A stretch of 63,897 nt of DNA, filler included, from Rozella allomycis CSF55 (lineage: Eukaryota), in the NCBI GenBank assembly GCA_000442015.1. It is 5 parts of 5 records of this genome, joined end to end, with 100 filler letters (N's around TTAATTAATTAA, not from the genome) between each part and the next. Parts side by side here need not be neighbours in the genome. Positions count along the whole stretch, not along the records: positions 16,229 to 46,492 come from KE561104.1; 4 more parts are not named here. One strand, given 5' to 3'. This document shows, one piece after another, positions 1 to 63,897 of this stretch. Numbering within the stretch: the stretch's first letter is position 1; each line of letters begins with the position of its first letter. Below the pieces are notes generated by a model that worked only from the letters and a program-made list of their open reading frames with translations, was not told the DNA's origin and did no database searches. Both the position numbers and the translations under genes were made by a program.

Positions 1-1
1 G

Positions 2-475
2 GCCGGTCAATGTTTGGAAATAACAAAAGATGGTACGCTTACACTTGCTGGATGTGATGACAAGAAAGAAGAACAGTTATTGATGTACGGAAGTGAAAAT
101 ATTCCGGTCAATCTTAAAAGCGAAAAGGGGAAAATTAAAGACAAAAAATTCGTGTTCAAACCGCTATTTCAAGTAAAGACTGAAAAGGGTGATCAATGTG
201 TAAGACATGACGCGTCTATCGGCACTTGTGACGATCTAAGTGTTTTTAAGCCATACAAAACTAAACTCAGTGAAATGGAAAGAGAAATCCTTATTCAACC
301 CATGACAGGAAAAAGTGATGGTCAATGCGTAGCATTTGTCGATAAATCATGGAAATTAGAAAAATGTGATACTAACTCAAGTAAATCATTCACTGAAGCA
401 CAGGTATTCATGAACGATAAGGATCCAGTGAACATTGAGGGCAGCAAATACATTTTCGCATTTCTTGGCATATAA
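2..475 (+). CDS. Ricin B-type (beta-trefoil) lectin-like protein, 5' partial
   Basis: Frame open from base 2. Three similar Cys-paired sub-repeats: GQCLEITKDGTLTLAGCD, DQCVRHDASIGTCD, GQCVAFVDKSWKLEKCD. Confidence 0.55.
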   Translation, partial: AGQCLEITKDGTLTLAGCDDKKEEQLLMYGSENIPVNLKSEKGKIKDKKFVFKPLFQVKTEKGDQCVRHDASIGTCDDLSVFKPYKTKLSEMEREILIQPMTGKSDGQCVAFVDKSWKLEKCDTNSSKSFTEAQVFMNDKDPVNIEGSKYIFAFLGI

Positions 476-647
476 TAAAGTACATTTTTGACAACTGAGT
501 GTATAAAATTTTGTTTTTAATCGATCTAAACTCTCTACGCTGTGCCTTCTCAATAATACTATAAAAGTAACTAATCCATTAGTCAAGAACCCAATAATAA
601 TCCTTAGAGTGCAATTAAATAAAGTATAAATTTATATTTTTATTGAA

Positions 648-3600
648 TTACCAACAAATGCTTTTAATGAAGGAATTGTAGGGGAATCTCCTTGCCAGAT
701 ACTTTTTGAGTTCGTCTACGAGTAAAATAATACATCCAGCGACAAGCGGAAGAACAAAGCACCACCAATTAACAGGACGGGTGTTCATGTAAATATTGAA
801 GAATGGAACATATGAAACAAGTAATGCAATGATTATTTCCGCTAGAGGGTAAAGGAGAATAGAAAAATGAAATGTTTGTTTAAAAATGGATTGGTACCTC
901 GTTCTAACTGAAAGTAAGTTCCATAGCTGGGTCATTATCAAAGAGACAAAGAATGACGTTTGGGCATAGTAAAGAGCTTCTGTTTGTTCCGAAGCGGTTC
1001 TTCCACCGTAGCCGTCTGTTCCAAACTGCTCATAAGCGAATAAAAGCTGTGAAGGGGTGAACTGTAGTCTATTGAACATTACCATGAAAAAGATGATGAA
1101 AGCCATTAACGACTCTAGGATACCGACTTGGAAATATCCAATGAGAATCATTTTGATGTCAACTAAATTCTCTTTGTTTGGATTCCTTGGCTTTCTTTTC
1201 ATTATATTTATTTCAGGAGGTTCCTTAACTAAGGCAAGACTTCCAATGACATCAGTAAGAACACAAATAACAATCATCAAGAATGGCGAGAGAGCCAAAG
1301 GCAAACCAAGAAATACGAGTGCCAATACTGGTAATATTTCTGAAAAACTTCCAGCAGGCAAAAGATAGATAATAACTTTTTTCAAATTTTCAAAAACAAC
1401 GCGCCCAATTTCAATACCCTTGACAATGCCTAGAAAATCTTCTGAAAGTAAAATCATGTCTGCTGCATCTTGACTCACTTGTGTTCCAACTATTCCCATG
1501 GCTATGCCAACATCANATAAGCGAATAAAAGCTGTGAAGGGGTGAACTGTAGTCTATTGAACATTACCATGAAAAAGATGATGAAAGCCATTAACGACTC
1601 TAGGATACCGACTTGGAAATATCCAATGAGAATCATTTTGATGTCAACTAAATTCTCTTTGTTTGGATTCCTTGGCTTTCTTTTCATTATATTTATTTCA
1701 GGAGGCTCCTTAACTAAGGCAAGACTTCCAATGACATCTGTAAGCACACAAATAACAATCATCAAGAATGGCGAGAGAGCTAAAGGCAACCCAAGAAAGA
1801 CGAGAGCCAACACTGGTAATATTTCTGAAAAACTTCCAGCGGGTAAAAGATAAATAATAACTTTTTTCAAATTTTCAAAAACAACGCGCCCAATTTCAAT
1901 ACCCTTGACAATACCTAGAAAATCTTCTGAAAGTAAAATCATGTCTGCCGCATCTTGACTCACTTGTGTTCCAACTATTCCCATGGCTATTCCAACATCA
2001 GCTTGTCTCATAGCTGGCGCATCGTTTAATCCATCGCCAGTAACCTATCATTGAAACAAGAATATTTATTTACAGTAACTCTTTCTCCTCTTCTTTGCAG
2101 TTGTTTAACGATTTCTAATTTATGTTGTGGAGTTGTTCTAGCAAAGACAATTTGTTCATACGATAAAACATTATCCCAATCTGAATCTTCCAATAAAGCA
2201 ATATCGTTTCCAGTTATAACAATCCCTTCTTTGATTAATTTTCTGTTATCGTAAGGGTTAACAGATGCAGTAAAAGGTCTTTTGTACCAAGGTGCTGAAT
2301 GAGTAGCAGAGTTTGTAGTAAATCTAGATTCTGCTGAAGTAATTCTTTCTTGAATTTGAGAAACGGATAAAACGTTAGAATTGTGGTCCATTAAGCCAAC
2401 AGACTTTGCAAAGGAAACAGCAGTGCTTGGATGGTCTCCAGTGACCATAAATACTCTAACGCCAGCTTTTCTACATTTTATTATTGCTTCTTTGACATTT
2501 GGTCTTGGTGGATCATAAATTGTGGTAAAGCCTAAAAAGATTAAATCTTTCAGAATTTCAGATTCGCCACTTTCAGGGGTTATGTTTTCTGAACTTTCAA
2601 TTTCTCTGTATGCCATCGCTACAATTCTCTGTCCTTGTGAAGCAAATTCTTCATTGTCTTTCAATACAGCCATTTTCAATTCATCAGTTAATTCAATTCT
2701 TTCACTTGAATATTCAATGTACACAGCAAAAGACAAGAGAATTTCTAAAGCTCCTTTGATGAAAATAACTCTTTCATTTTCTTTTGTTTCATGAAAAGAT
2801 AAATGATATTTTCTACGAGAACTAAAAGGAATTTCAGCAATTTTTGGAAACAAAGAAGAAAATTCAAAATAAGAAGCTTTTGTTTGTATTGCTTGAATGA
2901 TTGCATCTTCAGTAGCATTTGCAGCAGAAATTTTCCCATCGGTTGTTAAATTTGAAGAAGTACAAAGCAAACCAACTCTACAAAGCCAAGAAACGTTGCT
3001 GCTTTCAGCGATATTTATTTTCAAATCTTCAGTTGGAATAATTTTCATTCCTGAATTTTCATAAACTATAAATCTATTAACAGTCATTTTATTCATTGAT
3101 AGAGTGCCAGTCTTGTCAGATGCAATTACTGTTGTAGATCCAAGTGATTCAACAGATGGCAATTTCTTAACAATTAAATTATACCCTTTCATCTTCTCAG
3201 CTACAATCGTCAACGAAGCTATCANTCAATGAAGCTATCATAGCAATGGGAAGTCCATCAGGAATAAACGCAACAATCACAGCAACACAACAAGTAAGAA
3301 AAATACTCAAAGATAAGAAATTCGGTCTTGTAGGTCGAATCCCAAAATACCAAATTAAAAATAACGTCACAGATGTCACAATCGCTAATGTTCCAATAAT
3401 CTTTACAAATCTTGTGACTTCAGTTTTAAATGATGATGATTTGGGTGCTGATTTAGAAGCAATAAATGCAATTCTTCCCATCACAGTGTTTTCACCTGTT
3501 TGAACAACAAGCCCTTTAACGCTCCCTTCAGCCAACAAACATCCAAGAAACGCCATGTTTGTGCTTTCATAAAAATTTCTATCGCTCGCTTCAACAGTCA

Positions 3601-4477
3601 TATTAATCAACTCTGGCTCGCCTGTCAACGACGACTTTTCACATCTCGCACTCTTCTGTTCTATTATTCTTAAATCAGCTGGAAAATTAGATCCAGAATC
3701 CACTTGAACTATATCTCCAACATACAGATCTGTTGATGGCACTTCAATCCATTCAGAATTTCTAAGTACTTTGCAATTAATCGGAATCATTTCATTAAAA
3801 TTCTTCATCAAATTCTGTGTTTGGATTTGCTTGATAAACGAAAACGTTGTACTAGAAAAAATAACAATGATCAAAACAATCCCAAGAACAAGATCATATT
3901 TATCTCCTCCCAACACTCCCCACGACACAAAGCATAAAATTACTCCAAACCACAACGCAATTGAAAACCCTCCAACAAGCTCCTCCAAATAAGAAACAAA
4001 CAAAGACTTTTGCTTCACTGTTATTATATTATTTTTATTCTCATTCTTCCTCTTTTCTTGCAACTGTGAATCCAATAATCCCACATTCGCATCAACCTGA
4101 AATTTAGCCAGCAAATTTTCTATAGAATCCAAATGAAGGGTTTTATTCGCTTCATCATTCACAATCTCATTGTTTTCCGGTGGTTTGGAAAACAACCTCT
4201 TCCAAATAGACAACTTTTTCTCCTTCACACTCACAATATCCATAACTGATGATTTTCTCTTCTCTTTGCCAAAGTCACTCATTCTATTAGACGGTATTTC
4301 AAGACTCAATGTTCTCTTCTTGGCATAGCGCTTTCCTCTCTGCTTTTCTAAAATGTTTTGGATTTCAGCGGCCACAGAATGATACACTACATTTATGGTA
4401 TAGTATTTTCGTGTCAGAGGAATCACGAAATTGTGAAATGTTGAAGAGGACGATGAAGAGTCGTCGTCAAATTTCAT
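648..4477 (-). CDS. P-type IIC (Na+/K+-ATPase-related, fungal ACU-like) cation-transporting ATPase
   Basis: SSLTGE, DKTGT, FSSRRK, KGA, DPPR, TGDHP, FARTTP and TGDGLND (the last after a 29-nt intron at 2045-2073). M5 reads YLLPAGSFSE. About 480 bp is duplicated across the n at 1516. Start codon uncertain. Confidence 0.92.
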
Positions 4478-4767
4478 TTCGAGGTTGGCGAAATTTCAAA
4501 ACAATCCAAAGAACTTTTACGCTGTCCAGAAAATATACTTTCGCGCATATAATTTTTTAGAAAACGATAAATGTATTTCTTTCCTCTTTGAGAAGCCGGC
4601 GAGAACGAATTTGTGATGATAATGTTACTGAACTTGAAAGAAAAATAAATCGCTTTTCCTTTTGTTAATCAAGTTAATACTCTATTATAAGTTTCCAACA
4701 TCCGATAAAGATTTGGCATCAAAACATTTTTCAATGCTTAAATGTTTACCGGGGTGTTTAAATTGCA

Positions 4768-5924
<1,157 letters not shown>

Positions 5925-5972
5925 ATAATTCAAAGATTTAGATCTAAAAAAATTCACTACCCCTGCAATACA

Positions 5973-6838
5973 ATGAAGTTTTTTGTTTTTTGTGTTTGTC
6001 TGCTTTTTCTTCAAACAAGTAGAGCAAGTTTAAGTTTTGGTTCCTCTTCTTCAAGTGGCTCTGAATCTGAGCCATATTATGTTAAAGATCTTTCGAACTA
6101 TGCCAGTGCACCTGACTCTGACCTAGCAAAAATACTTCGTTATCATAAAATATTCTATGTTTTACCTCGTAAGATAGTTATAAACTTGTAATAGCACCGG
6201 GTGCCGTTGAAGTGAAAAAAGCTGCGGGCGAATTCGACAAAATAATTACCACAATTTTTAGGCCAGATTTAGAAAGGCCAAATATGTGGTCTCCCAGAGA
6301 ATTCCATAATTTAATTGACTTGGCCCGTGATACATATTCTTCAGTCTTTTCCTTTGTAGCGGGGTCAATTCAATCTCCGTTAGTTATGTTCCACAATATA
6401 AAAAACCGTGGCATTCATACATTGAAAAGCATAGAGAAAGTCTTAAATATGAAACAGGATTTGGGAACCTGGAGACAAAATTATGCGCTGATGCAGCAAG
6501 TTTATGGTTTTTATTCATCATCTATTCCAAGGAAGCATTCTATGGAGTTATATGTCCTTCAAAAATATTTAGAGACTTATAAATCTACGGCAGGCGCTAT
6601 TAAAGGAACGCTTGAGATTAAACAAGACAGCCCACTATTCCGCATCAATTCAGAAAAGTTTGATATTTCTCTAGTGCTACAGTTTATCAGGTCCACCGAT
6701 ATGTTAGCCAAAGCCTTTAAAAATTACGGTTACTCTATGGCACAGATTGATTTCGATGTTGTAAATATCGAAGAAGCAGAAAAGGTTTCGCGTGAAATGC
6801 TTATAGAAATAGCCCAAAAGTCAAAACGTAGCCTCTAA
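5973..6838 (+). CDS. Hypothetical secreted protein
   Basis: Signal peptide MKFFVFCVCLLFLQTSRA. A 26-nt GT-AG intron (6169-6194) joins the two ORFs in frame. Confidence 0.75.
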
Positions 6839-6923
6839 AGTTTATTTTGCAGCCAAGTGCGAGGAATTTATAAATGAAATTAAAATTATTGTAGAATAAA
6901 CATTGAATAATATCTTATATAGA

Positions 6924-8332
6924 TTATATCTTTATTTCAATGTTATCTCCGGCAGTTTTGGCTAAAATTGGTAAAAGTGAGACTTTGCAATCAAATGGTG
7001 AAGGTGAAATCAATTCATATAAAATAAATGTGTTGTTCAGGATATTTTCTGCCAAGGGAAAATTTACATTCTTTACGCTTGATTCAAGTAGTGGGAGAAC
7101 CTAAGACTTGATGTGTTGATACTAACCCTTACCTTATCTGAAATACCGAGATACAAATTGCATAATGCTATGTTATTGTAACACTATTGTTTCTTTCAGT
7201 TGTGAAATCTTACTTGTTCATGTATCCCTGTCTTTGTTGATAAATTTCCCCATAATACCGCAGCTTCATCAAATTTACCCATGCACATTTGAAGTAGTGC
7301 CCTAAAATAACTTTATACAAGTAGTACTTGTTAGCCAAATCGAGAGATGTGCATGTTAAAGAGGAGCCTCCAGTACAAAGTTGAAAGTGTTGCTGTGCGT
7401 TTTTAACATCACCAGTCTTTAATTCCTACGATTAAAAAACATTACATTTAAATAAATTCTTCCAACTAAAGAATGAAGATAGTAATAATCGTCTGATTCT
7501 ACTACAACTTCAACCCTTTTCAAGGCAGCAATTGCTAACGACGGTTCCTATATTAGTCTAGAATTTAACTTACCTTTAACAATACTAGTATCTGTGATAA
7601 TGAAACATACACATATTTAAGATGCCCTTCATTCCCTCCTTTCAGAACGCTGGTCAATTCCACATGCCTATCCATTGCCTCGAATGGTCTGTTTAAATAA
7701 TATGGCAATTGAGCATGTATAAGACAAATCTCAAAATTAAATAAGTTGTTTTCCATAATTTCACGATATGTATTGTCAAAGTAGCCAAGTCGGTCAATTT
7801 CTTCTTGAACAATCCTATATTGCTTTAGTTTAAACAGGCCAAAAAATCTATGCACCCATAGCTTTAAGATAACCTGCGTTTCTGATTTTGAGGACGAAGT
7901 AATCAAGGCTTGTGCAAGCTTTGCATATGCTCTCCAACAGTTAGATTTCTTGAAGAAATTGAAAATAGAAAATTACGGCTAGTATCACAAAACCTTCCTC
8001 AGAGAGCGGTACATCATTGACGCCCAATAGTTTGCGATTGGCCAAAAGAGATGGATTTCGCAAGGTAAGTAATTCAGAAGTTGGATCCCTCTTTAAAATT
8101 CATTTAATGGGTATCTTACAAAAGGTACTCTGGAAAATGACTCGGAAGAGGATAGATTTATCAGCAATTTTGTTGGTGAACTAATCGATTTTCGTATAGT
8201 TTGTGCCTGTGGATCGACAGATGGATTTATTTTAATCTTCAGGTCTTGTTCAATATTTAAATGTTCCATTTCTTTTGAGAGTGTTAAAGGATCAAAGTCA
8301 TCCAAAATATCTTGCGATGTGGATCCTTCCAT
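6924..8332 (-). CDS. TRAPPC12: TRAPPC12-like TPR protein
   Basis: Spliced across 7 tiny introns. Segments WRAYAKLA, LKLWVHRFFGLFKL, FEICLIHAQLPYY, YNNIALCNLYLG and a C-terminal ILYEL...AGD resemble TRAPPC12/TTC15. Confidence 0.7.
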
Positions 8333-8705
8333 GTAACCAATTTATCAAACTCCGACAAATTTAATTAAATTTGAGGCATTACCTCAAATTGTAATCTTTG
8401 ATATAACAGAAATTCACTCGGCATATCCAGTCAAGATTCACAGGTTATCGTCATCGTTGATCGTACAGACTCATAGTATCATACGTTGCTATTCGGACAA
8501 AACTCCCTTTGTAAATGTAATAAAAGCAATTATTAACATTTATTAGTTTATTTTAGTTCGAATAGCGATGAGGATTCGTAAAAAACTCTGCGATTGCAAT
8601 TCTTGTGTTTGTTTACAAAATCTGTTTCGAAATTCCCGACGAAATGTTTGTTTATGTTTCAGTTTTATATTTGTTTATCTAAGAAAATCGATCAATTCCC
8701 CACCC

Positions 8706-8713
8706 TATAAATA
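8706..8713 (+). promoter_or_regulatory. TATA box
   Basis: TATAAATA about 40 bp upstream of the ATG at 8750, followed by a pyrimidine-rich stretch. Confidence 0.45.
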
Positions 8714-8749
8714 CGGGCTCGATTTCCTCCCCCAACCAAAATCAAAACA

Positions 8750-9786
8750 ATGAAACTCTCCATCTTCCTCGCTCAAACTCTAGCTACTCTGATCGCATCC
8801 AAAACTGTCTTGACTGTTACTGACGATGCAAAGCCTACCCTTCCAAAGGCTGATGTTGTTGTAGCTCTCTCTTCATTTAACAGCTTTCAAGTATCCATCG
8901 GAGGAGAACAGGTCAAAGGCGGTCCTACAGGAAATAAGCTTGCATTAATTGCCCACAACAACGCTGATAGTCTTGATGAACCATTTGTGGTGTCTTTGGA
9001 AGCGCAAGAGGCCGCTGACCGTCAAGGAGTCGCATATGCAGTGTTCTTGAAAGGAAAGCTCATTTCAGTTTCAGGTGACGGACTTTGGATCTCAGATTCA
9101 TCTTTGGGTGCTGATGTTGGGAACTGGACTACTGATATTGATGTTTTTCTTCCTGCTTCATGGAATTTGGCTGAAACTTGCGATGCGGTATCTCAGTCCG
9201 TTGATGCATTAAGCAAACTACAAAGACTTGCAAATAGTGACGTTCTCAGCTATGTTTATCCAAAAGGTTGCTCAAGCGCAAGTGATGCAGCATTCAGATT
9301 CATTGTCGATCCAAAATTGTTCATTGACGGCGTTTCTNAAACTGGACTACTGATATTGATGTTTATCTTCCAGCTTCATGGAAATTGGTTGAAGCTTGCG
9401 ATGCAGTGTCTCAATCCGGCGATGCATTAAGAAGGTTACAAAGACTTGCAAACAGTGATGTTCTCAGCTATGTTTATCCAAAAGGTTGTTCAAGCGAAAG
9501 TGATGCAGCATTCAGATACATTGTTGATCCAAAATTGTTCTTGGACGGATCCAACAGAATCAAACGCTGCAGTCCATCAAGAAATCAAGTGATTNGGGGT
9601 ACTACTGAATTTGATTTCGTGAATGATAACCAATGCCTCACTGCTAAAACATACATTTCATCGTGGAATGGTAACGACTATGGTGATGAATGTGTTGTAT
9701 TGAATCCTGGAAAGATCGGTGCTTTAACTAAAGTCGATTGCAGGTCAAAATATCGTGCTCTTTGCAAGAAGATCCTAGTTGAATAA
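8750..9786 (+). CDS. Secreted protein with C-terminal C-type-lectin-like domain
   Basis: Signal peptide. C-terminus YISSWNGNDYGDECVVL...VDCRSKYRALC. Internal duplication at n 9338 and a further junction at n 9595. Confidence 0.6.
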
Positions 9787-9985
9787 AAGTGCTAAAGCCA
9801 TTGTATTGTAAATAATTAAAAAATAAATTTTGAAATCCTTTTAGACAGTTTTTTATCATCGAAAGCAATGTCAATCGGCACCATCGAAACATGTACAGGG
9901 CGGGTAATAGACTTGACCAATGGTCGTCGAATTATCATAAGATGTGTTTATAGTCTAAGTATATTAGGTTTATTAATTTAATGCT

Positions 9986-11080
9986 TCATTGGACGTCATA
10001 TTTTTCGAGTATATCATCAATCAACATTCTTTCTTTTTCGGAAAACTGATAGCCGTACTCTTCCATAATATTAACCGCGTTTAAAAGTTTATTTGCAGAC
10101 AAATCAGGCAGTGAACATAGATTTGCAAAGACATTTCTTTTATGTACCATATATTTGATCAAGAACTCTATTAAAACGGTACAATTAGCTTTTAAAGCTA
10201 TCGCTAGCGAATTATAATCGGGCTGGTAAAAATTCGCATTTAAAATATAACAGGCCAAGTTTATTTTACCCGAATTAACAGACGCTTCATATAAACGTTG
10301 AAAAAAGTCTTCATTTTTTGAGTTTTTGAACAATTTAAATACTGATACAGGAAAGGCCTCTCTTTTTACTATATCCTGTAAAATTTGGTCTTTAAATTGA
10401 ATATTCTGTATTAAAACAGGAAAAATATGAAACAAAGAATTCTCCAAAGCGATTGAAGAAATGTCGTGTATTGTTGTCATTTTGTATTCGACAAAAAATG
10501 TTAGAACATTGATAGCAGAATTTTCTATAGCCCATTTTATATCAAAGCTTTGTATATCAGTAGGTATTAGCTGCATTATCAAATACTGCAACTTGGATAC
10601 ATTATCTTGTTTAATGCAATGCGAAATGGCAAACGGTATAAGAATCGGAGAATGATTCAAGATTATGGTTACCGGATTATTGCTTGTCTGCCTTAATGCC
10701 AAGACGGCATGTTGGCCTTTTACTTCTAGTAAACCCTGGGATAGAATGTAATGAAGCCCTGCGCTGTTACCGCTATTGATCGCATTTTTAAATAATATAT
10801 CGATTGTAATCTTATTGTTTCTTCCATATTTGAGAAATATGTTTAGCATTTGGTTTGGATTGTTTAAGGCTCGAAAAAAGTCATCATCGTGAACTCTAAT
10901 GTTGTAATTTTTAAGAAGAAACTTCATAAATTCGAAATTGTTATCTTGTATTGAAAGAGAATACACGCGGATCAATGCGTCATTTTTGTTGTTCAATCTG
11001 TTCAGTAAATGATTAAATGGCTTCTTCCAATTTTGTATATAGAAGTATTCAACCAAAGTAATTGCAGATGTTTCACCTTC
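9986..11080 (-). CDS. Ankyrin-like helical repeat protein, 5' truncated at n 11081
   Basis: Repeated AI-x-x-(G/N)-x3-L-x-(Y/F)-L units (NAINSGNSAGLHYIL, WAIENSAINVLTFF, ASVNSGKINLACYIL). Intronless. Confidence 0.55.
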   Translation of the reverse strand, partial: EGETSAITLVEYFYIQNWKKPFNHLLNRLNNKNDALIRVYSLSIQDNNFEFMKFLLKNYNIRVHDDDFFRALNNPNQMLNIFLKYGRNNKITIDILFKNAINSGNSAGLHYILSQGLLEVKGQHAVLALRQTSNNPVTIILNHSPILIPFAISHCIKQDNVSKLQYLIMQLIPTDIQSFDIKWAIENSAINVLTFFVEYKMTTIHDISSIALENSLFHIFPVLIQNIQFKDQILQDIVKREAFPVSVFKLFKNSKNEDFFQRLYEASVNSGKINLACYILNANFYQPDYNSLAIALKANCTVLIEFLIKYMVHKRNVFANLCSLPDLSANKLLNAVNIMEEYGYQFSEKERMLIDDILEKYDVQ

Positions 11081-11082
11081 NC

Positions 11083-11240
11083 AATGTGTGTCAGAAGATA
11101 AGGTTTACATTTCATCATGGAATGGAAATGACTATGACGAGAAATGCATTGTGTTGAATTCAGGAAAAACCGGTGCATTGACTGAAGTAAATTGCAACGC
11201 CAAGTATCGCGCTCTTTGCAAAAAGATCTTGGTTGAATAA
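11083..11240 (+). CDS. 3' fragment of a second copy of the C-type-lectin-like gene
   Basis: Translates as QCVSEDKVYISSWNGNDYDEKCIVLNSGKTGALTEVNCNAKYRALCKKILVE*, homologous to 9631-9786. Confidence 0.8.
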
Positions 11241-11359
11241 GCAAATTCAGAGTTTGTATAATATTGTAAATAAATGTATACTTTGACAATTCTTTTTAAT
11301 GAACTAATACTATGCACATTCTTATGCAAAATCTTTTAGACACTTTCCAAACTTTCTCG

Positions 11360-11845
11360 TTATTCATTGTAAAAATTTTGGATCATCGCCTTTAAATACA
11401 AATTAGGCTCCACCTTGCTAAGTACATGAGCGCCGCGCAGTTCAACCATTTCCTGAGTCATAGCACAAGGTCTGCAAAAGCAGCTAACTATCCAATCCTT
11501 CCAAAACTTGCCCTTAATTTTCTTCACTTCTCTTAGCCGCCGTCTTTGATGTGCGTGCATGAGATTGCAGAAAACTTCATTGCAAAAGCACGAACAAATG
11601 TAGCTTTGAATGCAGTCGTCGCCTGTTAACCTTTCGCGATTTTTGGCATAACCAAAGGCAGAGTTTGTGGATAAAATGCAAAATTGGGCTTGGTCAGAGT
11701 CTGAAAAAAAATTATGGAAAAGTGGTGTTTGCCAAGTGTTATTCTCACTGTTAGATTCTAGTAAAGGTACGGGGGTGTGTCTGGCTTGAATCCATAAATT
11801 TGGGATATGTAAAGGTTCTGGTTCATTAATAAGTACTTTACTCAT
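11360..11845 (-). CDS. PLAC8-family Cys-rich protein
   Basis: WQTPLF start, RRRLREVKKIKG...DWIVSCFCRPCAMTQE signature. Confidence 0.8.
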   Translation of the reverse strand: MSKVLINEPEPLHIPNLWIQARHTPVPLLESNSENNTWQTPLFHNFFSDSDQAQFCILSTNSAFGYAKNRERLTGDDCIQSYICSCFCNEVFCNLMHAHQRRRLREVKKIKGKFWKDWIVSCFCRPCAMTQEMVELRGAHVLSKVEPNLYLKAMIQNFYNE

Positions 11846-11994
11846 TTGACAGTGGCTTGTGTCGTGCTTAAATACCTCGGATAAATACAACTTGGAAATT
11901 ACTTAAAAAATCTTTATTTCAATAAACCCTGGTTCTTCTAGGACTTATAGTTTCTTCACTTTTTAAGTTCTTAAACCATATTTTTCCTAGAGTA

Positions 11995-12148
11995 ATGATC
12001 GAAAATAAGTATGAAATTGTTAAGCGTCGTGCTAACGACCTACGTAACCAAATGTTCGAGGCTCTCGATGCCAAAGACAAAACCGATCGTGCAAACGAAG
12101 CGGAATATCTTATCGTGACTCAACGTTACCAAACGGTAAAAGCTGAGC
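11995..12148 (+). CDS. Unidentified coding fragment cut by n junction
   Basis: Open frame MIENKYEIVKRRANDLRNQMF... up to n 12149; no recognisable motif. Confidence 0.3.
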
Positions 12149-12149
12149 N

Positions 12150-14909
12150 AAAACCATCGTGGCTGATATTCCGTTGTCCTTTCTTTCCTAGCCAATCTTT
12201 GCTTTTCTTCAAGATCATTTTTTAATTTAGAAGCAGCGTCGTAATCACCCCTCTCTAGAGCTCTTTGGTCTTCCCGAAGACGAGAATCTGTTGGACAGAG
12301 GTAATCTTTGAGGGAGTCTGTTAATTCATTTAATTGTAAAGCAAAACTGGTAAAGTTGAAACTGTTTCCAAATTCAGGAGTTGGATTCCTTTTCCAAAGT
12401 GTCGTGGCTTGGTTCTCATTTCTTGTGAGAATTAGACGATCGTTCCATTTCCCATGAATATTCCATTGCAAATCATTTCCATTCGCATCATAACATTTTC
12501 CTATTTATTTGTAGTGGATGAAAGTACCTTGAACAATTTTTGAATCTTTTGAGCGCCAACCAGGTTTACAGAATTCTAAAATACAATTTTCACCAGTTGA
12601 ATGATTCTAATAATTAATAAAACCAATTTAAATTACAATGATTGTCATTGTTCCATAATGGTCGATGGTTAATTTGCCCATAAGGATACCGTTTACAGCT
12701 GTGATGACTTTTTTCCATGAAAAGTGTTCTCCAGTCTTTTTCAATGTAACGTGAGAGACACCTAATGGATGAGCTTCAAAACTTTTGCCAGTGAAGCGAG
12801 TGTAAACGTTAACTTCAGACCAGAAAACAAAATTGTCAGAATCACAGTAACAAGCACTGATTGGCTAAATGAATGAATTTGATATGAAATTTACTGGATG
12901 ATGAGAAACTTGTTCTGAAAGATAGCGATATCCTTTTTCTTTTGAAACAAATTCAAACGTTTCACCAAGGAGAGGATTGAAGGGTTTTCCAGTTCTTCCT
13001 TCAGTTGAAGAATAGCTGCTCATAGCGAATGCAGCAACAAGCGATAATCTGTCAAGAGAATTTTCTTTAAAGTTTGCGTTTGTTAATAAATTGACGTATT
13101 CAACATCTTCACATAAACGTTGTAACATTGAAAGGGGCTCATTAAAGTTAACAGGGATTGCCATTCTTGTTAAATCTTTTCCTATAGCGTTCTTTAAGAT
13201 GCTCCAAAGTGAAACAGATGAAGATTTCTTTTCAGTTTCTGGAAATGAATTTCTAAATTGATCTGGATAACCCACAATTGAGTCTTTGATAAAATCTTCT
13301 TTTACTTCAACAGAAATTTCTTCATCTGCATCAAAAAATAAATCTTCATCTTCCAAATTTTCATTTTCTATTTTTAAACTTGATTCACTTTTTTCTTTTC
13401 TTAATTTTTCAAATTGACTGTTTTCTAATGCAAGGGCCTGTAGTGATTCTTGTAATATTTTATCCTTTTCAATATCCATCGTAATCCTCTTTTTCAATTT
13501 ACTTTCTCTTTGATCCATCAACTGAATTGTTTTTTTAATTGAATTTATGGCTTTTTTACTTTGATCTTCAAATTCTTTTAATTTTTCATCAAAATTTTCA
13601 TCTTTGGATCTATTTGTGAAATTTACAAAATTATTCAAACATTCTTCCAAAATTTGAATTTGCAGAGAAGCAGCATTAAATAAAGTACTTTCGCCTGCAT
13701 CAACTGGAATGTCAACATCTTCATCTTCATTAAACGAATATGTCATTGATGCCTTCCTGGATATCGTTTGTGGATCCATGCTAGTTAAGTACTTTTGAAT
13801 CTCTGTCAACGCTACTATCCACTTTTTTGCATCCCCTGCACTATCTGCCCTCAAATGCAATCTATTAGAATTATTTCCAAACACATCAAAATGAAGTTTA
13901 TCCGATCTATCAATAACAATCTTTGCAACACTCAGATGGATAGACCCTCTACACGCCACTGGATAATCCTCTTGTGATTTATAATAAGAAAACGTCCCTT
14001 TTACATTCCTTTAACATATCATACCATCTTCCAATACAAAATATCTTCTTTTATATCCCCCTGCATAATTAGTCCATTTATTCAAATATCCTTCCATCCT
14101 CGTTTGCTTTCCCTCTGGAAATTCAAATGAATTTGACATTTTAGGCGCTATGCTTCAAATTCAATTATTTTACCTTCCTTTAATATTTGCTTTATATTTT
14201 CATGTTTCGCTACATCAATGGGAAATTTTCTCTTCTTGTTGGCAACATGCGGATTCGCTCCCTGCTCAATCAACCATTTCACGGCCTCTGTTTGATCACT
14301 CTTACTAGCACAAAACACATGCAAAAGTGTATCTCCACTTCCAGGCTCAGAAACATCCTTTCGGATCAAAACACTCACCCTCTCATCATTAAATAACTCT
14401 TTAACCCTTGATAGATCAAATGCATTGGCAGCTTGGAATATCTCACGTGTCTTCATTGCAATAAACGTTTTTCGATTATCTGTTACATAAACCCAAAACC
14501 ACTTACGCTCCATGGTAGTCAAAGTCTCACGTGTCTTTGCAACATCAAAAGCAGTCTTTCCTTCATTATTCTTTACAAAATCATGAATAGCGTCCGATTT
14601 CATCAAAACATCAACAACATCATGTCTTCCAGCTTGCGAGGCCTTGTGAAGAGGCGTATTCCCATGCATATCTACAGAATTCAAGTCAATACCATATTTC
14701 ATTATTTCTTGCACAAATGATTTGGAACCGACTGTGCATGCTAGATGCGCAATGGTGCCGTATTTTTCAGATTGATAGCGTCGGCACAGTTCTGGCAAGG
14801 TTTTGGCTGAATCTGGATATAGTTTGTACAGTAATTCTAGTAAAGTTTCCAGGTGGTTTTCTCGGATGGCATCTACTATGGCTATTGTTAACGTCCCGTC
14901 TGCGGACAT
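12150..14909 (-). CDS. OSH1: Oxysterol-binding protein, Osh1/Osh2 type (ANK-PH-FFAT-ORD), 3' truncated
   Basis: Ankyrin repeats (GNTPLHKAS), PH domain (KWTNYAGGYK), FFAT-like LFFDADEE, PVNFNEPLSMLQR, KPFNPLLGETF, EQVSHHP and PTDSRLREDQR. Six tiny introns. Confidence 0.93.
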
Positions 14910-15206
14910 TCTGAAATTTCAGCATTGTCATATTCATTCTTTCAAATGTGATTTATTAGTGTTTCAAATAATATAAATGAAATTAGATTTCGTGGTAACG
15001 GTGGTATGTTTATTTTTACTTTATTCATGTGCGAACATGGTCGACTTTGAAATTTAAACTGTTGAACTTACCTGACAAGTGAGTTTATGAGGAACAAAGG
15101 TTAAGTTATTATAAAGATTGGGATTATAAAATTAGCGGAGCCCAATTTATTAATGAATACAGAATGTAATTATCTACTGATGATCTTGTATAGCCCAGCC
15201 ACTCAC

Positions 15207-15770
15207 ATGCGTGTCCTCTTTTTTCTACTATACATCGCAGGCTTTACATGGTCAACTGATTTGGGCATCGTGGACTTACGTGGTATTTACGACCACGAGT
15301 TAAAAGATATAGTCAAAAAATCGCCTGTGGACATGGAACTTCAAATCAATGAGATCTTAACACGGCAAAATATTGTTCGCAGGTTTGTCACCGAAAAAGC
15401 CTTTAATGACGCACTAAAAAGAATACGTACTAGCCGTGAACAAAACCCCTCCCGTTACGCCAACTCTATTAACCATGATGTTGAAATTTTATTGAATAAT
15501 GTTCATGCCAGGAACTTTTTTGTTATCGATAAAGAAACGGAGAAAATCCTTCTTAAAAGTCAGTATGTGAGTAAAGTTCAAAGAATTGAATCACGAATGG
15601 CTGTGGCTCATTATAACTATGACTTAGTAGCAGCACATGGGTACGCATCTCAAGGGGGATCTATAGCGATGGAGGCGTGGGTTAAGAGTATCAAATCGAG
15701 AAAGAAACTAAAGGAAATGATTAAGCACTTCAATGAGCTTGAAAAATTAGAGCTTCCGCCCGAGTATTAG
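15207..15770 (+). CDS. Hypothetical secreted protein
   Basis: Signal peptide MRVLFFLLYIAGFTWS. Intronless ORF. Confidence 0.65.
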   Translation: MRVLFFLLYIAGFTWSTDLGIVDLRGIYDHELKDIVKKSPVDMELQINEILTRQNIVRRFVTEKAFNDALKRIRTSREQNPSRYANSINHDVEILLNNVHARNFFVIDKETEKILLKSQYVSKVQRIESRMAVAHYNYDLVAAHGYASQGGSIAMEAWVKSIKSRKKLKEMIKHFNELEKLELPPEY

Positions 15771-15918
15771 ATTTATAGAACTAGAATAAAGTCATTTTAA
15801 TGATTGATATGGTATTTCTCTAATTGGACTGTCAAAATTTGTTCCCCGTTGCAAACACCCACTAACATCTTGTTACAAAATAATTAAGGGCAGCTCGCTA
15901 AAAAAATTATAAGTGAAT

Positions 15919-16128
15919 CTATGCTTTATTGTCTTTCATGATTTTAGCATACGTATTTGTAAATATCATTCTTAACACCTCTTTTGTGATTGGATCTAGC
16001 ACTGATGTTGTCTTTTCTGTATTATATTGCTTTTCAAACGTTTCTCTAACAATACTTGGAAGATTTAATTCGAACTTTGAATCCTTTTGGATATATTTGC
16101 TATATATCTTTCTCAAGAATTTTTGTAC
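15919..16128 (-). CDS. RGS-domain protein, 3' fragment
   Basis: KIYSKYIQKDSKFELNLP...EVLRMIFTNTY matches the C-terminal half of an RGS domain. Confidence 0.7.
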   Translation of the reverse strand, partial: VQKFLRKIYSKYIQKDSKFELNLPSIVRETFEKQYNTEKTTSVLDPITKEVLRMIFTNTYAKIMKDNKA

Positions 16129-16228
16129 NNNNNNNNNNNNNNNNNNNNNNNNNNNNNNNNNNNNNNNNNNNNTTAATTAATTAANNNNNNNNNNNNNNNN
16201 NNNNNNNNNNNNNNNNNNNNNNNNNNNN
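16129..16228. other. Artificial scaffold linker
   Basis: N44-TTAATTAATTAA-N44, giving stops in all six frames. Confidence 0.98.
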
Positions 16229-16782
16229 AGCTGATTTCTGGGATCCGCAGCGGTGACCAAATCTGTGGAACATTTCCATTCATCGTCGACGACAAACTTT
16301 ATACGATGAGTCCCTGGCTTTAAAACAAGAACAGTTGAAAAATCGTTTTCACTTTCGCTACGTTTCAACTCTACTTTTTCTGTCCATCGATTAAATGACC
16401 CCATAACAAACACTTTGTTGCCACCATGTTTCCAAGTTATCACAGTTGGTATCAATTCTTGTGTTCCAGTTTCCGTTTCTTCTGTATCGAGATCCATCTT
16501 TTCTTCTTCAGGAATCGGAGGAATGTCTTGCAAAATTGGAGGTACGCTTGTTGAATACACTTTATTTGCATCTTCCACAGTTAAAGAAGTCAATAAAGAT
16601 CCAACAACAGGATATGAACTTCCATACACGTTATTTATGGAATTTGATTTTGTTAATGGGATTTCTACATGTGGCGACGTCGAGAGCTGGTCATTGGTAT
16701 TATTATTCTCGATGGTAATGTCTATAGGATTATTCACCTCATGGATAGGGGAATCATTAACTCTAGATGCTTGATTTCCCAT
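16229..16782 (-). CDS. SNF1/AMPK beta subunit, 3' truncated
   Basis: Myristoylation-type start MGNQAS. Glycogen-binding domain VITWKHGGNKVFVMGSFNRW...GTHRIKFVVDDEW. Confidence 0.9.
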
Positions 16783-16873
16783 TTGTGAAATTTACAAAAT
16801 GCTTTATTTAAGATTTAGTCAATTATCATCTAATTTAGATCGAGTACGCCTTGTATTATCGTAGCATTTAATT

Positions 16874-18085
16874 TCACTGACCAATAATTCTATAAAATAA
16901 TGTCAGATTTCGAGTTTCCCTAACTAATAGATAGAAGTACAATTTTACAAAGAGATCGTTCGCGCAGTTCCATTCGATTAAGAATCCGTCGTCGCTGACA
17001 GATAGTAACTTTGGGAAAACTGAATGAAACGCAACAGCATTTACTTGCGAAATGTGTCCATTTATAGTGCTTTGAACCTCAAGTGTATTAAGTGAAACTG
17101 TTTTCACAAAATGGTGATCTGGAAAAGCCAAAACTGGATATTTGCCTGTCGAACTTGCGGAAAGACAAAAATTCATCTTGAAATTTTGATTAATAATTTT
17201 TTGGCTCTATTAGAATATATTAATCATTTTACTTTCCATTTAAATTTACCTTGAGAATCCCAAAGCTTTATTTGCCCTTCGGATGATGCACTGGCCACAA
17301 AATTTCCACCGGGAATGACACACAATGCATGGACCGGCCCTTGATGAGACTCGACAACATTTCCATCATGAAATGAATTTAAAGAATTGGATTTTCTTAT
17401 GTCCCATAATCTGATTGATCCATCTTTGCTTGCAGAATATAACTCAAAGTCGTTAACGGTGGACCAAGCAACATCTAGAATAAATGATTTATGCCCTTTT
17501 AAATTAAAATAACAGCATGATAGTTTACCCCGTAAACTGTGTACACTTGATCTATTACGAATATCGCATAAGCGAATATCATTGAATTTAGATCCTACGG
17601 CTATTATCGCTTGACTTGAATGAAACTTGTGCGAAAAAACTGGCGCTTGAATATCAAACTTTAAAATACTCTATTTTCGAACTAATGAAATCATACTTGC
17701 ATTGTATTAGTATCCCATAATTTTACAGACATATCCATGGAACAAGTTGAAAACATTCCCGTGTCCACAGGGTACCATTGACATTGGTTTATACATTTAT
17801 TGTGCATTGATTGTCTTTAAAATAATTAGTTAATTTTATACTCCATGACCGGATGTTTGGTATCGATATCAAAAATTACACAACTACCATCTTTTCCTCC
17901 ACACAAAGCACTATTTAAAAACAGTTTATCATTTACAATCGTCCTTCTATTTCTTCTATTGATAAATGACTTATCCTTGGTGCTGTCGATGATCGTTCAA
18001 ATAGGGTAGCTTGTGTGAGGTTCGCCATTATCGCATCTTCATATTTACGGCGTAATTTACGATCATTTGAGATTAGCTTAAACAT
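16874..18085 (-). CDS. ERCC8: ERCC8/CSA (Rad28)-like WD40 protein
   Basis: WYPVDTGMFSTCSMDMSVKLWDTN, IRLCDIR, HSLRGH and DGSIRLWDIR across tiny introns. 3' end approximate. Confidence 0.85.
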
Positions 18086-18158
18086 CGAATTTGATATGAA
18101 GTAGCTATTTGTAATCAAGAAAAAGTCGCAACTTGCGAATTTTTACAAATATGCGAAC

Positions 18159-19095
18159 ATGGAAAGTAACTTTCAACCTTTTCTTAAATATTTGTTCCTA
18201 GTTGTATCTGACATACATTATCATGTTAATAACTTGAGCCGCTTAAAGGAAGAGATTGAAGAATCGAATAGGTACCTTATTGTAAGGACCAGGAAATAGT
18301 GATATTAGTGCTATAATTTGTCTCGGTGACATGATTAACATACCAAATAACCCTGGGGAGACTTATAACAATGAGCAATACATAGCATTCCACCAGGAGA
18401 CACTTGATGTTATCCACTCCTTGAAATCCATCAACAGCAGACTCTATTTTATACCTGGTACGGTAAATTACTTGTGTAGACGTGTCAGGCAATCATGATT
18501 CCAGATTCCTATTCAAAGATTTAGAAGAAACTACTTTAGATACGGGGGCTACCAATATACATCGAGAAACGCATCTCCTATTACCGGGTCTAAAACTATT
18601 TGGACTTGGTGGTTCGGTTGATGCTTTTGATGACAAATCATCTAGAAATATCATTTGGCATGGTATTAATGGAAAATACGTTACAAAGGTTTTCCGTATT
18701 CTGAAAGTGGTTTGGGTACAGCGCTTTCTGACATTGATATTCCTAAACAAGAACAATTGATTTTGGTTTCCCATTGTGGCCCATCAAAATCTGGTACCAA
18801 TAATACTATATAAGAAATAGGAACGACATTGATTCAAAAAGACCCGACTAATCCTGAGGAGCCAGTAATACACTCTGGAAGCTCTGCAATATCTGAGTAT
18901 TTGCTCAGTAACGACTCTGATATATTAGTTAACTTTCATGGGCATTCACATCATAGCTGGGGCTGTTACACTTTAAAAAATAGACTCATTGTTAATCCAG
19001 GTGCCTTAAAGGATGGACGATATTTGATAATAACAATCGCATCGCAAGATGGCAAATATCATGTTAAAAACTTGCAGTTTAGCAAAATGGCATAA
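18159..19095 (+). CDS. Calcineurin-like metallophosphoesterase
   Basis: SDIH, GD, PGNHD, SH, HGHSH and NPG motifs in order, across 4 tiny introns. Confidence 0.85.
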
Positions 19096-19107
19096 CTAAA
19101 TAAATGT

Positions 19108-19397
19108 TTATTCATTCAATTCAAGAACGTATTTGTTCATGTTTTCGATTTTTGATGACAATCTCTCTTTAACTTTCAAATAGTCATTATTGTACGTTTC
19201 TTTAAGGCTTTGAATATCCAACACTATAGAATCCCAGTCCTTTTGAGATTCCGAAAGAAATTGCTGAATTTCTTTAGTCAATTCAGTTGTAGCTGAGGAG
19301 AATTCTAAGAATTAACGGAAAGTAATTTACTCAGTATCGCATCATTCATTTTTTGGTAGCTCTCGTTTTCAATTTTCGTCGAAAGAGGAGAATTCAT
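19108..19397 (-). CDS. Small (~87 aa) helical hypothetical protein
   Basis: ATG...TAA frame restored by a 26-nt GT-AG intron (19305-19330). Not in the ORF track. Confidence 0.55.
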
Positions 19398-19458
19398 GTG
19401 ACAGCCACAGCAAGGGTTAGTCATCAAGTAACTATACACTAAACAAAACACTATTTAT

Positions 19459-21022
19459 TTAATCAATTTCATCTTGAATTTCATGGCACCACATGTGATA
19501 CATTTTCTCTCCCAAATATTCTTGCATGTTGGAAAACTCTGCGTAATTGAATATTCTTTCAAAATGAGAAATATATTCCTCTGGCGGTATTTGAAGATTG
19601 AATTCTAGGGCGGTAAAAATCAAAAATTCATTTTCTTTTATTTCCTTTATGGAAATGTCAAAGGATTTTGATAAAATCTAAACAAGGAAATTTAAATTGC
19701 ATTACTTCCAGAACCCTGGCATAATTAGTTTCTTTAGGGTCATTCACCTTTACAGACAAAAGAAAACAACATGCTGCAGCAAGCCTTCGATTTGATTTCT
19801 TTACGTAGTGCTTTAAAATAAGCTTCTCGAAAAATGCGAAAGATTTGGCAACACTCGAGAATTCAATGTTCTACATTTTTTACGAGAGTCAAAGCTTACC
19901 CCTTCAATCGCCACGTTAATCAAAATTTCTTTCACCTTGCGAATTTGGCTTAAAGTCAAATTGGGGTCCAAATCGGGGTGTTTTTGTTTGAATTTTACGT
20001 TGCACTCTCTCTTAAGTTCAGAAGGTCTTGAATATGGTATTAGTGAACCCTTTTATACTAAAAACGATACAATACCATGTAGGAAGGTAGATTAATCACA
20101 GTACGATGAAATCCCGATCTTAATTCAATATCATCCAGAAATAGCGGATCATAGTGGATATCCTTGTCATCAATTGAGTTATCTAGCAAATGACCATATG
20201 AGCTGGCCTTTCTTCTTTTCAAATTATCCATTTGAATAGTCAATCTACGTGTAGTTTCTGTTAATTTATTGGAATATTGTGGCTGATGCAACTTTCCCTG
20301 TTTGCGCGCTCTTTTCCTAAACTTTTCTTTTGCTGCATTATAGACGATTAATGAACTAAATGCAAAAGNTTTTCCTTGTTTTCGCGCTCTTTTGCGAAAC
20401 TTTTCTTTTGCTGCATTATAGACGATTAATGAACTAAATGCAAAAGGAATACCCTGTTTTAACTATTGAACAATTTTATACCTCCTTAGTTGCAAAACAA
20501 ATTGCTTTGGAAGAATGCTGAGTGAGTTGTGGGACTTGTCCATTATGGCTTGTGAGAAATGTCAGCTTTCGCCGCTATTTAAATAAAAACTTAAACATAC
20601 TGCTAAAATCATATTAAATACTCCTAGATACCTGCTAATTTGTTTTCTTCTTCTAAAGACACTGTCGATCTTCGATCACTAGCACTACTAGTAGAAATAA
20701 ATTTTGAACTATCTATGGAATATTTTCTTTGTATTGTAATGTTGTCTTGAGGGTTATCAGGTCGATTGTCCGTTTCAAGAGAAGAAAGAAATTCGACTGC
20801 TTCTTTTTTCATCTCATAAGAGGTTGGAATATTTTTATTCTCAACTTCTAGTTTTGAAACTGTTCTTTGACGATTTAAAATAGGTGTTTGTGGTACTAAT
20901 TGAATATCCACGCTGATACTAATATTGTTAAGAAATTCATATGCATCTTTATATCTTTGCTTCCGTATCCCTTCAATACTATCATCCGGAGGTTCATTAT
21001 CATCACTTTCCGGAATCAACAT
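19459..21022 (-). CDS. CABLES-like cyclin-fold protein
   Basis: YDPLFLDDIEL, LTLSQIRKVK, FEKLILK, NRRLAAACCFLLSVKVND and EFLIFTALEFNL. Probable 2-nt microexon at 20601-20602. Small duplication at n 20369. Confidence 0.85.
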
Positions 21023-21281
21023 CCAGTTGTCGACCAGGGTACTTTCAGGTTTTAGCGTGAAAGCATAATTATTGAAAGTATATTAGAGTAGACAAGAAGG
21101 TTATATTATAGGAAGTCGGTAGCACGGTCAGTTAATTGATATCAAGGAAAACAGAAGCCACTTAAATTTTTATNAGTATATTGGATTAAACAAAAAGGTT
21201 AATTTGCATATTACGTAAGTCGGTACGGGTAGTACGGTCAGTTAATTGATATCAAGGAAAACAGAAGCCACTTAAATTTTT

Positions 21282-22273
<992 letters not shown>

Positions 22274-22284
22274 AATAAAAATGG

Positions 22285-23749
22285 TTAGAATTGATTAAAA
22301 TATTTATTTAATGTGCCAGCGAAATAAAAACAATCGGCAAAGGTATTATAGAAAGCGGAAGGTGCAACCCTTATCACGTTTGGCTTTCTTACATCGCAAG
22401 TTATGTTTTCAGATTTTAAAAAATCGTGGAGTTTGTCAATATCTGTCGTTTCAACAAGAAGCGAAAGTTGTGAACCGCGCTCTGAATCTTTAACAGGGGT
22501 GATTATCTTTAATGGTAATTTGTACTCTTCTATCAATAATCTTAAGAAAGATGACATTAATAAATGTTTGGTACAAATTTCTGACATTGTAGTCTTTTTG
22601 AACACTTGCATGCTGGCGTAAAGACATCCTATTGACAGAACGCAAGGATTTGACAGTTGATAACCCCCTGCTCCTATAGTGGGCCTTAATTCATTATCCA
22701 TGTTGAATCTGTGATTTTTGTCATGACCCCACCAACCACTAAGTCTCTTTAAAGGGCGATGGTCATGTTTTTGATGAACAAAGATTCCGGAAATCCCACC
22801 TGGACCGCTGTTCAAGTATTTATAACTACACCAAGCAGCAAAGTCAACATTCCATTCATGTAGGAAGAGTGATACATTGCCAACACAGTGTGCTAAATCA
22901 AAACCGGCAATGCAACCCAAAATCATTGAAAAGAAAGTTAATATTACCTTTTTATGCGCTGCATCGGTGATTTCTTTTATGTCAAACAATTGACCGGTGT
23001 AATAATTGATACCACTAAATAATATCAGAGATATCTGATCTCCATGTTTTTCGATACAATCAATGATATCTTCATGTCTTAAAACATATTCATTTGCCCG
23101 GGGTTTCAATTGTATAATACATTCTGATGGATTCAAATCATGGAATCGTATTTGAGATTCTATAGCACACTATTTAATTGTAACATATGTATTTACATAG
23201 TCAGAAGGAAACGATGGTGATTCAATCAGTATTTTATATCTTTCTTTCGTTGGATTATAAAACGAAACCATCAATAAATGGAGGTTGCATGTTAATGAAT
23301 TCATCACTGCTATCTCGCTAATGCTACAACCTATAATTTAAAAAATACGCTAATACCAAGAATGTAAGATAACTGCTCAAGACAAATGTCGCTCATTGAT
23401 ACCCATGGCCTTCCAAAATCATGGCTCAAATGTCCTTTTACTCCCCAAAATTTTTGAACTGTAAATTTTACCTCATTTTCCAAACATAAAGCTCTTCGAG
23501 TATAATCCTTTCCAAATTCTTGGGTTGTAGCCCCAATGAATTACCGCTCAAGTACACACCTATCAAGTTCCATAATTTTTTTGTACCTTGCTTACCATTA
23601 TCATTACAAGGTATATAAAATTCTTCTTTAAGATGTTTCATTGGATCCATCTTATCCAGAAAATTGGCGAAATCTGAGGACGTCAAAGCAATTCTGAACC
23701 TGACAGCATATTCATGAAGTACATCGGCAGCAACAAACTCTTTGGTCAT
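22285..23749 (-). CDS. BNA5: Kynureninase
   Basis: [45 protein letters not shown] and RGSQLS. Five introns, two apparently ending in TG. Confidence 0.95.
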
Positions 23750-23833
23750 TAAATTAAACTTTCTGCATTCATTTAATCAGATTGTATATCTCAAGGGCAA
23801 AGCTTACTTTTTACAGGTATAAGAAATTTCGGA

Positions 23834-24397
23834 ATGCAGAATTCTGGACCTTTTGCAGCTCCCATAAGCAGATTCCCCACACCTTCACAGTTGCCCAACA
23901 TCCCTCCTGTAAAACAACCGGAAGAAAATGAACTGGAAGAGTCAGATGAAGATTTGAATATGAACTCTACTCCAGATTCAATAAAGAACAAACAGATAGA
24001 ATTAAAAGAAAAAATGAAGTAAAGTTTGTCTTTTTTCTTTGAAAGGTATTTGTTGGCGAATATGGATGACGATCAAATGAAAAGATATGAAGTTTATAGA
24101 AGATCTGGATTTCCGAAAGCTGCCATAAGGAAATTCGCCCAGGGGACTTTAAATCAATCTGCTAATGAGAATACAATAGTTGTTTTGAGAGGTATAGCAA
24201 AAGTTTTTGTAGGAGAAGTTATTGAAGAAGGTAAACATTCGTAATTGAATGAATAAATAGCGAAAAATGTACAAAGTGAAGAATTAGAAACGGGCGCGTT
24301 GACACCCAGCCAAATAAGAGAAGCGTACAGAAGATTGAAAAAGAAGGGTGTAATTAACTATCATAACTCAACCGCAAGCAAAAGAATATTTTTATAA
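23834..24397 (+). CDS. TAF11: TFIID subunit TAF11
   Basis: QMKRYEVYRRSGF, GIAKVFVGEVIEEA and LTPSQIREAYRRL. Two introns. Confidence 0.92.
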
Positions 24398-24404
24398 TAA
24401 ATTT

Positions 24405-26322
24405 TTATTCATAAAAGCATAGTGGAACTACAGAGGGACGACCATGGGAGCAATGAAAAGGATCGTCGCACATTGTTAAGCATTTAAGCAGTTTTGATGC
24501 TTGTGATTCAGATATTTTAGTTCCAAATTTTATAGCCCCTATTGATTTTCTTATACTTTTTATACCTTTGCAGGACCACTCTTGAGCTATTTGAAAGAGA
24601 ATTTTCGGAATTGGGGAAAACCCACTTTCCTCAATTTCATTCAACAAAGACGATAAAAAGTCGTAACATGAACACTGGAAATCGAATTTGGTCCTCAAGC
24701 AGAAAATTCGTGGCAGAGTAAGTATTTTAATAGTATCCATCCCAATGANCATCAAATTTGGTCCTCAGGCAGAAAATTCGTGGCAGAGTAAGTATTTTAA
24801 TAGTATCCATCCCAATGAATTGTAATTGAACTCCCCATTTTAAAAATAAATGTTGGAACTCCTTTAGTTTATAGAATGATGATATCGAGAATTGCAATAA
24901 CATTTCCTCTCGCATAATCTGAATGGGGATCCCCTGCTCGGGTGAATAGAAACGTGAGGCTTCCTTTAGAATTATTAAATCGGGCGAAAAAGGTAAATAC
25001 TGATCCAAAGTGTTTTCTTTCAGATTGTGGGACTGAAAGAAAGCTTTCTTAATAACTTCTAGTCTGACTCTTTCATGGGATGCGTGCTGATCAAACGCAC
25101 ATAAAAGATCCGATTTGTGTAACTTTACTAAAATTATTTCGTTTTTAACAATGCCTATGATTTTCATATCCGCAAGCATTTGTTTTGAGAAGGCGATTGG
25201 CATGTTGCACCCCTGCAATCTTTTCTGTTTTAAAAGAAAATTGTCCTTTATCCCAATCCCTGTCCATTCCTAGTTACAAGTTTTAAAAAATTAATACGTT
25301 TTTAATTTTTTCCAGCCATGTGATATCTGATTTTGCCTTTTTACTAGTTGAATGACCAATGCATTTGTCATGAGTAGTGTCTACAAACCTTACAAGCTTT
25401 TTAATTTCAGATTCGGAGCCTAATGACTTAAATTTACAATCAATATCCTCATCTTTCTTTGGGGAAAATTCTCCCTCGATGATGGTTACAATCTTTTCTA
25501 AATCATTGTATTTTCCTAAGAGGCTCAACTCATCCTTTAACTTGTTCGCAACGAAATTGATTTTAATTCCTGGGCCATCATAATCAATCCTTATTAAATA
25601 GAAAAAATTGCTCTAGAATTGGTAACCTCATAACGTACATTTGAATTGGCGGCATTCGGTAATATTTCTAGTTTCTTTACAAGTTGGCTGAAAAAATTTC
25701 GGTAATCTTCAATTATCCTTCCATTGAAAACTTTTTTTATAGTTTGAACAAATATTACCGATAATTTTCATATCATCATTAGTTCGCGGTTTACTGGTAC
25801 AACCCCAATGAATACTGCCTTGAAACAAATAATGTTTAAAATTTTTAGACTCGATTTCGGGATTTTCAAAGAACCAATTTAACCTCTCTACTGTGTCGAA
25901 ACGCTGTTTTAAGAAATTGTTACAGTTACCGGAAGAATTTCAAACATGGTATCGCCCGCCAAATATTTTATTCTTAAATACGGATTAGCAAGGGCTGTGT
26001 ATTCCAAAAATCTAATATCTGACAGTGATTCTTTGTAAGACCTTTTCTTAATGAATAAAATCGTCGCCCTTTGATTGTCTGTTTCCTTCAAGTTAATGTA
26101 ATGTAGCAGTTTTATGTTATCATCTAAACTAGAATGAATAATGTGCCCATCTCGCAATTGGACAGTTAATATTTCGTCAGCACTGACTGTTTGGGAACCG
26201 ATTGGAGAAAGTACATCAAAATAAAGAATCAAATAATACAACTCATCTAAATGCTCAACTCTTATTTCACTTGCATTCAAGTCAAGGAAGGTGCAAATAA
26301 TTCCCTTCAGTATTTGAAACAT
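24405..26322 (-). CDS. MLH3: MutL homolog MLH3-like
   Basis: Endonuclease motifs DQHASHERVRLE, SCKGAIKFG (after a 27-nt in-frame intron) and PFHCSHGRPS. N-terminal region highly divergent. Duplication at n 24749. Confidence 0.8.
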
Positions 26323-26468
26323 TTGAAAGTCTCAGACCCTTGCAATTTTGATTTTCAATGATCCAATTAGAGACAAGTCCTTATAACAACAGTCTCATCT
26401 AGGCACGAATAAAACTAATGATATAAATTGACATATTTAGCACAAAATAGTAGTATCATTCAAGGGTT

Positions 26469-27362
26469 TTATTGATATATGATTACAACAATGGCGATCA
26501 GAGCCAGAAAATAATTCATCAAGTTTGAAAACATTATCTTCATTCCTTTATTGCTTTCCTCCGAATTATGGGCATATTTCATTTCTGACGTTAAACCGAG
26601 ACAGTCTTCCAATGATACTAATTCATATCCCTCCTTTCTTAAACGAGAAATCAAAACAGGTAGAGTAGCAATAGTTTCATTATGAATATCATGCATCAAT
26701 ATAAGGGGTGATGCCTTTCCTATATGTGTAATACGTTTTAATGTGTATTCGGTGGTGGACTGTGGGTTCTTAAACTTCCAGTCTCCAGAATCCACATTCC
26801 ATAGTATCATAAAGTAGCCAATGTCATACAATATGTCAACCACTGTGCCATTATATGAACCATACGGAAATCTGAAGAATTTGGTTTTGTATCCTACTCA
26901 TTGATTATGATAAGTATCACCTGTTATGGCTTCTATCGCCTTCTCTGTTTTATAAATGTCGCTCTTTATGTCATCAGATGGTAGGCCAACATAGTTTTGA
27001 TGAGCCCAACTATGACTCGCAATCTCGTGGCCTTCTTTCAATATTCTTGTAACTACATCCGGATATTTCACCGAATTAATACCAAGTACCATAAAAGTTG
27101 CTGTAACATTCAGATCCCTTAACGCATTCAATATCAAAGGAGTGTAAATTCTAAGACTTTAAAACTAAAATTATTACTTATGAGGGCCATCATCGAAAGT
27201 AAGAGAAGCCTTTTTATCCCCGATGCAACCAGAAAACAGGCCTCTTTGATCGGGAGGATAGGGAAGACCCTTCTCAGTTACTTTCTGGTGCTGATTAACA
27301 ATATTTGTTATAAAGTTATCTATGCAATGAGTTAATGAAAGAAACAAACAAACAAGAATCAT
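26469..27362 (-). CDS. CE4 chitin/polysaccharide deacetylase, secreted, likely GPI-anchored
   Basis: Signal peptide, TFDDGP, HSWAH, RFPYG, WNVDSGDW, LMHD and a hydrophobic C-terminal tail. Confidence 0.92.
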
Positions 27363-27438
27363 TAAACCGAAAGCCTATTCCATTGTCAATTTATGAACTT
27401 CAATCACTGTTAATCAAGCTTTTATTTTGAAATATATA

Positions 27439-27789
27439 CTATCCCTCCCTCCATTGATGACCACAAGAACAGCATTTGTAAAATATCGACATTGGTTCAT
27501 CTGCGCTTCGAATTTGAATTTGCATAAAATATGCACGACCATGCTCACATTTTGGGCAAGAAGCATCTGTTGAATCTACATTTTTCCAAGCGTCTGCACC
27601 TCCAAGAACATCATCGACTTGCTTTCTATTAAAATCTAGGCGTGTCGAAAAAGATCGTGTGATTGTGTAAATGTATGGACAAGTCTGACAATAAAATTGG
27701 TTTCTAGCAAGAGAATCCTATATTTTTTCCATTTTAAAAGGTACTGTCTTTATCAGTAAAAGGTTTGCGCAGTTTGGACAAAAAATCAT
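27439..27789 (-). CDS. RPC11: RNA polymerase III subunit C11 (RPC10)
   Basis: MIFCPNCANLL | FYCQTCPY...VDDVLGG...CPKCEH...QIRSADEPMSIFYKCCSCGHQWRE. One intron. Not in the ORF track. Confidence 0.95.
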
Positions 27790-27857
27790 CAATCAAAAAT
27801 GAACAAAAGCCACTTTCAATTTGACTTAAGCGTTTATGTATAAACTTGAATAATATT

Positions 27858-28841
27858 TTATTTTTGACGGAAAGTTCTACCCGAAGCTGTTTTCTTTTCG
27901 GCTACCACCTCTGGCTTGGCTCTGTTGAGGACCTTTAGGAAATCATTAACTTTATTTCTCATTCTTGAATGTAAGTACGCTTTAGAGCACTTAATGTGAT
28001 AATGAAGATAATCACGAAATGTTTGGATCAACTTGATGGTTTCAGTTCGCCTATTGCCTGGAGTGTAATGACGAGGAAATAACACGAAACTCACATAGCC
28101 GATGTTGTCGTCATTTCCTAGGTTTGGAACTCCTTTGAGTTCCAGAGGGGGCTCTTTGCTGTAAAGGACTTGTGGTGTGTTTTGAAGATTCAATTGTTTC
28201 CTAGCGTCTACTCATTCCTCAATCATACTTTAGAAAAGCCTTACTTGCAAAAACACTTTGCCAAGAATAACATCCGTGCTATCTTTAAAAATGGTAGAAA
28301 AAATAACAACAACACGGTCATGGAAAGATTGGATAAAGAATGCCTCGCGGTCTCGATATTCTATTACCATTAGCTCTCCTTGTTTCACGCCAGACTCTTG
28401 GTCTTTAAATGCTTTATCAAATGGGGCAGCCAAACAATTTGATTTCAAAAGTGACACTTTCTTTACGATCTGTTCAATTTCTATTCCTGAATGGGTGCCA
28501 TCGATTACCGTCGCGCGAGACATTTTTCTCAAGGTTAAAACAAAGGGAAAGATCATATCCTGTTTCAGGTTTGTCCATTATAAAGCCTTGGTATTCTTTT
28601 TGAAGGAATTCTTGGGAACCGTATTTTTCTAATTGACAAAAGCCTTTCATAGAAATAGAAACGACTAATTCTGATTTCGAATTTGGGGTTGAGACATGGT
28701 ATATAACTCCATCAAAATCGGCACAACGCAGATCGATGGACTCTTGTTTTTCACTGTTAAGATAGAAATTTCTTCTTACCTCAAAAACTTGGCGGTAAGA
28801 GTCTCTTCCAAGACCTTATTCGAATACTCCAAGAGAATCAT
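27858..28841 (-). CDS. ARPC2: Arp2/3 complex 34-kDa subunit
   Basis: [20 protein letters not shown] and [21 protein letters not shown]. Three introns. Confidence 0.96.
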
Positions 28842-28951
28842 ATTAACCCAACTCTAGTGGCTTGGTGACAATCTTCGCCAAAAATTGACAAAAAGTGAAT
28901 AAATTCATCATTGATGAACTAAAAATGTTTTTAACCTTTGTTTTGACTTGC

Positions 28952-30987
28952 ATGCTTCAAAACAAAGATTTGACAACAGTCGATTCCGGCCTTCAATTTG
29001 CTGAAGTTGTTAATGAACTTCCCAGTGAAATAAAAGAAATGGGCCATGATGAGACTGTGTGTAAATATTGCGGTATTTCTTACTTAATTCACACTGAAGT
29101 AACAAGATTGAAAAGAGAGCTTGCAAAATTAGAAAAGGTTAGAGAAGAAATGCTTGTAAAAAATGAGGTTGAAATTATCACATAGCGATTCGAATTAAAA
29201 AGCAAAGAATTTGACGACAAGATGACTTTCCAACAAGCCATTATACTTAAACAAAACCAAGAGAATTCTATGCTTCATGAAGAATTAAAGCAAATGAGCA
29301 AGGAAATAACTGACAGTCATTCTAAGTTTGAACTGATAAAGTGTAAAAACGTACTAATACCCGATAAATGCAACTACAGGAAAAATTGCGTGAAAAACCA
29401 AACAGAATATGTCAATTAATAAAAGAGAATGTAAAAACCAATAAAAGACACCTACTGGAAGTTCAAAATCTATTAATTCAGCTTCAACGACGCACGAAGG
29501 AAGGGTAATATTGGTGAAAACGTTGATTATAGATTCACCCACTTTCACGAAACCCTAAATAGGGAAATTGAGCACAAAGCAGAACAATCACAAAAATTTA
29601 AAAACATGAAAGAGAAGAACCAAAGTTTAGAAATCGAGCTGAATAATTTGCAAAAAGTCAAAAACAAATTTGAAAGTGAGTTAAATATTTTAATGTCTGA
29701 ATACACATACTCATTAAATGAGCTTAAGATTTGTAAAATGGATAATGATTCCAAGTAATAAGAAAGTCTTTTACACAAAGAAATAAACAGATTTTTGAAT
29801 TAAGAACCAATCTCAAGAATATTGAAACAGAAAGGGACAAGTTGAGGGAAGCAATCATGTTAGAATCAAATAAAAACGCAGAGAATATGAATATAATTGA
29901 AAAAACAAGAAAAAGAATCAAGGTAAACATCAGTTTCACTTGCTTCTGCAGGAATTGACGTTCGAGAAAGAAAATATTGAGTCCATAGCAAAAAATCAAA
30001 TAGAATTTATAGAAAATGAAAATAAAAGTTTAAATGAAAAGATAAATCAAGTAAACGATTGTCGAAAGGAACTTGAACTAAAGCTCGAGAGCATTCAAGA
30101 GAAGTTTGCTGATAAAGATTCTCTACTTAAATCATTTAATGAAAAAATAAAGAAAAAGACAGTAAAGTTTTTATTTTAGATTGTTAGAATGATATAGACA
30201 ATCTCAATGCAGAAAATCAAAGACTTAAAAAGGTAAACTCTGATCTCTTACAAGAAAAGTAAGAAGTATTAGTTTTCATGAGAGAGAAAATTTAATTGCT
30301 GCTCATCAGAACAGGATTTCACAGCTTCAAGATAGCTTCATACAAAAATTGAATGCCAAATGCCTAGATGAAGTGGAACAAAAAACTAATGCTATGAGAA
30401 TTACTATGCTTCAAGAAAAAGAGAATGCTTTAAGAGATCAAAGAGAATATCTGACGCGAAAATTTCAAACGGAAAAGGATCTAACAATTCAGGAGTTCGA
30501 GTCACAAAAGAAGATATTCGAAGAGAGGAATTTAATTGAGGTCCAGAATCTTCAATCCGAAATTCAAAATTTAAACAATAAGTTCATTTTCTCAGAGAAA
30601 AACTTTATTGATGAAAAGGTTCAATGTATGAATATATTTCATTTATAGGAATCGCTTAATAACAAGATAAAAACTCTGGAAGGTGAATTAGAGCGCTTTA
30701 AAATAGATTCCCGTTCAACAATANAAATGGTTTATTTATAGAAATTCCTTAACAACAAGATAAAATCTCTGGAAGGTGAATTAGAGCGCTTTAAAATAGA
30801 TTCCCGTTCCACAATAGCCTCGGAATCCAACAGTTTGCTGGTTGACCATACCATTCAAAAATTAAAACGGCAATTAACTATGAAGGAGCAGGAAATAGAG
30901 ATTTTAAAGCAAACCGTACATCGGGAATGCGAAGAGCGTGTTGAACTCATATCGAAAATTGAATATCTCCAAAGAAATAAAAAGTGA
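28952..30987 (+). CDS. LEKR1: LEKR1-like coiled-coil protein
   Basis: LPSEIKEMGHDETVCKYCGISYLI at the N-terminus and TVHRECEERVEL at the C-terminus, linked by coiled coil across about 8 tiny introns. Confidence 0.75.
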
Positions 30988-31137
30988 TTTAATGCATCTT
31001 AGATGAATTACTCTAATGCGCTATAAAACTGTTTCATTTTCGCTAAACTATATTTGACAGTCCTTAGAACGTGTAGCATGTGATCTTACATTCACTGTCC
31101 TCATTAAGGCAATAACAGGGGTTAAGAAATTGCCTTC

Positions 31138-32435
31138 ATGAAATTAATTGCGCTATTAGTTGATCTTATATTGACATCTCTTCTATTTTCATATCCAGCC
31201 GGCGACTTTGACGCCCCCGACTATTTAGATTTAGTAGAAACGAATTTAGACTTTGAGTGGTATCAAAACATATTCAACATGGGACCTACAAAGTACATAA
31301 ATGTAATTAAATCAAAAAATGTTTGTTTCGATACAAAAGCACATATGCTAGCACATGCACCCGATAAAAAGACGCAACAAAAAATTGTGTATGCCTTTGA
31401 ATCTGTGGGAAAAGGAAGGTTGCACGTGGCTAATCTTCTTTTGAAAAGAGCTGCTTATTTTCCCGAGTACAAAAATTTTGCTTATCAAATACTTAACAGC
31501 TACCGTTGCAATTTAAGAATAAGGCATCCTGAAGATTACGAAATTCAAGTGTTAATAGATTCATTAAGGGGTCAATACGCGTTTGTTTATAAAATGCAGT
31601 TGAGTAGATTACGTAAACGACATCAAGAAGACGCTGTGAGCAGGTCCTTTGAAGTGTTCTTTAAAGATTCATTAAACTGTCAACAAATAAGAAGCACTTT
31701 TTCCAAACTGCAAAAAGCTTTTCAAATCTCTGGTAGTGAAGATGTAGAGAAATATGTTTCATCAACGTTTAGGAAACATGCGACGGAGAGGAATTGCGAT
31801 GTTTCATTCAGCCCCGAAGGTGAAGATATCAAATATTTGTCCAAATTAAGCGACGAAGATATTTTACGTCAGTATCAAAATGANATTCTTTTGAAAAGAG
31901 CTGCTTATTTTCCCGAGTACAATACTTTTGCTTACCAAATTCTTAACAGCTACCGTTGCAATTTAAGGGTAAGGCATCCTGAAGATTACGAAATTCAAGT
32001 GTTAATAGATTCATTAAGGGGTGAATACGCGTTTGTTTATAAAATGCAGTTGAGTAGATTACGTAAACGACAACAAGAAGACGCTGTGAGCAGGTCCTTT
32101 GAAGTGTTCTTTAAAGATTCATTGAACTGTCAGCAAATAAGAAGAACATTTTCCAAACTGCAAAAAGCTTTTCAAATCTCTGGTAGTGAATATGTAGAGA
32201 AATATGTTTCATCAACGTTTAGGAAACATGCGACGGAGAGNAGTTTAGGAAACATGCGACGGAGAAGAATTGCGATGTTTCATTCAGCCCCGAAGTTGAC
32301 GATATCAACTATTTGTCCAAATTAAGCGACGAAGATATTTTACGTCAGTATCATAATGATAGTCAGGGCGCTGACGAGGATTTCAATGAAGTAACTGAAT
32401 TTTTCAAATTGTTGTTTATGATTTGTGACACTTAA
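31138..32435 (+). CDS. Hypothetical secreted protein (assembled as overlapping variant copies)
   Basis: Signal peptide. Near-identical repeats begin exactly at n 31884 and n 32241. Confidence 0.65.
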
Positions 32436-32467
32436 TAGATTGAAATAAATATTTATTGCATATAATG

Positions 32468-33779
32468 TTAGGAAAGTAATGAACGAGGTCCTTGAGAAAA
32501 TATATAGCCCTGGAATAAATCCTTCCAGTGTTGAGTTTCATCGACCGTTTCGAGATGAGCGTTTGCCGCGATCCTATTATTTGAAGTTTCGTTTATGATA
32601 AAATTCAACCTTCTTATGACTTCATTTAGTGTTTCCCTGAGGAACACCTTGTAGTTAACAATTGGATTTAGCTTGATTTCTAGGATTCTCACCTTTATTT
32701 GATAGCATTGAAGCTGTACATAGTACTGAAAGTTTTCAAATATCATTTGATAGACACCATTTCTTTCTAGAAAATTTTCATGTTCCTTTCTTATCTCTTC
32801 GATCTGTATATAGAATATAGAGTCCATGTAATCACCATAGTCATTTATTAAGCTTTGAAAGTCTCTGTCGCTTAATTNCTTCATGTTCCTTTCTTATCTC
32901 CTCGATCTGCATATAGAATATAGAGTCCATATAATCACCATAATCATTTATTAAGCTTTGAAAGTCTCTGTCGCTTAATTTCTCGTTTGGAAATTGATCG
33001 ATGGCCCAGGTTAGGTGTTTTATCAATCCAACAGCCTTAGAACAAAGGCTTTCAAAAAACTCAATTATTTTGTTGTCTACAAACAATTGTTGATCTACGT
33101 TGGTAACAAAGCCCGCAATGAACATATATAATGAGTAAATTAAGGTTTCAGTGGTGGAATGCAGAGCTTCCTTTTTTTCTTCGATGAAATTATTAAAATC
33201 TACAAGAATCATATGCTTCGTTAATTCACTCAGACCATTTATATCCTTCAAACCCTTTTTTACTCTTTCAAATATATCCGATGATTCATAGTTTAAAGAA
33301 TCGCTAAAATCTAATGTAACAGATCCATTCTCCTCAATGAATTTGCTTAGTTTCAGTTTTTTCAGATTAACGTGGTCTACTATGTCCTTGAAGAAATTTT
33401 GAAATCTTCCAATAAGAACACGTCTTAATTCTTCATTTATTTTAATGTCTAAAAGGTACTCGTCTTTAAAAGATAGTAAATCGATTAGAAACATTAACTG
33501 TTGATGGCAAGCAACGTGAAATGCCACCATCTCAGTAGCGACAATTTTCGGAACTACAGTGCGCCCATTATTGAGAGGCAACAATAGCGAAACTGATATG
33601 GCCAAATAATCGTTAGCCATGTCTTTCATTACGTAATATTCTCTGTTGCTAGGATCAGATCTTGGAATACGAGATTTCAAGCTATTGAGCACTTCTACAT
33701 ATTCGGAGAACGGCCATGTAACAGCGCTGAGAGTGTAGCCAGCCAAGGAGACGAAAATTATAAAGATCTTCATATACAT
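32468..33779 (-). CDS. Secreted hypothetical protein, family member 1
   Basis: Signal peptide MKIFIIFVSLAGYTLSA. Ends YIFSQGPRSLLS. Small duplication at n 32878. Confidence 0.75.
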
Positions 33780-33980
33780 GATGTTTCTACTACCCTGGCC
33801 TGAAGTGCGGTACATAAACATATGCCACATTTCAGATGACAGTTTTTGTCAGGTTCCGAATTATGGATTTCGATCATCAAGAACATCTAAATTCAAATTT
33901 AAATTTGTCATATTATTATTTTTTTTTTAATAAGTTAAAATAATTTATTTAATTATTGATTAATCCAAAGTATCTAGAAT

Positions 33981-35276
33981 TTAGTTGTTTATTTTTCGAT
34001 TCATTACTTCGCTAAGAGTTGTTTGAAAGGTAATGACAGTATATCCTGAAATTCCTGATCGTGGGCCCTGAGAAAATATATAATGCTCATAAAGCAAATA
34101 CCAGTAGTAGTCTTCATTTACCCATTCACTGGTATATAAATGATCTTCTAGTCTCGACTCCGCGTCTGAAAGTCTAGAGATTAATGCTTCTATCTTAGTT
34201 TTAAATAATTTAAAGGTTTCATAAAGCCCTTCTCTTGAGTGTATAACAGGATTAGCATGTGACAAGTCTAGGCTTAATTTAGCTCCATAACAACTTATCA
34301 TATTGAATGCTACCAAATTTTCCAGCGCTATTGTTTCAAATATTGGCAAATTGTTGGCAACATGAAGTCCGACAACATATCCATCACAGTTTGGAATCAA
34401 AACTAAATTCATGTATTCATCATATTTTTGCCTTAAAATTTTATAACTATCTTTATATTTGTTTTTAGGTATCTCAATTAATGATTTCATAAAGTAATCC
34501 ATCGACTTCATTACGTTGCCGCTAATTACTTTTTGGGCGTCAAGCATTATCTTATTGAACTTTGAATTATTGTTGGCTACAATTAATGTCGCTTTAACTA
34601 TTTGAGCCCTGATAGAATTGATCAATATTTCGTTTTGCTTTTCAAATTTCTTCTTTTGATTGTCTATAAAGTTTTGGCAGATCTTGAACACTTGAAGTCT
34701 CAAATGTGGTGCTATTTTGAGTTGTAATAGCTCTTTTTTCATCTTGTCATATAATATAAGGTTTTCAAATAAAATCCCTTCTGTAGCGTTGAAAGCAATC
34801 ATTCCCCGCGCCTCAATGAAATCGGCCAACTTGGCTTCTTCCGCCTTTAAAAAATTATGACCTTCTTCGAAAACATTTTTTAGTGCTTCTTCGACTATCT
34901 GCTTAGTCTCCTTGGGAGCTTTTAAGTGTGTTTCTAAATGAGTTTGTAATTCCACAGTGGTAACTGTAAGCGCGATCTGCTGATGGTAGGAAATATAATA
35001 TCCCAAGAGCTCATTTCTTATGCTGGAGTCCAAAACCGCTTTTGCATTACTTCTTGGTAACAACGATGCACTAGAAAGAACGAGGTAGTCATCCGCATAT
35101 TGCATTAACAAATGATATCTATTGGTTTCTACTTTAGGTATCTTTTCTTTTATGGCCATTAAAGCCTTTTCATACACAAAAAAGTGTTTTGGCCAATCTA
35201 TTTCAACCTCTTCTGCATGTAAAAATGGGATACCTAGTAAAACAATAATAAAGACGAATAATCTTAAACTAAACAT
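33981..35276 (-). CDS. Secreted hypothetical protein, family member 2
   Basis: Signal peptide, 431 aa, intronless. Shares A(D/N)DYL..S..LLP, HQQ and YIFSQGPRS with its neighbour. Confidence 0.8.
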   Translation of the reverse strand: MFSLRLFVFIIVLLGIPFLHAEEVEIDWPKHFFVYEKALMAIKEKIPKVETNRYHLLMQYADDYLVLSSASLLPRSNAKAVLDSSIRNELLGYYISYHQQIALTVTTVELQTHLETHLKAPKETKQIVEEALKNVFEEGHNFLKAEEAKLADFIEARGMIAFNATEGILFENLILYDKMKKELLQLKIAPHLRLQVFKICQNFIDNQKKKFEKQNEILINSIRAQIVKATLIVANNNSKFNKIMLDAQKVISGNVMKSMDYFMKSLIEIPKNKYKDSYKILRQKYDEYMNLVLIPNCDGYVVGLHVANNLPIFETIALENLVAFNMISCYGAKLSLDLSHANPVIHSREGLYETFKLFKTKIEALISRLSDAESRLEDHLYTSEWVNEDYYWYLLYEHYIFSQGPRSGISGYTVITFQTTLSEVMNRKINN

Positions 35277-35384
35277 TTAAAGAAGGGGGTGTATCCTCGT
35301 GTTTGAGTATGGCTTTGACATTAATCTGATGGATGTGCCAGATGTCATTCGAGTTAACAACAGGTCATAGTCAAAACTAATTTA

Positions 35385-38022
35385 TTATAGAATACCATTA
35401 GAATAATATTGAAAAGTATCATAAAGTCTAGTATATACACTTCCATACGACCTGGTGATGAGTTTGTCTACAGTAACTGCTAGATCTTCTTCGGACAAGT
35501 TACAATGAAGACGATCTCTGAATGCTTGAATACAACTTTCTCCCGATTGAAAGCAAGGCATAAAAGAATCTTTTTATCTTGAAATCACTAGTTACTCTTT
35601 TGCATGATTACGAGTAGCAGGATCAGTTTGTCGGCATGTGGTCTCAAACTCAATAGACCAGATACCATTGCCTGTTTAAATTGCATGAATTTTGGAGAGT
35701 TTATTCCGCCGAGAATGTCCACGTATTCTTGAAGAAGTTTAAATGGTGCTGATTCAAATCCAACAGACCCTGGTGAATTCGAAAGCATGAATCCAAAATC
35801 AATGTGAACAATATGACCTTTTTTATCGACCAAAATATTTCCATTGTGTCTAGAATTAAATGCTACTTAATCCAGTACCTATCTTTAAGTTGTAAAAGGT
35901 ATGTAATAAGGGAATAACCCGCGAGGCTTTCCATAAAGGAATTTTGTGCGTCAAGAAACGATTTGCTAGTTGGTTCTCCATATGTTTTAATAAAATGATC
36001 GTAAAGTGTGTATGGAACCCCAGGCGAATTGTATCGACTAACGTAGGCATCCTTCTTTATTGAATGAACTGAAATTGTATTAAGAACAGTTTCTATTAAC
36101 CCGCTGTCGTTTGAAATTGCCATAACTCTGAAATAATAGAGCCAGCATGGAACGTTGGCATCATTCCATATTTTCTGTATTTCATGGATCAGCTGGCAAG
36201 CCAATTGCTCTTGCCTTAAATCTGCGCCGGACTTTACGATAACGCTAAGAAGTTTCCAGTTTGGGCGATGTCCAAACGGGGACTTTTTTCTAACTCTCTC
36301 CACTTTAGCCTCCCAACTTTCTTTGAAGACCACAGCAGAAGGATCTTCTTTTGCCAGTTCAGGATTTTCTATCATGGCATCGATTTCAACGTCTGTCAAG
36401 CCTTGAGCTAAACGTTGTTCTTCTAACATGTTCATTTCGCTAACAATCTTTTGTCGTATTTTATCAGCTTCCTTGACATCAAATGTATTGTTTGATTGTT
36501 GGTTCATATCAATTTGAGCCAACATTATAGCAGCCGCTTTCATATGCTCATTAATATTTGTCATTTGAGTAGAGTTTTTGCGATTCAAAATGGACTCATG
36601 ATTCACAATATTTACTTCTAGTTGGGCTTCGTCTATTGAATTTTTAGAAGATGAATTAGACGAATATACTTCAGACAATGAAGACTTCGCACGCGTGGTT
36701 TGATTCCAGACCGAATTTTTCGACCCTACCCTGGTAATTGTGGCTGTCGGGATTGGTGAATTCGTTCCATGAAGTTCCATGTATCTTTCCTTTTCAAAAG
36801 CTAATGTTTCTATAGAATCTGTTTCATCTTCCAGAACCTCCAAAAGAATCATATATGGGACCTCTTATTACTTCAATTTGATTTTACTCGTTCAGCAGAG
36901 TTTAACGTAACAGATTCTGTAGTTGGCACTCGGACAAGTTTATGATGTGATTTATTTAATTTGGAATTACACCAAAAAGGAAGACATACATCCGCAGGTA
37001 GATTGTGATTCAATAATGTTAGTTCTGCTTGTAATGTTTGAGGTCTCACGGACTTTGAGACAGGCACCAGACGAATTGAGATATCGATAAGCATGTTAAT
37101 AAACTGCATTTCACTATATACATAAAATCTATTATCATTTAATCAGATTAATACCCTGTGTGCTGATCTATTGGTGAAACAACTTCAGGAGACGTTGGCA
37201 TCAGTGTATTAGGCTTGTTTTCAAGGTAATTCTCAAATGTAAAAATATTTCCCGTCGAAATTTGATCTATTGATGGAGTCTTTTTAAGTGCCTCGTGAAT
37301 TGGAACAGTGACAGTTGGAGATTTCTTAAGCGACTGAGTTTGATTCACACTTTCCTCGCTTTTAGACTTTTGCGGCTGAATGACTGTAGGTTTTTCTTGC
37401 TTGAAGTTTGGAAAATTTTGTCTTCCGTGAATAAGTGCCATTCGCTTTAGGGGCTCTAACAAGTCTGGGGCTGCAAAGGCCGCTAATGCGTAACTCATTC
37501 CCAGAAGTGCTGGTTTTATTTGTGCCGATACTCTGACTCGATGATACGGATACATAAAAGGTGCCTTTCCATCTATGTTGGCCCTCGTAGTAAATATCAT
37601 TGCATGACACTTGCTGTATAGTCTAGAGCAAACAAAAACTGCGTAAGGTTGTGTGGTCGTTTTTAAATTGTTTAGATATCCTTCTAAAAGCCATAATAAC
37701 TATCTTATGTGCATATTTCTACTACCATTATCGCAAAATGTGAAGATCTGCCCGACTCTTCCAGCATAAAGTTTTCTAACGAGGCGCTCTCTTCTGGTTT
37801 ACATATAAATAAATGACTATTGTTTAAATTTTAAATTATTATTTACACCAGCTGGGGGAGTAAAAATTCAATAGCTTCGGGAGGGAATTCTTTCAATCTA
37901 ACACACAAATACTCTTGAATTCCAGGGTCTTCATATTTGAATAAATAAGATAGTGCTATATAAGGATCAAAATGCTCTGATTCGAATAATCTTAGCAAAA
38001 GTCCTTTCTTTGATGTTGACAT
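35385..38022 (-). CDS. PIK1: Phosphatidylinositol 4-kinase type III beta
   Basis: LLRLFES, FYSPQL, LNSAERVPY, EDPSA, VKSGADLRQEQLA, KDRHNGNIL, HIDFGF and a terminal SNGIL. Confidence 0.95.
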
Positions 38023-38177
38023 TTTAATTTACGAAATATTTCGAATTGAAAGTTGTATTGCAAATACCTAAGCTATTCAAAAACAGACTCGGCGTTTTAT
38101 ATTATTTATAAAGTTCTAATTAAATAAAGCATTGCTAGATATTGAACAATATTTGGAATATTCTGTTTACAAATTCT

Positions 38178-40397
38178 ATGAAATTGATGGGATCATTTTT
38201 CAGGATTGATCAAGACAATCCTAATACCGAATTGATCGATAAATTATCTCTTTACGCTTTAGACATTGTTATTGACCTGTGCTCAGTGGAATCGATCAAG
38301 GATGCATGGACAGATGAGATGTACAGTGACATGGAAAAGGGCGTTCTTATATGGAAAAGACCAGCCGAGATTAAACAAGCTAAAAGCAAAGTAAAAGAAA
38401 CTGCGATAAAATTGCCTAAATCAAGTCAAAAACCAAACCAAGTTGGACAATGTCAAACTATATCAATCAACTCTGCCAAAGATCTCATTAAACCCACAAA
38501 GAAGAAAGCAAAATCACCTTGTCCCCCTTTGTTGAATGAAATTGAGGTGCTGAAAAGAGAGAATAAATTTTATGCCAAATGGTTTGAAGAACAGCAACAA
38601 AATCGCAGGAAACGAAAACATGTTTTTGTCCCTCCTGAATCTGTGGAGATGGTTGTAATTTCCAGAAAGGATAATATAAACGTCGTGAAAGAAACCAACA
38701 TTGTGCAAAATTACAATTACAATGTGACAATCAATAACGTAGCAGGACCAGAGATAACAATTAATGAAACTAATAATATTAAAAGAGATAACATTGATAA
38801 TCTGCATACTGATGACATTGTAGAAAAAGAGTTTAGTGAAAAACTTGATTTGGATACAAACAAAACCCAAGATGGACAAAAATTAGCAGAAAGAAGAGAA
38901 GTTTCGAAGCAACATAAGTTTCTGGAGAACTTGAGCACTGAAAAACAGGCTTCGAGAGAAAATATTCCTGACAGAACAAGCAAGCAGAAACTATTCCAAA
39001 ACGGTACAGATGAGGTTATCACTGTGAATACAAAGCCCAAAAAAGATTCTCAACCTATCGAGGATTTTAAACCTATCGATAATCAAATTACAGCAACATC
39101 CTGTAAAAAGGCTACGTCACTTGAAATTGAGCCACTGATGGTCCCCGCCAAATCTCAAGACAACTCTACAGGCAGTAAAAACCGGGCATCCGAGGAAATA
39201 TTTGAAATCAGACAAGACATTGAAGATCCCAAGAAAGCAAACAAAGCAGACTCATTCCATCAATTCGAATCTGACTGGAGCGGTATATTCAACGAAACCA
39301 AGATAATTTCCGAGCCCAAATCCACCCCGCACAAATGCCTCAACTTTTTCCGCTACTTGAATCTAACAAGAGCATTGATAACAACATCCTACGGTTTCTA
39401 TGTGTCCTTTGGCACCGCGCAGTCCCAAGCTCTAGCATTCCCCTACGCGCGCGCCTTTCAAATATCGACGCTATTCTTTCTATGCCTCGATTTATTCTTG
39501 ACATGCTGCAAAGTGCTGCCTGACAATACATTAAAATCCAAATTGGCTATTTTCATAAACCCGAAAACATTTTCCATTTGGCAGCTGGTAGCGGATCCCG
39601 ATTTAATAATGGATGCTATGCCTTTGATTGCTAATTGTGTGCTTAAAGTGTACGCCTTTCGGATGGGCGAAATACTAGCGACCAGCAGTGTTCCGCTTGG
39701 CGGTATTAGTCCGGATCAGCTTGAGCAGATTGCCAAGACAAAGGAATTTAATTTGGCGCTTCTAGTCTTGTTCTGCGTATCGGTAGTTTTCACAGTGTCT
39801 TTGCATACTCTGAAGATTGTGAGATCACTGTTGGCAAAATCAGCGGTTACACTTGGACTGATAGTGGTTCTCAAATCCGCCATGCTGTTATTTGATTTGA
39901 CTGTGAATGCATTCCTGCTGTACTCTACGCTGGTGCTTAAAGGACGAAATCTGTTTGACATTGACGTTATAACCAACCTGGTGCTGGCTATTGTTGTTCC
40001 CAGTATCATTGTGACTCTTCAAACGAATGTTATTGTGAATTTTCCGTTGCATTATACGTTTCTGAGAATGCTGATAAAGGAAAAGGTGCCTTTTAATGTC
40101 CAAAAGTATGCGGGGACGTGGAACTTGGTGTTGTTTGCTTTGAGAAAGACGTTTCATCCAAGAATTTTCATGACTGTTGGTATTTATTCGGTGTTTTCTA
40201 TGGTGTCGCTGTGGTATGTTTTGTTGAAAACTAGGAGTGTTGATTTGGATGAGCTTGTAGCTGTGGGAGTGAATTTGGCTGAATCAAACTTGCTTTATGT
40301 TCTATTGTGGTTTAATTTGATTATAAACTATCTAGTTGGAATTGTGTCCCTTGCCCTCTTTATTCTCTACACGATATTTTCTGTCTTTCGCAAATAA
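38178..40397 (+). CDS. Hypothetical multi-pass membrane protein
   Basis: Intronless ORF of about 740 aa with a hydrophilic N-terminal half and about 8 hydrophobic segments in the C-terminal half. Confidence 0.7.
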   Translation: MKLMGSFFRIDQDNPNTELIDKLSLYALDIVIDLCSVESIKDAWTDEMYSDMEKGVLIWKRPAEIKQAKSKVKETAIKLPKSSQKPNQVGQCQTISINSAKDLIKPTKKKAKSPCPPLLNEIEVLKRENKFYAKWFEEQQQNRRKRKHVFVPPESVEMVVISRKDNINVVKETNIVQNYNYNVTINNVAGPEITINETNNIKRDNIDNLHTDDIVEKEFSEKLDLDTNKTQDGQKLAERREVSKQHKFLENLSTEKQASRENIPDRTSKQKLFQNGTDEVITVNTKPKKDSQPIEDFKPIDNQITATSCKKATSLEIEPLMVPAKSQDNSTGSKNRASEEIFEIRQDIEDPKKANKADSFHQFESDWSGIFNETKIISEPKSTPHKCLNFFRYLNLTRALITTSYGFYVSFGTAQSQALAFPYARAFQISTLFFLCLDLFLTCCKVLPDNTLKSKLAIFINPKTFSIWQLVADPDLIMDAMPLIANCVLKVYAFRMGEILATSSVPLGGISPDQLEQIAKTKEFNLALLVLFCVSVVFTVSLHTLKIVRSLLAKSAVTLGLIVVLKSAMLLFDLTVNAFLLYSTLVLKGRNLFDIDVITNLVLAIVVPSIIVTLQTNVIVNFPLHYTFLRMLIKEKVPFNVQKYAGTWNLVLFALRKTFHPRIFMTVGIYSVFSMVSLWYVLLKTRSVDLDELVAVGVNLAESNLLYVLLWFNLIINYLVGIVSLALFILYTIFSVFRK

Positions 40398-40502
40398 AAT
40401 TTGAAATAAATTGAATTAACTACAATTTGAAATGATTTGATACAATATAATTAAACAAATATAAAATTTGAAATGAAATTTGAGACTGCTTAAAATGTTA
40501 TT

Positions 40503-43500
40503 TTATTTAGTTTGTATAGTTTGTATACCCCTGTTTAAGAGTTTGAATGAATCTGTTTGCTTGTTATTTTTGGACAATTGAAATAATAGATTAGATTTTT
40601 CATTTACAAGAGATTTGAAAAGATTTGAATAGAATTTGTTGATATCTTGAATTCTTTCTTTTAATGTATCATCAGAATCATGATGCATTGAATCTAAAAG
40701 TTTAGTTGATAAATCTCTTATAGAATCTTCCAGGAATAAATTGTCGCTCTTTGATTGTTGAATTGCATTTTCTAAAATTTCTATTTCTCTTTCTTTTGCT
40801 TCCAGAGTTGAATTTAATTCATTTAATTTATTTTCAAATTCATTTTCAAATTCTTGTTTTTCTTCTTGAGCTTCTTCTAGATCTATTTTGTAGATTTCCA
40901 ATTGACTTTTATAATCATTTTCCTTTATAGAAAATTCTAATTTCAGATCATCAATAGATTGATTATTCTTCAATTCAATATTTTTCAATTCATTTAGTTT
41001 ATTTGTTAACTCTATAATCATTTTTTCTCTTTCATCCAAATCTCTTAAAAACTTTTCTCTCATAAACTTTTTGAACAAGGGAATATTTTCTTTTACAGAT
41101 TCCAATTTCTCTTTAATAAATTCCAATTTCTCTAAAACGCTTTCAACACTTTCAAATTTCTCTTCAAATTCTAACTTTTCTTTAATAAATTCTTCATTTT
41201 CATTTTCTTTTAATAATCTAAAAATAGAATCTACTAAGCCATTAATGTAATCTAACTGCGCCTCTAGATCTTCTTTTTCTTTTGATTCCAACATTTCAGA
41301 TAATTTATTTTTTTCCATTAAAATTATTTCATTTTCAATTAAAAGTTTTTCCTTTTCAGCTAAAATTTGATCTTTTTCTAATTGTAGATTTCCTTTTTCA
41401 ATAATAATTTCATCTCTTTCAATTAAAATTTGATTTCTTTCTCTTGTTAATTCATCTTTTTCAGAATTTAATTCTTTAATTTCATCTTTTAATTTTAAAG
41501 AAATTTCTTGTTCTATTTTTAGCAAATCTATTTCCATTTTTTCTTTCAGTTTTTCTATTTCATCATTTTTCTCTTTCAATTTGATTTCAAGTTCAATATT
41601 CTTTTCTTGTAATTCTTGTTTAGTTTCTTCTAGTTCTCGTTTAGTTGCCTCTAGTTCAACTTTAATCTCATTCAGTTCAACTTTCAGTTCTTCTAGTTCA
41701 ATCTCCTTTGCTTGTAATTCAATTTCTTTTGCTTGTAATTCAACTACCTTTCCCTCCAATTCAACCTCTTTCGCTTTTAATTCAACTTCTTTTGCTTCCT
41801 TTTCACTCTCTAAATCTTCAATCTCATCATCTTCTGATTCAATTTCATTCTCCAAGGTTTCCAGTTTCCTTCTAAAGTTTTCCTTTTCAGAAAATAAAAC
41901 TTCAAATTGAGAAATCCAATTTTCATCTAATTCTTTCTTTTCTTTTTCTAATTTTTCATTTTCTTTTACTCGTTGCTCATTTTCATTTGCTAGTTGCTCA
42001 TTTTCTCTCTTCAAGTTCTCATTTTCTATTTTGTAAATTTCCAAATTACTTTGGATTGAAAATATTTCATTTTCCAATCTATTAATCTTTTCTTTCAATT
42101 CTTTTAAATTCAAATTTTTTATTTCTTCTTCTAATTCATTTATTTGCTCTAATTGATTGGTTTTATTTGTATTCTCTCTTTTCAACATTTCTATTTCTTT
42201 AATTAATTCTTTCTGATTATCAATCTCTTTTAAATTTTCAAATAATTGATTTCTATTTCTTTCACATTCTTCTAAAATAGATTGATTCTCTAATTTTAGC
42301 TTTTCATTTCTCTCTTGAAGATTCACATTCTCTGCTTTCAACAAATTCATTTCATCATTCATCAAATCAAATCTATTTTCATTTAATGTTTTATTCTCTC
42401 TCAACTCTTGCAACTCTTTGCTTAAATTCATTAATTCATCTTTCAAACTCATTAATTCATCTTGCAAATTAATAAAATCATCTTGCTTTTTTCTGTCTTC
42501 AATTTCCTTCAAATTCATCTCAAATGATATCTTTTCCAATTCTTGTTTTAAACTAAAATTCTCACTCGTAATTTTATTACAATTATCCAACAATTCACGA
42601 TTCTTTTCATTCATTTCATCAAACATTTTATTATCACTTTGTTGCTTCAAAATGTGAGTCTGCATCTCATTTTTCATGGCTATTATTTCTTCATTCTTGA
42701 TTTTAATTTCATCTAAAATATTTACAGACTTTTCTTGCTCTTTAATCAATAGTCCCTCGAGCTCCTTGTTTCTTTCCTTGTAATCATCCTTCAATTCCCT
42801 TTCTCTCTCTACTTCCAATTTAAGCTTTTCCAATTCCCATTTAAGCTTTTCTACTTCCATATTATCTCTATCAACAATTCTATGCTCCAATTCAATCTTC
42901 GCCAATGGACTATTACTTTTCAACCCCTCATTAACCTCAAACACATCTCTTTTCGCCAAAGGGCTGCTAGGTATTGAAATGCCCAAATTCCTCATCGCCA
43001 TTGGACTAGGAGATCGAGCTGCAATTGTCTTATTTATTGGAGACAAAAATTGGGGCGATCCTGAAAACTTGCTTCTTGTCGCACTAATTACACTCTCCAC
43101 TTCATTTAATAATGATTTCCATTGGTCCCCGTCAGTATTTATACTCAGCTTTTCTGATTTCTTACTTTCATTCATACTCGTGTCTATATTTGTGTTGGTA
43201 TTTGTATTGGGTGATGTTGTGTCTGCCGCAAGGTTATCATTTGGTCTATGCTCTTTCTCTTCAATGCCATCAGATTTGACATCAAGCTTCTTAAACCCAT
43301 TCTCCATACTCTGATAATTGACACTAGACTCCCTCCTAGTCACATTAGGACTAGTCATCGGCAAAACCTCTTCAACACGCACCCCACCTCCATCCCTACT
43401 CCCCCCTTTATCTTTACCAAACTCTTCATCATCATCATCATCAGAATCTAATCACAATCTTTACACTTGCATACCATTCCTATTTCCAGCTTTCGCTTCC

Positions 43501-43652
43501 AAGGCAGCCCTCTGCTGGTATATCGTCTTTCTCTTGTACCGCCGGTTAATGCTTTCTTCCATGAACAGTCGGCTGGGATCAATTTTATGGCGGCTTTTTA
43601 TTTGTCGAAAAGAGGAGGAAGTGGAGTTTATTTCTGATCCTGTCTCGGACAT
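40503..43652 (-). CDS. Large E/K/N-rich coiled-coil protein
   Basis: A 27-nt intron near 43448-43474 joins the 63-aa ORF to the 959-aa ORF. Long heptad pattern. Confidence 0.75.
41640..41800 (-). repeat. 21-bp (7-aa) degenerate tandem repeat within coiled-coil gene
   Basis: KEVELKA KEVELEG KVVELQA KEIELQA KEIELEE LKVELNE IKVELEA. Confidence 0.75.
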
Positions 43653-43846
43653 GAATGTTGGTATCCAGGATATGGGCGGAAAACTTGAAAATTTATAACG
43701 TTAATGCGAGTTAAAGAAGAAGGGATTTCGACGGGGGAATGATCTTTGTCCAGCACATATTTTCAAAGAATGGAAAATTGCTAGTTTTACTTTTAATTCA
43801 TTCAAAATGGAAATTTGATATTAATGATTCATTAGTTTATTTAATT

Positions 43847-45499
43847 TTAGTTTATAGTCTGCATCAAAGTTTTAATTTTATCAGCATATTCTTTAAACGA
43901 CGTCGACGTTGAATCAATTTCACTAATCTTGTTCATTACAATATTCTACAATGATTTTATTAACAATCGCTCTACTTTGACATTTCTTAAGGGCTCAAAA
44001 TCTAAATACCGGGTATTTAAATCGCAGCATGCCAAATATTTCTGAAAGAGGACAATTATCACGTCCATTAAATCACTAGATATCGATTCACCACCATTGT
44101 TGAACACATTTTCAAATGATTTGGAGAAAAAGAAGCAATTATTTTCATGAATCGAACTAATTATCTCCAATTCTTCTAATGCGTCAGATGGCACTGCATT
44201 TAAGGTTTTCTTAAATGTCTCAAAGTAAACATCCAACTTTTCTTTATCCAAACTGAATAGTTTAATGTTATAGAATTGATTCAAGCAATTTCCAATAAAG
44301 AATTTGTAGTTTTTAACCTTTCTAAAAGTCAACAAAATCATACTCTGACAATATGATTCCAAGCCTCAATGGCGCCTAGACAATGAAATAATTCATCCAT
44401 TGTCATTTCACTCTTCATTAACGTTTGAAACACTAAATCTGTAAATCCATCCATCTCTGATATATTAAGCTGTGAAATAGAATCCAGAAGCCCCAAAAGG
44501 TCAAACAGTTCAAACCTCGTCAATTTAGTCAGTTCTGTTTCAGTAAAATACCGACTGAAATAATTGATAATAAATAATTTTATATTTCTCGGTTATTATT
44601 ATAAAACATGTTTACTTTGGCAAGGCTATCATGAAACACTGCGCAAGCGAGTTTTCTTCCATTAGCAAACGTTTGACTAGAGATATAACACCAAAAATCT
44701 TTTATTAAAGTTAGAAAATACAACCTTATCATCATAATGAATCTCCTGCTCATATAGAAACTCTTCCAAGGCTTGGATCCTAACATCGGCATAGCATGAA
44801 ACCAAATCATCAGAAATATTCCTGAATGCAGGATTCAAATCAATCAATTCATTGAAGATGTCAAGCAATGGTTTGAAATGCACTGAAATACTCTTCAATT
44901 TCAATGTCAACGAAACAAATCTGTTGGATTTTTCATTCTTTTCAAAGCAATTATATCATTTACAGATGACGCGTGTACCAAATTAAAGAGCGACTGTGAT
45001 ATATATTGTTTTATTAAACTCAAGCCTGACGCCATATTTTGTTCATACCGCAAGCTAAAATGTTTTGAATCCTTAAATTGGCACTCTTCTAAATCAAACA
45101 TATAGTTACGTTTTGTTTTAAAAATGACCAATTTTCATGGCATTTTTTCAACGATGCTATGTAGTTTGAGTGAAGACAGATGGAATATTTTTCGTTCATC
45201 AAAAGTTTTTCAATCTCTTCGATTTCAATGAATTTATTTAAAATATATTCAGATTCTGTTATAAAAACTTCATTTTCTTCCTGTGTTTTCAACAGGGATT
45301 CACAAGTTCTCTCAATTTGAAACGTTGTCTTTACAACATCGTTTATTCTTGCATCTATTTTATCGATATTGGCCAAAGAACTGTCGAGTCTTTTCATTTG
45401 AATCTGAATATAATTGACATTTGAATCGTCTCTGAATATGGTAGGCAACTTTTCATCTGTGTTTATCTTTTCAGTTTCCGATTTAGGGATATGCTGCAT
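43847..45499 (-). CDS. COG3: COG3/Sec34-like tethering subunit (short, divergent)
   Basis: CESLLKTQ, QFKDSKHFSLRYEQNMASGLSLIKQY and DLVSCYADVR resemble the Sec34 domain. Six tiny introns. Confidence 0.6.
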
Positions 45500-46492
45500 T
45501 TCGTTTTTCTATTATCTAGTTTAAAAAACCATACACAGTTTAATAAATTGATAGTATATATTATATGATTGTCAAAGGTGATACTTGAATTCCAATCGAG
45601 CATTCCGATTAAACAAGGAATTTTCCCGATTTTGCTGAAAATCATTAAAGAACTGATCTGGACATAGTAATGTATCATTATGAAAAATCTGGCAATTACA
45701 CATATTAGTATTTAAATTCTTTGTGCCAGGTTACATTTATTTCTCATTGCGATTGGTGATTCTCGCTTTTGAAGTTTTGAATAGTGTGAAAGGTACTTAT
45801 CACACGCTATCATTTGATCTTCTCATTGCCCCATGATCCCAGATCCATTGTGTATTGTAACGTGTTTCATTTTGGATAGCAATATTCAATTTGATATCCC
45901 TTTGAAAAAATTCATGGAACTGATAGAGACATGGTTAAAGAATAAAGGGCCTTAGTTTTACTTTAAATTTCAAAATCCATTGCATATTAGCGCAGCCTTA
46001 TTAATTTCATCTTACATCCCCGAAGATATCGTAGAAGTTAGCATTAACAAAGCGAGAATCACGCTAATGATCTAATATCAAAATATGTGTTCAAAATTTA
46101 TTTAGTTTACTTTCATGTCATATTTCATGTCAGTATTACTGATTGATTCATAAATGGAAGTAGTATCACGTGACCAGCCATGTAATCGAAATTGAGGTAT
46201 CTACGTTTCAAATTCATATTATAGTTACGCATCTTTTGTTTTGCTTGCGAATTTTGTGACGTTCTTTTTAATTCTTTTCCATGCGCCTTTAACACCCAAG
46301 CGGGAATGTTTCGTTTTCTTATCCCTTATAAAAAATATGTGACAGGTATTACCTTTTCATATGATCAATCTCTTGCTGCAGCGATAATAGCTGGTCTTGA
46401 ATATTCTTGATCTCTTTTGCAGTGTCAATCAAGTCGTATTCACGATGTGTGCAATAAGGGCGTATAGTTAAGCAATCGGATTCATCATACGT

Positions 46493-46592
46493 NNNNNNNN
46501 NNNNNNNNNNNNNNNNNNNNNNNNNNNNNNNNNNNNTTAATTAATTAANNNNNNNNNNNNNNNNNNNNNNNNNNNNNNNNNNNNNNNNNNNN
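46493..46592. other. Artificial scaffold linker
   Basis: N44-TTAATTAATTAA-N44. Confidence 0.98.
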
Positions 46593-46809
46593 TGAAGTTC
46601 CAGCCTGAGACGTCCTTTTTGAATTCCAAGTCGTATCCTGAAGGGAACCCATTGAGATATATAGCGAATCAGATTCAGCGTTAAAAACTGCATTTTTGGC
46701 TTTATTTTCATTATTATCGGATGAACTTTTGTTTTGCAGATTTTCCTTGGACACCCTGAATTATATTCAGAACCAACAAAAGAAGAATCCACTTTGGCAC
46801 TTATATCCN

Positions 46810-49800
46810 GCATTTTGTAACTTGCATAAAAGTTCTTCTGATGCATTTAGACTAATTGAAATATTGTTAACTTGATAATCACTTGGTTGATTTAACAAAA
46901 CGCGATTCATTTCTTCATATCTTGCATCACCAGGATTAGGGATATATTCTTCTTTTCGTGAAAGAGCATCAGATAGAATTTGTTTGCAACCAGGTCGATA
47001 GCTGAGTTTAAAATTGAAATCACTTAAAAACATTGACCAACGAGCTTGTCGACGATTTAATCGCTTAGTTGACATAAAATATTCCAAATTTTTATGATCA
47101 CTAAATATTTGCACTAAATAACTAGAACCCATAAGAAAATGTCTCAAATGCTTAAATACATCTACAATGGCAAGAAGTTCTATATCATGAATTTCGTAAT
47201 TGATTTCATATATGTTGAATTTACGAGAGTAATATCCTACTGGTTCCATGTAATGTGCTCATACAGAAAATAATGCAGGAAAAGATCTACTCTCNAAGAT
47301 TTAAAGAATTGTTTCACTTCGTCAATGATATTACAACATCCTAATGAAGCAAAACCTTTTGTAGTGGAGACTGATGCAAGTGATTTTGCAATAGGTGCAG
47401 TTCTTTTACAAGAATTAAATGGACATTTATTACCAGTAGGATATTACTCTCGTAAATTAAACAAATATGAAATCAATTATGAAATTCATGATAAAGAACT
47501 TCTTGCCATTGTAGATGCATTTAAGCATTGGAGACATTTTTTAATGGGTTCTAGTTATTTAGTGCAAATATTTAGTGATCATAAAAATTGGAATACTTTA
47601 TGTCAACTAAGCGATTAAATCGTCGACAAGCCCGTTGGTCAATGTTTTTAAGCGATTTCAATTTTGAACTCAGTTATCGACCTGGTTGCAAACAAATTCT
47701 ATCCGATGCTCTTGCACGAAAAGAAGAATATATCCCTAATCCTGGCGACGCAAGATACGAAGAAATGAATCGCGTTTTTTTAAATCAACCAAGTGAAGAT
47801 CAAGTTAACAATATTTCAATTAGTATAAATGCACCAGAAGAACTGTTANTGAAGTGAAACAATTTTTTAAATCTTTAAATTCCTTTATGCTTGCTTCATT
47901 CCATTCAAATTTAGATTGACCTATTAATTTATTTAAATTAAGAGTTTTAGACGAAAAATTAGGAATAAATCTTCGAAAAAAATTTGCAAATCCAATAAAC
48001 GATTGAACTCCTTTCTTGCTTTTCGGTAATTCCCAAGATTTAATAGCATCACAGTAATTATCAGTTACACTNCATTAAGTTCTTGCAAAAGAACTGCACC
48101 TATTGCAAAATCACTTGCATCAGTTTCCACTACAAAAGGTTTTTCTTCATTAGGCTGTTGTAGTATCATTGATGAAGTGAAACAATTCTTTAAATCTTTA
48201 AATTCTTTCATGCTTGCGTCATTCCATTCAAACTTACATTGACCTATTAATTTATTTAAATTAATTGTTTTGGACGAAAAAGTAGGAATAAATCTTCAAA
48301 AATATTTGCAGCTCCAATAAACGATTGAATTCCTTTCTTGCTTTTTGGCAATTCCCAAGATTTAACAACATCACAGTAATTATCAGTTACACTTATGCCC
48401 TGCTCAGTAATTGTCTATCCTAACAACTCTATCTCGGTCTTGTCAAAGGAACATTTGGAAACCTTAGCAACAAAATGATTATCTAAAAAGATCTGTAACA
48501 CCAATTTCACATGTTAAGCGTGTAATTTTGCATTTAAGAAGAAAATTAAGATGTCATCCATATAAACATACATACATTTATCTATATATTCTGCAAAAAT
48601 GTCATTCACAAATCTTTGGAAGGCAGATGGAGCATTTCTTAACCCAAATGGCATCACCTTATATTGATAATTACCAAAAGGTGTTCTCAAGGTNCTCTTG
48701 CAAAAGAACTGCACCTATTGCAAAATCGCTTGCATCATTTTCTACTACAAAAGGTTTTGCTTCGTAGGATGTTGTAATATCATTGATGAAGTGAAACAAT
48801 TCTTTAAATCTATAAATTCTTTTATGCTTGCTTCATTCCATTCAAACTTAGATTGACCTATTAATTTATTTAAATTAATTGTTTTAAACGAAAAATAACG
48901 AATAAATCTCCGAAAAAAATTGCAAATACAATAAACGATTAAACTCCTTTCTTACTTTTTGGTGATTCCCAAGATTTAATAGCATCACAGTAATTATCAG
49001 TTACACTTATGCCCTGCTCAGTAATTTTATATCCTAAAACCTCTATCTCCGTCTTGTCAAAGAAACATTTGGAAATTTAGCAACCAAATGATTATCTAAT
49101 AATCTCTGTAACACCAATTTCACATGTTCATCATGTTATGCTGCATTTTGGGAGAAAATTAAGATGTCGTCCATATAAACATACATAAAGTTATCTATAT
49201 AATCTGCAAAAAAGTCATTCATAAATCTTTGGAAAGCAGATGGAGCATTTCTTAACCCAAATGGCATCTCCTTATATTGATAATTACCGAAAGGTGTTCT
49301 GAAGGTTGTTTTCCATTCATCACCTTCTTTAATACGAATTAAATTATAAGCAGATTTTAAATCAATTTAAGAAAACAATTTGCAATCATGAAGTCGTTCA
49401 AATATAGAATCAATTAATGGTAAAGGATATTTATCTGGTATGATTATTTGATTTAATTCTTTGTAATTAATGATAGATGATAGTCTTAGAGAATTGTCGT
49501 TGTTTTTAACAACAGGAGCGCCACAGTTTGCTGTTTAAGGTTCAATAAATCCAATATCCATATTTTCTTTTACATACCTTTTTCAAATATCATATTCGTT
49601 TTTTGAACATTTATACATGCATTTGAATGGCGGTTTGCTACCTTCAAAAAGATTTATTTCCAAGTCATGAGATCTATTATCGGGTAATACATTTGCACAT
49701 TGTTCATTAAACACATCTGAAAATTCAATATATTTTGATGGTATGTCAGAAAGAATATTAGTTACTAAGTTGATGACAAAATCCTGTTTGGTGGAGCAAT

Positions 49801-50517
49801 ATTTAATACTTTCCCCTTCAGTAGTGTATTTCATAGATTCAACATTTAATCCCTTATTGAATTGAATTTGATGGATTTTCCAGTTAATCTCTGTTCCAAT
49901 ACACTTAATAATGACATGCCCAAAAAAATTGGATAATTCCTACTTTCAATAATACTAAAACTAATCTTAACCACAATACACAATATCACGTCACTGATAT
50001 ATTTTATCATGCCTGTTCTCACCTTGGTATGATTCAAAGTTTCAACCTTTTCCATGTGCTCCTTTTTAATAATTGGAACGTTATGAGCCCTTGCAAAAGA
50101 TTCATCCATAAANTATAATCCTGTTTGGTGGAGCAATAGGTAATACTTTTCCCTTCAGTAGTGTATTTCATAGATTCAACATTAAGTCCCTTATTAAATT
50201 GAATTTGATTGATTTTCCAGTTAATTTTTGGTTCCAATACACTTAATAATGAATTCCCAAAAATAATCGGATGATTCCTACTTTCAATAATACAAAATTA
50301 ATCGGCACCACAATATTATCCAGTCTACACAATATTACGTCACTGATATACTTTATCATGCCTGTTCCCACCTTGGTATGATTTAAAGTTTGAACCTTTT
50401 CCATGTGTTCCTTTTTAATAATTGGCACGTTATAAGCCCTTGCAAAAGATTCACCCATAAATACTGAAGATGTACTTGTGTCCACTATGTTGACATGAAA
50501 ATCCAAAGAATCAAAAT
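46810..50517. mobile_element. Ty3/Gypsy LTR-retrotransposon pol fragments, several degraded copies
   Basis: Degenerate protease VDTSTSSVFM. RT motifs [16 protein letters not shown] and YMDD. RNase H motifs VETDASDFAIGAVL, YEIHDKELLAIV, SDHKNL and RQARW. Stops and frameshifts. Mostly - strand; 47296-47848 is on +. Confidence 0.93.
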
Positions 50518-51959
50518 TTACGAGCTTGAAATCTCAANAAATGCTGGTGACATGCATGAATGTGTCGCCATATTGTCAACTCCAGCTAACCATTTTTGTG
50601 CCAGTCAACAGTAAATTGACCTAATTGTATACACAGCGCCGGCATGAGTAAATAGTAATGCTGGACATTTGGAAATCCATTTTATCAACGTCTGAGAACC
50701 CAATAGTATCAGGGCGGCAATGCCATCGGACATATGTCAACATTTTCAACAGTATGCATTTCAACGGTTTTCATTTCCACAGCAGTCGTTGTCCATGATT
50801 TCAGTTTTAATATATGCCGGTTTCGTATTATCCCTTCTTGGGCCAACCTGATTCTTTGTATATACCAATCCGCAATTTTTTCGACAGAGTGTTGAAACTT
50901 TATTGCTGCCTTCTGGCGCCTTTTTTCTTGTCGTCGCTTTACAATGTCGACACCAACCATGCTTCTCACAATACAATCTTTGATTGGCGGTTATAAATTT
51001 CCAAATTCATCAGTAATATGTCCCACGTTTCTCTTGCGACAACGTGCGCATGAAAGGAATTCACTGTAGACGGATATTAAACGTGTGTTTCCGCAACGTC
51101 ATTGGGATTCCCATTTTGTCAATTTATGCATAATCATCGATAGAAGAAAACACAATATGGGGTCGTTGCTTCCTAAAATGCGTTTCACAAAATTCGGGGC
51201 TTGTGCTTTGTCGGTTGAATTCAAAAAGTCAATTTCATTTTAAACTAACAAGTTCGAACCGAGGACAAAAGTCACTAACCGTGTCGTCTTTTCTATATTC
51301 AACTTTGCACACTTTGCTCAATTTTCTGGTTTTCCAATATGGAGAAACTTAACCATTTCAAAGCAAGCGCGTTTGTGTGAATCAAGTGAGCTAGTAAATT
51401 AAGAGAATCATTCCACATAATTTCCGTCAACTTCTATTCGATTTTCGCTAAACAGCAGTACTTTCCCCAGGACTACGAAATCCCAATGTTATATGAATAA
51501 ATGTGTTTTGCAAAGAAAGAGTTATGGCTTTTTTCAATTCTTAAAAACGACGAAACTTGGCGCCAAAACCAACAATGGCAAAAAAACCTATGCAAGAAAT
51601 GCCCAACGCCTCCAATAGGTATCCATANGGGTAGACATATTTACACCGGGGGTGTGCTTCACCCCTGGCAAAAAGGTCGGGGTAATGAAGAAGTATGATT
51701 GGGGGATGCTGGGCTGCGCCAAAATGTCACATGTCACGTCATATTTTATGTGCATTTGAGAGGCTTAGCTTTTAGTCTAAAAATATCTTTCTACTTAGAA
51801 TATTTCACAAAAATCACATTTGTCGTCAACATTTAAAATCAACATATCGATACACTGTATGTCTGATATTATAAATTTACCATCAAAAAAAATTTATGGC
51901 CTTGTCTACTACTCTTTCTAACTTTTACTTTCTACATACTGTACGTGTGCTTTATTGAC

Positions 51960-52027
51960 TTTAACATGACAGCGCGGCCAATTGTTGACGCAGTTTTAGA
52001 AGGATACAATGGGACTATATTTGCCTA
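51960..52027 (+). pseudogene. Isolated kinesin motor-domain exon fragment (kinesin-2-like)
   Basis: [22 protein letters not shown](Y) followed by a GTAAG donor. The expected GQTGxGKT exon does not follow. Confidence 0.7.
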
Positions 52028-52730
52028 GTAAGCATATAAAGTGGGTAGAACTGTACTGCCACATCTTCCTGCATCAATGACCCTCAGAATTCCAAGTCGG
52101 GAGAACATTCTAAATTTCTTTCATTTAGCTCTAACAAAAATCTATAATCCCAAAATTCAAAAATGTCAAATATCGCAAACGATGCGGAATCAAATTGTCT
52201 ACAAGGAGTTTCTATTCAATCTATAAATTCTCTATCCAACATCAATCTAGGAGCTCACATTAAGTTGCAATTTGACTCTTTATCCTATTTTTTCTAATCA
52301 AAATCATACACAGAGTGGTGTTTCTATTAATCCATCTATTTCTATTAATCAACACAATATTTTGAGTGATGAGGGAGGTGAAAATNCGTATTGGTCGGGG
52401 GCAATAGTCGGTGCCAATAAGGGTGGTCAAGCCACCAAAAAGTGCAAAGCCGCCGTAATAATATGCAAATATTAAATAAATATATAAATCATCCTCTTTG
52501 ACCCCAAATGCCAATGGCCAAATTTGCTGACCCCTTCTTCACTCTTCCCTGATTTCCAAGAAACAAGGAGATATTTCTGTTAAAGCCAATTTTCTTTACC
52601 ATAAATGATAAAACCAATGTATTTCCTCTATGTGACTTCACTTTTCAACTTTTTGATATGTTTGTGACATGGTTACCCTTGCTTGAATTTGATGCGGTGT
52701 ATTATCTATCCCAAAGACGTAGATTTCCTN

Positions 52731-53127
52731 GAAATGACAAAGTTTCTTCTTTACGGCTTTAAAGACAATTCTAACGGCAGGATTTGCGACTCCTGTCTTG
52801 AACAGAATAAGAATTCCTGTGGTCAAGACTTAGAAGAGGGAGAATCGTTAAGGTTTAGAAGAGCCAGAAATATTTTGGCCAGTGGTGAATATCTTGGTGA
52901 TTATGACAGTAAAAATTCTTTTTATTTTAAATAATAGATGAACTTCCAACTGAAAAATTTGCTGTCTTTGCTGTACGTCTTATAGAAGAGAANAAAATGA
53001 TAAAGCTTCTTCTTTACGGCTTTAAAAACAATACTTACGGCAGGATTTGCGACTCTTGTCTTGATCAGAATAAGAATTCGTGCGGACAAAACTTAGAGGA
53101 GGGAGAATCGCTAATGCTTAGAAGAAC
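52731..53127 (+). repeat. Two diverged copies of a Cys-containing coding fragment
   Basis: MTKFLLYGFKDNSNGRICDSC...SCGQDLEEGESL at 52734 and a variant at 52998. 29-nt GT-AG intron at 52909-52937. Confidence 0.55.
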
Positions 53128-53726
53128 NACCCATTTCTTGTAAATGTTTAGAAAAGAATTTGTGCAAAACAGTAACGATTGGTAAATATGATATATGTAA
53201 TCTTTATGAATCATTTGATGGATAATTGTTTCCTTGCTCACTAATTTCGCCTCCTGGAGTTGCTTCTTCGTTCATGATATCGTCATTTAAATTTTGAATA
53301 GCCATTGTCTTACAATAAAGCCACAGCATATTGATTTGAGCATTTCACAATGCCTTTGTTGGGAGCTTGGTATTCAAACTGATTGGACATAGATTCCTGT
53401 ACTGCCACGATAAGAGATAAATACGTTTTATTGGGGAGCGCCTTGGCATTTTTAGCTGGGATGGATGGTTTAGTGACACAGTGTACTGAATCAAATATTT
53501 GCAACATTATGCATCTATTACAGGACAGTGAATATGTGCAATTCCGTAGCGACAGGTTTTTCATTTGTGTCCTTAATTGTGTGATAGTTGCAAAGTACAA
53601 AGATTCAAAAGTTTAGCTGAAAATAAATTTATTACCTTCAATGCTGACAACATTAATGTTGGAACAAGTAAGATGATGAAGCGATTAAGTTGACGTTAAG
53701 TAGTCTAAGTAGTTTCTATTTTTAAN

Positions 53727-55614
53727 TGGAACCCAAATTGAATCATGTCGCATTGGGTTTTTGCCGCAAGTCCTAATAAAGAGAATGCCTGACATTGATG
53801 GAAGAATAGGTGTCGTGACCAACGTACGGGATAAAAGTTCTAACCCGTTTATAAGACAGCAAGCCTATTCAAAATTTGGGATCGCCGAAATAAATTTAAT
53901 AAATTAATTTTTTAAAAAAATAGTAATGTATAAAAATTATTTATTATCGTTCTTACAAATGATTTTTGAAATTTCAGAAATTTGCCAACATTCGATCCAA
54001 TTCGTCCTCATCAAAAGGCTCTTCATTTTGAGCATCCCCCACTATTTCTTCATCACCATTAAATAAATTAACCATTGTTTGTGTCTCCACATTCGTTAAA
54101 CAATACCCTGGCTTGGCAAATGAATTCAAGATCGTAGATTTAGATATTGATAACCACACTTGCTGAAGCCAATTGCAAACTAAAATTCTGTCTGGCTTTA
54201 CTAACGCCATTGGGCGGTTTTCTTCTTTAGCTTTCTTGTATTCTTCGACTGCCCATAAGGTCCACATCTCAGACAATTTTGCCTTTAAGGGTCCATTTAC
54301 TCCTACATCCAAAGGTTGTAGAAAAGATGTGCAATTAGCAGGTAAAATCTCTTTCTGAAGATTTTCTGTTTCTTCACACATTTGATTAAACTTTTCGTTT
54401 TCTTTATGCGGCTTGAAACCATCTAGCAATAAAATGAAAAATTTTGTTGGATTGGCATTTACGTAGGGCAAAATAACCATTTATATTAAAACAAAAACAC
54501 ATTACCTTTTTGTACCATGATTCCACAATGTCTCCGTCAAACCATCCTTTTGCTTGGGTATCGAAAAAAACATCTTGTGGGTAACCAAAGTCTTTTGCAT
54601 TTCGAATCTCATATGCCACCGTATTTGAACCAACTCTATCATTTTCCAAATATCTACGTGCGTTAAAAACACAATACAAAGGCAATTTATCACCATTGTT
54701 GCAAATGGTGCACATTGCTGTCATGCGGTTTTTCATGGATCCCAGCGTTAATGCTCTAGGGTTTTTTTCTCCGCATTTTTCCATAGTATATTTTGGCACA
54801 TTTTCGTAAAAAATTGCTGTTTGATCACTTTCTGAAATTTACAAAATGTGCTTACGCGTTTATAATGACAATATTTTCACTTCTAACACCATTCAGCAGC
54901 TCCAAGTCACTGAGTAAATTATTAAAATAAATTATGTAATTCTGCTTATATTCTTGAGCGTCGACTTGTAAGTTTGGTCTAACGTGACCTGTCACTCTAC
55001 GTCTCACAAAATTGTTTTTTTCAAGTAAACGCCTTAATCTTGACCGAATACATTCGAAGGATTTATCCCTGAATTGCTCCGGGAATTCGCTTCTAACAAT
55101 GTTCACTAAATTTGTCACACCAATAGGAATTAATGAAGATCGTAGCTCTTCAACTACGGCCAGAATCCTGGTGTTCACCTCTTCCGGTAAGCTTGATTTT
55201 CCTCCAGCGTGCAAAGTCTTTTTCACGCGCTTTTTGTCCGATTTTAATAATTCATTTTCAAGTTCTACCCACCTCTTAACGTTCCTTAGGGGTACACTTG
55301 ATAGCAATGTTTTGTCTTCATCACTCCTTAAATGTTGTTCTTTTTTAAAAATATTTATAATTTTTAATTTTTCGTTAAAAGAATAATGTTTTCGGCACTT
55401 TTTTTGAGAAGCCAGCATGTTATTTTTTTACACCGAAATTTGCGAATTTGCATTGTAAATAACTTTTAAAAATATTCTGTAAATTTATTTTTATTTATTT
55501 TCGCGTTTTGGAAGGAGGCAGGGAAAAGTCGTATGCTGCCGTCCAAGCCAACAACCCCTGTAAAACCCTGGTGTTTTGGTACAAAGCCACTGGCTTCCGC
55601 CCTGACCAATACGG
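53727..55614 (-). mobile_element. pogo-like (Tc1/mariner superfamily) DNA transposon; transposase 53974-55418
   Basis: N-terminal HTH plus CENP-B-like HTH. Catalytic NADQT, LLDGF and LQPLDVG. 5' terminus CCGTATTGGTC at 55614 abuts TA. Two tiny introns. Confidence 0.88.
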
Positions 55615-55617
55615 TAA

Positions 55618-55717
55618 NNNNNNNNNNNNNNNNNNNNNNNNNNNNNNNNNNNNNNNNNNNNTTAATTAATTAANNNNNNNNNNNNNNNNNNNNNNNNNNN
55701 NNNNNNNNNNNNNNNNN
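55618..55717. other. Artificial scaffold linker
   Basis: N44-TTAATTAATTAA-N44. Confidence 0.98.
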
Positions 55718-56404
55718 ATATGCCGGATTGTACTGGTTTCAAAAATATCTTGTTAAATATGGCATACGGGGTTTGTGTAATCAAGATTCAAGGGTGATTG
55801 GAAATATTATATGTCGTAATTAGGCCCACCATTACGGCTTTATAAATCTAAATGAGTGAAATAGAAAGAAGCTTAGTTAAGAATAAAACGTAAGTCGTAT
55901 GAGAACGGATTTTCCGTATGTTTATTTATAACATCTCCGAGCCTTTTATCTCGGTTTTATTCTATTAATAGTAATTAAGAGATCCTAAGAGATCCAGCTT
56001 GAGTCAACATCAATGAGTATGAATTCTATGTTGTTTATCACTAATATAACCTCATATTATCGTTATTGGGGTTATGACTTCGATGTTATCGTCAATAACC
56101 ATGATATGATCTATGTGTAGGTTTTGTGTAATTTTAGACTCTATGTATTCACTGGATGCAGGTCATAATTAGCTTAATGACAACTGGTGGTATATTTGGA
56201 CCCTTATTAAGACATTAATGTCCGTATTATCCTGATTTGGTCAGGTATGACATTATAGTTGTTTTGTAAACAAAGTTTTAATTGAATAACAATAGAAACG
56301 AAGTTCTAGTAAAAGTATCAAGAATATTATAAGCTATATTCACTTTTTTTTCAAAAATTTTAGCTTATATTTTTATTTTTTAAATATTTATAAAGGATGA
56401 GGGA

Positions 56405-56532
56405 TCAAAATCACCAAGGAATCGAACCTTGCCTCAACCTGAAAACCCCAGAAAATTCGGAAACATGGATGGGGATCGAACCATGCACCTAGACGTCCGG
56501 AAGCATCATGGTTAGCCACTAGACAGAAATGC
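56405..56532 (-). ncRNA. tRNA-derived Pol III element (SINE-like or tRNA pseudogene)
   Basis: A-box-like TGTCTAGTGG (56516-56525), B-box GGTTCGATCCC (56472-56482) and a second perfect T-arm CAAGG-TTCGATT-CCTTG (56415-56431). No full cloverleaf found. Confidence 0.5.
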
Positions 56533-57195
56533 AAATGTAAAGCCAAGGTGAATATTTCTAAGTTGGTTCATGGCTCTTGAAAAGCCATGGAATTGTGCTA
56601 AGGAGACACTGATCATCAAAAGCAGTAAATTCACACTTCCAGCAGCAAGCACATGTAAAATCAGGACGTTTCTTATCATCAGGAAACAATCTAGAAGGTT
56701 CCAAATCAACTCTAGCACCTACTTCCCCTATTACAGCAGCGGAAACACGAACAATGTCATTGTGTCTTATACGTTCAGCGGGGGCACAGGTGATAGCATG
56801 ATCGCCAATGTTATCGCTATGAAAAGAGCAAACAGGGCAAATAGAACTTTTTTGTTTAAAAACAAATATGATTTACAGGTACAATTGTTATATTTTTCAA
56901 TACATAAATCCAGCCAAAAAGAGCATTTTGTTTCTTGCGGTTGTCATCTCTTCGCTCACATTAATAGATTTAGCACATCCGAAACGCTTTCATACGGCAA
57001 CGCACTCGCAATAACAAAAGGGCCAATGCAGCGTGATGAATTCTATTGTTGAACCGCTAACTACCAGGGCAACTTCGCTGTACTATACAGTTATACCACC
57101 CATTATTAACGGATGTAAACACAATTAATCTGTAATGGAATGTAAACAAAATAAATCTAAATGGGCATTAGTAACTTTATTATATAAACGACTGT

Positions 57196-58093
57196 TTATT
57201 GTTTAAAGGCATTCTTGAGCAAAATGATCATGTCAACCGTCAATGTGCAACAACAACCATAACCATTCAAAAATATTATCTTGTTATTGGCCACGGCCTT
57301 CTTGACAAGATGTGAATTTGAGTAGAGCAGACTATTATCATCGCCACTCTTGTAACCTGGATATATCCAAAGAAGATGCTCACAACCTTCCAATTGTTTT
57401 TCTAACGTTAAAGTCTTCGACATGTTCAGTGTGTTCTTGCACTGTGCTGGTAGCAAACCAAAATTCTGGTCACTTAACTGAGGGCATAGAAAATCGTAAT
57501 GTGCATCCTTGATGTTCTTTTGATGAAATAGAGCGGCAGCAGCAAAATCATTGACATTCATTTCAACTTCATTCAATACAATCTTATTTCCAAGATCAAT
57601 GGCGATATTAATGAAAGTATTGTACTCAAAGTCGTACAGGTCGCTCAGGACAATTCTTTCTTTTGACAGTTTGACCAAATAATACTTGATTGCCAAGGAA
57701 TTGACTACAACATCTTCCCACCAGATTCCAATAGCGTGCAAGCTGGTTGCGGTCTTATTATGTACCCTGCAAGATTGTCTTGTATTCAATCCTCTGGAAT
57801 AGAATCTAATAGAGACTTTGCATCCTTTTGTTACCCCTTGGCTTGCGATGAGCTGTTAAAATGGTCTAATTATTATTGCTAAAAGTCAACAAAGAATAAG
57901 GTTTTTTCAAATCCTGATACACTTCACACATCCTTGGATGCAAGAAATTTTCTGATTGATTCTCTTGGATGGACCATTCTAGCATCTGATCACTCTTTTT
58001 ATGCTTGTAGCTTGGAACAAAGCGACTGGCAGTTCGAGTTGGCTCTTTGAGTGTTTGACTCTCTTTTACACGCGGTATCAAATATCTCCTCAT
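57196..58093 (-). pseudogene. Unidentified, probably disrupted coding sequence
   Basis: Adjacent 197-aa and 75-aa ORFs that I could not join by a canonical intron. Upstream frame has stops. Confidence 0.3.
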
Positions 58094-58402
58094 AAATGCC
58101 TTTGCTTTTATGGCGTCGACTTGGGCTAAAATTCTTTAATCATCATGGTCCATATCTTGAATGTGCAAAAGTTCAATCAGACTGTTATGGTGATCATCAA
58201 GGAAATCATAATTTGGCTAACAGACATAACTCAATTTCCATGTGGCATCTCAAGGTGGGTTAGCAGGACCCTGCATGGATCAAGCACATGGTGGGTTTTT
58301 TTGACCCAATCGGCAATCCATTGACCCATTTGCTGGTTCCGGTGGGTTTCGCATTCCTAGAGTCACTGGCGATGGGTCGCCGGTGGATCTCATTAACTAA
58401 AA

Positions 58403-58737
58403 ATGGCCCATGCAGGATACTGTGGGTTAGCACCGCAAAAAGAAGTGCAAGGGCTGGAATCTCTTAAACCAGCAGATATTTTTATTCCAGTCTTAGAAAA
58501 TAGCCATAATGTTTGTATAGATGTGACCATTGGTTGTACTTATGTTGAACACGTCTTCAATAAAACTGTGGAAGAAGGAGCTGCGGCGCTCATGAGGTCT
58601 CGCGATTGAAAAATGAAGAAATACTTTGACAAATGTGGGGCCAAAGGTTTGATATTTTTCCCTTTCTGTATGGAATCAACTGGAGGAATGGACGTAGATT
58701 CTTTGGCTCTCCTTAAAAGTATCGCGCATGCCATATT
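58403..58737 (+). mobile_element. Non-LTR retrotransposon restriction-like endonuclease fragment (CRE/R2-type)
   Basis: KPADIFIP...CIDVTI...*KMKKY...FFPFCMESTGG, with an in-frame TGA at 58607-58609. Confidence 0.75.
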
Positions 58738-58770
58738 AATATTATATTTAAGAAACCATTTATTTTTTAT

Positions 58771-61437
58771 TTAAATCTCGTCACCTAAAAACTCACCAAA
58801 ACGCCAAATGTTAATCCTTGCAGATTTGGCTACTTGTTGAGCAGCTTCTAGGTCTTTAACAAATGATTCATCTTCGTTTTCTGCATTGATTCTAGATGGA
58901 AGATAAGCCAAGCCATTTTTAACCAGAGAAACATTTAAAGATTTTGAATTTGAAAGAATATTTGCATGAATGAATCCATTTTCTTGAAATAGAATATCGC
59001 ACGTTAGTTCTTTATTATCACTGAATTGTTGAATGAAATTGATGGATTCATTAACATAATCTTGATCTAAAGGTGGAAGAACAAAGGCTAATTTAATTTC
59101 TTTTGCTTGAAAGGGAAGACTCTTAAATTTATCCGGAATTGGTCTCAAGTTTTCCAAACTCGTGGTTTCAGAATTTCCAAAATCAATATACAGAATTTGG
59201 AATTTTCCATTTACGATTTTCTTTATTTGAGCTCGATACCTTTTTATTAATAAGCATATTGATTACCATTGATTATCTTGAGAAAATTTAGCAGAAACCA
59301 ATTGATTTACTTTCAAGGATCCAGTAAAAGATTCTACAGAATTGTTATGGAATTTTCTAAATTCATTCATTTGAACTTCAAACTCTTCTAATTCAGGGGT
59401 TATTGCTTGACAATAAATCGTGTTTGTATCAACAACTTCTGTTATTAAAACAGATAATCTTTTCCTGTAAACTTTTTCAACAATTGGTTCTGTTTCAATT
59501 GACCAAATGTTTAATTTATTTCTCTTAGCTTCTTCTTCTGCCCCGATCATTTGGGATGTGGCGTTGTGATCATAGCACGTGGCTAACCCTTGTCTTAACA
59601 AAACAAGGGCGACGTATTCATCGTTTCTTTTCATTGAACCAACAAAAGCACCATTTTTATCAATTGAATCTAAAGTTATTGTGACTTCTCTTTGTAAATA
59701 ATGATTATTGACGTAATGTAACGCTTCTTTACCAAATGGTTGTTCTAATCTTGGAGTTTTTAGAGATGCGATTATGAAAGTTAATCTTAAATTTTCTTTT
59801 GGAATTAAAATTCTAAATTTAGAACCCGAAATGCAATGTTCAACAATTCCAGTTGTAGACCCTTGTCTCTTAAACATTGAAAGAAGAGTTCTCGCTTTAG
59901 ATGAATTTGTTGAAGCTTCAACTATTCTTAAAGATGGTAACTCGCCTTCCTTGTGAACTCCAATCGCTGCCTTAATTGCTCTTTTATTTAAATCTATGAA
60001 ATTCTCTTACTTTTCTTGTGCTAAAACCAAGTCATCGTAAAAGGAAGAACGCTCTTGATCTTCATGAGAATGACGTTGTAAATATCCAAGTCCTTTTTCT
60101 AATAGAAGCGCATTAACATTCCTTCTTTTATTACAACAAAATAATTTACTTTTCATGAATAAAAACAGTTCCAAAAACTCTTTCTTCATCATTGACTTTC
60201 TTTTTATAATCTCTGTGGATTTTAACTTGTTTTCCTATCAATGTTCTTCGAAGAAATTCTTTCGCTTGAAAGTTATATCCAATTTCAATTTGGGAATCCA
60301 TCATTGTTTCTTTTTGAAATCTTTTAATTAAATTCAATTCAATTTACTTTGGCTGTCTAACAGAAGACAAATAGATCTTTTCTTCCTTTTCTCCATCAGA
60401 AACAACAAAACTTTCCCCTGTCAAAATTTTAACAACTTTGAACTGAGCTGCTTTGCTTTTATTATTTTGAAAAATAACATCCTTCCAAACATTCAATCTT
60501 TTTTGCTTTGCATACCTTTTATTTCTTAACCCTAACTCTTTTACATTTCAGCTTGTCGTAGATAATCTGGTCCTTGTGAGACTTGCATTAAAGTTCTATC
60601 ATTGCAATACGCTAATCCCTCCTTTAACAAAAATATTCTAATATCCCCAACTGGGTGATTAATAGACCCAAGCACTGAATACTTGGAATACCCGTCAATC
60701 GTCACTCCAACTTGTCTCTGGAATAATCTACTCTCAGTAAAATTCTTTGCTTCATTAGCAAAAGGCTCGCTTTCTGCCTCCTTTTTAACCATCGGGCATT
60801 TAACCCCTGTCAAAGTCAATGGAATGGAAATGAATTGCGGCACCAATAAAACTCTAAACGAACATCCATCCTTTACATATTCAATTATTCCTATTTAAAC
60901 ACACATCCAAATGATTACCAGAAAAGCTCTTTCCATTGTTTTTCTCATTAAATTCTTTCACTTGTTCATCACTCTCCACATAATTTATATCAATCGCATT
61001 CTATATCCACAATCTACACTCCTTACTGGATTCGACCAAAGCCCCTTCAATTGTTTCTTTGCCTCTTCTTCCATTTCAACCAATTCTTCACCATGCTTCA
61101 CACCCTCCTTCAACTTTACATATCCCTNACCACATTCTACCTGTCTCAAAGCCTCTCCTATAATGCTCTGCCCCTTGTTCTTCACATCAACATACTCGCG
61201 ATTCACACCGCTTCCCTGTACCTCAATCTCAAACACCTTGCCAAGAAGGTTTCTTCGCAAAAACTCTCGACTCTCAAACGCATATCCCTACTTGTAAATT
61301 TGTCTCGCTTATACCTGGAATTGCGTTTTCGTCATTTTAGGGGCTTGCACATTCGCAAGTGAGACCGTCTTGTCAACACCTTGCATGTGGACCACGAGAG
61401 AGTCGCCGGATAATACTTGTTTCACTAAAGCTTGCAT
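58771..61437 (-). CDS. SND1: Tudor staphylococcal nuclease
   Basis: VKQVLSGDS start, repeated SNase domains (AFESREFLRR, EPFANEAKNFTESRLFQRQV), Tudor DNQWYRA...YIDFGNSE and terminal IWRFGEF. Confidence 0.93.
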
Positions 61438-61502
61438 TGAATTTAGAAATTTCTGGGTGACGTGTCATACTGATGCAAATTTCTAGGTGATTGAAATTAT
61501 GA

Positions 61503-61784
61503 NNNNNNNNNNNNNNNNNNNNNNNNNNNNNNNNNNNNNNNNNNNNNNNNNNNNNNNNNNNNNNNNNNNNNNNNNNNNNNNNNNNNNNNNNNNNNNNNNN
61601 NNNNNNNNNNNNNNNNNNNNNNNNNNNNNNNNNNNNNNNNNNNNNNNNNNNNNNNNNNNNNNNNNNNNNNNNNNNNNNNNNNNNNNNNNNNNNNNNNNNN
61701 NNNNNNNNNNNNNNNNNNNNNNNNNNNNNNNNNNNNNNNNNNNNNNNNNNNNNNNNNNNNNNNNNNNNNNNNNNNNNNNNNNNN
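61503..61784. other. Assembly gap
   Basis: Run of N. Confidence 0.98.
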
Positions 61785-61797
61785 CATTTCATTCTAG

Positions 61798-62760
61798 GAT
61801 TTCGAGTACGAAGAAGACGACGACAAGGACGAGGGCGGAAATGTTGATTTAGAGAATCAATACTATAATTCCAAGGCACTCAAGGAAGATGATCCGAAAC
61901 TGGCTTTGCAATCTTTTCAAAAGATTATTGATTGTGATGAGGCAAAAGGAGAATGGTAAATAGTTGCCGTTTTTATTAGAAGGGGCTTTAAAGCTTTGAA
62001 ACAGGTCATAAAGCTTTCATGCAAAAGCAAACAATATGAGAGGATTGTTTCTTTGTACACTTTATTGCTAAGTTACGCTAATGCTGTGACTAGAAATGTG
62101 GCAGAAAAGGGTATCAATACTGTGCTAGATGTTTTGTCAAGTACTTCTGAATTGAAATTGATGGAACAATGCTATGANCTTTCATGCAAAAGCAAAGAAT
62201 ATGAGAGGATTGTTTCTTTGTACACTTTATTGCTAAGTTACGCTGATGCTGTGACTAGAAATGTGGCAGAAAAGGGTATCAATACTGTGCTAGATGTTTT
62301 GTCAAGTACTTCTGAATTGAAATTGATGGAACAATGCTATGAAATAACGTTGAAGTATTTAGAAAAGATGAATAATGAGGTAAGCGGCAAGTGGTTTCAT
62401 GACAGAGGCTGTGGTTCAAAACAAATACCAAACTAGCAAAATTGTTGCTTGATCGTAAAGAGTTGAACAAAGTGTCGAGAGTAAATATTATAGATACGAA
62501 TAACAGATTGTGAAAGCATTAAGAAGTGCATGTAAAGATAGCCAGGGTATTGACGATCATCAAAGAAAGGGAACACAATGGATGGAAATTTATGCACTGG
62601 AAACCCAATTATATTCGGAGACTAAGAATTATAAAAAATTAAAACAAGTTTATGATGATTTCCTTAAAATAAAGAGTGCCATTCCCCATCCACGTATCGT
62701 TGGTATTATTCGTGAGTGTGGAGGCAAAATGCATATGAAGATGGGCAACTATGAAGAAGC
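61798..62760 (+). CDS. CSN2: COP9 signalosome subunit 2, partial
   Basis: [34 protein letters not shown] and [21 protein letters not shown]. Duplication at n 62178. Confidence 0.95.
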
Positions 62761-62860
62761 NNNNNNNNNNNNNNNNNNNNNNNNNNNNNNNNNNNNNNNN
62801 NNNNTTAATTAATTAANNNNNNNNNNNNNNNNNNNNNNNNNNNNNNNNNNNNNNNNNNNN
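62761..62860. other. Artificial scaffold linker
   Basis: N44-TTAATTAATTAA-N44. Confidence 0.98.
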
Positions 62861-63552
62861 ACATCAAATAGAAAATGCAAATCTTCAACATCGCGGTAAG
62901 GAATTAATAGGGGCATACGGCCAGTTTTGGTAAGAATATTATTAACACCTTGTCCCGTCAACCCATCGTTTTCATATATCGGATACTCCACTTCATATAG
63001 TAAATTTATCAACCATCGGACAAGTGCCATACAGTGTTCAATCGATGGAAACACAATATCTGGATAAATTAGATGCAAACTAAATTTTTCCGGGCTGCAT
63101 GCATTTAGAACAATTACATTTTCTGCGATTCGTTCTGCGCCAAGAATTCCCATTGACTTTAATATTTCCGCAAGGTACCAGTTAAGGCTACTTACAACAT
63201 TATCCGCCGTCACAAGGTCTCTGAATGCATCATTTACAGAATCGTATACACAGTCAATGTCAAGGTAGAACTTTACAGGACATCCTTTGCGAATTATTTC
63301 GTAGCAAGTCTTATTATCTGCGCTCAAGGAAGAATAATAATTGTAAAACGTGTCTAAATTTGTTGCACCAAATTTGCGAGCCCCAGACGAGTTCACCTCC
63401 CTGCCGACTATCAAAGCGTCATCCAGTATTTCCATGGCACTTTTTAAGCATGTTTTGAGACTTCCCTGCCACGTAATGTCAGCCCGTAACTTCTTTAATT
63501 GAAAAAGCTCAATAGCGGATGGTTTGACGAGAGGTCTTTTTGAGTTAGACAT
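62861..63552 (-). CDS. PrimPol-like archaeo-eukaryotic primase-polymerase, 3' truncated
   Basis: GARKF, CYEII, PVKFYLDID (motif I), KFSLHLI (motif II), and FLFD (start of motif III) at the contig end. Confidence 0.85.
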
Positions 63553-63671
63553 TAAAATATTCCGATGTATTAACGGCTACTTTTATGTTTGATCGGTAAT
63601 TTTATTATTGGTCCCAAGACATTCTTCGGCTGCTCTTAAAACTTCTATTTTTACAATATCTCCGACTGCCC

Positions 63672-63897
63672 ATGGGTAATAGAGGCCGACATTTTGTGAT
63701 AAGACTCTCTTATACCTCTAGCGATCAATCCATTGACGACCTTTACACTGCAATACAAGAGGCTACAATGGCGCGGGATCGCGATACACATAATTCCATC
63801 TTGGATCTAGAAGCTTCTGCTACTACGCGTCGACACGACACTATGCAACTATGCATGTTGGGCACCCTCACAGACGAGAATAATCCAAGCATTTTTT
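63672..63897 (+). CDS. Unknown ORF divergent from PrimPol, runs off window
   Basis: ATG at 63672 followed by 75 open codons (MGNRGRHFVIRLSY...IQAFF) to the window end. Confidence 0.4.
   Translation, partial: MGNRGRHFVIRLSYTSSDQSIDDLYTAIQEATMARDRDTHNSILDLEASATTRRHDTMQLCMLGTLTDENNPSIF

What the first reader, a model, noticed from the sequence alone, without database searches (positions are those of the whole stretch)
22918..23471. Two apparent GT...TG (non-AG) tiny introns in kynureninase
Seen on the - strand: (a) 23446-23471, GTAAAATTTACAGTTCAAAAATTTTG|G, 26 nt. Removing it gives WKMR-GVKGH. Unspliced it hits a stop, and the two nearest AGs are out of frame. The only in-frame AG needs a 47-nt intron, longer than any other I traced here, and deletes the conserved G-V-x-G-H. 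(b) 22918-22947, GTAATATTAACTTTCTTTTCAATGATTTTG|G, 30 nt. Removing it gives [14 protein letters not shown] as in other kynureninases; otherwise a hydrophobic [10 protein letters not shown] is inserted just before the PLP-binding DLAH. Both end ATTTTG|GG and have the typical intron length. Established: TG acceptors are very rare in spliceosomal introns. Inference: this spliceosome may choose the 3' site largely by distance from the 5' site and tolerate TG|G.
Basis: partly seen in the sequence, partly recalled or inferred. Interest (0 to 1): 0.8.

Follow-up and report, generated by a model that had tools for sequence, protein, structure and literature searches.

The report
Tiny introns ending TG in Rozella
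Two 26-30-base segments in the kynureninase gene of the fungal parasite Rozella allomycis, and a third in a nearby gene, look like normal tiny introns except that they end in TG instead of AG, and the public gene models mishandle all three.

Summary
The window is Rozella allomycis CSF55. On the minus strand, 23471-23446 (26 nt) and 22947-22918 (30 nt) start GTAA, are 80-81% A+T and end TTTTG|G. Removing them gives a kynureninase that aligns without gaps to 10 of 10 homologues examined and to human KYNU. Both public gene models instead use a 47-nt GT-AG intron, which deletes the conserved GVKGHL, and read through the 30-nt segment, which adds 10 residues.

I found a third case: 54505-54478 (28 nt, GT..TG|G) in a DDE_1 transposase-like gene, supported by continuous Pfam profile coordinates. 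An independent single-cell assembly keeps the frame through segment (b), which argues against a dropped A there.

All 51 canonical introns I curated in the window are 26-30 nt long, and 21 of them skip an earlier AG. This fits 3' site choice by distance.

No transcript data could be obtained, so splicing at TG is inferred, not shown. TG acceptors are already known in human genes and in short AT-rich Micromonas introns, so this would be a new member of a known kind. My confidence is about 0.6.

The parts
22285..23749 (-). Kynureninase gene (ATG 23749-23747, stop 22287-22285); public models EPZ32857.1 and RKP18023.1
23446..23471 (-). Segment (a): 26-nt putative intron, GTAAAA...TTTTG|G, phase 2. 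Removing it joins WKMR to GVKGH.
22918..22947 (-). Segment (b): 30-nt putative intron, GTAATA...TTTTG|G, phase 0. Removing it joins AHKK to [10 protein letters not shown].
   Evidence: frame kept in the independent assembly
23425..23471 (-). 47-nt GT-AG intron used by both public models. It skips two nearer AGs and deletes GVKGHL.
23560..23595 (-). 36-nt GT-AG intron 1. It is in frame and has no stop; both public models remove it.
23331..23356 (-). Canonical 26-nt GT-AG intron 3
23170..23196 (-). Canonical 27-nt GT-AG intron 4
53974..55418 (-). DDE_1 transposase-like gene (public model O9G_005419 = P0122)
54478..54505 (-). Third putative GT..TG|G intron, 28 nt, phase 0. Removing it joins WYKK to VILPYVN...LLLDG.
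54828..54855 (-). Canonical 28-nt GT-AG intron of the same gene. It skips an AG at position 24. The public model uses a 49-nt intron (54880-54832) instead.

Best explanation
These are real spliceosomal introns of Rozella allomycis. They are ultra-short (26, 30 and 28 nt) and AT-rich, have an ordinary GTAA 5' end, and their 3' end is TG|G rather than AG.

Proposed mechanism (inferred):
- In this organism the 3' splice site is set mainly by a minimum distance of 26 nt from the 5' site.
- Within a few bases beyond that limit, the catalytic centre takes the first usable site. That is normally AG, but UG followed by G is accepted when no in-window AG is present.
- The terminal G, which contacts the 5' G in the second step according to established spliceosome structures (recalled), is kept. 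Only position -2 is relaxed.

Shown here: the sequences, their intron-like features, the gap-free homology after removal, the length rule among canonical introns, and frame conservation of (b) in a second assembly.

Inferred: that the RNA is actually cut at TG.

Consequence: the public gene models for kynureninase and for the DDE_1 gene are wrong at these sites.
For: (1): the model spliced at TG aligns without a gap at both junctions to 10 of 10 homologues examined (10 of the 120 listed). All 10 have [GA]V.[GS]H after the conserved W, and none has an insertion before GC/GA..G[FW]DLAH.

(2): human KYNU shows a gap of exactly 10 residues at (b).

(3): DDE_1 profile positions 3-65 end at the donor in one frame, and positions 73-177 resume 9 residues after the TG in the other frame.

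(4): the three segments are 26, 30 and 28 nt with A+T of 0.81, 0.80 and 0.82. The 51 curated canonical introns are all 26-30 nt with A+T of 0.756 +/- 0.061. The donor 6-mers GTAAAA and GTAATA are each seen 5 times among the canonical introns.

(5): 21 of 51 canonical introns skip an AG ending at position 15-24, so distance matters.

(6): the first AG at or beyond 26 nt lies at position 31, 55 and 83 respectively, and is out of frame in all three.

(7): RKP18023.1 comes from an independent single-cell SPAdes assembly. It reads through (b) in the same frame and has an M-to-L change inside it, so that assembly has no extra A there.

(8): intact TAG|G acceptors are common in the window, including one in the same gene at 23331. 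This argues against a systematic loss of A in this context.

(9) The 1,320-nt coding sequence is otherwise intact.
Against: There is no transcript evidence of any kind.

For (a) and (c), no second assembly tests the acceptor base. The RKP model at (a) uses the outer 47-nt borders and says nothing about the inside.

In (a), an out-of-frame AG lies 5 nt beyond the TG and could be the site actually used.

TG is not always used. In 2 of the 51 canonical introns a TG at position 25 or 26 is passed over for an AG at position 29. Intron 1 of the gene also has a TG at position 32 that is passed over if the 36-nt model is right.

(b) is in frame and has no stop, so retention would still give a protein.

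The genome shows a triploid pattern with heterozygous SNPs, so other alleles may differ.

The intron set was curated by me from frames alone.
Confidence: 0.6

Rival explanations
1. Assembly or sequencing error. The true introns end TAG, and one A was lost in the assembled sequence at each acceptor, so the introns would be canonical 27-, 31- and 29-nt GT-AG introns.
For: Inserting one A before the final G restores a canonical acceptor with the same mRNA at all three sites (reasoned). The assembly is a rough draft, with single-N joins that have near-duplicate flanks at 3225 and 24749 and linker-filled gaps.
Against: The independent single-cell assembly gives a protein that runs through (b) in the same frame, which would be impossible with an extra base. 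Many TAG|G acceptors are intact in the window, including one in the same gene. I saw no stray frameshifts inside the long conserved exons I examined, other than at N joins. Three errors at the same intron position in about 84 nt of intron would be a remarkable coincidence.
Confidence: 0.1
2. The public gene models are right. The cell uses only AG acceptors: a 47-nt intron at (a), retention of (b) as 10 extra residues, and a 94-nt intron at (c).
For: Two annotation pipelines produced these models. All of their borders are GT-AG and in frame. (b) has no stop.
Against: These models delete the conserved GVKGHL (10 of 10 homologues keep the motif). They also delete the LLLD strand of the DDE_1 domain, which is covered by profile positions 73 onward. 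They require skipping two nearer AGs at (a) and one at (c), whereas all 51 curated introns use the first AG at or beyond 26 nt. Their lengths of 47 and 94 nt lie outside the 26-30 nt class. The gene models are predictions; I saw no transcript support for them.
Confidence: 0.1
3. Decaying genes. These were once canonical introns whose acceptor lost its A in the genome. They are no longer spliced correctly, and kynureninase and the transposase-like gene are young pseudogenes, or only this allele is defective.
For: Rozella is an obligate parasite with reduced metabolism (recalled). The DDE_1 gene is transposon-derived. The genome shows a triploid pattern, so a defective allele could be masked.
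Against: Apart from these sites, the kynureninase reading frame is intact over 1,320 nt and keeps the conserved SYKYLN and FDLAH motifs. Two independent hits of the same kind in one otherwise perfect gene, plus a third in another gene, are not what random decay would produce. Both assemblies carry the TG form of (b).
Confidence: 0.1
4. Removal or bypass without the spliceosome, such as IRE1-type cleavage of a 26-nt intron (as in XBP1) or ribosomal hopping over a coding gap.
For: (a) is 26 nt, the same length as the XBP1 intron (recalled). In (a) a stop codon directly follows the last sense codon, as in phage T4 gene 60 (recalled).
Against: The borders carry GTAA 5' ends like the 51 canonical introns. 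They do not carry the paired stem-loop CNGNNG sites of IRE1 substrates (recalled). (b) and (c) have no stop at the take-off point. The codons flanking (a) do not match each other.
Confidence: 0.02

Closest known systems
TG 3' splice sites of U2-type introns in human genes (Szafranski et al. 2007, PMC2374985; abstract and section 12 read)
   Same: GT at the 5' end and TG at the 3' end. A purine is preferred at +1; here it is G in 3 of 3. In (a) and (b) an AG lies within 28 nt downstream (5 and 25 nt), matching the human TG-AG tandem limit.
   Different: In human genes TG is only ever an alternative to a nearby AG and is never the sole site. Here TG would be the only productive site, and in (c) the next AG is 55 nt away. 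The human introns are of ordinary length; these are 26-30 nt.
Short AT-rich 'BOC1' introns and IE-B/IE-D introner elements of Micromonas (PMC3879977; passages read)
   Same: Short, low-GC introns without a clear branch-point motif. 34 of them have TG or CG acceptors, and most of those are validated by ESTs. GT-TG borders are also reported for the introner families.
   Different: A green alga rather than a fungal relative. The Micromonas introns are confined to a low-GC chromosome region, and no strict length floor is reported in the passages I read. The Rozella cases have no transcript support yet.
Ultra-short intron systems: myxobolid myxozoans and Dicyema (PMC13644364, whole main text read); ciliates such as Stentor (cited there)
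   Same: Median intron length in the 20s of bases. Splice signals are reduced to GTA...AG. Length is tightly constrained.
   Different: This window is from neither lineage.
U12-type (minor spliceosome) introns
   Same: They tolerate non-AG 3' ends.
   Different: The 5' ends here are GTAAAA, GTAATA and GTAATG, not the extended U12 5' consensus (recalled). The length and composition match the organism's major-class introns.

Membership tests
Spliceosomal (U2-type) intron of this organism | 5' end GT, here GTA with A preferred at position 4 | tested here: met
   All three start GTAA. Among the 51 canonical introns, position 4 is A in 32.
Spliceosomal (U2-type) intron of this organism | 3' end AG | tested here: not met
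   All three end TG followed by G. No in-frame AG lies within the 26-30 nt class.
Spliceosomal (U2-type) intron of this organism | Length and composition of the species' introns | tested here: met
   26, 30 and 28 nt with A+T of 0.80-0.82, against 26-30 nt and 0.756 +/- 0.061 in the 51 curated introns.
Spliceosomal (U2-type) intron of this organism | Removal restores a continuous, homologous reading frame | tested here: met
   (10 of 10 homologues).
Spliceosomal (U2-type) intron of this organism | Recognisable branch point | tested here: inconclusive
   I found no shared motif by eye in either the canonical or the TG introns. (b) has TTAAC at positions 7-11.
Spliceosomal (U2-type) intron of this organism | Absent from mature mRNA | not testable with these tools
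   No RNA holder was listed. The one run laid did not cover the gene.
Human-type TG-AG tandem acceptor | An AG acceptor within 28 nt of the TG, with both sites used | tested here: inconclusive
   The next AG lies 5 nt (a), 25 nt (b) and 55 nt (c) downstream. Use of either site is unknown.
U12-type intron | Extended conserved 5' splice-site and branch-point motifs | tested here: not met
   The 5' ends GTAAAA, GTAATA and GTAATG do not resemble the U12 consensus as I recall it.
Kynureninase (PLP-dependent, aminotransferase class V fold) | Pfam KYNU_C and Aminotran_5 domains, and alignment to solved kynureninases | tested here: met
   (KYNU_C 1.5e-16). (human KYNU 1.5e-77, covering residues 171-454 of chain 3e9k_A).

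The most novel reading that the evidence does not exclude
The Rozella allomycis spliceosome measures a fixed minimum of 26 nt from the 5' splice site and then accepts UG|G as a constitutive, sole 3' splice site in roughly one intron in twenty. Under this reading, recognition of the AG dinucleotide is not obligatory in this lineage, which is sister to the nearly intron-free microsporidia. Current gene models, which allow only AG, would then be systematically wrong at such sites across the genome.
Probability: 0.45. Interest if true: 0.7.

Novelty: new member of a known kind. Interest (0 to 1): 0.55.

Why it matters
If transcripts confirm it, Rozella would be a fungal-lineage organism in which TG serves as the only productive acceptor of a noticeable share of introns (3 of 54 in this window). 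It would also choose its 3' sites by a sharp 26-nt length rule. That would give a simple natural system for asking how the second step of splicing picks its site when the AG signal is relaxed, in a lineage next to microsporidia with their reduced spliceosomes.

There is also a practical consequence. Both public annotations of this genome delete catalytic-region residues or add spurious ones at these sites, for example the conserved GVKGH stretch of kynureninase and the LLLD strand of the DDE_1 domain. Metabolic and comparative inferences drawn from those protein sets may therefore be affected.

Tried and rejected
RNA evidence:
- No RNA holder was listed for 22300-23800.
- The single run offered (X1, a metatranscriptome kept as contigs) laid only three short partial pieces on 16229-36228 and none on the gene.

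Whole genome: none is held, so I could make no genome-wide count and could not look for U2AF35, Slu7, Prp18 or Prp8.

Organism:
- My first guess was a ciliate, a dicyemid or a myxozoan, based on the 26-nt introns.
- I dropped it when one search gave a rounded 100% match to Rozella allomycis proteins.
- One search then showed that EPZ32857.1 carries the window's residues at the two positions where RKP18023.1 differs.

Other TG candidates I rejected:
- 49943 and 50281 are coding sequence of degenerate retrotransposon protease copies.
- 44721 is resolved by a canonical 26-nt GTTGTA..AAAAG intron.
- 27744 is a canonical 27-nt intron.
- 38720, 29774, 31503, 41714, 26665 and 54786 lie antisense to longer reading frames.
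- 33777 (a CG end) is probably a start region.
- 10177 is probably coding.

Methods that did not help:
- Loose ORF-bridging counts by 3' dinucleotide are not informative in this AT-rich DNA.
- Exon 3 alone (29 aa) found nothing in the PDB.
- Earlier findings of this scan: none.

Literature:
- The searches found no paper describing non-AG acceptors in Rozella.
- The original genome paper is not held.

Full report
**What is there.** On the minus strand the window carries a kynureninase gene from 23749 (ATG) to 22285 (stop).
- Its large 3' part matches Pfam KYNU_C and Aminotran_5.
- It aligns to human kynureninase at E = 1.5e-77.
- (a) 23471-23446 is 26 nt, begins GTAAAA and ends TTTTG before GGG.
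- (b) 22947-22918 is 30 nt, begins GTAATA and ends TTTTG before GGT.
- At (a) the upstream frame stops immediately (AGG TAA). The conserved GVKGH is encoded in another frame, and only a deletion of 26 nt (or 26 plus a multiple of 3) connects the two.
- The AGs ending at positions 13, 31 and 37 are out of frame. The AG at position 47 is in frame but removes GVKGHL.
- At (b) the first AG at or beyond 26 nt is at position 55 and is out of frame.

**Whose DNA it is.** My first guess, from the 26-nt introns, was a ciliate, dicyemid or myxozoan. That was wrong.
- The exons match kynureninase of Rozella allomycis CSF55 at a rounded 100%.
- Two public proteins exist. EPZ32857.1 (P0121) has the window's residues at the two sites where the proteins differ. 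RKP18023.1 (P0001) differs by N-to-D and M-to-L.
- Passages of Ahrendt et al. 2018 (PMC6784888) say that the second data set is a SPAdes co-assembly of single-cell libraries of the same strain, annotated by the JGI pipeline. They also say the organism shows a triploid pattern with heterozygous SNPs.
- That RKP accessions belong to that assembly is my recollection. It fits the 5.6-kb contig listed.

**How the public models treat the sites.** Both proteins read ...WKMS|HDFG..., which is the 47-nt GT-AG intron at (a). Both read straight through (b) as VILTFFS[M/L]IL.
- I aligned a model spliced at the two TG sites with 10 homologues: 5 named fungal, 3 named bacterial and 2 unnamed. These were 10 of the 120 listed.
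- The TG model has no gap at either junction.
- All 10 homologues carry [GA]V.[GS]H three residues after the conserved W.
- None of them has residues where (b) sits.
- The public models show a 6-residue deletion and a 10-residue insertion at these places.
- Human KYNU shows the same 10-residue gap.

**A third case.** I scanned the window for GTA-initiated, AT-rich segments that end TG|G and bridge long open frames. This gave one further convincing site: 54505-54478, 28 nt, GTAATG...AAATG|G, in a DDE_1 transposase-like gene.
- Pfam DDE_1 profile positions 3-65 end exactly at the donor in one frame.
- Positions 73-177 resume nine residues after the TG in the other frame.
- Removing the 28 nt therefore gives WYKK|VILPYVN...FFILLLDGFKPH with continuous profile coverage.
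- The public model (P0122) joins WYKK|PHKENEK through a 94-nt GT-AG intron and loses the LLLD strand (length from the ruler).
- All other candidates were rejected as coding sequence, antisense artefacts or canonical introns.

**The canonical introns of the window.** One search listed 79 GTA...AG donors that bridge frames of at least 35 open codons. Of these, 52 are 26-30 nt long.
- From these and, I curated 51 introns with clear coding-strand context and a length of 25-31 nt.
- I dropped rows that were antisense to longer frames, inside Pfam-covered exons, alternative donors of the same junction, or longer than 31 nt.
- All 51 are 26-30 nt: 20 are 26, 11 are 27, 12 are 28, 5 are 29 and 3 are 30. 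None is 25.
- Their A+T is 0.756 +/- 0.061.
- 21 of the 51 contain an AG ending at position 15-24 that is passed over.
- Within this set, then, the acceptor is always the first AG at or beyond 26 nt.
- Nine shorter candidates (20-25 nt) appear. Seven of them have a 26-28-nt alternative for the same junction, lie antisense, or lie within an exon. Two (28621, 29733) are unresolved or have a 26-nt alternative next to them.
- The three TG segments fall inside this class in length (26, 30, 28 nt), composition (0.81, 0.80, 0.82) and donor sequence.
- Only 7 of 9,940 exon windows of 28 nt start with GTA and reach A+T of 0.80. The coincidence of three homology-defined breaks with such windows is therefore not chance.

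**Is it an assembly error?** Adding one A before the last G would make all three canonical without changing the mRNA, so this is the main artefact to consider.
- Against it, the independent assembly yields a protein that runs through (b) in frame and continues [10 protein letters not shown], which an extra base would prevent.
- Intact TAG|G acceptors are frequent, including one in the same gene.
- The frame breaks I saw inside long exons are at single-N contig joins with near-duplicate flanks, not stray indels.
- For (a) and (c) there is no second assembly to consult, and I could not look at raw reads.

**Mechanism.** The best-supported reading is ordinary U2-type splicing with two local peculiarities.
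- The first is a hard lower limit of 26 nt. This is shown for AG introns by frames.
- The second is tolerance of U at position -2 of the 3' site when followed by G. This is inferred.
- TG is not taken indiscriminately. In 2 of the 51 canonical introns a TG at position 25 or 26, followed by A or T, precedes an AG at position 29, which the frame requires.
- The three used TGs are all followed by G.
- In (a) an out-of-frame AG lies 5 nt further on and may compete, which would make part of the transcripts unproductive.

**Comparison with what is known.** TG acceptors are documented in two systems.
- In 36 human genes they occur only as alternatives within 28 nt of an AG, and never as the sole site (PMC2374985; abstract and section 12).
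- In Micromonas, 34 short AT-rich introns have TG or CG acceptors, mostly validated by ESTs, and two introner families have GT-TG borders (PMC3879977; passages).
- The Rozella cases resemble the Micromonas ones most closely.
- Ultra-short introns with reduced signals are described for myxobolids and Dicyema with AG ends (PMC13644364; main text; supplements closed).
- One paper notes two putative ~30-nt introns in the R. allomycis S23 gene that lack conserved motifs (PMC6349667; passage).
- My searches found no paper describing non-AG acceptors or a 26-nt rule in Rozella. The genome paper itself is not held.

**Verdict.** The rivals are a dropped A in the assembly, the AG-only public models, and young pseudogenes, at about 0.1 each. 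A few RT-PCRs or one RNA-seq library would settle it.

Noticed in passing
window-wide; curated list: The canonical introns show a sharp lower length limit. All 51 curated GTA..AG introns are 26-30 nt (20 are exactly 26), and 21 of them skip an AG ending at position 15-24. The acceptor appears to be the first AG at or beyond 26 nt.
   Followed up: partly
54828-54880 (-): At the first intron of the DDE_1 gene, the public model uses a 49-nt GT-AG intron (54880-54832) that ends at the AG the 28-nt intron skips. The 28-nt intron (54855-54828) keeps ...IVIINADQT..., which resembles the first catalytic-Asp motif of pogo-type transposases (motif recalled).
   Followed up: partly
3225, 24749 (single N); also 1516, 32878: Single-N positions are contig joins where tens of bases are repeated, with a few mismatches, on both sides. 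This breaks the reading frames of a P-type ATPase gene (651-4495, minus strand) and a MutL-C-like gene (24408-25269, minus strand). They are probably unmerged heterozygous overlaps.
   Followed up: partly
16129-16228, 46493-46592, 55618-55717, 62761-62860: Four gaps have the same artificial structure: 44 N, then TTAATTAATTAA (a stop in all six frames), then 44 N. This is a linker used to string contigs together.
   Followed up: yes
about 48000-51000 (-): Tandem, frame-broken copies of a retrotransposon aspartic-protease-like sequence (...SRNYPIFLGMSLLS...). They produced false TG-intron candidates.
   Followed up: partly
27718-27744 (-): A 27-nt GT-AG intron with an in-frame stop splits an RPB9/TFIIS-like zinc-ribbon reading frame (CPNCANLL ... 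YCQTCPY). The family name comes from recall and was not tested.
   Followed up: no
22924-22947 (-): Segment (b) also contains a TG at position 24 that is in frame. It would leave two extra residues (IL). It is shorter than any curated intron, so I treat the 30-nt form as the likely one.
   Followed up: no
40503-43451 (-): A 982-codon open frame lies in the lowest-GC part of the window (0.27-0.33), with strong strand skew. I did not send it to any family search.
   Followed up: no
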